NCBI RefSeq assembly: GCF_964355755.1
Contig: NC_092672.1
Coordinates: 33,610,437 to 33,674,436, forward strand
Direction of reading: 5' to 3'
DNA length: 64,000 nt
From: Antedon mediterranea
Lineage: Eukaryota; Animalia; Echinodermata
A model generated the notes under the pieces. It saw only the letters and a program-made list of their open reading frames with translations. It was not told where the DNA came from and ran no database searches. Shown here one piece after another: positions 1-64,000 of the stretch (position 1 is its first letter; each line of letters opens with the position of its first letter). The translations under genes were made by a program, and so were the position numbers.

Positions 1-360
1 CGTAATTGTATTGCCATATGATGATTTATGCCCTGAAATTTATGAGCACCAAATTTTATTTAATTGTGATTCATGGTTGTGAAGATATGATTACAAACGT
101 GATTTCGTTAAATCATGCGTAGACCGCGTAATTTTTTATTGCGCACCGTAAAAACATAACCACATTGATTCCTGGCCATAAGGAATATACTGTGAAAAAT
201 TGACCTAGCTAGATTAAACTGATATCAAGATAAGGTCAGAAAGTGATAAAACGCATAGTGATACCGGACCGACAGACCGACAGACAGACAGACAGACCGA
301 CAGACAGACCGACCAACCGACCGACATAGTGAACTATAGAGTCGCTTCCACGCGACTAAA
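1..360 (-). mobile_element. Helentron-associated non-autonomous element (HINE/DINE-1-like), family A, copy 1, truncated by window start
   Basis: Near-identical to the right-hand part of 7004-7835. (GACA/GACC)n microsatellite and end hairpin AGTCGC-ttccac-GCGACT followed by an A-run. Confidence 0.75.
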
Positions 361-1985
361 AAGTGCTGTTCTCGAATTTCTCAGGAACTTAAGACACGCT
401 GATCTTTTGCGCTTTAGGCCTAATTAAACAAATATTGAAATGAAAACGAATATCGGATTGGTAGACTATACGTACCGATAGAGGTTCATCATCCATGTAA
501 GTTTATAAATCAAATAAAAAATAAATAAAAATTGCCTGTTACGATTTATCTGGCGGGTATTTCAACGACCAACAACATTTTTTTTCCGTTGTTAAGAATA
601 TTATTCAACTGTAGTGTCAAATATTCTGTTGAAACCACTCACCATACTTATCTATACCAAGCACGTTTTATAATCTTCTTATCTAATACATGATCAGAAT
701 TGCTAATATTTTAAAGACGTCATCAACATTATATAATATAAATTATATGTTAAAAGAACGTTAAAAAACGGACCATAAAATGTGAAAACGTATTAAACTC
801 CAAGTCATTCACTTTATACGCTGAAACGTGACAACGATCGGGTGTTCGAAACGTTCCTTCATAAGTTTTTACTATGAAGCGGCTATGACGTCTTTTTATA
901 TGTAATTTCATAACTATAAAACATTTAATATCACTATCAATCCGGGTGAAAAGTTTACAATATAGTGCTATTCCTTTACAATCAATCACTTTAAAAGTCG
1001 TTCTGATTTTAGATATTTGGATATCGTACACAAACATGAATTTTTTTGATAATATACGGGATGTACTATGTGTAAAACCTTCATTTTTACTTTCCTTATA
1101 TCATGAGACTATCTCTTTAAAACAGCAAAACATTAAGATTTATCTGACTTGTTTTGAGGAGGAGATTGTCGCTCCTCTGAATCTTCGATGAACTTTGATG
1201 AGGAGCTAAAAAGCGACGCATTAAATATAAGCATATTATTATAATTGACTTGCCAAAAATAGGCTGGGTGTTGCAGCCATCAATTTACCTCGAAATATGG
1301 GCTAATGTGCACCCTAAATAGGTTTGGGGTTTATGCGAAACAGCCCAGTATGTGGAGTATGGAAGACGGGGGTGAGGTTGTCGGGACATGGTCGTATCGC
1401 AGCCAGAGATAAAAAAAAATGATCTCTGAAGAGCAATATCCTGTCGTTACATTAGACTTTGGCTAAGAGAGACTGCTTTATCTAAGCAAGATACACATAC
1501 TTGTTGGAAAGATGTAAACTGCACTTAATTAATCAATTGGGTACTTTGATTAATTACAATGCGTCGTGGAACTTAACCACGAACTTACCACTAAGTAGTG
1601 AATACTGATATTAATGTTTGTTCAGTAGCACATTCATCATAATTATGCTATCTGTCTGATATGAACTTGCTGACTTTGAGTAACTTTTAAAACAGTACAG
1701 TGACTGACATCAATGTTTTCTGGAACATTTTGCATGTTTCTAAAAAGAAATGGAAAAACAGTAAAATGGAAAAGTTACCAACGAAACATCAGCAATGATT
1801 ATTCATGTGTTAAATTTGCTTAGCTAAAAAATAACTTGTTATTTTAAGTCAATGATTTTGCTTATAGGTCAGTTTTAGAAATATTCTGAGCAAATTGTGT
1901 GCATATTTTTCCTTAAATATTAGGAACAAAAAAGTTCTTGCAAAATCTCTCTCGTTTGACTTCTTGACTATTAAACTATTTTAAT

Positions 1986-2756
1986 AACAAGGCCAACAGC
2001 CATTAAGTCGCGTGCTACAATGCATAGTGATACCGGACCGACAGACAAACAGACCGACAGACAGACAGACCGACAGACAGACGGACCGACCGACATAGTG
2101 AACTATACTGACCGAAATTACTGAACATGTTTAAAAATGTTGAAATGTTTAAAAACATTTATATTTTTTTAATTTACACGTGCGTAGCCTGTCACTTTTG
2201 ACGTGCTCGTATAACGTAATTTCGAGTTGAAAAGTAAGTCAAGAAAACAGAAATCGGGCAAAAAGAGTGCGCAATAACATTTAACGCGCAGTGCGCGCGC
2301 AAAAATCTGCGCACTCATGGCAATTTTGTAAACGCTTAAAATGGCCTGAAACGTACTCTTAGGCTATTTCATCGAAAATAAATTTTGAAAATTTTAAGCG
2401 CGCGTACGCATGCGTTACATGCGCTACGCACGTAATTGTATTGCCATATGATGATTTATGCCCTGAAATTTATGAGTACCAAATTTTATTTAATTGTGAT
2501 TCATGGTTGTTAAGATATGATTACAAACGTGATTTCGTTAAATCGTGCGTAGACCGCGTAATGTTTTATTGCGCACCGTGAAAACATAACCACATCGATT
2601 CCTGGCCATAAGGAATATTCTGTGAAAAATTGACTTAGCTAGATTAAACTGATATCAAGATAAGGTCATAAAGCGATAAAACGCATAGTGATACCGGACC
2701 GACAGACAGACAGACAGACCGACAGACAGACCGATAGACAGACCGACCGACCGACA
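1986..2756 (-). mobile_element. HINE family A, copy 2 (right end missing)
   Basis: Begins aacaaGGCcaacaGCC attaAGTCGCGTG, high identity to 7004-7835, and breaks off within the second microsatellite block. Confidence 0.75.
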
Positions 2757-2910
2757 AGCGTAAGTGGACAATATGTAATGTTAATGTTAGTGCAGTGTCG
2801 ATATTTTTAGGCCTATAGTGCTTTTTTAAAGGATAAAACTATCAACAGATTGTCCCAAAGCCCTTAAAATAAAAAATAAGATTGAAAAAGAAGATGTAGC
2901 GTACATTGTC

Positions 2911-3300
2911 AAAGATGTATTGTCCCGCTGAAAAAAAATAGTTCTTAAAAATCTTGTTGTTGAATATGCCATTTTAATGTCGCTTAATATTTATCCACTT
3001 AGGTTAAATTTATTTACCTAAAAACTGTAATTTAAAGCAAAAAATAGTCAAATTGGCTGCCAGGCAAGGGGTTTTTTGGTAGACTTGGTAAAACATAAAA
3101 ACAGATTTTTGGTTGTATATTAATAGAAAAAGTAAGATATACATTCCATAGGAGCAAACTTAATAGCTATCTAATGAATATAAAAAATATATATAATATA
3201 ATTTGTATTTTTAAAAGAAAGTAAGTATTTTTTAAAGAAAGTAAGGTTGGCGATAATTATGTTTAAGTAAAATTATTCCATAAAAAGGGTCCGTTAACAA
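2911..3300. mobile_element. Partial Kolobok-like MITE (family F)
   Basis: aaagatgtattgtccc terminus plus internal similarity (aattggctgccag) to 10426-10759. The other end is not clear. Confidence 0.4.
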
Positions 3301-3449
3301 TTTTAAAAATGTCATGAGAGCAGTAGAATACTCTTTGTAAATATAAAAAAATGCATATATCGTCTTGTTTCTGTAATTACATATATCTAATAAACCTTAA
3401 TTGTTGGTCAACATTAAATGTATTAATAAACTCAACCTATATTAGCATA

Positions 3450-3890
3450 CGCCCACGAAATTATCTTGGTTTGTACATTTGAAAATGTCAATCCCGCATG
3501 TGTTTAAATTACAGAGCCGCTTTGTTGTGTATTCATCATTCAATTTGAAAACAAAATCGAGGCATTTACCTTCAGGGTCAAACCATCTAGGCCTAGCTTA
3601 GGATAATTAATTGATATACAAAATCATTACACCCAATCACTATCTTCATCTCCATGCGGAATATCATTTGAATACTAGAACAAGTCACACATCTACACAT
3701 AATCAAACATCGTATACTCTATATCTAACAATATTTCAATCTCCTATCGACTAAAGCCGAAGTATAGTCGTTTTCTCGGGACCTTTCTATGGCCACCACC
3801 ATATAGACTTACTTCATCAAGGCTTCTATGAATGGATGACGAGTTGGGAGCAGGAACGCTTAGACCAAACCCAGTACCGTTTTGATTACG
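3450..3890 (+). pseudogene. Highly decayed retroelement (Penelope-like) reverse transcriptase C-terminal remnant
   Basis: Conceptual peptides ENKIEAFTFRV and FYGHHHIDL resemble the DKRDDFxF and KFYGRHxDL motifs of Penelope-like RTs. Many stops and frameshifts. Confidence 0.3.
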
Positions 3891-4305
3891 ATCAATCGGG
3901 AAATTACCTCACGACTGTATTAAGGTTAGTTGAGTATCTCACTCAAACGTCCATTCGATGTTTGCTTTATACAGAAAAAAAAAACAAATAAACAAACTTA
4001 AAAAAAGTTTGAGTCTAAACCGCCAAAACAAAATTTAAAAAAAATAATATAAAGGTCATGATCTTTTGTTTTTGTCTTTTATGGGTTCTTCCCACTTTTA
4101 TTTCTCCAAAATAGTCCATGAATAAATATTGCAGTTATTGCACAATATTTAGTGTACGTTACATCGTGGAAGAGTGTAATGGGTACACATTTTTTTTTCT
4201 AAAAAGGATAAGGTATATTCTTCTTTCTTGGAGATCCAAGAAACATTTATTATATATGGCCTTTGGCCCAAATAATATACAATGTAATACAATATTAAAT
4301 AAATA

Positions 4306-5075
4306 TCAGTTGAGTGCGTTTAAAAATTCTGTTCTACGTTTAAATGAAAAAATTAAATATTTTCCAAGTTTAACAATAAGATCAGTATTTGTGGCAGACA
4401 TAAGATAAATATATTTTAATTTAGTTGGGTTGTTTGTATAAAAGGAAAACATATATTTAGTTCTAATATCTGAGTAAAATGGACAAACTAAAGTGAAATG
4501 ATTCATCTTCAATTGATTGTAAAGCACATAATTTGCATAATCTTTCATTTCTATTTATACAATTCCATCTTCCTTTTTCAATTTCTAATTCTAAAATTCC
4601 TAGTCTTATCTTAGTCATAATTTGTCTATGTTTGTAATTTGTTACTTTAGTTAGATATTCTTCAATTCCAAAATTATATTTAATGTGCTTGTAATATTGG
4701 AGCTTAAAGTGTAGCCTAGTATCTTCGTCGAATTTCTGTCGTTCAATGTCTGTAAGCCTTTGTTTAAAATTTGAAATAAAAGTATATATATTATTAACCT
4801 GTTGTGAGTACCCTATGTTACCAAATCCATTTATGCATAGTATTTTGTTTTACGTCATTGGCCCAACATTGCTCATTTCTTTGAGCTTTTCTATATTGAA
4901 AATCATAACATTGTTTAATAAATTTGTCATTATCCATTTGGATTACTCTTAGCCAGTAACGAATTATATTAATGATAATTTGAATTTGGATAGTAAATCT
5001 TCCACATTCTCCTCTCACTGCAACACTTGGTGCAGAATTACCTATTCCTAGAATGTATTTACAGAATCTTAGATA
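4306..5075 (-). pseudogene. Non-LTR retrotransposon (LINE, RTE-X/L2-like) ORF2 3' fragment
   Basis: Frameshifted peptides KYILGIGNSAPSVAVRGECGR, IRYWLRV, FKQRL, KIRLGILELEIEKGR, YSDIRTKY and LGKYL are typical of LINE ORF2 C-termini. Confidence 0.7.
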
Positions 5076-5240
5076 TATAAAAACAACAGTTTATCATAAA
5101 AACGTTATCATAAAAACACTTTACACAAAACAAAGACTTGAAAGGCATGTTATTGGATAGTGAATCTTGAACACCCTCGCGAGGCCTCGGCTTTGTACGT
5201 AAAAACATCAATTTGGTTAAGTTAAGATCAAGTTGATGTA

Positions 5241-5280
5241 TATACTGATGAAGGGCTAGTCTTGCCCGAAAGTTCTACTA
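5241..5280 (+). ncRNA. Minimal type I hammerhead ribozyme motif (Penelope-like element associated), somewhat degenerate
   Basis: CTGATGA(5245)-a-GGGC tagtctt GCCC-GAAA-gt-TC, with a short stem I (ta/ta). Confidence 0.6.
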
Positions 5281-5500
5281 AGTTTTCTTGCTGTTTTTGA
5301 CTTTATCGTTTTGATTTAGCTTTTCGTTTTTTTCGTATCTCCTTTGAGATCCAGCTATTGATATACCCACAGCATTGTCAATTTTCCGGTAATTTGCCTT
5401 TGGATGTACATATATACTGAAATGACAATGCTGTTGGTATCAGTGGCTGGATCTCAATAGAGGTACAAAAAAGCGAAAAGCTAAATCGAAACGATCAAGT
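5241..5500. mobile_element. Penelope-like terminal repeat fragment with inverted partial copy
   Basis: About 5300-5385 is inverted at about 5420-5500. The same sequence occurs at 45152-45283 and carries the hammerhead motif. Confidence 0.55.
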
Positions 5501-5514
5501 AAATCTTTAATTAG

Positions 5515-5628
5515 CAAGGCCATATACATGGCTTCACTCGCGTGCTCAAGTTGGTGTTTACCGACTAACCGGCCGACCAACCGACCAACATAGTGAGCTG
5601 TAGAGTCGCGTTGCATGCACGCGACTAA
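5515..5628 (-). mobile_element. Short HINE, subfamily B (~115 bp)
   Basis: aaggccatatacatggc...(ccga)n...agagtcgcgttgcatgcacgcgactaa has the same end architecture as family A. Confidence 0.6.
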
Positions 5629-7003
5629 CAATCGAGTTATAATAAACTATTTAGAAGCAGAATAATGTTACAATCCACATTAATGTGAGTGTTTCAGTCA
5701 GCAGATACGTTTATTGTCGGTAGACATGATATGTTAATACATGTGGTAAAGTAAACCAAAATATGCCTCTCTGTTTAGAAATTGAAAAAAATTGTATACA
5801 CATTTATTCAAAAATTACCTCACGTATCTATCGTTCATTTCTACTGGAAATTAATGAATTGCACGTTGGAAAACAGCTTAATTAAGGTAAAGCGTGACAG
5901 AAAGTTCGAAATCAAACATTCCGAAATTCTATGAGTAATTTGCAATCGTATCCAGATCACTTTAAAATATTGATGAATTCCAAAAGGGTATATAGATCTT
6001 GCGGAGGCGAATTAACATGAACATTTATCTATTTTAAATTTACGATTAATTCTGATGTGCACACATAAAAATTCCACAACCAACATTTAAAGCGAAATTT
6101 TATCATCTGTATGTACGTTTAATTATAAAAGATGTGGATATGAGCAGAACACATTTTACGTTGCGTTTTACTGGCATACTTTGTATATCAACATATATAC
6201 AATGTATCATATCATCTTTAATACAATATCACAATGTATCACATGTGACGCCTCTATTATGTTAATGTTAGGCTAGGTTAGGCTTATGGTCTATGACACA
6301 GTGTGATAATGTGAGACTCCATTTGCCTATCATACAGTACAGTAGCGAGATTCGTCTTCTTAAAGAAATATTTTCTGGAAACAAATTCATTAGGCCTATT
6401 AGGATCTTTGTTTACGTTCCTTTAATTTAAATCATAGGCCTAATAGTAATACTTATTTATGGCATTGCCACAGCATGTAGGCCTACACAAGTCTAGCCCT
6501 TTCTTATACGAAGTTACATACAAGATCTCTATGTTATGTTGAACGACTGTAAGAATGGCTCAACGTCCATGTTTTTCGCGTTTCCGTTGTAATCGTTTGT
6601 TTTAATAGCACGTAGCACCTGTTCTCTGGCATTATGTCGATGTGTATTGATTACGTCTTCTATTATACTTTTTAATTATTACCCTCAACCTCCAAAGGAA
6701 AATGCACATTTCGGGATAGTCTTAAACTTGTGTTCTAGCTGCCTGTCAATATATGATTATTTTTTGAATGTCAACTTTAGTGTTGTTTTGATTCATGGTC
6801 TAATATAGAATGTTTATGCTTACGTTGACAACAAGTCCAAGCAGCTGAAGTATTTATTATTCAACATGTAAATTAATGAGTTGTTTGTTAGTATTCATTA
6901 GCGAGTTGCCTGCTTTATATTTACTCGCCATTACGCAGCGTATCAACAACGTCTGAAGCAGCTCAGCTATGAAAGAAGAAATACACGTACAGAAATGAGT
7001 AAA

Positions 7004-7835
7004 AACAAGGCCAACAGCCATTAAGTCGCGTGCTACAATGCATAGTGATACCGGACCGACAGACCGACAGACCGACAGACAGACAGACAGACCGACCGAC
7101 CGACATAGTGAACTATACTGACCGAAATTACTGAACATGTTTAAAAATGTTGAAATGTTTAAAAACATTTATATTTTTTTAATTTACACGTGCGTAGCCT
7201 GTCACTTTCGACGTGCTCGTATAACGTAATTTCGAGTTGAAAAGTAAGTCAAGAAAACAGAAATCGGGCAAAAAGAGTGCGCAATAACATTTAACGCGCA
7301 GTGCGCGCGCAAAAATGTGCGCACTCATGGCAATTTTGTAAACGCTTAAAATTGCCTGAAATGTACTCTTATTTCATCGAAAATAAATTTTGAAAATTTT
7401 ATGCGCGCGTACGCATGCGTTACATGCACTACGCACGTAATTGTATTGCCATATGATGATTTATGCCCTGAAATTTATGAGTACCAAATTTTATTTAATT
7501 GTGATTCATGGTTGTGAAGATATGATTACAAACGTGATTTCGTTAAATCGTGCGTAGACCGCGTAATTTTTTATTGCGCACCGTGAAAACATAACCACAT
7601 TGATTCCTGGCCATGAGGAATATACTGTGAAAAATTGACCTAGCTAGATTAAACTGATATCAAGATAAGGTCAGAAAGCGATAAAACGCATAGTGATACC
7701 GGACCGACAGACAGACAGACCGACAGACAGACAGACAGACAGACAGACCGACAGACAGACCGACAGACAGACAGACAGACAGACCGACCAACCGACCGAC
7801 ATAGAGAACTATAGAGTCGCTTCCACGCGACTAAA
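7004..7835 (-). mobile_element. HINE family A, full-length copy 3 (~830 bp)
   Basis: Sub-terminal inverted repeat AGTCGCGTG/CACGCGACT, a hairpin at one end, a small GGC..GCC stem-loop at the other, a GTCY-type microsatellite, and insertion in an A/T-run without a TSD. This is the Helentron/DINE-1 architecture. Confidence 0.8.
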
Positions 7836-8908
7836 AATGCACAACGTAGGTTACGCTTCCAATCCAATCACAAATTCACAACTTGACGGTAAGTAAAACC
7901 AATGTAGGCCTAGATGGCGTGTGGTACACACCATTTGCATTTCCCTCTTTAATTCGTCCTCCTCGTCGCAGGTCACGCGTACTGTTTAGTGATTGACGTA
8001 GGCTTATCACAAGCGACTACAACACAACAACACCTATTTCACTAGAAAATGAAACACTCGATATTAAAGCGTCGTGCAGACGCCTAGCGTGGGAAATTTT
8101 TTAACCAGGCTTGTAAGTGCACAGTTCATGACGGACGAATCATATACGTTATATCCATGGGCTGTTATCTTTCTAATATAGCCTATTGAGTCATTATAGC
8201 ACTGGCCTCAAATTAAGGTGGAGTGTAAGGAAGCTGTTTGAAGGCAGTAACTGGGTCAAATGTCAATAAAACATGAACATCTGTAATAATAAAAAACCTG
8301 TTTGTTATACCTCTCCTGTGGCGGACACTTTTATGTGCGCTTAACTACACAAAGGGGAAATTCCTCCCCCTGCACGGAGTGTCTCACCGGAGGTGCTAAC
8401 CGGTCGTGATTTTACCATATTCAAAATCAATCAAATCAAAATCTACAAACTTGTTTTAAAGGCATCTGAAATTATATTGATTCCAACAAATTTACGAGTG
8501 CTAGCGGTTCTGGCGTTTATCTTTTTGGGAAGAATTCGGCGCATTATAAATACGAATTGATTGATTGATATTATTATGTCTTTTTTCCTCAATGTTAACT
8601 GTATCCAAACTGACAAGCACCCGCTTCTGTTGGTACTATGGCACATTGTAATTGTGAATTGTGTAAATAAAAGTATTTAAAGTTAATATTGTAATTGTGT
8701 AGGGCTACAGTGGGTTTCTGTAAGTAGCTTTAAAATGACAAACATTCATTTTGTATTCGTCTCCTAACAATAATGTTCTCCGGTAATTACATCATTTACA
8801 TTCACATTTACTGCTAAAAGCAATCTTTGTAATGTCCCAAGTTTAACATTTAAAACGATGACTTCAACGACTCAGTGTCGTTAGTTTGAAGTAATTAACT
8901 GAGCATAT

Positions 8909-9175
8909 GGTAGCTGCGTGTGGCGCAGTGTGTTGGACTACGGTACGTGAGATTATGGGTCAATCCAACGCCGGCTCGTTGCTTTTATTCTTACACTACT
9001 TACATTTTCATTTAGCTAGATGTACAAATGCGTACCTGTAAGGTAAAGACACACAACTTTTAGCTGATTACTAACTGCATTACGTGTTTCATAAAAAATG
9101 ACCAGGGTAATAATATGTATAACGCTTGAGGTTTAACAACATTAGACGCTTTATAATCCATGGTATTTTATTATT
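8909..9175 (+). mobile_element. Degenerate tRNA-derived SINE
   Basis: A-box-like tggcgcagtg, degenerate B-box (gggtcaatcc), and an L2-like tail (cgcttgaggttt...agacgctttataa) that is also seen at about 45020-45065. Confidence 0.5.
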
Positions 9176-10425
9176 AGCGCACATCAGCTACCCTGAACTG
9201 AGATTTTAAAATGAGATATAATTCCTAGTTTTATCATGTTTCAAGAAATTATGTAATCTCCTTTTTTTTCAACTGACCAATATTTATGTATGCTTAGTAA
9301 AAGAAAAAAATTTTTTTTTTCCTAATTTTAACCTAATTTTTTACTTTGGTTTGTCTAAAGATTTATGATGCTCGATATGCTTTTCTGTTCATGTTTGATG
9401 TTTTCGAAAAGTTCACTTTTAATGCTTTTACCATTGATTCATTTTGTTCCCCAAATAATTAAAACTAATGTACTTCTTCCCGTCTCGTTAAATTTTTTTT
9501 TAACTTAACACTAAATTTGATTTCTCATAAAGTAACTTAGTAAAGATTTCTTTTCCACGACGCGCCACTCGACTACACAGCTGTCGGTCTTTTTGCGCAC
9601 GCTCAGAAAATTACCCCTCTTAGCATGACCCGTTTTACGATCATTGTTTGTAATGTTTAATATCTATAATGATTGACATTAGACAAAATGACATTCTTTT
9701 TCGAATTTTCTCTTTCTAATTTTTCAAGAGACAGATTTATAATATTAAACACAAATATTCTTTATTCAACGGCCAAATAAATGAATATGTAAATTCAATT
9801 TAAAGATTCAATTAATTTTTTTTTTTTTAAATGTAAATACAAATTCCTTTGAATTTCTTTTATCCAAAAAAACATAAATTTTAATGTAAAGTAATTATAA
9901 GAACCATCCACTCTATTACTTAATTATTTTTATGTGTTTTTAATACAATTTATTATACACGAGCTACACAAAGTGCTGAGTGGAGAATGAAGTTCGTGTA
10001 GTTTGAGTAAACCTGCGAGCGATATTTCTTTTCGTACATAAGTTGGGGAACCCTCATGAAACGTCAACAAATATACGAATATTCATTAGTCATATTCTTA
10101 AGGTGTGACGCGTCGTAATGAACTGTTTCAGTCTGCAGAAACATGGATTGGCGCGAATACATAGGCCTAAAGTGGAAACAGGCTTAAGTAACCGGATCGA
10201 ACAAATGGCATAAAAATGCTCGTAACATTATCTTAGCCTCTTAAGACCTAGATTACTGATGTAGGCCTACTTTAATGGTCGATGCCATAGGAAGCTGCCA
10301 GTCAATTGGATATAATATATAGGCCTAGATAGTCCGTCATCTTCTCCCGACACCGTGCCTCCCTTACACTATCGTCCCTACAAATTCTGAAAAAAACAAT
10401 TTTTGTTTATCTTACCATCATTTAA

Positions 10426-10759
10426 AGATGTATTGTCCTAAAAAAACATGAAAAATGAAGATTAATTAAATCATACTTTGAATATGTTATTTTGTAGTTT
10501 TAATAAAATTAATCACTTCCGTAGAAAAAAAATAATGGTTTCACTTATAAAATGACAAAATGGTTGAATTCAACCGAAATCCCATTGACTGGCAGCCAAT
10601 TTGTCAATTGTTTGCTTTAAATTAGTTTTTTTTTTCAAGTAAATACATTTTTTTTTTCGATCCAATTTTTGGTAAAAGTCGATAACCATTATGTTACATT
10701 GAAATGGCATATTAAAAAAAATGATGTTAACAATTATTTTTCAAGGGGACAATACATCT
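10426..10759. mobile_element. Kolobok-like non-autonomous DNA transposon (family F)
   Basis: TIR AGATGTATTGTCC/GGACAATACATCT, AG..CT termini, TTAA on the left and TTAT on the right. Confidence 0.6.
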
Positions 10760-11854
10760 TTATTCTAATGTGTTAAGCCGTTATTTCCCAGAAGAACTGT
10801 ATACGTTTGAGTAAATTAATATCCAACAAACATCTGCTTTTAAACACGTTACTTTTGTTTGTCTTGCGTGGGTTTCTCTTATTATTATATGTACATTTTA
10901 TTACAATTGAATATATAAGATTCTTACAGTGTTAAAAGTAGATAAAATACATGCATATTTACATAATAAGACTATTGATTTCAATATAAAACCAATATTT
11001 GCTTTCAATTACATTTTTAAAGAAGATGTTAATTAAATATTTAAAACAAACGTGGCAATAAAAGACGATAAACAGCGATTAAGATAAACGTCGCTATCTA
11101 AGCTCAGAGGAGGAATATAACATATCCTCTCTAATTTTCACCAAGACAAAATGGATGAGATGAAAAAAGAGGAATGCAAAAGTTAGAAAATTAGATATTT
11201 AGGATGATGCATTGGAATGATATTATATTTAATGAAATAATATTAATCTAAATCACCATCAATCAAATCTTTCATTTCTTTCCGAAAACCATCTTTCCCT
11301 GTAGACCATCGACCTCTCACAAAATTAATTAAATTTTATAATGTGTTTTACATTTTATCTTTCGAATCTGTTAATAACGAACGTGATATTTCTGCCAACG
11401 CGCTTGTACTATTCGAATTGTGGGAGTACTGCGCATGCTTACGAACCAATTGGCAGTGGTGGAGCCAAAATATTGTGAAATGAATTTAGATCCGAATTTG
11501 GATCCGAAATTGGATCCGAATTTGTATCTGCCTATAATTGGAATGTGGCACTCTCAATTACACCGATATATTTATTTCTGTTTCGTTGTAGGCCTAGACC
11601 TATCTACATGGCTTATTTTTCATTCTTGTTCTTGTGATTGATTGATTGATTTGGCTGGTGATCTGCTCTTAAAATCTAATCTGCCTGAATAAATACAAAT
11701 TTTAAATTTATAAACAAAAGTTTAAATACATCAGAAAGTATTGCAACATAAACTATACGAAACATAACCAGCGGTTTATTATGAAATACGCAGAATACAT
11801 AATAACATTCGCTTTAAGTTGTAGTTAGTGGAATGTATCAAAATGTTGCTCTAA

Positions 11855-12003
11855 AGCTCTGTCTACACTATAAAACGTTATGCCACAACCAAATGTGGTG
11901 TGCTTATATATGGACATGATCATGTCATATCTAGGCATATCACTACCATATTTGGGCACATCACACTTTTTTTTCAAACTAGTTTTATAGTGTAGACAGA
12001 GCT
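11855..12003. mobile_element. PIF/Harbinger (Tourist-like) MITE, family C
   Basis: TIR AGCTCTGTCTACACTAT with TAA on both sides. Sister copies at 16020-16181, 55824-55978 and 56249-56409. Confidence 0.8.
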
Positions 12004-12950
12004 TAACGCTCCTGCTTTATCTGATCTTAGGTGCGTCTAGAGTTGTAAATAATCACTTTATAAAGCCTTTCTAAACCATATTATGCGAGCCCTAAAACGT
12101 AAAATTACTTATTTATTACTCTAGCAGTTCGTCGTCTGATGAAAATATATCGAGCATCATTGGTCAAATTAAGGTCATGTGATGAAGAATGACAACGGCA
12201 GAAACTAATTTTTTTTATCGTTTTTAAATCAATATTTTTCTAAAATTACGGGATAGATTGGGAGAAAAATTTGGGTCAAGCATTCTTAATATTATTACAA
12301 ATCAACGAAAGTATGCTGAATAGGGAACGGGAAACAATCTTTTCAGCTTCAATCACCGTATGGTCTATATAAACGACCGCATGTTCGCCATTTCTCTCTA
12401 TTGAACATGTGCATTAAATTGAGTGTTTTTTGAGGTATGGTAAGTGACCATTTGGCGCCTGTGGCCCGCGAACTAGGACAAGTTAAGGACTATAAAATAA
12501 GACACATTGACATTCTTTCCGTATTCATCTCACGTAAAGTGAGCATCGACCTCTTTTGTACAATACCGGTATAGAACGATCCAGTATACTGTATAATAAT
12601 CATTCTATTTCTGTTGACACATAATTAAAGAAATGATAAAGCAGAAAACAACAGACTATAGCCAATTGTCAAAACACTATACACAAGCTGTGGCTGTCGC
12701 CTAGGCTTAAGAATCGAACAAAATAATTAACTTCAAAATTGAATTCAATCAAGCAAGAAAGAAATGTGTTTTAACATGACAACAACAACTTTTGAAGGAG
12801 GCAAAATGGCGTTTGTTTCTTTGTTCACGTCATGCCATATTGTAAGAAACAGTTTCACACGATTTAAATACCCGACAGTTTTGTAACGATAAAAGTGATA
12901 CGCGAATATTGTAGGACCGTTTGTACACTACGCACTGCAAGCAATGGACT

Positions 12951-13114
12951 CAGTGACGTAACAGCTACGTCTGGCTAAACTCAGGGACCCGGGTCTTATG
13001 GGGCTCCTGGGCAGTGTCCAGAGGAAAAACAGGCATTAAAATAATGTCGAAAAAGGTAAAAAACACCCGAGGCCTCCATCGTTGGAGGCCTCATGCCTCT
13101 GCGTTACGCCACTG
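12951..13114. mobile_element. hAT-type MITE
   Basis: TIR CAGTG(A/G)CGTAAC and a perfect 8-bp TSD AATGGACT (12943-12950 and 13115-13122). Confidence 0.85.
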
Positions 13115-13713
13115 AATGGACTGGCATAGCGTATGCGTTTTTTAAGCACATGTAGTAGGTTAGCACATGCCTATCCTACACATTCGAAATCACAAACACA
13201 TAAAACATAACATTAATTAATTGTACATATAGGCATTTTGCTATCTTTTTAAATTTATATTTTTGATCAAAATTACATTGCACATAGGCCTACAACAAGT
13301 AAAAAGTTAATAAAATAAAATAAAAACAATAAAACAATGTTACAAAATCGTTAAAAATTCATAAATATACAAAATCGGTAAAGAGTTATTTTGATCATTG
13401 TGATTTTGATATTTTTTTTATTCTCTGAGTGGGTAATGAACTTCTTTTAAAATAATACAATAGAGATACTCTAAATTCTGTTTGTAGCTACGTGGGCCCG
13501 TACACGTGTTTCATGATGCGCCAAATAGAGCAAGACTATAGAAAATATTGCAAACGTAAATAAACTTTTCAGGCAGTGTACTACAGACTCATCGCAGCCG
13601 TGCAATATAATTTGAAAAATAGGTTTTATGACAAGTTAGTTAGGATTTGACATGCATTATGTGGAAAACAAAAACATACCAAACTGTCATCAGCGCTTCT
13701 CCGACATGAATCC

Positions 13714-13932
13714 ATGACGCATTTTTAAATTAATCTCTGACGCGTTTTTAAATTATTCTCTGACGCTTTTTTAAATTATTCTGTGACGCGTTTTAAAATC
13801 AATCTAAGACGCGTTTTTAAATTATTCTGTGACGCATTTTAAAATTAATCTCTGACGCGTTTTTAAATTATTATCTGACGCGTTTTTAAATTAATCTATG
13901 ACGTGTTTTTAAATTAATCTATGACGCGTTTT
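13714..13932. repeat. Minisatellite, ~23-bp unit (tgacgcgtttttaaattaatctc), about 9-10 copies
   Basis: Direct reading of tandem units. Confidence 0.9.
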
Positions 13933-14607
13933 CAACGATTGTTCAATTATTATTTTAACCATGTAGCATATTGAATTGATATGTCAATACTACAATACAT
14001 CATAATATTGAGTCGTGACCAGACGACACAAGACAATTAATTCTACAAACAATTAGTAAGATGACTATAAATGACTGATACGATTGTTATTAACGATATA
14101 AGTTAAACGCGAAAGAAGCAACCTATAGCAGTAGACCGACGCCATTCGCTACTCGGTTCCAGCTTAGAATGTCCATAAAAACAAATCGTGATCTCTATTT
14201 CTCCGTCTGTCTTATCATCAGATGACCAAACTTGTTTTTTAGTATTTTACTGTTTGTAGACAATCAGATTGTATATTTCTTTTTTTTTGTCTTATGTAGG
14301 ATCGACCCACTTTAATTTCTTCATCAATAAAATGTTCGTTTACAATGCATTGCACATGAATAATGTAATGATACAATACAATATAATTGACATTAAGTAC
14401 CTTTCAGTACATCTGATATCTCACTCCTACCATTGCATTTTATATATAATAGTATAAGGAAAGAAAAAAAAATTTCCTCTATGTTATACACTCTTTACAC
14501 GTTTTTCAATCCTTAACAATGTACGTATAATTTACCACAGAATTTTTTATTTTATAACTCTTTTTATCTCTTTCAGGCAATAAAAAAAAAATTAAATTTT
14601 ACTTTAC

Positions 14608-15444
14608 CTAAATATCAATTTTATAAACGTTAATTTTATACCTTGCTAAATTGTTACGGTCCATATCTGACCACATTTTTTTTGCCTTTTCTTTATTTAT
14701 TAAAAACTCACAATTGATTATACCTTCTAACTCCGCAGTGAACATTAACCATGGACATTTTTTAACAAGTCCTAGTCTGTGTTTGACTTTACTTTTATAA
14801 ACACATAAAGTTAAAATGGAAAATATTTCATTAATTTTGACATCATATTTTCCAAGTAAAATGTTCTCCCATGTAACTTCCTGAGTAAATGCAAAACATG
14901 TTTTCAGCATAGCGCAACATTTTACCCAGCAATGTTTTACTTCTTTGCATGTAAATAACACATGCTTTTCATTTTCAACCTCCTCATTACAATATTCACA
15001 ATAATTATTGTTTGACAAATTCCATAATTTTAGCTTACACCTAATTGGTAAAATTTTATGTAGCAACTTAAAATTAAAGAAAGCCACTCTTTTTATGTGC
15101 AACATACTCTTAACTTTGTTTTTCCAACATAGATTCCAGTCAATAAAACAATTATGAAGTTGGTTTTCCCATTTATCTTGTGCTTTTGGTATGCACGCTT
15201 TATATGCTACATCGGTAAAAGTGGAATAGAATTGTTTGACAGTTGTATAATTTGAAGTAACATTAACATTTTTGTCTATTGTATCAACCTCTTTATGTAT
15301 ATAACAATAGGGTTTCTCAACCACTATAACTTTCCAGTTTCTTGGAATAGCGTCAATTAGTGCCATATATTTTAAAAATGCATTTTCCCTTCGTTTCAAC
15401 AGTGGAGTTATTTCATTAATATGCTTAAATCTAGACTTATCCAT
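14608..15444 (-). pseudogene. L1/Tx1-like LINE ORF2 C-terminal fragment (zf-RVT region), 5'-truncated
   Basis: 278-aa open frame with W...FNFKLLHKILP...L..W...CEYC..E.E.EKHVLFTC..V..CW, the zf-RVT signature. Confidence 0.85.
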
Positions 15445-15505
15445 AATATCTCCTACTGTAGATTTTATATTTCAACTAAAAATTTTGTTTCACTTGAGTA
15501 TTTAA

Positions 15506-15850
15506 AGATGCATTGACCAACCAAAACATGAAAATTCAGTTTAATAAAATCAGATTTTGAATAGGCAATTTTGTAGTTTCAATAAGGTAATCACTTCCAC
15601 AGAAAAAAAACCGAAAAAAAGAAATCTTTTTAGGCCTACTTATACAAAAAGAAAAAAACTGTTAAATTTAACCAAAACCCCATTGACTGGCAGCCAATTT
15701 TACTTTGTTTTCCTTTAAATTAATTACAGTTTTTCACGTAAAGAAGGTTTTTTTTCAATTCAATTTTTGGTCAAAGTGAATAACTATTACGGAACATCGA
15801 AATGGCATATTAAACAATTGAAAACATTATTATTTCAGGACAATACATCT
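15506..15850. mobile_element. Kolobok-like MITE (family F) at the 5' end of the LINE fragment
   Basis: TTAA AGATG...CATCT TTAA, with internal homology to 10426-10759. Confidence 0.65.
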
Positions 15851-16019
15851 TTAAGAATTGTTCAAATTCCAATACAGTTAAATAATTAGGAATACTTAGT
15901 ATGCAACACCGATAAAATATAACATTTTGTAAACTATATAGGCTTATTCAACATTACAATGTGAACATATTAACATTCGCTGATGCTGTATTTTGTACCA
16001 GGGAAGAATACGAAATTAA

Positions 16020-16181
16020 AGCTCTGTCTACACTATCAAACTAGTTTGACAAAAAAAGTGTTATGTACCAAAATATGGTAGCGATATACCCAAATATGGT
16101 AGTGATATGACATCATCATGTTCATGTATAGGCGCGCATCACATTTTTTGTCACATAAAGTTTGATAATGTAGACAAGGCT
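16020..16181. mobile_element. PIF/Harbinger MITE family C
   Basis: Same TIR as 11855-12003, TAA TSD. Confidence 0.8.
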
Positions 16182-16654
16182 TAAGGAAACAATTTTTAAA
16201 GAACGACGGCAAATGTTATATTAATATCTATATTGGTTTAATAATGGATTAGTCTGACAGGTACATTCATTTATCTTTTTGTAATCATCATCGTGTCTGT
16301 AATTCTCAAAAGTAATCATTATAGCACAACGTGCTCAATTAGTATTTTTATTGTTTAAATCCATCGTTCGATACCATAGGCCCATATATATATTATTATA
16401 TTAAAAATATTATAAAACACGGCACTGAAAGCGCATTTTAAACTTGATTTTTTAAACATATATTTCATATTAAAACAGAAGCACTTAGCAGTTTTACATG
16501 AATAGGCCTATATTCAATAGTCGACTTATTTTGGATTGGTTTTTCAAGAAGAGTAAAATATTACTTTGAGTTGTGAGTACTGACATCTTCTGATCACCCT
16601 GTGTATCATCGACTATTCCATCAATCCTGGCTCAACACTGGTGCATTCGAATGA

Positions 16655-16937
16655 TGACGTCACCGTATTGAACGTATATTGTAAGCCTATTGTATTGAGA
16701 ACTGCATTCAGTATCATAATAAACTGCTGCTGCAACAGTAGCCCTCGCATAGCTGCTGCTTGCTTCACGCACCATGCGTGGCGCACATTAATTTACACGG
16801 TGATACGTTGTAAAGTGACGTATTTGTTTTATATATAGGAATTTTGCATTGATTTACAAAACATTGCCACGGATTTCTGCTGTAGTGATTGAGGTTTCAC
16901 ACGACGGCACTCTGTTTCAGCAAAAAATAAAGTAAGT
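16655..16937 (+). promoter_or_regulatory. Candidate Pol II promoter and non-coding first exon
   Basis: Full CRE TGACGTCA (16655), half-CRE (16816), TATATATAG (16830), then a consensus donor GTAAGT at 16932. The sequence context is not repetitive. Confidence 0.4.
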
Positions 16938-17632
16938 ATCTGTCAGTTTACTAAGATGTCATTTGTGTGAACGTGTATTTAAGGCAACGCTGTACAAACA
17001 TTTAATTTAACAAGTACTTCATAATAAAATTCGTAAAAATTAATGTTTCACCATTACGACTAATTTAAGCCTAAAGAAATAATTCCTATTATTCATTACT
17101 CATTAGTTGTTTCTAATTGAAGAGTTTATATTGACATTTAAAAAAAAAGCAGTTGTTGTTTACATAAACCATAATTTCAAGCCAATATCCACAGCTGAAA
17201 ATCTATGAAAAGATTTGCACTAGCGCTGTTGACACATCGGTAGTCCTAAGCCTATTATTTTGATTTTCAGAAATAATTATTATCAAAGCGTGTACAATGC
17301 TAAAACCTTACAAAGCGCGCATACTTATATTCTGAAGAAAAGTTCCGTTAGCAGAAAGCTTTGTATTTTCATTTTGGCTTTTTTACTTTATGTTTTATTT
17401 TATTAGATTTGTGCTTATTTTATTTGCCATTGCGATTGGTAGATCCAGACACTAATAACTCATTTTTACGTGATTTGCTTTTTTAATTTTTCGGAATAAG
17501 CTATTTCAGCTTCTGTTCGTATTAGACCTTGTTTTGTATAGATACAGATTTTTCACAAGCGAATTAACTACATGTTTTTACTTACAGCAAAAATCCAACA
17601 ACATTCTTTAAACAAATGATTTGTCAAGCTTA

Positions 17633-19054
17633 ACTCTGTCTATACTTTTAAACTAGTTTGAGAGAAAAAGTATGGTATTGATATGACATCATCATGTTCA
17701 TATAAGACCGCATCACATTTCTTTTGTCACATTCAGTTTTGCTAGTGTCAGTATCAGTTTTGATAATAATAATAATATTTATTTGGAACAACTTTTTTTA
17801 ACAGTGGCACACATACGTAGATGGTGCGTCCATACCAATTACAAAATTTAATACAAAAACAATGGAAAATAAAAACTGAAACTAAAATAGAACATATTCA
17901 AAATAATGACATAAAATTGGACTCGACGCTATTACAAAACTTATTTTTAAACTAAAACTACACTAATACAACTACTAATTTTGCAACAGCAATGGAAAAG
18001 AACAAGGCCATATAGATGGCTGCAGTCACGTGCTTAGTGTTTACCGACCGACTGACCAACCTACCAACTGACCGAAATTACTGAACATGCTTAAAAAATG
18101 TTGAAATGTTTAAAAACAGTTATATTTTTTTAATTTACACGTGCGTAGCCTGTCACTTTTGACGTGCTCGTATAACGTAATTTCGAGTTGAAAAGTAAGT
18201 CAAGAAAACAGAAATCGGGCAAAAAGAGTGCGCAATAACATTTAACGCGCAGTGCGCGCGCAAAAATCGGCGCACTCATGGCAATTTTGTAAACGCTTAA
18301 AATTGCCTGAAACGTACTCTAATTTCATCGAAAATAAATTTTGAAAATTTTAAGTGCGCGTACGCATGCGTTACATGCGCTACGCACGTAATTGTATTGC
18401 CATATGATGATTTATGCCCTGACATTTATGAGTACCAAATTTTATTTAATTGTGATTCATGGTTGTGAAGATATGATTACAAACGTGATTTCGTTAAATC
18501 GTGCGTAGACCGCGTAATTTTTTATTGCGCATCGTGAACACATAACCACATCGATTCCTGGCCATAAGGAATATACTGTGAAAAATTGACTTAGCTAGAT
18601 TAAACTGATATCAAGATAAGGTCAGAAAGCGATAAAACGCATAGTGATACCGGACCGACAGACAGACCGACAGACCGACAGACCAACCGACCGACCGACA
18701 TAGTGAACTATAGAGTCGCTTCCACGCGATTAAAAACACTTCTTTAATAAAATAATATAACAGTTCAAAGTTGTAATACAATTGCATTTCTTAATTTCCA
18801 AGCACGGCTTGTGTACATTTTACAATAAACTGTCAAACACTGCATAAATAGAGAGTTATTTTTATGAAATAGCGTGCTTCCTAGGACATATTGAACCTTA
18901 AGAGATAGGTCACCAGAAATAAAATAAAATTAACCAAAGTATCTACACAATTCATTGCAATAAGAATACGTTGAAGTGTTTGCAATTCTTCAATTCTTAC
19001 TTACTACAAATAAACAGGAAATGTTTAACATCTTCTTCTAGTGTAGACAGAGCT
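17633..19054. mobile_element. Family C MITE split by a LINE 3' fragment that itself hosts a HINE
   Basis: Left part 17633-17764, right TIR tagtgtagacagagct 19039-19054, TTA flanks. The insert starts with a (TAA)n tail and encodes EEDVKHFLFIC on the minus strand. Confidence 0.6.
18001..18735 (-). mobile_element. HINE copy 4, chimera of a subfamily B end and a family A body
   Basis: Left ~65 bp matches 5515-5590. The remainder matches about 7118-7835. Confidence 0.75.
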
Positions 19055-20407
19055 TTAGGATTGTCAACATGCAATAATGAATTACTTGATTTTACGGAAT
19101 AAGTTACAATGTCTATGTCTGACTTTGTTTCATACTGTTAAACAAATCCACAAGCGAATGAACTTCATGTTTTTACTTATGGCAATCCAACACAATGCTT
19201 TAAACAAATTTGTCAAGCTTACAAAAGAATTATGTTTTGATGAAAATAAGTAACTCTCAGAATTCAAACTAGAACTTCACCTTTAAACTAGTTAATCATT
19301 CACATGCACGCTATGTTTTTACATGTATTAATCTCATGTATTCAAAGTTAGAATAGGATGAAAACTTGTATGTCTGTTCACTGTACTAATTTTATTTTCA
19401 TAAGACCAAATGCAAGTTTGTCAAGATACTCGCAAATTGTCTGCGTGTAGTGCAATATATTTTAATTTATTTTGATTTAGTATTATTTGCATTTTTATGT
19501 TTATGCAAATTTTATTCTAAATTTTTTTTATACAATCAGTGCAATAGGAGACCTAATAGATAGACACCATAGGCACCACTAGCTCTTTTTTAGATATGTT
19601 ATAAGTGAATGTTTTAAGGTTTTTTATTCATGTATGTTTCTATTTTTATAGCAATTTTAACTAATTTTTAGTCATTTGTTTTACAATTCATTTCAGTCCT
19701 TGACTGTCGTTTTGTAATATATTTTTATATACCGAATAAATAAATAAATAAATAAAGATAGTGATTAAGTTCGCTTTTTAGGAATCCTGTCTGTGCCTGG
19801 TTTTGTGTGATGTTTTCTTGTTCTTTGTCCATGTTTTTTTTTTATATTGTATTTTTATGAGGCAAAATGAATGAAATGAAATTTAAAAAAATGAAAATAA
19901 ATACTGCGTGCGCACGTCTGTATCATAATATTTATCCTCGTTTTAATGTCTCCATGCATGCATATTTCAGGCGAGTTTTAAATGTCATTAAATGACTTTT
20001 TCTCTGTTGACCTTTTAAATTTAGGATTTTTAAATTACAGTTTAATCTCTTTTTTACCTTAAAGGGAAATATTGAAACATTAACTTTAGTTGAATCAGAA
20101 TGTAGATAAAGTAACAAATCAACGCGGATAGTTTTAGGGGGAATGTTCATTTAATATAGTAGTATTTACCATGTATAAACCCCGGTAGCAAGGTTTTTGT
20201 TCTGTAAAGATTTTTATAACTAATGTTTTCGAAGACTAAACTCTAGTTGTTTAATAATCGCCTTCCCTATTTCATATGTCATTCTACAAAACTAACGTAT
20301 GCTGTCAGTTACACAAAAATTAGACAAATTCTACGCACATAATGATATAAAATGTACGTACACCTTTTTGTACGCTATCATTAACAATCGGTGTGTGTTA
20401 TCACCCC

Positions 20408-20545
20408 AAAATCAATGTGGACGCGCGCGTCAAACTTTGGGTTGACAATCAATGTATACGGACACGCGTCATCTTTGTGTGTTGACAATAAATATTTATG
20501 GACGCGCGCAACAACTTCTGAGTTGTAAATGTGGATGCGCACTTT
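20408..20545. repeat. Degenerate ~42-bp tandem repeat (ggacgcgcg...gttgacaat), 3-4 units
   Basis: Direct reading. Confidence 0.6.
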
Positions 20546-21729
20546 AACATTGGTTACTGTAGAGTTAACCTTTATTCGTTTCGGTTTCGAAGCATTTATT
20601 TCAAATGATAGTCTGTTGGTCCCGGTATTTACATACTAGGAATTATTTATTGGTTCTTTGCAAGGAAATGTGTTCGTCTTAAAGTATAAATGATTGTAAT
20701 AACCTTTAAATATCCATTACATTTGAAACAGTATGGTTAAATATACATTTGAGTGCTGCTTTTTCCATCTCACTTGTTTAAAATTTCTAAACGAAAAATA
20801 TGTATTTTTCTTTCGTTTTTTATACTTTACAGTTATTTTCTAATCTTAATCCTATTTTGAATAACCTGTAATAGTATAGTTAGTAAGTTTATGTTACGTA
20901 CCGTAATTAAAACGGTACGTGTGTTATGTACGAACCCTTAATTCAATTTAATTCTGGTTTATTAAAATAATTACAAGTAATAAACTTGTGTTTACATTCT
21001 ATATCAAAAATAAATATATCACTTTCAAATAATATAAAGAACAAACACACAGACAACAAATGCACTTTAAATAAAAGCAATATTTCAAATTGACTTGACT
21101 TAATGTCTTAAATTAAATAAGACATCTTAGACAATAAACCAACGTAAATGTTTTAAATTAATGAGATTAGACAGTAGCTCGCGTCTGTACCACGCGAGCT
21201 TCGCGCGTGGTTACTATTCATGTGACACATGATTTATTAAACCTTTAAAACTTTCACTAGTGATTTAGGGCTATACGTGATAATTAATTGGTCCAGTGAA
21301 ATTAGGGTGAACCAAGCGTAAAGAAACTGACATTTCAATGGAATTATATAATGTGAAACATCAGCCGTCCGGACACACAATATTGGGCGCGCGTGTGTTA
21401 ATATGATTGGTAAGAATAAATATTATTTTTTTAACTGAGGATAAAATTAACTGCTTAAGTTTTGTAATTGATTACTTCACCCTGTGTCAATATGTTCACT
21501 TATATGTAATTATAGGCTGTCGAGCAATTTATCATTTTTCTTAACTGCGTTCGACTTCCTTTAGTTTTTCCACAAACATACAACAGTCGGATGGCGGCTG
21601 TCTTCAAGTATTTTTTGTATTCAAAAAAGTTGACAGTTATCTGGAACAACATTTTGTTTATCTTTCACAAGAGGTTTATTTAACAAATTGAAACACAAGT
21701 CCTAGCACGTTATATTACAAACAAAAACT

Positions 21730-22150
21730 AGCAGTCTGTGTATAAAACATTCTTATAAGATGCTTTGAAAGTCGTCATAAAAAACGATGCATTGTGGATG
21801 GATAGACTAAGGTAGGATAAGCATTGTGGGTAAAAATGTAAACGATGAATTTGGAAATTTGAAGGTAACCGCCTACAGAGTATATTGGTGTAAACACTAA
21901 TACGAAAGTCATTATCAACAGAACCAACTCGAGTATCGATTTATTTTCCCGACCATTGCTCCTGAACTTTATACTTTTATTGATGATTTTGGTCTTCTGA
22001 TCCATAATTTAGTTGAACATTATTATTATTTTCTTCTTCTTTCTTAAAAGCATTTTCCCAATTATGTAACAAAATTCGTAATTCTTTAGCTGCATGTTCA
22101 GTAAGCATGTGCTGATAAACGTAATCGTGATGTACATGCTAGCTTCGCCC
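21730..22150 (-). pseudogene. Class A GPCR pseudogene fragment (TM5 to helix 8)
   Basis: Minus-strand peptides MYITITFISTCLL..FCYIIGKMLLRKKKK (TM5-like), RENKSILELVLLIMTFVLVFTP (TM6-like) and CLSYLSLSIHNASFFMTTFKASYKNVL (TM7/H8-like), in the correct order with frameshifts. Confidence 0.5.
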
Positions 22151-22159
22151 CTTTATTTA

Positions 22160-22290
22160 ATTCTGAGTCCCCAATCTTCTTTTAAAAGATGCTACAGAGC
22201 GTGCAGAAACAACGACGCTTCCAACTGTCAAATGACTCGGTTGGTAAAAAATTGCGCGCTTTCCACTGTTGGAATTGGTTGCAAGACATA
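22160..22290 (-). mobile_element. CR1/L2 LINE 3' end fragment
   Basis: Peptide FTNRVI...VVSARSVASFKRRL is typical of CR1 ORF2 termini. Confidence 0.5.
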
Positions 22291-22486
22291 TTTTAGGTAG
22301 GCCTACAGTAACCTTGCATCTTCTGGTTTAGAGATAATAATACTTAATTGTGCTTATGCTAGTGTGGTTTATTTATATGAATACATTGATAGCAAATTAA
22401 ATGATTAGTAAGATCCTGATCTGTGCAATTACTGGAAAGATCTAGGCTACAATAGTGTTACATTCGGGAAAATTGATGTTTATCCA

Positions 22487-22860
22487 AGCCTATTTTCCAC
22501 TAGGCGAATTTGTTCGCGCGAATCCAACGTTTCGAAGAGAAAAAAATCGCCTACTCTCTTTCCACTCCAGAGCGAATAGCTGCGACGTTCATGTTCCTCG
22601 CGTGGTTGCTGAGCATTTCGATTCGCATGAGTGCTCATGAAATCGTCATAGCTCATTTCCTGAGCTCTGATTGGTTGCGCAATATTTCGCTTCGCAAAAA
22701 GTAGAAACAATTCGAACTAGTAAATTTCGCTGAAGCGAAAAATCAAAGAAACTAGAATTCGACGAAGAAGGCAGTATGACAGACAGAAACGCGAATACGC
22801 ATGTGCATAGCATGACGCTTTCGATTCGCGCGAACAAATTCGCCTAATGGAAAATAGACT
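22487..22860. mobile_element. Non-autonomous TIR element (Harbinger-like, family E)
   Basis: ~38-bp TIR agcctattttccactaggcgaatttgttcgcgcgaatc. A ~77-bp identical fragment is repeated at about 23380-23456. Confidence 0.75.
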
Positions 22861-23163
22861 TAACTTTATATTGTTGCCCACGCAAAATCTATAAAATATA
22901 AATTACATTAAGTTATCACATGAACGCATTATAACTCCCTCATCTGAGCTACTCCGGTAATCATACATTGACAGACAGGGATAATAGCAGCCTAAGCTAT
23001 GATTATTTCAATTACAACTGCTGTTATTATATCTTTGTTGAAATACTTTATTTTAGAATCAATTATATCTGTTTAGAAAAAAAGTTATAATTGTCCAGTG
23101 ATGTATACAAATAAGTTTAATCACACAAAAATCATATTTAAGGTGTTTTCGTCATACAACTTA

Positions 23164-24215
23164 AGCGTGTTTCCCACTAGAACGCAACGCAAAGTGCTGT
23201 ATTGAGTAATCAACAAGTGGGAACCGACGACGCAATAGTGCTGCAGACATCGCAGATTTGTTCACGCAGGCGGGGGCAAACACAATGATTGGAAGGGCAT
23301 TTTCTTACGTTGCATAGATTGCGTTACTTTGCGTCGTTATTGAGAACCAAGCTTTAGATGTTGTATGTTTGTTCCCCCCAAGGCAGTATGACAGACAGAA
23401 ACGCGAATACGCATGTGCATAGCATGACGCTTTCGATTCGCGCGAACAAATTCGCCTTTCGGCTCATGAAAGGCCGTAAGCCGCAACGCTAGCGAATTGA
23501 TCAATCATAAAGCTTGGTTCCCACTAGAACGTAACGCAAGGACGTAAACGCAACGCAAGTGAATTGACCAATCACAAGCGATGTCCTATTCGCTTGTGAT
23601 TGCTAACTGTCTATTACCTTCGCTTGTCATTGGTTAAAACGCTTGCGTTGCGTTTACGTCCTTGCGTTACGTTCTATTGGGAACCAAGCTTAAGCGACAT
23701 TTGGAATAATCCATCGCTTGTGAGAGAATATTAATCAATTAAAAGTAAATTAAAGAATGTTGATTAATTTTAATTTACCCCAAGCTTGATCAGAAGGGAT
23801 AATACCAAAACACGTGATTCGTTTGTCGCTTGTGATTGGTCAACTAATTGCGTCGCGCTTACGTCCTTGTGGTGCATCCTGTTGGGAACCACAAGCATTC
23901 AATCACGTATGTCAAACAGAATACATCAAACTGCTTCCATTAAGCTGTGTTTACACTGGGAAGAAGATGGGGATAAGGTTTTTTTTTATTTACCGTTTCA
24001 TCTCCTCATTCTGTTTAATAATATTAAAATTACTAAAGCATCGTTCCTACTAGCGACGCAACACAAGGACGTAACGCAACGCAAGTGAATTGACGAATCA
24101 CAAGCGATGGCTTATTCGCTTGTAATTGCTAACTGTCTATAACTTCGCTTGTCATTGGTTAAAACGCTTTCGTTGCGTTTACGTCCTTGCGTTACGTTCT
24201 AGTGGGAATCAAGCT
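23164..24215. mobile_element. Cluster of palindromic PIF/Harbinger MITEs, family D (23164-23353, 23511-23690, partial ~23815-23895, 24037-24215)
   Basis: TIR AGCTTGGTTCCCACTAG, near fully palindromic body, TAA/TTA TSDs. Further degenerate copies at about 29081, 37570, 39355, 41199 and 52000. Confidence 0.8.
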
Positions 24216-24524
24216 TAACAACCAACGCATCTCTCTTTGGAATTGAATCAATTTGCTATTAATAAAACAAAAAAGCACCTGCATTATGTACTGCACTAGG
24301 AGAGAAAAACAACTTTAATTGAAATTAAAATGTATGTTTTGTTGTTTCTGCATCGTTGTTCAATTCAAACACGCATGATAGATTTAATTCCACTTTGAAC
24401 ATCATGGTAATTTATCTTATGGAAACGATACAGTGATCTAAAATTAACTATCTTTATTTTGTTCTTTTTAAGTGATTGTAGCGATCTCGAAATGACATCT
24501 GCTTTCTCTAATTGGTCTCTTTCC

Positions 24525-25210
24525 AATTGTATTAATGTTTTAATATCTGTTTATTATACTCATGTAGAATTGAAATGTCAATTATTTAAACTGTTTTAAA
24601 AGTATGGGACGCCTAGGTATGGGACGCTGTCATTTTTTTGTAATAATGTTTAATAAAATACTGTATCCGTGTATTGTACTCATGTAGAATTGAAATATCT
24701 TGGGAGATTATCAATTATGTCAACTGTTTTAAAAGGTATGGGACGCCTAGGTATGGGACGCTGTCATGAATATAACAGCAACACCGTACACACAATTCTG
24801 AGGATAAAAAATACTCAAGCTGTAATTTTTTAAATAATGTTTCAATATAAATATCTGTTTATTTGTACTTATATAGAATTGAAATATCTTGGAAAATTAT
24901 CAATTATTTCAACTTTTTTTAAAGATATGGGACGCCTAGGTATGGGACGCTGTCATGAATATAACAGTAACACCGTACACAATTCTGAGGATAAAAAATT
25001 CTCAAGCTGTAATTGTTTGTAATGTTTTAATAAATATCTGTTTATTATACTCATGTAGAATTGAAATGTCTTAGGAGCTGAGATTATCAATGATTTCAAT
25101 TGTTTTAAAGGGTATGGGGCGCCTAGGTATTGGACGCTGTCGTGTGAATATAACAGCAACAACGTACATAATTCTTACCATCTAAATATATCAAAGCTGG
25201 AATTGTTTTT
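24525..25210. repeat. Tandem repeat, ~187-bp unit, 4 copies (first shortened)
   Basis: Marker tatgggacgcctaggtatgggacgctgtc at about 24603, 24738, 24926 and 25113. Confidence 0.85.
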
Positions 25211-25849
25211 CTGAGTTCACAGAAAGAAAGACACTCAAATAATAACATAATAAGATTAGAAGTATGGCTAGCAACACATTTTTTGGCTAAGACGTAATCT
25301 GCACTAAAGATAATTGATAGATTATAGATATAAGAACAGACACAGTAATAGTTCAAACAAGCCTAATGGAACAATATGTTTTGAATGTACGCGATGAATT
25401 TGAAACGACATATTACGCACGTATCGCACTTCTTTTAAGGTGTCTGTATGTTCTCTGTGTTTATAATCACACAATAGCCTAGATGATGTACCCGCAACAT
25501 CAAAGATTGAATTACACGTTGTTTTTTGTATGACTTTCAAATAATTGTTTATAATCTAATTTTAGAAACGCTGATTTACAAAAACACGTTGTTGTCCTAA
25601 CAATAAATTAATAGTTAGGCCTACTGTGATTACTCTAACTGCTTAAATTATACTCTCAAATGTTGTAATATAAATTAGATTTAGAGAAAGCAAACATCAA
25701 TTACAAAACTATATCAATGTAGAACGACTGCTAACAAACAATTATCGTATGTTGACGGTAGGATAATATTACTTTAGTTACACATTGTTGATAGCATTTT
25801 ATAATGGTGCTGGTATAACACTTTGTAATATTGTAAAAAATACCTTATT

Positions 25850-27046
25850 TACGCGTAGGCCTTCTGTCTGTACGCGTAGGCCATCTGTCTGTACGCGTAA
25901 GCCATCTGTCTGTACGCGTAGGCCATCTGTCTGTACGCGTAGGCCATCTGTCTGAACGCGTAGGCCATCTGTAGGTACGCGTAGGCCACCTGTCTGTACG
26001 CGTATGCCATCCGTCTGTACGCGTAGGCCATCTGTCTGTACGCGTAGGCCATCTGTCTGTACGCGTAGGCCATCTGTCGGTACGCGTAGGCCATCTATCT
26101 GTACGCGTAGGCCATCTGTCTGTACGCGTAGGCCATCTGTCTGTACGCGTAGGACATCTGAACGCGCGTAAGCCATCTGTCTGTACGCGTAGGCCATCTG
26201 TCTGTACGCGTAGGCCATCTGTCTGTACGCGTATGCCATCTGTCTGTACGCGTATGCCATCTGTCTGTACGCGTATGCCATCTGTCTGTACGCGTATGCC
26301 ATCCGTCTGTACGCGTAGGACATCTGAACGCGCGTATGCCATCCGTCTGTACGCGTATGCCATCCGTCTGTACGCGTATGCCATCCGTCTGTACGCGTAT
26401 GCCATCCGTCTGTACGCGTATGCCATCCGTCTGTACGCGTATGCCATCCGTCTGTACGCGTATGCCATCCGTCTGTACGCGTATGCCATCCGTCTGTACG
26501 CGTATGCCATCCGTCTGTACGCGTATGCCATCCGTCTGTACGCGTATGCCATCCGTCTGTACGCGTAGGCCATCCGTCTGTACGCGTAGACCATCCGTCT
26601 GTACGCGTAGGCCATCCGTCTGTACGCGTAGGCCACATGTCTGTAGGCGTAGGCCACATGTCTGTAGGCGTAGGCCACATGTCTGTAGGCGTAGGCCACA
26701 TGTCTGTACGCGTAGGCCATTTGTCGTGTACGCGTAGGCCATTTGTCGTGTACGCGTAGGCCATTTGTCGTGTACGCGTAGGCCATCTGTCTGTACGCGT
26801 AGGCCATTTGTCTGTACGCGTAGGCCATCTGTCTGTACGCGTAGGCCATCTGTCTGTACGCGTAGGCCATCTGTCTGTACGCGTAGGCCATCTGTCTGTA
26901 CGCGTATTCCATCTGTCTGTACGCGTATTCCATCCGTCTGTACTCGTATTCCATCCGTCTGTACTCGTAGGCCATCTGTCTGTACGCGTAGGCCATCTAT
27001 CTGTACGCGTAGGCCATCTATCTGTACGCACAGGCCATCTGTACGT
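25850..27046. repeat. GC-rich minisatellite, 21-bp unit (tacgcgtaggccatctgtctg), about 57 copies
   Basis: Direct reading. It explains the 7-aa periodic ORFs in many frames. Confidence 0.97.
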
Positions 27047-27832
27047 GAGGACTATAACTAGGTTTAGGTTAGAAGTGATTTTTAAAAGTATAGATTTCCG
27101 GCTTGAAGCTATCATTAAAATTGTGACCTTTATGAGTCCGTATTACTGTAATGAAAGAAAGTTAGAATACAACATGAACGTCTGACCTTAGTAATAAAAA
27201 ACGATTATTAATAACGTATTTGAAATGTTTTTAAGTACGTTGTAAAATATAAATTTTTATAAAATAATGACGAACCACATAAATCATAGCATAAGTATTA
27301 AACCACTCATTCATTATATTTTTATTATTTTTATTTAGATTCGATTAATAAGCTATTTTAAATGTAACCTTGGAAGCAATGTTTACGAGGCACTACTGTG
27401 CGTGGAAACGTGTGATAGAGTATTTTGCATTAATAAAAAGCTTCGAACTATTGCCTTCGTCTTAACTAAAAAAACATACCGCTAGAAAAACATCGCAATG
27501 ATCGTAAGTCATAATATCGGACAACTTGATAGATAACATGTAGCGATTATCTATCATTCACACATGACAGAAAATTACACTAAAGTTTTATTTGCGGTAC
27601 ACAGTGTGATTTAAAACGGATATAAAATTGAGAACATCTCTTCGATGTACATTTAAACTGTCTTCTTCTTCTCGAGTAGTTAGGCTTAATCCAGAAGATG
27701 GTCAAAAGTACAACAACCGAACTCCGTGAAAATTGCTTGATGAAAAGCAAACACAAAACAGGTCAGGTATTCATTAATCTAAATACAACCGCTCAACTTT
27801 CGGGCAAACTTTTGGTGATTCCGGAAAAAAAT

Positions 27833-28158
27833 GGAATTTTCTATGGGATAGTTTTGCAGCCTCAAAGTGTAGCTCCGTGTATAAAGTTAATATTATTAAT
27901 ATAATAATTATTATTACCTTGACAACAACATTTTTTCCGTCACCGGTAAAGGAGAAACAGTGTCATGATATGAGCCCCCACTTTTTAAAATACGGAATTT
28001 TCTATGACATATTTTTTGGAGTCTTAAAGGGTAGCTCCGGCTATAAAGTTAATATTAGCTATTAATATAATATTATTATTATTATTATTATTACCTTAAC
28101 AACACAATTATTTTCCATCACCGGTAAAGGCGTAGGAATGTCATGAGATGAGCTTCCC
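27833..28158. repeat. Diverged ~160-bp tandem duplication
   Basis: ggaattttctatg...tagctccg...tcaccggtaaagg...tgtcatga occurs twice. Confidence 0.75.
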
Positions 28159-29012
28159 TTTCCCTTTTTTCTAATATGGTGCTTCTTGGTTTTTACATAA
28201 ATGCTATGAGACAGGAAATTAGTACTTACAGGCACTAACCTGGTAATTATTTCTTTTAATTACAGTAGCCTATATACGGTACTCTTAACGGTAAGAACAT
28301 TCTGAAATATGTTGGTGAAAACATCTTATAAATAATATAATAAACAAACCTGTAGCTAGTTAATTTTAATCGCAGTGGTATAATGTAATGGACATCTTTT
28401 TGATGTTTTCTGGCAAATTTTTCAGCAACTATCAGTTGGTCTCCCTTTCTACTATAACAATGCTAGAGAGGATTGTTAATTGTTGGGTTACTAAGCTGAT
28501 CATGCTTACTTTAATAGGCCACTCCAATTTATTTGCGTTGGTTCATGTGTAGCTAGGCCTAATTGTAATAAACCTTGTACGCCCCTTTACTTTGCAAAAA
28601 CATTTCTAAGAAGATCGTATATATAGGCTTGATTGCATCAAAATTGTAATATCTTTTTTTCTTGTTCACGAATGACTGATCTTTCACGCATGACTGATGT
28701 TTTATTTTATGTTTCTATTTTTTGTAAACTATAGTTAGTAGGCCTACTGTACTTAACTACGTAAACAAAATTCATCATTCAAACATCAGAAACATCAGAA
28801 GGGGATCATCTTTCCACTGGTCCTGGATCTGGATGAATACTGACGAAGGACCACATGGGTATATGTGCCAGGGGTGCGTCTCTCGGTGTACAAACATCAT
28901 ACTTAACTGAATTTGTTTTATAATTTTTTTTTTATTAATTTCACAACTTCACAAAACTGACCAAACAATGACGAAAAAACAAACAAACCAACATCCATAC
29001 ATTAATATACAT

Positions 29013-29072
29013 AAATCCTGGATCTGGATGAATAAATCCTGGATCTGGATGATAAATCCTGGATCTGGATGA
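29013..29072. repeat. Three ~21-bp tandem units (aaatcctggatctggatga)
   Basis: Direct reading. A single copy also lies at about 28823. Confidence 0.85.
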
Positions 29073-30035
29073 TGATCTAATGCTTGGTTATAGAGACGCA
29101 CCACTTTTTGATTTGACCAATCACATGCGATGATTACTCAACCTGTCGTTTGCCATTGGTCAACTTACTTGCGTATACACATCCGTGCGTTGTGTCTCTA
29201 GTGCGAGACCAAGCTGTTGTAAACTCTAAATATGCTATGGGACGTAATAGTCCGTGTTACTTATAACGCAATATAATTGTAGCAGAGACATGTGATAGGT
29301 CTATAGCTAATTGTGATTTACCAACTGAGTGTTCCTACGGCGGTATATCGACGCGTAACCTTGGCATTAGGACATACTTTCAAGTTAGAAGAGCTATTTC
29401 AATTGTGTGATGAAAATGATATATTTTTCCAAAACCATCAATTTTCCGTCACTAATTAAGAATATCTAAATTGAGAACGTACGGTGGTATTGAAGATGAA
29501 AAAATGTGTTTTTGTAAGAGAATAATAAAGAAAAATCGATTGTTAATTTCCACGCGGCTTTCTGTTATATAGTTTACGGATTACAAATCGTTACTTTCAA
29601 GGTTAATGTATAATAAAGCTATAATATCGAATTCATTTAACTTAAAATATGATTATCAACTGCAGGTTGAACTGGAATGTAATTTAAATATGAACTTTTT
29701 AAAGTAATACTAGGCCTATTGATTATGTTCACCAAAGCGTGTCAATGACGCGCAAAGCGACCACGCGTGCATATGTCGGGTGGTTTAAACACGGGCGTAA
29801 TAACATAAACACGTGTGGTGACAACGTTTTCATGAATAATTTTTTCGCCTGAAATTTTCCTTGAAAAATACATATACTGTAAATGTCAGTACACGAATTG
29901 AGCATGCGTTCCCATTCCATAATATTATTTTATTTCTGGATTTTGCGATTAGAAAAAAAATGCCGCGTAAACCAATCAGCACGCAGAAAAATAAACAAAG
30001 CAACATGTGTCTATTACTTGTGTCATACTGCACAC

Positions 30036-30538
30036 TAGTCTGGGTTAAGTTCTAGACGGAGTTTTTTTTTTTGACGGAGAGAACATGATAAATATTTAAT
30101 ACAATACAATAATTACATTGATAATAAAGATACGTAGATACATATAGTTTATGGGTTAAGATACACAGAAGCCAAAGTGGCTTGTCTTTGTAGTCCTAAG
30201 CATAAACATAAAACATATACGGACGAATTACATTAACAAAAAATGACATTTTGAGACAGAAAAAGAAAAAAAAACAAATTGAGATAAGCAAAATATTTAC
30301 AACCCCAATTTTGAAGTAGCAATAGTAGCTAGCAATATGTTTCAAATATCATCTTTTTAATATTGTACTTTAGCATAGGGAGTGAGGTCATGTGACTTAA
30401 TATTAATAAAAAGATAAATATGTTGGCACATATGGCGTTTCATACGTATACTATTTGAGCTTGTATTTACAGACAAAAAATCAAAACGTCGTGTAATAGC
30501 ATTAAAAATAAAATAAATACAGACTTTGGGCAAGTCTA
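30036..30538. mobile_element. Hairpin-ended dispersed repeat (family G), interrupted by a ~320-bp insertion
   Basis: tagtctggg..ctagacggag end at 30036. Body and agactttgggcaagtcta end at 30390-30538. Confidence 0.6.
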
Positions 30539-30835
30539 ACTGAGCGCATTCACACATGAATGACTGTAAAGTCTGTATCCACGGGGGGAGGAGGGTGCTG
30601 AGTGGTGAAGAATAGTGGGAGTAAATTGTAATGCGGTATCAGCGTGACCGAAATGTGTACTGTGAAGGTTTTAAACTACATACTGGGGAATGGAGTGCGG
30701 AAGAGGTTCTCACTAGTGCTGGTACGCGGTATATCTTCTAGTAGAAAAATGATAAAGTCACGTTTCTTTATCTAATTTTAAACAAAAAAACAATAAAACT
30801 TGATGGACATACTGTAAACCGAAACATTGACATTC

Positions 30836-30937
30836 AGAGATTGACCTGACGAATAGCCGAGCGGTCTTAGAGATTGACCTGACGAATAGCCGAGCGGTCT
30901 TAGAGATTGACCTGACGAATAGCCGAGCGGTCTTAGA
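30836..30937. repeat. Perfect 33-bp tandem repeat, 3 copies
   Basis: agagattgacctgacgaatagccgagcggtctt repeated three times. Confidence 0.95.
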
Positions 30938-33281
30938 CATGTTGCTTATCACTTTTACTTGGCTAAACCCGTGGCTCTTATAAAAGCTAATATCATTTGA
31001 GATTCTCTAGGGTACTATCATGTCTGTTGTTAATGTTTAGGCACGTGTTCTCGTGTGTTAACACTACTTATAGGGTAAAATAAACACACATTCAGCCGGC
31101 GACAAAGTATGTTTTTTGGGTCATAAACCGAACTATTACCTTATTCTTTTTTATTTTTAATTCAATTTCTGTTCATAATCCCACAAGTTTGTTAGGTTTC
31201 TTTGTAAACTTGTTGATGTTGTTAATTGTCTTGAACCTCTTACGTTTATAAGAAATGTGTCTGATTTACTGTTTCTTTACAAGAGTGTAGGCCTAAATTG
31301 TTTGTTGTTGTGATCGACTGCTGTGTTCTCTTTTCAGTTTACATTCGCCTTCTCGCGAGACTTAAGTCCACTTTTTATGTTCCTTTTAATAGTAAAAGTT
31401 TCAAAAAGTGGGTTTCAGTGCTTGCCTTTTTAAGGTGAATCCAATGTAAATGTAAATGTTTTTTTTCATTTATTCTTTATTTACAACTCCTTGTACTTTT
31501 TTAAAATAATTGTGCTCAATAGGCTAATTTCTACTATTTAACATAATTATATTTATTTAAAAGTTTGCTTTATCCTATGGCTTTTGCTGTCAGCGGATCT
31601 GGAACGCGCACCTGTCGATTTGAGAGGAGCAAATTCGACACCTCTATTTAAACGTCATCTTAAAACTTGTCTTTTTAATTAATTACTAAGTATTTTTGGC
31701 GCTTTGTTCTTTGTAGGGCGCCATATAAAAACCTGTCCATGTATAGAATAGAATAGAATCTGTTTTCTGTTTCATACCTTCAATATAAGTAACATCTTTT
31801 GTTGCTATTGGTCTTGATGAAATAAAATTAAATTAAATTAAAATAAACAGTATCCTTATACTCGTTCATTATAAATTACGTTTTCTTTACATGGGTTACA
31901 TTTTAATAAGCTTGTATATACGTATGACGTACATTCACACTTTTAGGAACAATAAACATTAATTCCCTAGACATCCGGCGACCGGGAGTTGATCTTCAAA
32001 AACAAGTGCCAACGATGCAAAATGTATAATACATTATTAATGCATTATGGATGTATAGTACTCTGATACGGTCTTATTAATTGTGTCAACTGTCACTTTT
32101 GATAAATAATACATGCTATACAGCTTTAGTGTATTAGACACCCGTGTCACATAAGTGCTACGAACTATAAATTAATGCACACTTATTTGCTAACAAATAA
32201 TAAAAATGTAAATTTGATGTAAATTGTGGAATTCAAATGATGGAAATCACTTACACATTCCATTGTATCCTTTGCCACTAAAAAATTAATGTCGGGGGAA
32301 AAGGTGGGCCTATAAAAACTATTATAAACAGAAGATGGAATAAGAACTCGGTTCCAGTTATCTTATGTAATCTTTTTTTTCTTTTGTGGCGTTAACCACT
32401 ATTTATTCATTTCATCATCAACAGATTAATACAATTATTGAATACTTCTGTGATATTAACAGTAATAACTATATCATTGTTATTCTTACTTTTGTTTTTT
32501 TTATATATATATTTACATTATGTGATTTTATCAATGTTTTTGTTCTTAGAGAATCTGTACATTAATATTTCTTTTCTGTTATATTCACTTTTTTCTTAAT
32601 TTTCTAATATTTTTTTTTGTTCTACAATTCTCTACATCTAAAATTGTAAACACTTAACTAATAAATGTACTGCAGAAGATACATTTAATAATGTAATTAT
32701 TTTCAGTATGTATTTTTTGAGATATACAATTCATTTTGTTACCCTATATACAGACTGTATACATTATTTTAAAATGTATCTTATGGAATCTAAACGATCT
32801 ATATTTGGTAATTTTCTGTATTTTAATTCTTTAATATTCTCTTAAAATAGAAAAATCTGTAGGAGGCTAAAAAAATGCATTTCTGATTTTTTTTAGTCAT
32901 TTTGTATACAAATTGTACCTCAGATAGAACAAATGTAATTCCATTCGTGACAAATTATTTTTATCACCCTCTCGATGCTAAGTTTAACCGGATTAGAATC
33001 TTTCAAATGTGATTTGATCTTTGTTGAATAAAAGAGAATCAATATTATGTAGGCGAGTGCAATTTCCTGCCACTTTGACAATCTTGGCCTTATTTTGCAG
33101 CCCGATATAATCATCGATCAAAAACGTATAACTATTTTAAAAAGAAAAACAATGCAGCTACTATTATCATTATTTTAAAATATAAAACAAGTTTTATTTT
33201 ATGTTTTTGTGTTATGCCATAGTGCCAGAGTAAAAAAAAATGAACTACCCCATGCAAAAGCTTCAGTTGAAGATATCCAAA

Positions 33282-33462
33282 TAGACTTGCCCCAAGTCTG
33301 TACTTATTTCGCAGCTTTTTGATGTTTGTCTGAACATGGAACTATTTCCCGTGGTCTGAAATACAAGTTTACAAGTTCATAATTATACGTATAAACGCCA
33401 TATGTGCCAAAATATTTATCTTTTTACTAATACTAAGTCAAAATTTCGTTTGGATCCAGACT
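33282..33462. mobile_element. Family G dispersed repeat, near full-length (~160-180 bp), unclassified
   Basis: Core tatacgtatgaaacgccatatgtgccaaaatatttatc also at about 33870-34033, 37167-37324, 40353-40497, 42810-42900, 44004-44165, 54790-54882 and 60465-60525. Terminal hairpins. Confidence 0.75.
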
Positions 33463-36006
33463 TGTATCCAAACTGTTTTATTCCGAAAAACGTACTACGG
33501 TGGGATACTGTTTGCGCGACAAAATGAAAGGATTTCGATATCGCACTTTCAATTTAGTTGAACACAGCTAAATTCAAACGATATATTTCGTGTCATATTC
33601 ATCAGAGAAATTTTAAGTACAACATATTTGACTTGACTACAATCGAGCAATCGATTACAATTCTGATTGAAATAATCACACTATCTATGATAATAGATTG
33701 CAATCTCAACATTTTAATCATGAATAATACCATGACAAATCCTAAATAATCTTCAGGAAAAAATTGGCAGTGTGAAATTTTTTGTTGATTCCAATGTTGA
33801 ACTTATGAAATTTGAACAATTTATGAATAATATTAATGAGTCGATAAATAATTAGTATTTTTCCCACATGTTAGACTTACCCTAAAGTCTGTTATTTCGA
33901 GGCTTTTCGTTTGTCTGACCATGGAGAAACATGAAAAAATGTATCCATGTCTGACATACAAGCTCAAGTATTACACGTATGAAACGCCATATGTGCCAAA
34001 ATATTTAGCTTTCAATTAAAAACTCCGTCTGGAATTTGTTGTTGATGTATTAGTACATGAGTTGTGTAGTGATGTTTTTGTTGGTTTTACGCACTATTAA
34101 ACACAGTAAATGTTACCCGAAATTTGACCGTTAACAAATCCCAGGCGATGAAACATGGAATCTGGGGCGCACGCTCCTCACTTTTTAATATATATTATGA
34201 CTACTACTACTACCACCATGTTAGCGTTGATTCATTAAAAAATTCTTTATTTTTCTCATTTCATTATTTACGAGATATACGTCATGGAGCTAATATATAG
34301 CTCTATGCTTATAATTTATTTTTACTTTATTTTTACTTGTTTGTTCATCTATTATCTTCTGTAAAATATATGACGTAATACATGCCAAATACATTATCAT
34401 CTGAAACACTCCATTATCTCTTTTGATGCTTCTTCAATTACTCACCACTCAATGTAAGATGCCGCCCCAGAATATAGTGTTAGTACGCCCTTTGCAATTA
34501 GTGCAATACCTGTGATGTAAGACCGATCACGTAAAATAGATTTGGATAATGTTAGCCATTATCGTACGCCCGCCTGTTTACAAATACCCAACATCATGTT
34601 TCATTTCCGTGAGAACTTTCATGTTCACTTAAAGGCAGACAGCAATTTATGAGGCGCACTTTAGCAATTTACGTGCAGTCGGATATGAGTTTGCATTACA
34701 ACCTACTTTGGACACTCAACATCCAGGATGACGCCATTGGATGACTCTTTGGATTTTAGACGACCATAGAATGTGTTCGAAGCGAGGCAAGGTTGCAACT
34801 TTAAAATACGTACGGTATCTTGCTTTTGTATCAATAAACGTGCGGTAGCACCATGAACCTACTTAATTTAATATAGTAATTATACGAGCTTACGTCATGG
34901 TTCCGCTGACTTTTAACGAAAATGTGGGGTTGTCCTCTTCTCCGTCATCTGACATTGTTGCAACTTGCTACCAAGTTTTCCACTGATTCTTTCTCATGAC
35001 TACCAACCATTTGTCACCTTGCAAACCATTCATCCTTAATATGTAAATGTCAAATTTATTCATTCTGGTCCGCGCAAGCTTAACTGGAAACTGAAGAAAT
35101 TCGGATTAGGCCCTTCTCACGGACCCACGGTCGCCTACAAGATCAACACAGAGAGACAGAGACAAAAAACACACAGCCGTCCATGTTCGATTCAAACTAA
35201 TGAGCTTAATTTTGATCAGGTGTGTAATGTTGTAATAGGTAGCTGTATCACACGTCAATAGCCGTTCCTCCCTCCCCTGCGAAAGCATTTATTTTTAACT
35301 TCAGTGTGCATATATATTTACGTAATAAGGGCATCTATAATATAAGTACAATAAACAAAATATTACACTTAACGTAGCGACAGGAGGTCTGAGTAGTATA
35401 TTTCATATAGGATTAGAAATCTAATCTTGTGTTGAGCTTGATATTTCAAATCAAAGGCATTTGTAGGGATTTGTATCGATAACGTGATTTCTACATCAAT
35501 TTGAACTCTTCACTGCCAAGTTGGTGATCCGCGCAAAACAATACATGTACGTACAACAGTAACCGATTTCGTGCTTATCTATGATTTGTAATATAAGTGT
35601 ATCACCCGATATACACGAGCTGTGAATGTCTTCATTACAGTGACTTATTTTCAGCATGATACTGGTGAAGTTATGTGGTCACTTTGTGTCCTAATCGGAT
35701 AAGCAATTACAGGTCACTAAGTGAATATGTTTGGTATAAAAATAACAAGTTTCTGTGAAATAAAAAACTAAAATTGACCAATCAATTAAACGAATAAGTG
35801 ACCGTCGTCTGTTTGTGCTTTCTATTATTAGACGTCTTGATCAAAGAATTGGAGATCTAGTTACTGAATTAGTAGGCCTGCATGTTTATTCGTCCTTGCA
35901 GTAGGCCTATGGCACTACACTGAACGCTGATAAAGAATTGAATGTAGAAACATGTTTGGTGTTACTCCTATTTTGCTTTGGGACAATATTCATCATAATA
36001 ACCATT

Positions 36007-36705
36007 ATTCATTTGAAACGCACACGGGTGCAATATTCATTTAACTCACGTGCAATATTCATTTGACACGCGTGAATATTGATTTGACGCACGTGCAATA
36101 TTTACTTGACACGTGCAATATAAATTTGACACGCGTGCAATATTTACTTAACACACGTGTAATATTCATTTGACACGCATGTAATATTCATTTGACGCGC
36201 GTGAAATATTTACTTGACACACGTGCAATATACATTTTGCGCGCGTGCAATATTTATTTAACACACGTGCAATATTCATTTGACACGCGTGCAATATTCA
36301 TTTTTATATAACACCTATATAAATTCCTGTCATTTGATTGGACGAATGTGGGTCACATGGCGTGCAATAGTACGCACTATTCAACGATCGTTAAATAGTA
36401 CTTTTTGAAACATTTTTGTGTACGAAAAAAAAACGTCTAGATGTTATATAAAACAAATAATGAATGTTTTGTATTCGTGTAATGGTACAAATAATGGCAC
36501 TTGGTGAATGATGAAAGGTTATATCAACTCGGCTTTGCCTCGTTGATATAACCTTTCATCATTCACCTCGTGCCATTATTTGTACCATTGCACTCATAAA
36601 CATTCATTATTTGTATATTAACGCGTGCAATATCCTTTTCACACGCGTGCAATATACATTTGACACCCGTGCAATATACATTTCACACGCTCGTGCAATA
36701 TACAT
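36007..36705. repeat. ~22-bp minisatellite (aatattcatttgacacgcgtgc) interrupted at ~36303-36617 by an element with a long hairpin
   Basis: Units on both sides of the insert. Inverted repeat 36453-36614. Confidence 0.85.
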
Positions 36706-38889
36706 TAAAACAAATAATGTATACCATGCAAGTCGTAATTCACATGATGAAAACCATGAACCAATTAAATGCACACTTACTAAAAATTCAATTAAGCTTA
36801 TATGCTTTTTACATCAACTTAGCACATTTACCGAGATAATATTTATGATTTTCAATTATAATAGTAGACAACGGATACTAAACGTAAAAGGATTGCATTT
36901 CTCAGTGACGTCCTGACTGGAACAATTAATGTTAATCTTAATAATGACATTAACGCCAACGGATAGTTGAAAATACTTATACTAATCAACTTCAATTAAG
37001 ATAAAATTATGCTAACCCAGATTTACATTGGTTATAATTATCTATGTCTCGTAATACGTAATCACATGATAATCACAATCAAACATAATATTTTACTTCT
37101 CTTTGTCTGTAGTCCATTTCACTCTATAAAAAAAAGGGTAGGGAAGAAAGCTTTCAATAGCTATAATAGGCTTGCCCTAAATCGGTAGTTATTTCGAGGC
37201 TTTTCGATGTTTGTCTGAAATTCAAGTTTTTAAGCTTAAGTAGTATACGTATGAAACGCCATAGGTGCCAAACTATTTATCTTGTTACTAATATTAAGTC
37301 AAAACTCTGACTGGAACCCAGACTTTCGCAATATATACCGATGTAATCAATCTTTCTCTTCACTATCGTGCACTGCAATGAAAAAAGCAAGCGATTTAAC
37401 CATTGACAAGCGACAATTCGGATAGATACGGGTAACTTTGTTGCGGTTGCGTATTTTGTCTTGTTCGTGTATTCGTTACATCTATATTAATAATAATATA
37501 TTATAAATCTTATAAATAATATAATGCTGTATTTTTCATTGTTAAATAATTTAAATTCAGTTAATCTTATTTCCTACTAGCGACCCACCGCAAAGAAGGT
37601 AACGCAACGTAAGTGATTTGACCAATCATAATCGATGGATTGGTCAACTCGCTTCTTGCTTGCGAGATGTCGCGCTACAAAGGAAAACAAGTTTTTATCA
37701 TTATTATTTATTTTATTTAAATTGTTTAACAAAGTGGGAGAGAGGACGATTTTGTACCATTAACATTTTGTTTTGTTTTCTCCAATGATTATTAAGATAA
37801 TTAATATTCTGTATAGCCTACAGTTTCAACTAATAAATATAGTCATTTGCTGTCTTTATCTTTGGCCGACATTTTTACTTCGGGCAAATAGATAACTGTC
37901 ACGTCTTCGTGCATTTATCAACCTCTATATGATTATATTACGCCTTGAATTACATTTTGATATTTCTTTCAGATCTAAAGAACCGATATAATAATCTGTA
38001 TCAATCAAACAACATACGTCATTTGGAAAATGCAGCAATTTATGATTTTTAAAAGCGCTCGGAAGTATATCTTAGTATCTTTATTCAGTAAATCATGAAC
38101 AACAATTAAATATATAAATAATTCTGTATTGACCCTCAACGTACGTTACAGTATTGTCATAGAAAACAAATAACAAACGCACAGAACAAAAACCAAATAA
38201 AAATGTTTACACAAGAAAATTCAGAAAATAAAAGTATAAAATAAATAAAAATCGTGAACGTTTCGTGCAAAGAAACAATAAAACAAACAAACAAGCAATC
38301 AATTAAAAACAAAAACAAACAAAAAACAGTGTAAAGTATACATACTTGAAACATATGCCAAGTAATAAATAATGAAAAATACCGATGGCATAAAAGGTAA
38401 CATTTCACGAAATCATGTCATTGAGTGAAAACAAAAAAATGAATATTAATAATACACAAATCATCGACTTAGCACCAGCTAATTTACGGCTTAACCGATA
38501 TGAGAGAGATAGACCTACTAAGCGATTAATATAACCATAACACCAAGTGTATGCTACTAGAGTTCGTATTTTGTTAATGACCTATACTTCCAAACCAACT
38601 GTATGATGTAATAATGCGGGCTAGGATTAGAATACCATTACGATTCAAATTCGCCTCTAATGGTTTTGATGACATACAGAAAGTACTTTTATCAACTTTC
38701 ATAGAACGATGTATAATTGTTTTGGGTTAATAGGTCATTTATATTTATAACATCTAGTGTGCATTGACGATTCGATTTAATACTGGTAAAAATATAATGG
38801 TACACCTGGTGTGTCATACGATAATACTTCATCTTATTTTTATACGAAGTATAATCAAATAAATTTACTATAAAGGAAATTCGAATTAG

Positions 38890-39110
38890 GCCGTCTACGG
38901 ATCCCCGGCAGCCAACAGTACAGCGCCTACCAGAAGCACACCGGGGGACGATCCCCTACTCTTGTTGAATAGTGTACCAAATTATCGAACCAACGTGCAC
39001 ATTATTTTTGTACACGGAACATCGACAACGGCTTTACATTCCATCCGAAGAATACAATGTTGTGTGTTAAAGATAGGTTTGATCTCATGACTAGGCCTAT
39101 CACATGCTAG
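38890..39110 (-). mobile_element. Degenerate SINE (Nin-like core)
   Basis: Motifs cccctactctt..gaatagtgt and acggctttacattccatccgaag resemble conserved SINE cores. This is recognition only, not an alignment. Confidence 0.4.
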
Positions 39111-39141
39111 TCCAATATTATCATTACATCCTTCCCCTTTA

Positions 39142-39220
39142 TACAGCACCCAGACGGTCTGCCATCCAGAACGCAGCCGGGCCTAACGTTGCTTAACTTC
39201 GGTCGTGAAGAACCGGTGTT
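39142..39220 (-). pseudogene. 5S rRNA pseudogene or SINE3 head
   Basis: Reverse complement aacaccggttct..accgaagttaagcaacgttaggcccgg...tggatggcagaccgtctggg-tgctgta follows invertebrate 5S rRNA with deletions. Confidence 0.75.
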
Positions 39221-41596
39221 AAATTGCTGCTTAATATCATTGTGTTTTCTTGTTTTGTTTAAAATAAAAATTGTCCTGTTTGATTATTTCGTACTTCCAA
39301 AATCGGTAGCGACCTTTTGTTTTGAATACGAACTACGTGAATATACGATACGCAGCTATGGTTTCCATTATTGCGACGCAACGCAAAGGGGGACGTAGCG
39401 CGCCGCAAGTAATTTGACCAATCACGACGCGATATATCACACCCCAACTAGCTGTTGTTTGTGATTGGTAAAGTGACTTGCGATGTACCTACGTCATTCT
39501 GCAGCGTCCAATGGGAATTAAGCTTAACAGCCAAGCACAAGTTGAGTGGCGCGTTAGGAAAACAAAATTGATTTGAAACCAAACCTCGTTGTTGGGAAAA
39601 GGACGATAGTTAATCAACTAAAAACAGATTCTAAACATTAATCAGCTCAGATATTTTCAATTACTGATAACTCTCAGAATTACATTGCTATAGTAGATAG
39701 CATAATGTCATCAATTACTGTATTCCTTACAACCAATCATATAAATGTTCATATGTAGGCCAACATCCGTTATCGTTTCAAATTAGTTTTAGACAATTTC
39801 TTTGAAGGCTGCTACTTTTGCCAGATACTTATGATAACTAATAGCTTGTCAGTGTAATTTTGATTAAGATGTTTGCCTTCTTCTCCTGTGTGACCTAGCT
39901 GTTTTACCGATTATACTGTTGTTGTCCGTTGATTGCGATGATGCTACACACAACGCTTCGTTCCCTCTGCGGCATCCTAGTGTGAACAACCGATCTTTTA
40001 GTTTGAATTGTATGGGCGGCCGTGGGGGCCAGAATAGACAATGCGAAATGACAAAAGAGGTTTGTGTTGGGTTTTTTTTGTCCGCGTGTGTACTGTTTGT
40101 CCAATCTGCATGTCTATACATTGTCTAATCTGGCTCTAACGGCCGCCCATAGAATTCTCACTAGTAGACGCACCGCAAGTTAGACCAATCACAAGAGTGA
40201 CATATATGACGACCCATTACTTGTGAAGCGTCATATGGATGATTCGTTGTCTGTGGTCAAATCGTTTTCTGAAGGTTGAGATTTATTTACACAGTAACCG
40301 ATAGGTAGTCATCAACTGCAAACATACCTGCTGGAAGCAACGCAATGGCTACTCTGGGTTCCAGACGGAGTTTTGACTCAATTTAGGAAAAAGATAAATA
40401 TTTCGGCACATATGGCGTTTCATACGTATACTACCTCGGACAAAAATCGAAACTTCGACTGGTGGACGAACATAAAAAAGACAATAAATACAGACTTAAG
40501 CCCGGCGCACACTATAGCAATGGCGTACGTGCAACATAAGTGAGTTGACTAATCATAAGCAGCAGTTGAGATGATACATCGCGTAGTGATTGTTTAAATT
40601 ACTTGCGTTGTATCCGTGAATTATTTTGAATAAAATGAAAGAACACGTTATATTTCATCTGCAAACACGAATGACCTATTTGGAGATTTTGAATCCCACG
40701 TTGCTGTCTAGATGCGAGAAAATATAAATAAGACCTACATTTCGAAGCTGTTTGATTCACTATCTAATTTACCTTAGAGAATAATAGATAATACAAAAAC
40801 TACGATACTAAATCAAAATTCCCAGGTACGCACACAATTCTAATTTTAAAAACATTTTCCAGGCACTTACAGTATATTGAATTGCAAAACAACGCGGATA
40901 TCTTTTATTATGGTTGTCCTGGTAACGAATATCTATTGACTAATTACGATTTTGTTAACATTAGTACTGTGTTGGTTTTTTAATACTTGTATTATTGTTT
41001 TTAACAACTAACTATAACACTATAGAATGTGTTCCTGAATTTAACCTTTAGCGTGAATTGAAAACTAAAATTAATTATGTCATTATAACACAAGTTCCGA
41101 GTAATTGGAGCATGCATTATTTAGTTTAGGCCAACACTACTGTTGCGAGGCAAGTACGTCAGTACACACTCCGTACGGTCACGTACAAAGCCCATGTATG
41201 CTTGGTTCCCACTAGAAACGCAAGACAATGGACGTAACGCAACGTAAGTGAGTTAACCAATCAAAAGCGATCGACTATTCGAACGGCCGCTTGTCATTGG
41301 TCAACACGTTTGGTTTGCGTTTACGTCCTAGTGAGAACCAAGCTTTACAGACACCGCGCGTCGTGGATAATGTACATAATACATAGTGCAGTACTGTTGG
41401 TATTTGTCGCAGCCAGACATAAAATCAAAAGACTGATACGAGCACCTATCTTGGAAGGCGAGCTCAGTTTTCTGTTGTTAAATTACCTTGCTCAAACACA
41501 TAGGGAGATCCACTTTCGTTCTCTCTGTGTACCCAACTCGTAGTTGTAATAATAATGAGTTTGTGCTAAGTTGATACATTGTGTTTAAATTTCAGA

Positions 41597-42730
41597 ATGG
41601 TGGTAAACGAAACTGGAAACTGGCCAACGGTCGGTTACGACGTAGAACCTTACTTGTACACTGAAATAGACCGATGGGTGATCGGTGCCCTTAACCCGGT
41701 TATCATCGGCATTGGGGTCATCGGTAACTTTATCACCATTCTTGTGCTAACTAGATGTCCACGTATGCAGACATCGTTGAACGTTTACTTGACAAGCTTA
41801 GCCATTGCTGATATGCTGTTCCTGCTGATGGCACCGATCATAGCCTGGCAATCGCTTGCAAGCAGTGACATTCATGATATGTATGACGCGCCAAATATTA
41901 GCAATACTTTTTGTAAGATCAATAACCTGATCATAGAGACGGCATACCAAGTTGGATATTTAATGATATTGTGCATCTCAGTTGAAAGATTCTTAGCTAT
42001 CTGTAGGCCTCTACAGTATCGCAATTACGGAACTAGATTACGAGCGGCTAAAATATGTTGTGTTGTTTGGCTTTGTGTATTGATTTACCAATCCAGACTT
42101 CTGTTGACAATGACTGTTGAAGTCGCCAAATACCCGTGGCCACATATGTACAAAGGTCAACCAAACGTGTCGACCGTCTGCAGCATATGTTCACCAAAAA
42201 ACTCTACCAGATGTAGAATTATTGATAACTTATACACTTTTGATATCGTAATCGGATTGTTGGTGATTCTAATTCTGATACCCCTTTACGCTACAATGAT
42301 CAGGCGATTGCGTAATTCTCGTTTTGTAAGTTCCAGTGGAAAGAATCGTCGCAAAGCTCAGGACCTAAATATATTTCGAACGGTTTTACTGACAGTCAGC
42401 ATATTCGCACTATGTTTTACACCTTATAATATTTTAAACACTATATACATGTATTTTGAAGTAGATCCAGACGTCGTCAAAAAAAGCGTCAACGTATTTC
42501 GGCCACTAATGTACCTAAACGCCGCAGTCAATCCTGTCATTTACAATATGACAAATACGCTTTATCGTCAATCATTTATTGAGTTTTTCTGCTGTTGTCG
42601 TAAATCGCCAACAAACTGTAACATGAACTCGCCAAAACAGCAGAGTTCCCTGTTAAATGATTCGTCGAAACCAACGATTAAGTCAACAATTATGAACCAA
42701 TCAGATGAATCTCCTACAACTAAAGTTTAG
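41597..42730 (+). CDS. Class A (rhodopsin-like) GPCR, peptide-receptor-like orphan, 377 aa, single coding exon
   Basis: Seven hydrophobic segments with GN (TM1), LAIAD (TM2), C..ERF (TM3), W (TM4), P.Y (TM5), CFTP (TM6), NPVIY (TM7) and a CCC palmitoylation site. Acceptor tttcag lies one base before the ATG at 41597. Confidence 0.95.
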   Translation: MVVNETGNWPTVGYDVEPYLYTEIDRWVIGALNPVIIGIGVIGNFITILVLTRCPRMQTSLNVYLTSLAIADMLFLLMAPIIAWQSLASSDIHDMYDAPNISNTFCKINNLIIETAYQVGYLMILCISVERFLAICRPLQYRNYGTRLRAAKICCVVWLCVLIYQSRLLLTMTVEVAKYPWPHMYKGQPNVSTVCSICSPKNSTRCRIIDNLYTFDIVIGLLVILILIPLYATMIRRLRNSRFVSSSGKNRRKAQDLNIFRTVLLTVSIFALCFTPYNILNTIYMYFEVDPDVVKKSVNVFRPLMYLNAAVNPVIYNMTNTLYRQSFIEFFCCCRKSPTNCNMNSPKQQSSLLNDSSKPTIKSTIMNQSDESPTTKV

Positions 42731-42904
42731 TACATGTTACGATTGGAGGCGCGTCCTGTAGTAGTGAGAATAGTCTTGTTCTAGCGGTGATTCGACTGAA
42801 TTGATAAACAGCTAAATATTTTGGCACACCTGGCGTTTCATACATATAATACTTGCTAGACAAAAATCGAAACGAAACTGGTGGAATAAAAACATAAACC
42901 ACAC

Positions 42905-43050
42905 AATTGGTATTGCACTCGACCTGTGAACCAGAAGTGGCAGGTTCGAATCCTATCGGAGATATTGTTACATATTGCTTGGTATAATGATGATCGCTCT
43001 GTATTGATGGGATTGAATCTATCCATAGACATATATTATTGAGGATCACT
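42905..43050 (+). mobile_element. tRNA-derived SINE fragment
   Basis: caattggt A-box-like motif and B-box GGTTCGAATCC, with no complete cloverleaf. Confidence 0.55.
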
Positions 43051-43676
43051 TTTAATGGTTTTTATATAAATTAGGCGATATGTTATGTTTGATGAAGGTC
43101 GAAAATGTCAACGCAAACAGTCTGCTAGATTAAACAAAAATGGTTGTTAATGTCTATAACTGCAGGCTAGTTCATATTTTGACACCGAGGCGAATCGAAT
43201 ATGCCTATTCGATCAGGTTCGAGCACCATATGGACTGAATGTGGAAACTTAATTATACTGTACGAATAATAACAATATTAAAGAGAGAGACAATGATGGT
43301 ATTACCAAATATTATATTATGCTGGAAAAATCTAGATACAGTACCGAAAACCAGGTGCCAAATGTTGGGTATTATGAGGTTTGGGGTAGATAAACTAAAT
43401 TGTACAATAAGATATGAATTCATACATTTTAAAACAGTTTTAGGCTACTGGTGCAATATAATTACGATTGAACAAAGTTTTTAAAACTTTATTCATTGTA
43501 TGTCTATGTTTAGCATAAGTAGAACAGAATACATATAAGTATGTTATCTATATACAATATAAGTAGGTTCTACTTCATTTAAATTATATATGTACATTAA
43601 ATAGCTCATGGCATCTTATTCATTCTGAAAGAATAGATACTATCCTAATGTACACAGTAATTGTAAATCTAAGCAA

Positions 43677-44420
43677 TTATCATCGTCGCCGTCGTCGTCA
43701 TTGTCATCGCCATCATCATGATCGTCGTCGTCATCGTCATAGGCATCACCATCATCATGATCGTCTACATCTTAGTCGTCATCATCATGATCATCATCAT
43801 CAAAATCGTCTTCGTCATCATTATCTTCCTTACCATTATCATCATCATCATCTATTCATTATTATTATCATCATCGTCGTCGTCATCATCATCATCATTG
43901 TCGACGTCTTTGTCGTCATCATCATCATCATCATCAGCAGCATCGTCATCATCACCATCATCAGCATCATCACTATCATCATCATCACCATCATCATCAT
44001 CATTAGTCTGGCTTCCAGATGAACTTTTGACTTAATATCAGTAACAAGATAAATATGTTGGCATATATGGCGTTTCATACGTATACTACTTGAGCTCGAA
44101 ACATTTCAGGCCCGGTTTCAGGTTCAGACAAACATCGAAAAGCCTCAAAATAACTACAACATAGGGAAAATCAACATCATCATCACCATCATCGTGTTTG
44201 TAGTCATCATCATCAAAGTCATCATTAAATTCGTCATCATCATTATCATCATCATCATCTATTCATTATTATTATCGTCATCATCATCATCACTATCATC
44301 ATCATCGGCGTCGTCATCATCATCGTCGTCATCATCACTATTATCATCATCATCGTCGTCGTCATTGCCACCATCGTCATCACCATATTCATCATATTCA
44401 TCCTCGCCGTCATCTCCATC
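43677..44420. repeat. Degenerate (ATC/GTC)n microsatellite field interrupted by a family G element (44004-~44165)
   Basis: Direct reading. Confidence 0.95.
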
Positions 44421-45241
44421 AATATCCAAACGGCCTCTGTATTGTATAGATTAACTATATATAGTGTACCTAATTCTAATGTAGGCCGGTTATGTCATTT
44501 TGCATTTATTCTTTACGTAAATATATTAAACAAATTATTGTTAAGATAAACGTTCAATCTTTAATGGCAGTTTGCTTTAGACGCATTTATTTGTAATACT
44601 GTGGAGATTATAAAGATAATAATAGTGTTTATACAAATTAGTAAGCTCATAATATTATGCCATTAATGCGTCTTTATAATAATCTAATTTAGAAACGTAA
44701 TCTTACAGCGTACTAAAATTATCTGAAGCCAAGTTACATAAATAGAACACAGGCATGCATTACTTGAATGATGTACAGATGTATTCAATTAAAAAAGCAG
44801 AATGCGGATGATGGTTTACTGTTGGAAAACATAATAAATACTGGAGGTACACTGATTGTTTTTTCTAATATTATGTTTTTTAGGAACCATTTACAAAGTA
44901 GTCTACTGCAGTTACTGCAGTAATTACAATGCTTACTCTTTAAAGTATACCAGAAAATCAGCAAGTTTTTACTTTACATGGTTGGAATCCCTTTGATTGT
45001 GTTAGTTTATGTACAGACTACAGCGCTTAGAGGTTTCACAACAGTAGGCGATATATAAATGCAGGATATTGTAATTATTATTTTTTTGGAGAAAAACACA
45101 TATTTTACTCTGCAATGACTGTTTCATAAATTGAATTATACGGTTATGTCCCACTGTGGGTATCAGTGGCTGGATCTCAATGGAGATACAAAAAAAAGCG
45201 AAAAGCTAAATCAAAACGATAAAGTAAAACAGTCAGAAAAA

Positions 45242-45283
45242 TTAGCAGAGCTTTCGGGCAACACTAGCCCTTCATCAGTGCAA
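45242..45283 (-). ncRNA. Minimal type I hammerhead ribozyme motif within a Penelope-like fragment (45152-45283)
   Basis: Minus strand reads gca-CTGATGA-a-GGGC tagtgtt GCCC-GAAA-GC-TC-tgc. It has a 3-bp stem I, a 4-bp stem II and a palindromic loop-less stem III (AGCT). Confidence 0.7.
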
Positions 45284-45734
45284 TATAATTTCTTGTATAT
45301 ATAGGTTCACATTCAGTTACTATGTGAACCTGTAAATAAATGAAAATTAAGAAATCAAGTTGCCTTGGCATTTGATTGGCTTATTTCCAAGTCATTGCGC
45401 ATAACCCTATTGGCTCATTTCACAACTCTTAGCATAAACAGATTATGAACTGATTACTATGTGAATGGATTCTCTTTATCATATTATATGTTACGATAAG
45501 CTGGAGTATTAATCCATTTTGTTTCGATGTCTCCATATCTTATCACTCTCAAATAACAGAATGTTTAGGCCTACATGACGTATTCCTCGTTCCGTATATA
45601 AACAAACAAATGTTTAAGCAGAAATTATTTAAGTCCTATAATATTAGATACATTGTGCAATAACACCTTGAGTTGATCGTCACTGATACTGTTACATTAA
45701 TATGTGAAATTTGTAATGGGTAAAGCTCTCTGAA

Positions 45735-46010
45735 CATGGATCAAGTCAGATTTCTGAACAGTATTCCTGTCTGGTTTCCAAACAGGGATTCAGTCCGGTT
45801 TCCGAACAAGGATCCAGGCATGTTTCCGAACAATATTCCGATCCAGTTTGCGAACAAGGATCTAGTCCAGCCTAACAGGGTTCCGGTCTGGTCTCCGAAC
45901 AGGGATCCAGTGAGGCTTGAACAAGGATCCGATTCGGTTTCCGAACAGAGTTTCAGTCCGGTTTCTAAACAGGGATCCAGTCCGGCTTCCAAACAAGGAG
46001 CCATCCAGTT
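45735..46010. repeat. Degenerate ~24-bp minisatellite (gtttccgaacagggatccagtccg), resumes at ~51094-51150
   Basis: Same-orientation units on both sides of the 46015-51086 insertion. Confidence 0.75.
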
Positions 46011-46183
46011 TAACCATGGATTAAAGAATAGAAGGATATGCATCGACGGTAACATCAAACGATTTTACAACGCGCTTGCCTATACTAAAGCACTGCTGCC
46101 CAATCAAACAAAAACGCTCATTGAACTCCGTGTCTCTAACCGCGGCCCTCTGTAAAACGCTGCGAATCAACTGTTACATTTGT

Positions 46184-46803
46184 TGAGACCAAAACGTAAC
46201 CATGTAGAAATCGTATGCGCAGTCTGAATGTTCTATTGACATGTCTGCGTCGATGATTAATTGACAACAAAAATATATTGCTGAATAATTCTGTTTTAGT
46301 TTCATCACAATCGGACTACGAAAAGTTCACTTTCTTACGACTGGTAATTTTAAGTAGTTGGTAATATTGATAAAATATGCAATTTTTATATTTGAATTAT
46401 CATTATTTGCCTGCCATCTTCTGTCATTAAAAATTGCGTTAATCTATAGAATATTAAATTATGCATTTGACCATATGTATGTTGTTAGCGTGAGACCAAA
46501 ACGTAACCATGTAGAAATCGTATGTGCAGTCTGAATGTTCTATTGACATGTCTGCGTCGATGATTAATTGACAACAAAAATATATTGCTGAATAATTCTG
46601 TTTTAGTTTCATCACAATCGGACTAGGCCTACGAAAAGTTCACTTTCTTACGACTGGTAATTTTAAGTAGTTGGTAATATTGATAAAATATGCAATTTTT
46701 ATATTTGAATTATCATTATTTGCCTGCCATCTTCTGTCATTAAAAATTGCGTTAATCTATAGAATATTAAATTATGCATTTGACCATATGTATGTTGTTA
46801 GCG
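46184..46803. repeat. Near-perfect 307-bp tandem duplication
   Basis: Units start at 46184 and 46491. The second carries a 6-bp GGCCTA insertion. Confidence 0.95.
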
Positions 46804-47702
46804 TGGCCGGTGTTCACCCATACAACAATCGTGTTTTTAATATATGGCTAAGCAGTGGTTTCTTCATAAATCTCCTTAATTATCGATTTGATTATATTTA
46901 AATTGTAGTGCCTGGTGATTGGCTAGTGGTTATGTCATCCACATCACATCCAATCACCGGGTCTTAATTGAATGAAAACAGCGATCCCTGATCCGGGATT
47001 GGCTGGCTATGTATAGTTGCGATTCGTTACCTAGCGGTCATTTTGAAAAGTACACGCAGGGCAAACTTAATCACGAACAAACGAAGTACCTATTATTATT
47101 CACACAAGAAGTAAGACAACGGTGAGTATATAGATCATGATTACACGTTGTATCTACTACACTTAAGATTAGCCTAGGCCTACCTATGCAGTATCAATGT
47201 CGGCAAATCATATGGTTTACAAGTAAGAATAGAAGGCCTAGGCCTAGTATCCTTGCTGATTTTGTAATTTTACATGTAGGCTGAGACAACAAATAGTTAT
47301 TGTATCAGATGTAGGACTACTTCAGGTCATAAAATGCTACTTTGTCATAAAAACATTAGCGTAGATCAATCGCGGCAGAAACCTATACTAATTAAAATTA
47401 TAGCATCTACAATTCTAAGCCAATAACAATATAGTATTTTATCTGGTATATTGATGAAGTAAGCCTACACTAGGGTCTTCACATTAACATACAATGTAAT
47501 TTAATAACTGTTTAATAAACATTATAACCAACAAGGTTAAATCTCGTTGCACATGTGCAGTAAACAATATATTAGGCACGCGACCGTTTCGTTGTTACCC
47601 ATCATGGATTATTCTTTAATTCATGATTAAACTGTAACATTGTGGGCGGTCCGCGCTCTGTCGGCGAGAGTCAAGGAACCCTTGATCTCACGTCGATGCA
47701 TA

Positions 47703-50700
47703 TAGTCGGTGGCAGGAGGGGGAATCACCACCCAAAAGGGGACAAATTGCCATCCAACTTTTCTAGACTAGAATTTTCCGTAGATTATGAATATGGAAGG
47801 TAATCGATCAGGATAGGAAGCGTTTTCGAGATATAAGGGGTCAAAGTTCAAAATTGACCAATTACAACAATGTATTATGTATATGTATTATAACAAATTT
47901 ATTGAAGCACAATTTGGTCTTTTATTACATTTTTATGATTATAAGTGTCTATTCAATCACCTTATGAAAAAAAAATCTTTTGTGATTAAGGGTCAAATGT
48001 CAATATTGACCAATCATAGAACGTACCTATAAAACCAAATAAAAACTAATATTTAATCAAAATTGGATGTTTTCTCATCCTGTTAATCAATCATACGCAA
48101 TGTAAAAGAGCGAATACATCATTTCATCAGTTGACATAAGGTCAATTTCATCAGTTGACATAAGGTCAAAGGTCAACATTTTAATACGCGTATTAGATGC
48201 AAAGTTGTCCAAACTAGGATATTGATGGTTTTACAAGTAATCAAATTATTTGATTAGTAAAGTTATGTTATTTCAGTATAATACTGTATTTAATCAAATC
48301 AGACTTCGATCAGGATAGGAAGCAAATAGGAAGAGATAAGGGGTCAAAGTTCAAAATTGACCAATTATAACAATGTATTATATACTATTATAACCAATTT
48401 ATTAAAGTTCAGTTTGGTCTTTTAATACATTTGTATGGTTATAGGTGTTGTATGGTGTTATTCAGTCGCCTTATAAAACAAATACTTTGCAATTAAAGGT
48501 CAAATGTCAATATTGACCAATCACACAATTTGCATTTAAAACCAAATAAAAACTAACATTTAAGACAAAATGTTATGTTTTATCATTCTGTTAAGACATC
48601 TATCAATCATACACAATCAAAAGAGCACATTTATCATTACACAAGTTGACATGGGTCAAAGGTCAACATGTGAATAAATGATATACTAAATAATGCAAAG
48701 TTATTCAAACTATGAGATCGATGTTAATAAATGTAATAACGTTATTTGATCAGTGAAGTTATGGTATTTTTATATTTTTTCTAGTGCACATTATTTTAAA
48801 TGTATTAATATAGGCCTAATACTGTAAAATAAATAATAAAATTAATATTATGACGATTAAAATGTTATGATGTTAAAATGTTGCGCTGACCTTCAATGAT
48901 TTGCCACTATACAGTTGCATTTATTAGGGCTACAATATTCGTTTTTGGAAAATAAACTACTATTCATCAGAACCAGAGAATACCAATTCGTACAGGATAG
49001 GGCATAGGCAGATCCAGGTGGCCAAACTCAATCCACAACTCACTACACAGACAGACCACAATTTTTATATAGTTTGGCCCATACAGGAAAGAGTTTCCTG
49101 TATACAAAGGATTCTAAAATAACCTATATGGATTTGCCCGAATGAACCCTCTAAGGATCCTTTTGGGATCTCTATGTGGTGTGCTACATAAGGCCCTGTA
49201 TTAGAAATTAGTATGGGGTAAATAGTTCATGGATGAACTATGAAATAAAACTAAATGTGCACCCTCAATATTTAAATAACATTTATGGATTTGCCCAAAT
49301 GAACCCAGAGGCCAGTCGTTCTCCATGGATGGACATTAAGCCCCATAATGGAAATATAAGGGGTGACACTGTGAGTTCATATAGACAGGGGCGGCCCATG
49401 AATTAAGCTGCCTGTGCACTCTCGATCCTTAAGAAAAGTTTATGGATTGGCCCAAATTAACCCAAGGGCCGGTCCTCCATGGACATTAAGCCCCATAATG
49501 GAAATATAATGGGTGACACTGTGGGTTTATATAGACAGGCAGAACCATGGAATAAAGCTGCCTGTGCACTCTCGATCCTTAAGGAACACTTATGGATTTC
49601 CCCAAATTAACCCAAGGGCCGGTCCTCCATGGATGGTTATTAAGCCCCATAATGGAAATATAATGGGTGACACTGTGGGTTTATATAGGCAGGCACATGG
49701 AATAAAGCTGCCTGTGCACTCTCGATCCTTAAGGAAAATTATGGATTTACCCAAATTAACCCTCAAAGGCCGGTCCTCCATGGATGGACATTAAGCCCCA
49801 TAATGGACATATAAGGGTTGACACTGTGGGTTCATAATAGACAGGCACATGGAATAAAGCTGCCTGTGCACTCTCGATCCTTAAGGAACCGATTTGGATT
49901 TGCCTAAAATGAAACAACAGCAGGTCATCTATTTAGACCCTTCTGTGGTTCTCTACTGTATGTTCAGTTCTACATTTGGCCCCTGTATCGGATCAATGCA
50001 TTTGGCTACATAAGTTACTGTGTTAGAAATATATCGGGTAACTAAAACTGTAGGTTCCAATATTAAGCCATGGGAAAAGCCTGTCTGTGCACCCTCAATC
50101 CTTTTTAAAGGAACCCATATGGATTTTCCAAAATGAACCAAGGGTAACTTCTGAATTCTCTATGAGCCGTACATTCCGTTTATTGGAGATACATGGATAC
50201 CTGATTGAAATTGCTCAAAAGAAAGACATAGTACTGTATAGTAATAGTATTATTCCCCTTCCACGCCTCTTTGAATTAAATCCGCCCTGATAGGCTCTTA
50301 TGTACAGGATTTCAAGGCAATAATCACACTTGTATTTTTCAAACATTATAATCTGTTAGATTGAATAAAAATATCTATTATAAACAATTTGCCGTTAGAA
50401 ATCTCTATGCCATGTCGTTATTTAGATGAGAAAAACAGGTCAAAGGTTAAAATTACAGAAAAAATAGGTGTTTCAGTCACTTTTTGAAAAAAATGTTGTA
50501 TTATGGCAAGTATAAACATATATATTGTGAACAATTTGATACCAAAATTGGCTCCTTACGACAAATATTTATTAATTTATGTTTTTATAACCTTATTCAA
50601 TTATGTCAAAGGTTAATAACCACACTTCCGGTCATTTTCAAGCAATATCATCTGTTATACTGAATATAAATGTATATCTTGGGAACAATTTGCTCCTATA

Positions 50701-51061
50701 TTTAATTCTCTCCGACCTGCCGTTACTTAGATATAGCAAAAAGAGGTCAAAGGTCAAAATTGCTAACAATGGGGTTTCCAGTCATTTTTTCAAAGAAAAT
50801 TCTGTTAGAGCTAATATAAACATATACATTGTGAACAATTTGACACCAAAATTATCTCACTAAGTCCAGAATTTCCAGAGATATAGCATGTTTTTATATT
50901 GGTCAATTTTGAACTTTGACCCCTTATATCTCGAAAACGCTTCCTATCCTGATCGATTACCTTACATATTTGTAATCTACGGAAAATTCTGGTCTAGAAA
51001 AGTTGGATGGCAATTTGTCCCCTTTCGGGTGGTGATATCCCCCCCTCCTGCCACCGGACTA
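47703..51061. mobile_element. Academ-like non-autonomous DNA transposon (~3.36 kb)
   Basis: TAG...CTA termini, ~160-bp TIR, 3-bp TSD ATA confirmed by the intact opposite host TIR. Internal ~500-bp duplication (47805/48307), ~150-bp tandem array (49080-50140), many AAGGTCAA motifs. Confidence 0.8.
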
Positions 51062-51642
51062 ATATCCTTCTATTCTTTAATCCATGGTTTAACAGAGTTC
51101 CATTCTGGCATCCGATCAAGGATCCGATCCGGTTTTCAAACAGAAATCCGGCTTCTGTGCAGCTGCCTGAGCGTTCACATAAATTTGACATAATGGTTGA
51201 TTATGAAATAATACATATTGTAAATACATAAAATAAATATTGTATGCTGACACTATTATGTATAGTATTATACCGTTGTAATAATATTATAGCAACCATA
51301 GTTTTATAAGATATTCTCACGGCGGCAATGAACTACAATATTATAAGTGTATTTGTGTAATATAAAATCGATACTGGTATATTTATGCACACGAAGAACG
51401 CTATGATATTGAATAAGAATATATCTGTTGAATGTTGTTTTTATTTTGGTGTCTATTATCTCTTTAAAAAACAGAAATAAATTAATAACAATGATGATAT
51501 TATATAGCTGGTAATATGAATGATAATTTTATTGATTTGTGTTTTCGTAAAATATGTACGGTATAGATTAATGAACTAGTCGTATGTTTTTGTACATAAA
51601 AAAAATGAATATTGTTAGCAGACAAAAAAAAGGATTTATTCT

Positions 51643-51947
51643 TCATCACCATCACTCGAATCATTATCATCATCAACATCGTCGTCATCATCATCATACC
51701 ATCACAATCATTATCGTAATCATGGTATCGTCATCATTATCATCATCATCATTCTAATCAACATCGTCGTCATCATCATCACTCACAGCATAACTTTCAT
51801 CATCATCATTATTATCATTTTCATCATCATTATCATCGTCATCATCATCATACCATCACTATCAACACCATCATTATCATCATCATGATTGTCGTTGTCG
51901 TCATCAATATCATCACTATCAACATCCGCATCATGATATCATCATTA
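51643..51947. repeat. Degenerate (ATC)n microsatellite
   Basis: Direct reading. Confidence 0.95.
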
Positions 51948-52780
51948 TGGATTTTTAAAATCATGGTGTGATTGTCCTTCTAATCATTGTAGAAGCTTGA
52001 TCTTGGTTTCCACTAGAACATTGTGATTGGTCAAATGACTTGCATTGCGCTTACGTCATTTCGTTGCGGGAACCGAGCTTTAATAATGACACGAGAAAAT
52101 TAAACAGTTGAATACCATGTCTTTAAATCGACCAATTAAAATGAGGCATGTGTCAGTGGAGCGATATCAGTTGTCTAATTTGCATAACAGGTGTAAAGAT
52201 GACTGAATAAGAATATGTATGTTTATTTCTTTGAGTACGGATTTTAATACTGAACCCTTTAATGCCATTATGTATTTACTGGTATTGACTACGATTTTAA
52301 GCATGGCAATGTTTTACTTATGATTATATTACACTTTGATGACAATGCTGTAGGAACTCGGAATTGTTGTTCAATTAAGTACAAGAAAAAAACAAACGAA
52401 AATCAATGAATTATACTATTTGAATGCATTCTGGACGTTACTGCTGTTTTTGTTATTCGTTCACATTTTGCTGTCGCTCAACATGTAAGTAGTCAGTATT
52501 TTATTTTTTTAAACTTATTTATTTTATTTAAAACATATTTATACAGGATAAAAACATATCAGTCATACCTGTTTTACATTGGTCCTATTTATAGAAAATA
52601 CAAAGTTAAAAACATGCATACAGATTCTTTAAACTTGCTAATACAGTAAAATAACAATACAGGGTCAAACTTTCAAAGTTATGTAATGTACATTTACGAA
52701 AAGGAGTTAAATTACAAAAAGGAATAAAATAAATACACGTAATATGACACGAATGAATTTGCTTTGCAGCAAGAATTATT

Positions 52781-53245
52781 TTTAGTCGCGTGCAGTCGCG
52801 TGCAAACACAACTCTACAGCTCACTATGTCGGTCAGTTGATCGGTCGGTTGGTTGGTCGGTTGGTAAACACTAACTCAAATTTCAGCACTCGACTGCAAC
52901 CGTGTATATGGCTTTGTTTTATAAATTGAATCTAATTTAATTAATCATTAAGAAGGTATTGTTTTTTAAGAATGTAATGCCACTTTCATTACAATATTGA
53001 CACATTGTTTTGAATTATATCAGCAGTCGTCACTACTGTCACTTGGTGCAGTCGCGTGCAAACACGACTCTACAGTTCACTATGTCGGTCGGTCGTTCGG
53101 TTGGTTGGTATACTAACTCAAATTTGAGCACACGACTGCAGCCATGTATTTGGCTTTTGTTTTATAAATTGAATCTAATTTAATTAGGGCCACTTCCATT
53201 ACAATATTGCCATTGTTTTGAATTATATCAGCAGTCGTCACTACA
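52781..53245 (+). mobile_element. Two tandemly duplicated short HINE-B copies with flank (52781-52920, 53047-53163)
   Basis: Reverse complement of the 5515-5628 type. The flanking sequence is duplicated too. A partial copy lies at about 54702-54783. Confidence 0.65.
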
Positions 53246-53287
53246 CTTAGGTTATTCCCAATCGTGGGCTGAATTAAAGAATTATTA

Positions 53288-54013
53288 AACAGAGTAACTA
53301 AACTAATAACGACAACAAACGTATTTACAATTTGAATGCAGTTTAGAATTTCCTAATGTTTTTGATAATTTTCTTCAATTATTATCGTCGTCAATTTGAT
53401 AGGAACAGCCATTAAATTTATTATCAAATTTGCCAAAGAATTATTAAGAAATTGAATCTATAATTTAAACTTAAAATTGAATTACTTTTTTTTTACAATA
53501 ATGTTGCTTCTAAGATTTGATTGTTTCCGGTCGTACTATGTAGATATTTGTTCCCGGTCGTACACTAATTATCATTCGGTCAGTGTATGATTAAAGTCAG
53601 TGAAGGTTCTGTGAACTCATTTTATTTTAAATAATTTATTTAGCTACATTGAACAGAGTAACTAAACTAATAACGACAATAAACGTATTTACAATTTGAA
53701 TGCAGTTTAGAATTTCCTAATGTTTTTGATAATTTTCTTCAATTATTATCGTCGTCAATTTGATAGGAACAGCCATTAAATTTATTATCAAATTTGCCAA
53801 ACAATTATTAAGAAATTGAATCTATAATTTAAACTTAAAATTGAATTACTTTTTTTTTACAATAATGTTACTTCTAAGATTTGATTGTTTCCGGTCGTAC
53901 TATGTAGATATTTGTTCCCGGTCGTACACTAATTATCATTCGGTCAGTGTATGATTATTAAGTCAGTGAAGGTTCTGTGAACTCATTTTATTTTAAATAA
54001 TTTATTTAGCTAT
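53288..54013. repeat. Near-perfect ~364-bp tandem duplication
   Basis: Units start at 53288 and 53652. Confidence 0.95.
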
Positions 54014-55823
54014 ATTTAATAATGAGTTACGTAAGCTACTCAATTTACCAGTTACAATGCAAGCATGACGTTTGTTAAGAATAACGTTCCCTCATTTTAT
54101 GAATATTGGAGGAACTCCATTCATAGTTTTATTTATTTTTTATTTTAAAAATATAATAAATATAAAGGAACAGAATTCATGACAGTTGTAATAGTCTAAT
54201 TGTCACAGTCAAAAGTGACGGATATGTAAAGTTAAACGCAAAGGGTAATTTGCATAGAACTAGTCAGGTGTATTACCGTATAAAAGAATTGGGGAGGAAT
54301 GTAGTAATTACGCCTCACATCAACCTTGTAGAGAAGGGAGGTGTCGCACCTCAGCAATAATACAGATTGACCATTTGCTGCCCGTTGGGCTGAAGTTGGT
54401 ACCAATACACAACTATCTGACCACCATTTGTAGTAAATCGTAAACCAAGCCGAGTATACACATGATTGTTTATGTATGATTGGAATGTAATTGGTAGTGA
54501 ACAAGTCCACAAGTGACCGGCGGACAAAGAAGTAAAGACATTCAGTTGCTAATATTATATATCTGTATACTTTTAATTGCGTTCTTCAGTAGCCATATAG
54601 TTAACTTCAATCTGGGCGTGACACTAATCAAAACCATATTAATTTACTTCCACGATTCAACATGCGTCGGCATTGTTGAACATTTTAAGTTATTGTAGGC
54701 TGTTCACTATGTCGGTCGGTCGGTTGGTTGGTTGGTCGGTCGGTCGGTAAACACTAACTCAAATTTGCGCACGCGACTGTAGCCCAAGTATCAAGCTCAA
54801 ATAGTATACGTATGAAACGCCATATGTGCCAAAATATTTATCCTTTTACTAATTTTAAGTCAAAACTCCGTCTGGAACCCAGATGCAGTTGTTTTTGTGA
54901 AAGGTGCTATTGTTAATTTCCTGGTAAAATTGTTTCTCTTCTTGTTTTGTATGTGTTTTGTATATGGATGTACTATCCGAAATAAAGGAAACGAATGAAT
55001 GAATAAAGTGATATTATAGGCCATGATAACCTATGTTGTTTGTTGACGTCAACAACATAAAATGAAGCTATTCAATTACTGTGTGTTTCTACATACACGC
55101 GTACATGGATGATGCATAAATATTCAATTGTTCTTTTATTTCTATATACACTACATACACGTATGGAGAATGCATATTTTAGGATCTGTCCTCCTACGCA
55201 GAGCGCATATCAATGCATCTTACAAACATTTTTTTTCTAACAAAGTATTGCCACATCACAGAGGGCGCATGTTAACAATAATACAAATTTTCCTTCTTTT
55301 ATTATTAATTGTAAAGTTATTAATGAACCAATTTTCTTAAATTATAATAGGCATGGTCTATAATATACTTAAACCGAAATGTATAACTTGTAAATTGATA
55401 TTAATTAATCTCAATATTTATTTTTTAAATAATTTTGATATTGAAAATGTGTGTAGTTGGTCGCTTTCTTGTCGATGCTTTTATTGTAGAACGTAATTTA
55501 TTTATTTTTCTCTGTTCTGGGTTGACCAACTAGCATAGGTGTTTAGAACCTGTTTGGTCTTTCCGTGCCTCCTTTTATAATTGTTTTGTCTTCTTTGTTA
55601 TGTATATGGCAGAAATTGAATAAATATAAAATAAATAAATAAAATTTATGTAGCTGGTAATATTAAAATTGTAGGCGTGCTAACAATCAAACAAGCAAAG
55701 GTACTATATACTTGGCAAATTATATTTTGGCAAGTAAAAAGCAAAATTTAAAAAGAAGCATTATTAATAAATGCAGTATAACAGTATTATTATAAGTAGG
55801 TGAAATAATGGAATATGGTCTAA

Positions 55824-56409
55824 AGCCTTGTCTACACTATTAAACTTTATTTGTCAAACAAGTTTGATGTGCCTATGGTAGTAATACGCTTAAATATGGC
55901 AGTGATATGACATCATCATGTCCATATATGGGCACATCACATTTTTTGACACATAAAGTTTATAGTGTAGACAAGGCTTAAGTTAGGAATGTAGAATGAA
56001 TACATCCATCATCTCACTATATCCAATCAAAATTAATATATTAATGAAATTATTATTATTATTACAATATTGTATATATTGCATGTAATGTTCAAAGAGA
56101 GACAATTAGGTTAATTGGGCGTAATTAAAAAGCGATTTATTCTCAACTAATGTATCACTAATGACGGAATAGTGACGTAAGTGTGTAGAATAACTGTACA
56201 CGTCAATATATTCTTGCTTACCCATTTCCATCTAATTTGTCTCCTTAAAGCTCTGTCTACACTATCAAACTAGTTTGACAAAAAAAGTGTTATGTGCCCA
56301 AATATGGTAGTGATATGTTCAAATATGGTAATGATATGACATCATCATGGCCATAATATGGGCACATCACATTTGTCACATAAAGTTTGATATAAGTGTA
56401 GACAGAACT
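55824..56409. mobile_element. Two PIF/Harbinger family C MITEs (55824-55978, 56249-56409)
   Basis: TIRs and TAA TSDs on both copies. Confidence 0.8.
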
Positions 56410-56676
56410 TAATATAAACAGATATCCCTGCAGTTAAATATACTGATATATTTCTATTGAATGTTTCTATTCAACGGCCAACGTCTTGTAAAATGTTGAA
56501 ATATTAATTTGTCAAGTGATCCTAAAACCTTACAATTTATAAATTGCTAAAATTCAAATAGGCTAAAAATGTTAAAAACGTTTAAAAATATTGAAAATGT
56601 AAAAACATTTTATAAAGTTTCATTGTTTACATAGTCTTGTATTACATAACATTTTATCGATGGTGACGTGAATTAA

Positions 56677-56997
56677 TTATATGAATCGCATTTTCAACAA
56701 AGGCATATCTCGATCTGTCTTAGTTATTGGAACATGTATTCTACCATTGCGTTTGATAATAAAGTATTTGCTAAGGGGAAGATCAACATCCTTAATTATT
56801 TTATGAGCTGCCTTCACTATCCAATCTATGTATATTTCATCTAACTGCACCAACGGATCTTTAACAATATATTCAGCTTTCTTTGTAATAAAATCTGACT
56901 GCAGTACCGTCGTTTGTGTTACTATAAGTAAAAGATAATTACCTGTACTTGTAATGAGAATCTTATTAAAAACATAATCACACACACAGTACAGCAA
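56677..56997 (-). pseudogene. LINE (Rex1/Babar or L2-like) ORF2 C-terminal fragment
   Basis: KAEYIV...LDEIY...KAAHKIIKDVDLPLSKYF...NGRIHVPITKTDR resembles the DUF1891-type tail. Confidence 0.55.
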
Positions 56998-57879
56998 ATT
57001 AACTTAACGGCCGGTTAATATGTGACGATATTCGAAATTAAAGTTTTAGACCAAAATAATGTAGATTTAAATTAGATTCATTTATTTTGTTTTTCTATGA
57101 TTTATTTTTGTTAATAAATCGTGCATCAAACAGTTAACAATTTATTTAAAATAGATTATTCTCAATTTGATCAACATTGAAGTTTATGGTACGTCGATCC
57201 CAGCATTCATTTATTGTTTTGAAGCATAACAGCACAAGACAATCTAACAGCAGGACTGAGCTAGCCTTGCCAAGATAGCAAATCGTAACATTCATTTTGA
57301 TCTTATATGTCTGGCTGCGAAAAATAAAAGCATTACTGTATGTACATATTCGGGTTAGGGGAGTGGAGCAGGATCGTGTCGCAGCCACAAATAAACCATT
57401 TGATCTCCGGAACTCAGTATTCAGTTGTTAGATTTTCTTGCATCAATTTACCTTTGAACTCTTTGAACACGATTCGGCCGGCTATTGACCGATGGTATTA
57501 TCACGGTAAATTGCACTATACTAAACTAAAAATACAATAATCTGCAAGGTTAGTATTTCGCGTTATGATGTTATTTAGTTATTACCATCAATAACACTAA
57601 ACGATAAATGCCTTCAAGCTGAAAGGTCACTGTTATAACATGTTTTGGTATCGTTATTAATGTAGTGTTATTGATGCATACAAATGGAAATTGTATTTTG
57701 ATTACACCAATTATATAAATCTCTGTATTCGACAATTGGCTGATAAGCATATAATCTACTGTAGTCGTGCAATACATTAGCATTAAACTATAGCATTTAT
57801 ATATTTTACTGTTGCAGTTCGGTTTTAAATGGAATGTTGTTTGTATGCAGTATAAATCAAAGGCAAATTACTGAAAAAC

Positions 57880-58497
57880 ATTACAATGCTCTGGGTATTA
57901 GTGGCTGGATCTTACTGGAGATACACATTTTATTTTGTTGTGTAACATTTTTTGTGTTATTTCTGTGTTATTTGTTTTCTATGACAGTACCGTAATATAC
58001 GGTGAGAGTCAATAAGAATTAAACTAAATTAAATTAAAATAAGCATTGCAAAAAAATTACAATAATGTGGGTATAAGTGGCTGAATCTCAATGGAGATAC
58101 AATTAAAATAGGCCTAAGCATTAAATGAAATTACAATGCTGTGGGTATGAGTGTGGCTGCATCTCAATAGAGATACAACTAAAATAAGCATTGAAAATAA
58201 TCACAATGCTGTTGGTGTGGCTGGATCTCAATAGAGATAAAAATAAAATAAGCATTGAAAAATGACAATGCTGTGAGTATCAGTGGATATATCTCAATAG
58301 AGATAAAAATAAAATAAGCACTGAAAAATGACAATGCTGTGAGTATCAGTGGATATATCTCAATAGAGATAAAAATAAAATAAGCACTGAAAAATGACAA
58401 TGCTGTTGGTATCAGTGGATGTATCTCAATAGAGATAAAAATAAAATAAGCACTGAAAAATGACAATGATGTGGGTATAAGTGGCTGGATCTCAATG
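57880..58497. repeat. ~61-bp satellite derived from the Penelope-like terminal sequence
   Basis: Unit aaatgacaatgctgtgggtatcagtggctggatctcaatagagat.. matches 5420-5465 and 45152-45190. Confidence 0.85.
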
Positions 58498-58622
58498 ATG
58501 ATCAAGCCGAGAACCCAATGTAGCATTTTCTTTGCGTTTGCTGTCAACAAGTACTGGAGAAATATTATCATAATGATAACTTATAGAGAAGTTAGTCCAA
58601 ACAGTTGTGAAACATTTTCTAC

Positions 58623-58792
58623 CAGGTGACGTAGGCCTAAACGCAGACGCCTGGGCCCTTGGTTTAGGAATCGTAAGTGGCCTTCTAAAGCTGGAGGCTC
58701 CGACGTTTTAGCCTTTTCGACATAATTATTGTATAAGCTCTGGTGGGGCCCCTGGGTTTAACCAGTGAGCGCTCATAGACGTTAAGCCACTG
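58623..58792. mobile_element. Degenerate hAT-type MITE related to 12951-13114 (inverted)
   Basis: Ends caggtgacgta../..gttaagccactg and a shared internal ggtttaaccag/gggcccc motif. Confidence 0.55.
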
Positions 58793-59544
58793 ATTTCCAT
58801 TCCAATGAGTGTTCTTGTAAAAATGATTTTATAATGTATTTTCTAAGATTTTCTTACTTAACCCACACTTTATACTTTAGTTTGTTATTAAATAAAACAG
58901 AATTATTTTGTGTTCGTTTGTTTTTTAGAATGACCTTGGTCATTACAGCGATGATAACGATTATTTCTCATTATATTTTGCCTATTACACTAACTGCATT
59001 CACTGCACTATATTCAAGGCTATTCATTTTTGCTATCATCATTCTAATAATATTAAAAACGCGTGCCGGTTTCGGAGACTTCAAAGACAGGTGATGTTCT
59101 CGGTTAATATAGTGGGTATTAAAGATTACTAAATTTCAAATTTGGAAAAGATAAGTGCTGTAAATTATCAAATAAACGCCGCGGTGATAGTGTTCTGTAT
59201 TCTTGATTTGCTTGATTTATTATTAGCCCTACCTGTATTGCTCTTATTGAAGCGTGACAACGCGTATCTCATAGGGTTATTACAGGCTACTTCAATAGGA
59301 AAAATAATTAAAAATAACTTGTTGAACAAATTCTAAATTTGTATTTTCTCCACAGGGAATATTTGGAAAATTCCAATCAAATGATAATGCTAGCAATTAT
59401 AAAAACCTATAATCAAAATCGTATCATTTTCAAAGAACTTTTTTGTGGTGGTTGTATTAGTTATATAGCTAAACAAATACCATATACTTTTACACTTTAG
59501 AAGAGGCAACCCTTACGAGTTCTAACTCACTGCCTCTCTTTAAT

Positions 59545-59940
59545 ATCACTGAAGGTAATCATCACTAAAGGTAAGCACAATATAAATACGTACGTGTGTG
59601 CGTGCGTTGATGGTAACAGCTTACGCACGCGCGTGTAATATCACTAAAGGTAAACATCACTAAAGCTAAGTATTTTTATACTGACACGATATCAATACGT
59701 GAGTGTGTGCGTGCGTTGATGGTAACAGCTTACGCACGCGCGTTTAATATCAAAAGGTAAGCATCACAAAAGGTAAGCACGACAAAAATACGTACGTGTG
59801 TGCGTGCGTTGATGGTAACAGCTTACGCACGCCCGTGTAATATCACTATAGGTAAGCATGTTTTAACTGACACAATATCAATACGTAGGCCTACGTGTGT
59901 GCGTGCATCAAAACGTTGATGGTAACAGCTTACGCACTTG
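59545..59940. repeat. Complex tandem repeat (~90-110-bp units), 4 copies
   Basis: Marker gttgatggtaacagcttacgcac occurs four times. Confidence 0.85.
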
Positions 59941-61857
59941 TAATTAATAATAATAATAATAACTCTAGAAATAGTAACCTCTTTAATATGAAATCAAACG
60001 TGTTGAAAAAGTAACATTACCACTAAATTACCCATAAACATACTGTTATTTTTTAGAGTCGTGTGATATTATTCAGTTTCTTTAATGTAATTTTATATAT
60101 AGAAGCAATAAACGGGAACGATAAAAATTACTAATTTCGTATTCAATTCACGATATATTGAATGGATAGAAATATTTTGAAAATTATGTATATTACTTTT
60201 GTAATTTGTGTGCGCGTGAAATCGATTTCTGAAAATAAAGCATAGAATTTCATACCATGAATGTATTATGAATATAATACGTTTAAATTGTTGCTGAATT
60301 TAAAATTTTCGATTCTAAACATCGCATTGATTATTTTCAGGCGCTTTAAAACAGTAAAATACATTACGCCACTGGCCCGAAGTCTGTAATTATTTTATTG
60401 TCTTTTTTTATCTTAGTCCATCCGTCGACGTTTTGATTTTTGTCTCGAAAATACGTAGTTGTGAGCTCAAGAAGTATTATACGTATGAAACGCCATATGT
60501 GCCAAAATATGTATCTTGTGATAAATATTACGGAATAAAATAATATATTAAAGGAAATCTGTGAGAATCGAATGAGAGAAATCCCGGCCTGCATTCAACA
60601 GAAATACACATAGAACATTCTGCTATATATAACCATTATTATAACATGTTTTTGCAGCTGTTTTACAACACGTGTCTTAAAGCCACTGTATCGAAGAACT
60701 TTTTGAAAATCGCAGTACTAATATAAAGTGAAACGGTTTATCGAAATTGACTTTATACAACCCATTAATACGGGTATAAGCGAGACTTCACGAAGCCGAT
60801 AGGTCATACTATGGTCAATAGCCAGAATGTGTAACTTTTTATTACCGATTATGGGTTTATTCATATTTTTTTTCAATCCGTTGTTTATTTTATTCATTCA
60901 ATTAATCACCTATTCCCATTCTCTTCATTTATTTCGTGTCTGAAATCCTTTACATCACTGATTAAATTTGTTTGCTGATGGCATGATCTGGTCAATAACC
61001 TACGTTTATATGTATTATGGCAGGCATTTAACGTTAATTGTTTTTTTCTTTCACTTTATTTTTTTCAATCTGTCATCCACAAATGTCATAACAATTTATG
61101 TGAACCTCTGAGGGGGTAAATCGTTCAATACAAGGATGCGAAGTAATAATGGAAAAAAATCCATTTATCATCGTACTAAATGAATTTATTTCTTATCCTC
61201 GGCTCTAAAGGAAGTAAATAACGTATTAACAATTAATCTTATAATTATTTATTTATTATTAATTTTATTAATTGTGGTCGTGTTGAATGCACAAAACGAG
61301 GTATCTTTCAGCGGTTACCTAACACATTTAATAGGTTACTTGTTACTTGTTTGGATATTGAATTATTTTATGATAGTTTAAATGTATTTAAGGGTAAACT
61401 TGTTAAATCTCTTTAATGTTGTTATGTTTGTGTTGTTTATATGAATACATTTTATGTTTATTATGTTTAGATTCAACCTGTTAGTGGCGGTTTCATCGCT
61501 GTTGGTTGACACAACTGAATAAAATAAAAATAAAAATAGCTTGATAACTGGATATGTTAAACAAAAATTGTAGTATGCATGATTGTAAAACTCTCATTTA
61601 TTTTGAATTTAAAATTAGTGATCAATCACGGAGGAGAAAATTGAATATTTTTCTGTAATACAGGGATCTTTGATCTGTAATTAATCTAAAGGTTGAGGGC
61701 GCTTAACTGAAAACAAACAAACGCATTGTGTGTTGTGCTTTGTGTTCTCCCGAGACGTATGTTGGTATAGTTTTGCAGAAAAATACTATTATTTTTTATG
61801 TAAATTATGTCCAAATTTCCATTGTATAAATAAGCACTTATTATTTTGGCATATGCA

Positions 61858-61905
61858 ATGGATGTTAATGCGTGGCGCAGTAGTCTTGGACTTCACAGTG
61901 ATAAG
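61858..61905 (+). CDS. Polyhomeotic-like gene, predicted coding exon 1 (MDVNAWRSSLGLHSDK)
   Basis: gcaATGG context. AAG|GTCGGT donor in phase 0, compatible with the next exon. Confidence 0.5.
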
Positions 61906-62444
61906 GTCGGTTTTTTTTTTTACTAAAAAATGTTAAGCCTAGCCTAGCCTACACCCCTTTTCCTTTTCACTTCGGCAGCAGGCAGGGCGGGGGTTAGTTT
62001 GAGTTAGTTTGGTCGGCGGTGCATTGCAGCAGTCAATGGTGCATAATTAGAGAGAGCCTAGCTCGCTGAATCTGTCAGCATACTGGCCTAGCTAGGGATT
62101 CTTTGCCTAGCTAGGCCTAGCAACATGTATATTAGACGACAAGGCAGGCTAATGATGGAGACCTACTTTGTTTTGTCTTATTAAAATATTGTTTGTGGCG
62201 TTGTGATGATGATGTATTTATACCAGGGCTACACGACCTAACTAACTAAAAAGGCTAGGACTATTTATCTATATTTAATTGGTTTAATTATTAAATTAAA
62301 AGGAAGACTAGCCTAGACATAGCTATTATTTTATAGCCTTTCACGGCCCTTTCACGATTTAATTATTTGTTCTTGTCTTCAATTGATCAGGGAGATTTAT
62401 TATAAATAAAATTTTTAAACATGTTGTTTGTTTTTTCCCAACAG

Positions 62445-62487
62445 AAATCTCAATCTGGGAAGAATGGAGCAGGAACAGGAACAGAAG
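62445..62487 (+). CDS. Polyhomeotic-like gene, predicted micro-exon 2 (KSQSGKNGAGTGTEG)
   Basis: Polypyrimidine tract plus ACAG acceptor, and an AAG|GTACTG donor. Phase 0 to phase 1, matching exon 3. Confidence 0.65.
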
Positions 62488-62762
62488 GTACTGTACAAAC
62501 AGGGAACTTTGTTGTTTAAATGAATAATAATGCTCAACATATGATATCGATAAGCCTAAATCATGCTAAGGCCAAGCATGGAATTATAAAATTTTATTTT
62601 TTTTTGGGCCAAGGGCTTAGGTGTACATGTCAATCGTTTTAATCTCTGCCATATGTTTATTTACAATGTATAATTTCTTTCTATTTTTAGTCTTTGTCAT
62701 TACATTTTTTATACTGAATCTAATTTAAAATCGTTGATATTTTAATTTGCTCAACTTTTCAG

Positions 62763-63766
62763 GTCCTGTACCTAGTGTTCCAAAAGACCAACCTACGTCA
62801 TCAACCACAAGACAACCCCCTCAAGACATACAACCGGCTGACCCAAGTCAACACAAAGTGGTCATAAGCCAAAAACCAGTGGTCAGCAGGCAGACGCTTA
62901 TTGTTAATGCCCCACCGTCTCGACAACAATCAAACATTCCTACAACACGAACGCCGATGTTTGTACGGGCTCCAGGGACGACAACTAGTGTTCCTATTAG
63001 CCATGTGTCAACAAGTAAACATGTTAGACCTATTCAAGTTCGACCCTTACAACCGAGTGATCTTCGTATGTTTAAGAGTTCTCAGATTATACGCAATCCT
63101 GTCCAGTCAACGTCGATGATTACTAACCCTCCGATTACTATACCGCACACCGCGAGACATCAAGTGATTTCTATGAATTCTCCACGTATACAAACTATTG
63201 TACGCTACCCCCACGGGAGAGCACCGCGCCCAACAGCAATCACATCATATCAACGACAAGTTATGCTAACCTCAAGTACTGGCAATCCACTTCCATCAAA
63301 TACTGTTAGAGGAAATCCTACAGTTGCTGTTGCCATTCCCATTCAAAGTCCTCCAACATCACACATAGCCTATCAAGTACCATCAACAGCTAGGCCTAAA
63401 CATGTTCGGGTTATGAAGTCACCTGTTCCACTGGCTAATTCAGTGCAGATTCGTCCAAGACATCTCCTTAGGCCCGTCAAACCGATAGGATATTCAAGCC
63501 CACGATCATCCGGATTTAGCCAGAATCTTGATCCCTTTATGGTTATTCGAACCACTCTACCCCCTACCAGAATGCCTACTGGAAATGTAGTTAGTACCCC
63601 TCATATTTTACATAATACACCTTCTTCAACGAGGCCTTCTACTTCCACCTCAATTCTTCAGAACAAGAACCGAGTGAAGGACTTACCGCATGCCATAGTC
63701 AAACCGCAAGTTTTAACTCACATAATTGATGGGTTCGTCATAGAGGAGGCCTCGGAACCATTTCCG
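62763..63766 (+). CDS. PHC: Polyhomeotic-like protein (PHC/ph, PRC1 subunit), large low-complexity exon ending in HD1; gene continues beyond the window
   Basis: P/S/T/Q-rich region ending in AIVKPQVLTHIIDGFVIEEASEPFP, the Polyhomeotic homology domain 1. ttttcag acceptor and CCG|GTAATT donor. Confidence 0.88.
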
Positions 63767-64000
63767 GTAATTTTATTATGATTTCTTCTATAATTATTAA
63801 TAAACAATTCATATTTTCTTTGTCAAAAAGATGTACTTTACTGTATACACGTACCATTGCGTAAGAAGGATATGAATTATAAAATATATGAAATTGGTTT
63901 GTTCATAGTGTACTTTTAAAAGTTGATTAACTTAACTACACTATCTTAAATAGTGATGTTAATATTTCATGATAGTAATTTTGTCTTTTTAAAGATTACA

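Follow-up and report, generated by a model that had tools for sequence, protein, structure and literature searches.

The locus at positions 46184-46804 of the window (the whole 64-kb stretch of DNA analysed here) raises the question of what process made two adjacent units of a tandem duplication, 307 and 313 bp long, differ by six bases. Apart from these bases and a single substitution, the units are the same; the second carries the octamer TAGGCCTA where the first has a plain TA. The pair was singled out in an earlier note made from the sequence alone, and alignment of the two units confirms it.

A six-base insertion at TA

The window contains 32 exact copies of TAGGCCTA, including the one at 46624-46631, a density of about one per 2 kb. 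With the large tandem arrays masked (59,323 bases remaining) and the motif excluded from the training set, the expected numbers are 0.41, 0.70 and 0.93 at Markov orders 2, 3 and 4, respectively (P ~1e-41 at order 3). The excess in the window is genuine: the earlier estimate of about 30 copies against fewer than about one expected agrees with 32 against 0.70 (order 3), and the comparison with a Markov background that the earlier note proposed, run within the window, returns the same large excess. Among the 16 palindromes of the form TA-xy-y'x'-TA, only TAGGCCTA is enriched more than about two-fold in the masked window; for example, TACATGTA is observed 4 times, with 3.4 expected. Altogether, 23 words were tested for enrichment, so that the weaker P values given below are hints only. 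Higher-order expectations computed from the unmasked window were discarded because the motif itself and a 21-bp satellite enter the training of such models. This satellite (25850-27042, 57 copies) has a unit that holds TAGGCC but never the full octamer, and it skews Markov backgrounds.

For an empty-site search, the six inner letters were deleted from each TAGGCCTA site and the resulting form was compared with the window using BLAST. Alignments of paralogous repeats at 75% identity or higher cover 11,076 bases and take in three exact sites, located in three unrelated repeats; at all three, sister copies have a plain TA. The sites with actual or candidate sisters are the following.

46624-46631, TAGGCCTA, filled site in the second unit of the 307/313-bp tandem duplication
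46317-46318, empty TA at the matching place in the first unit
58109-58116, TAGGCCTA in a 66-bp array, one of seven units filled and six empty
59886-59893, TAGGCCTA in a repeat of ~93-100 bp, one of four units filled, the others with plain TA (two) or TG (one)
2360-2366, seven-base form TAGGCTA, filled in one of the three covering copies of a young repeat, with empty sisters near 7370 and 18321
58632-58639, TAGGCCTA, probable sister on the minus strand at 13099, of loose similarity and with one A missing relative to a clean TA fill
15631-15638, TAGGCCTA, carried by a miniature element whose sister shows 73% identity and reads CA here

The pair at 46624 and 46317, with one filled and one empty copy, carries no information on polarity. 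In both multi-copy arrays, the empty state is the majority, as the earlier note maintained, and therefore insertion rather than deletion took place at 58109 and 59886. The seven-base form at 2360 is a five-base insertion relative to its two empty sisters. GGCCTA accounts for three of the seven six-base indel events in the paralogue alignments and GGCTA for one of the four five-base indels, and no exact TAGGCCTA site is common to both aligned paralogues anywhere in the 11,076 bases. By the evidence of sister copies at three repeat sites, TAGGCCTA is a six-base insertion at TA. Among the further pairs proposed in the earlier note, the one in the 59.5-kb repeat (59886) holds up; for the satellite at 58109, the contrast of one filled and six empty units stands, but the period is 66 rather than 61. 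The remaining two are not confirmed: the emptied form of 58632 finds no sister by BLAST, and the sister of 15631, which has gaps adjoining the site, is too divergent for a verdict.

The verified seven-base insertion at 2360 sits in one of four copies of an element (1-362, 1982-2755, 7000-7837 and 18043-18736; 93-96% identical) that has GACA/GACC microsatellite ends and is presumably Helentron/HINE-like.

The other sites in the window are listed below; the contigs mentioned are those of the four sequencing runs described further on.

415-422, exact TAGGCCTA, no sister in the window
2808-2815, exact TAGGCCTA, no sister in the window
3588-3595, exact TAGGCCTA, no sister in the window
6391-6485, cluster of three exact TAGGCCTA (at 6391, 6435 and 6478)
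7905-7912, exact TAGGCCTA, no sister in the window
10162-10327, cluster of three exact TAGGCCTA (at 10162, 10262 and 10320)
11589-11596, exact TAGGCCTA, spanned by listed contigs in 4/4 runs without a six-base gap
13285-13292, exact TAGGCCTA, spanned by listed contigs in 4/4 runs without a gap
16503-16510, exact TAGGCCTA, spanned by listed contigs in 4/4 runs without a six-base gap
22298-22305, exact TAGGCCTA, spanned by listed contigs in 4/4 runs without a gap
25616-25623, exact TAGGCCTA, spanned by listed contigs in 4/4 runs without a six-base gap
28554-28561, exact TAGGCCTA, no sister in the window
28739-28746, exact TAGGCCTA, no spanning sister in the window
29711-29718, exact TAGGCCTA, no sister in the window
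31288-31295, exact TAGGCCTA, no sister in the window
35902-35909, exact TAGGCCTA, with a one-mismatch copy at 35873, 29 bases upstream
39092-39099, exact TAGGCCTA, no sister in the window
45566-45573, exact TAGGCCTA, no sister in the window
47170-47246, region of two compound sites, given in the next two lines
47170 and 47175, compound site, a seven-base form sharing its TA with an octamer
47233 and 47239, compound site, a one-mismatch octamer sharing its TA with an exact octamer
48811-48818, exact TAGGCCTA, within the inverted-repeat element 47703-51061
62112-62119, exact TAGGCCTA, in a tract full of related short words
63391-63398, exact TAGGCCTA, in the polyhomeotic-like exon, codons Ala-Arg-Pro-Lys

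Of the 32 sites, 31 fall outside both coding stretches that were identified. One of these is a single-exon gene for a rhodopsin-type receptor of 377 amino acids (41597-42727, plus strand), with the best foreign match (59%) to a protein of Anneissia japonica named somatostatin receptor type 4-like. The other is a large exon (62738-63778, plus strand) of a polyhomeotic-like (SAM-domain) gene, 61% identical to an Anneissia protein and matching a protein labelled Antedon mediterranea in 335 of 337 positions. As Anneissia is a crinoid, these matches place the DNA of the window in a feather star. The site at 63391 was considered as an in-frame scar and rejected; given that the Anneissia orthologue is one residue longer at this place, not two residues shorter, the coding octamer is probably a chance codon match.

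Contigs from four runs, all of one sample that is possibly the window's own source, were compared with the stretch 7850-25840, in which 5 of the 10 TAGGCCTA sites are spanned by the contigs listed. None of these contigs shows a six-base loss at any of the five sites, and no GGCCTA indel is found among the 12 listed of 97 indel rows, in which high-copy repeats dominate. The five sites are probably common to both chromosomes, with the reservation that contigs drop alleles and that the sample may be the source of the window. At 19812-20735, an interval that holds neither TAGGCCTA nor a one-mismatch form in the window, a contig of run X3 (record 22) falls six letters short of the window's length.

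Related forms, decay and flanking bases

The octamer is accompanied by a characteristic set of shorter words. TAGGCTA and its reverse complement TAGCCTA occur 16 times, versus 6.0 expected at order 3 (P 5e-4) and 8.9 at order 4, and TAGCTA is mildly raised (21 versus 13.2 expected, P 0.03). TAGGTA/TACCTA is not enriched in the window (16 versus 23.3 expected), and nine- and ten-base forms with an extra G number 0 and 0 in the window. There are 32 one-mismatch copies of TAGGCCTA, with 14.9 expected, and a simple decay calculation gives a mean divergence of ~6% per base. Thus, the insertions have piled up over a long time, and some events, such as those at 46624 and 2360, are young. The "very active" transposon envisaged in the earlier note gains no support from this degree of decay or from the lack of six-base loss at the five spanned sites in the one sample.

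The bases that precede the TA are distributed unevenly (G 21, C 15, T 15 and A 13 of 64; chi-square P 2e-4), with T depleted (15/64 versus a background of 0.35). Such a bias toward G and C ahead of the TA fits what is expected of a sequence-reading enzyme. Of the 31 intervals between neighbouring sites, five measure at most 100 bases, with 1.65 expected (P 0.02); the signal of clustering weakens at 200 bases (P 0.08) and at 500 bases (P 0.78). At two TAGGCCTA sites (47170-47182 and 47233-47246), the TA of an adjacent scar is used a second time. The close spacing and the re-use of TA are in agreement with local hopping. The verified seven-base form, the pool of decayed copies, the G/C-biased flanks and the probable chance coding site are new in the present analysis.

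Two further observations concern short words in the window. TACAGTA/TACTGTA is mildly enriched and dispersed (26 versus 15.9 expected, P 0.012 uncorrected), possibly as a second footprint family, of the Sleeping Beauty type, left by CAG-tipped elements. Short runs of TAGCC and TAGC units adjoin scars at 61934-61951 and 62086-62119, as if these scars were seeding microsatellites.

Comparison with transposon excision footprints

Excision footprints that consist of a few bases flanked by TA are textbook knowledge. We consider it probable that TAGGCCTA is the excision scar of a TA-targeting transposon of the IS630-Tc1-mariner/pogo type, with predicted GGC...GCC tips. The insertion, its forms, its age and the flank bias are direct observations; the mechanism, which we infer from them, would run as follows. 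The element would land at a TA, duplicating it, and a staggered excision, by analogy with Sleeping Beauty, would leave the terminal bases of the element as 3' overhangs on both host ends; excision would take place in the germ line, and the break would then be end-joined. Overhangs of GGC could pair via the self-complementary GC and be filled in to yield TA-GGCC-TA, so that one product would dominate, and head-on joining of the overhangs would yield the minor forms TA-GGC-TA and TA-GCC-TA. Two plain GG overhangs joined together, or a four-base GGCC overhang, would give the same octamer. GGC tips are preferred over a two-base cut of the Tc1 type because octamers and heptamers are seen without an excess of TAGGTA; combined with a three-base stagger, such tips would cover the major form, the minor forms and the lack of TAGGTA. 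Once made, the scars persist and decay, as the counts show, with the average of ~6% per base.

As regards membership in this superfamily, an empty TA, with TA flanking both sides of the insert, is seen at all three testable exact sites and also at the heptamer at 2360. The pair of reverse-complementary heptamers typical of the three-base stagger of Sleeping Beauty is present (16 versus 6.0 expected), and the two-base stagger of the Tc1/Tc3 type, in which TA-xx-TA is the commonest form, is not borne out (TAGGTA/TACCTA, 16 versus 23.3). By this analogy, the octamer most likely works like a footprint of the IS630-Tc1-mariner/pogo elements.

According to the available portions of the published accounts, a cut by Tc1/mariner transposases produces 3' overhangs, and the end-joined footprint consists of the first or last 2-4 bases of the element between TAs; the canonical Sleeping Beauty footprints, TACAGTA and TACTGTA, consist of two TAs that enclose three bases from the start or the end of the element (PMC6943129), with TACGTA as a minor form (bioRxiv 10.1101/659086). 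The window resembles this system in that TA flanks a few fixed bases, in the presence of a reverse-complementary pair of heptamers, and in the minor TA-xy-TA form (TAGCTA, comparable to TACGTA). In contrast, the inner bases are GGC/GCC rather than CAG/CTG, and the eight-base form, which is not listed for Sleeping Beauty in these portions, dominates over the seven-base form (32 versus 16). Also unlike Sleeping Beauty footprints, the scars in the window are natural and inherited and occur about once per 2 kb, and their source element is only predicted.

With Tc1/Tc3 of Caenorhabditis elegans, the likeness is that TACATGTA, termed a rare footprint of Tc1 in the accessible text of PMC3520976, and TAGGCCTA both consist of TA, two bases per end, and TA. 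The commonest Tc3 footprints are the +4 forms TACATA and TATGTA (bioRxiv 10.1101/659086; PMC13148408, as far as their accessible text goes), the GG analogue of which, unlike in Tc1/Tc3, is not enriched in the window. Germ-line repair after Tc1 excision in C. elegans is varied, with 26 products in 103 animals in the excerpt at hand (PMC4490562), and, on the side of the pogo elements, excerpts on Passer report footprints of 0-4 bp (PMC9976928). Rice provides another precedent of natural DNA-transposon excision recognised as a source of small indels; unlike the one fixed word of the window, the rice scars, in the part of the report available, are mostly irregular deletions or fillers, with only 8 perfect ones of 94 (PMC4423477). 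The uniformity of the single fixed product thus exceeds that of both germ-line Tc1 repair and rice excision, which counts against reading the octamer as an excision scar.

The pogo superfamily shares with the predicted element the TA duplication, found in part of its members, and GG tips, found in some. In the portion of the catalogue in PMC7386202 that was available, the Fot/Fot-like group includes GG-tipped elements (e.g., with tips GGCAA and GGGGT); one GG-tipped row has GGC tips and one has a TA duplication. The GG-tipped rows come from fungi, a red alga, an oomycete and an amoeba and mostly have TAA/TAAA duplications; the element with GGC tips comes from a fungus, its duplication being TAA, and two echinoderm pogoR rows carry CAG tips. 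No tips that start with TAGGCC or GGCC appear among the catalogue rows listed (4 of the 99 "GGG" places; PMC7386202). In the literature searched, which took in few subscription journals and few repeat-database reports, neither TAGGCCTA as a footprint nor footprints on such a scale were found.

The search for a donor and the alternative explanations

No donor element for TAGGCCTA is seen in the 64-kb window, which counts against the excision scar as well. Ungapped and gapped scans of the window for TA-flanked inverted-repeat elements with GG...CC tips, including the TA-GGC...GCC-TA elements that the earlier note proposed to look for, find none; of the three matches returned, one is a weak pair and the other two are internal to longer inverted-repeat elements (22503-22844; 47816-50944). 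A Pfam search of 105 of the 159 stop-to-stop frames listed in the window, with tandem arrays, obvious repeats and the receptor gene left out, detects no transposase domain, and the only match above the cut-off is a reverse-transcriptase zinc finger. This zinc finger (zf-RVT, E 8e-9) belongs to the 3' portion of a LINE at 14611-15471 (minus strand). The earlier note had seen no source element in the window, and neither do the scans; for its suggestion of a footprint of a TA-targeting transposon with GG(C)...(G)CC ends, the tips fit the spectrum of forms, and no donor in the window backs it.

Other elements are present in the window. The site at 48811 lies in a 3.36-kb element (47703-51061) that also carries a 150-bp minisatellite and has inverted repeats of ~160 bp, TAG...CTA tips and a three-base ATA duplication; it looks like a non-autonomous Academ element. 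A miniature element of ~165 bp with AAG...CTT-type ends and TAA/TTA flanks is found at 11849-12007, 16016-16185, 55816-55982 and 56245-56412; the contigs cover it at a depth thousands of times that of single-copy sequence, although depth is not a copy number.

A scan of metagenome contigs for three TAGGCCTA motifs in a row returned 116 loci, and the collection is estimated to hold ~3,800 stretches with three motifs. Many of the longer loci (40-46% G+C) carry further dispersed copies, and judging from composition, repeats and a reverse-transcriptase frame, they look like animal host DNA. Fifteen such loci (142,360 bases, selected for the motif) contain 112 octamers, 63 heptamers and 12 nine-base forms; before the TA, G is favoured (82/224) and T is avoided. 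Among viral contigs, the 121 loci with two motifs close together show no dispersed enrichment. One metagenome locus, L179, from an organism other than the feather star, holds 12 scars in 10.9 kb and two 81%-identical copies (7048-7272 and 8136-8369) of a miniature element of 225-234 bp; each copy is bordered by TA at either end, the surrounding sequences are unrelated, and the tips are GG...CC (GGG/GGA, not GGC). This shows that elements of the needed shape occur beside scars, though in another organism. A search with the tips of this element gives 6 scattered matches; its autonomous partner was not found, and there is no transposase in 24 long frames from the 116 loci. Apparent shared ends among the metagenome loci were dismissed as mostly telomere-like low-complexity tracts. 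Another locus, L137, contains an element (8627-9896), presumably hAT-like, that has the tips TAG...CTA and a perfect duplication of eight bases.

The alternative that survives best, although we regard it as unlikely, is a process without a donor, in which the TA is opened by a transposase that has been domesticated or is integration-defective, or by some other nuclease that cuts at TA, and a fixed GGCC is left behind. To our knowledge, no enzyme opens TA sites in this manner. Such a process would be in line with about one scar per 2 kb and yet no matching element in 64 kb rich in miniature transposons, with the dominance of a single product, unlike measured germ-line excision spectra, and with the occurrence of the same word in the DNA of unrelated organisms, namely in the metagenome stretches estimated above. 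However, elements are short-lived and scars are permanent, so that more scars than donors are to be expected; the sample of 64 kb is small; and GG-tipped, TA-flanked elements do sit beside scars in L179. It is similarly doubtful that a widespread mutation process of animals writes GGCC into TA with a near-fixed outcome and no lasting donor, be it through such a transposase or through elements that leave almost on landing; in several phyla, a genome would then have received insertions numbering in the order of 100,000.

Considerably less probable is the addition of GG to both break ends at a TA by telomerase or a terminal-transferase-like polymerase, followed by joining. The telomere repeat of animals is TTAGGG, which includes TAGG, and the halves TAGG and CCTA match it, one per strand; the nine-base forms of the scar-rich metagenome loci also speak for this route. 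However, pairing by telomerase would favour a T ahead of the TA, and T is depleted there (15/64 versus 0.35), forms with an extra G are missing from the window at both nine and ten bases, and a separate nuclease would be needed for the TA duplication. Telomerase addition is largely refuted by these flank and length tests.

Just as improbable is the notion that selection has long maintained the octamer as a binding site or structural word, from which the empty copies arose by TA-to-TA slippage deletion. TAGGCCTA is a perfect palindrome, and the pair at 46624 on its own is indifferent to polarity; in the accessible text of PMC3520976, the analogous TACATGTA in Phytophthora is read as a transcription-factor site and not as a footprint. 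Against this notion, the non-filled copies amount to 6/7, 3/4 and 2/3 in three unrelated repeats (58109, 59886 and 2360, respectively), aligned paralogues have no exact site in common, and the excess of one-mismatch copies (32 versus 14.9) is as under neutral decay. Finally, an assembly or library artefact is hardly credible: the octamer does contain restriction-site palindromes (those of StuI and HaeIII), and a single sample, possibly the source of the window, underlies all four runs, but decayed and seven-base forms exist, five sites are spanned with the word intact by listed contigs of all four runs, and the word is also dispersed in unrelated metagenome contigs.

Returning to the excision scar, if this reading is correct, a single octamer preserves a trace of past transposition every 2 kb or so. 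Were the window typical, a genome would carry scars numbering in the order of 100,000; this extrapolation combines the 31 sites outside coding sequence in the 64 kb with runs of 265-410 million letters. That a single repair product prevails, where the spectrum measured for Tc1 in the germ line is varied, would be surprising to specialists. For motif finders, there is a caution that a palindrome can be very abundant in the non-coding DNA of invertebrates and yet not be a binding site. If the octamers are scars, their counts, decay and flanks would give access to the germ-line jump rates, target preference and repair pathway of an element that is possibly lost.
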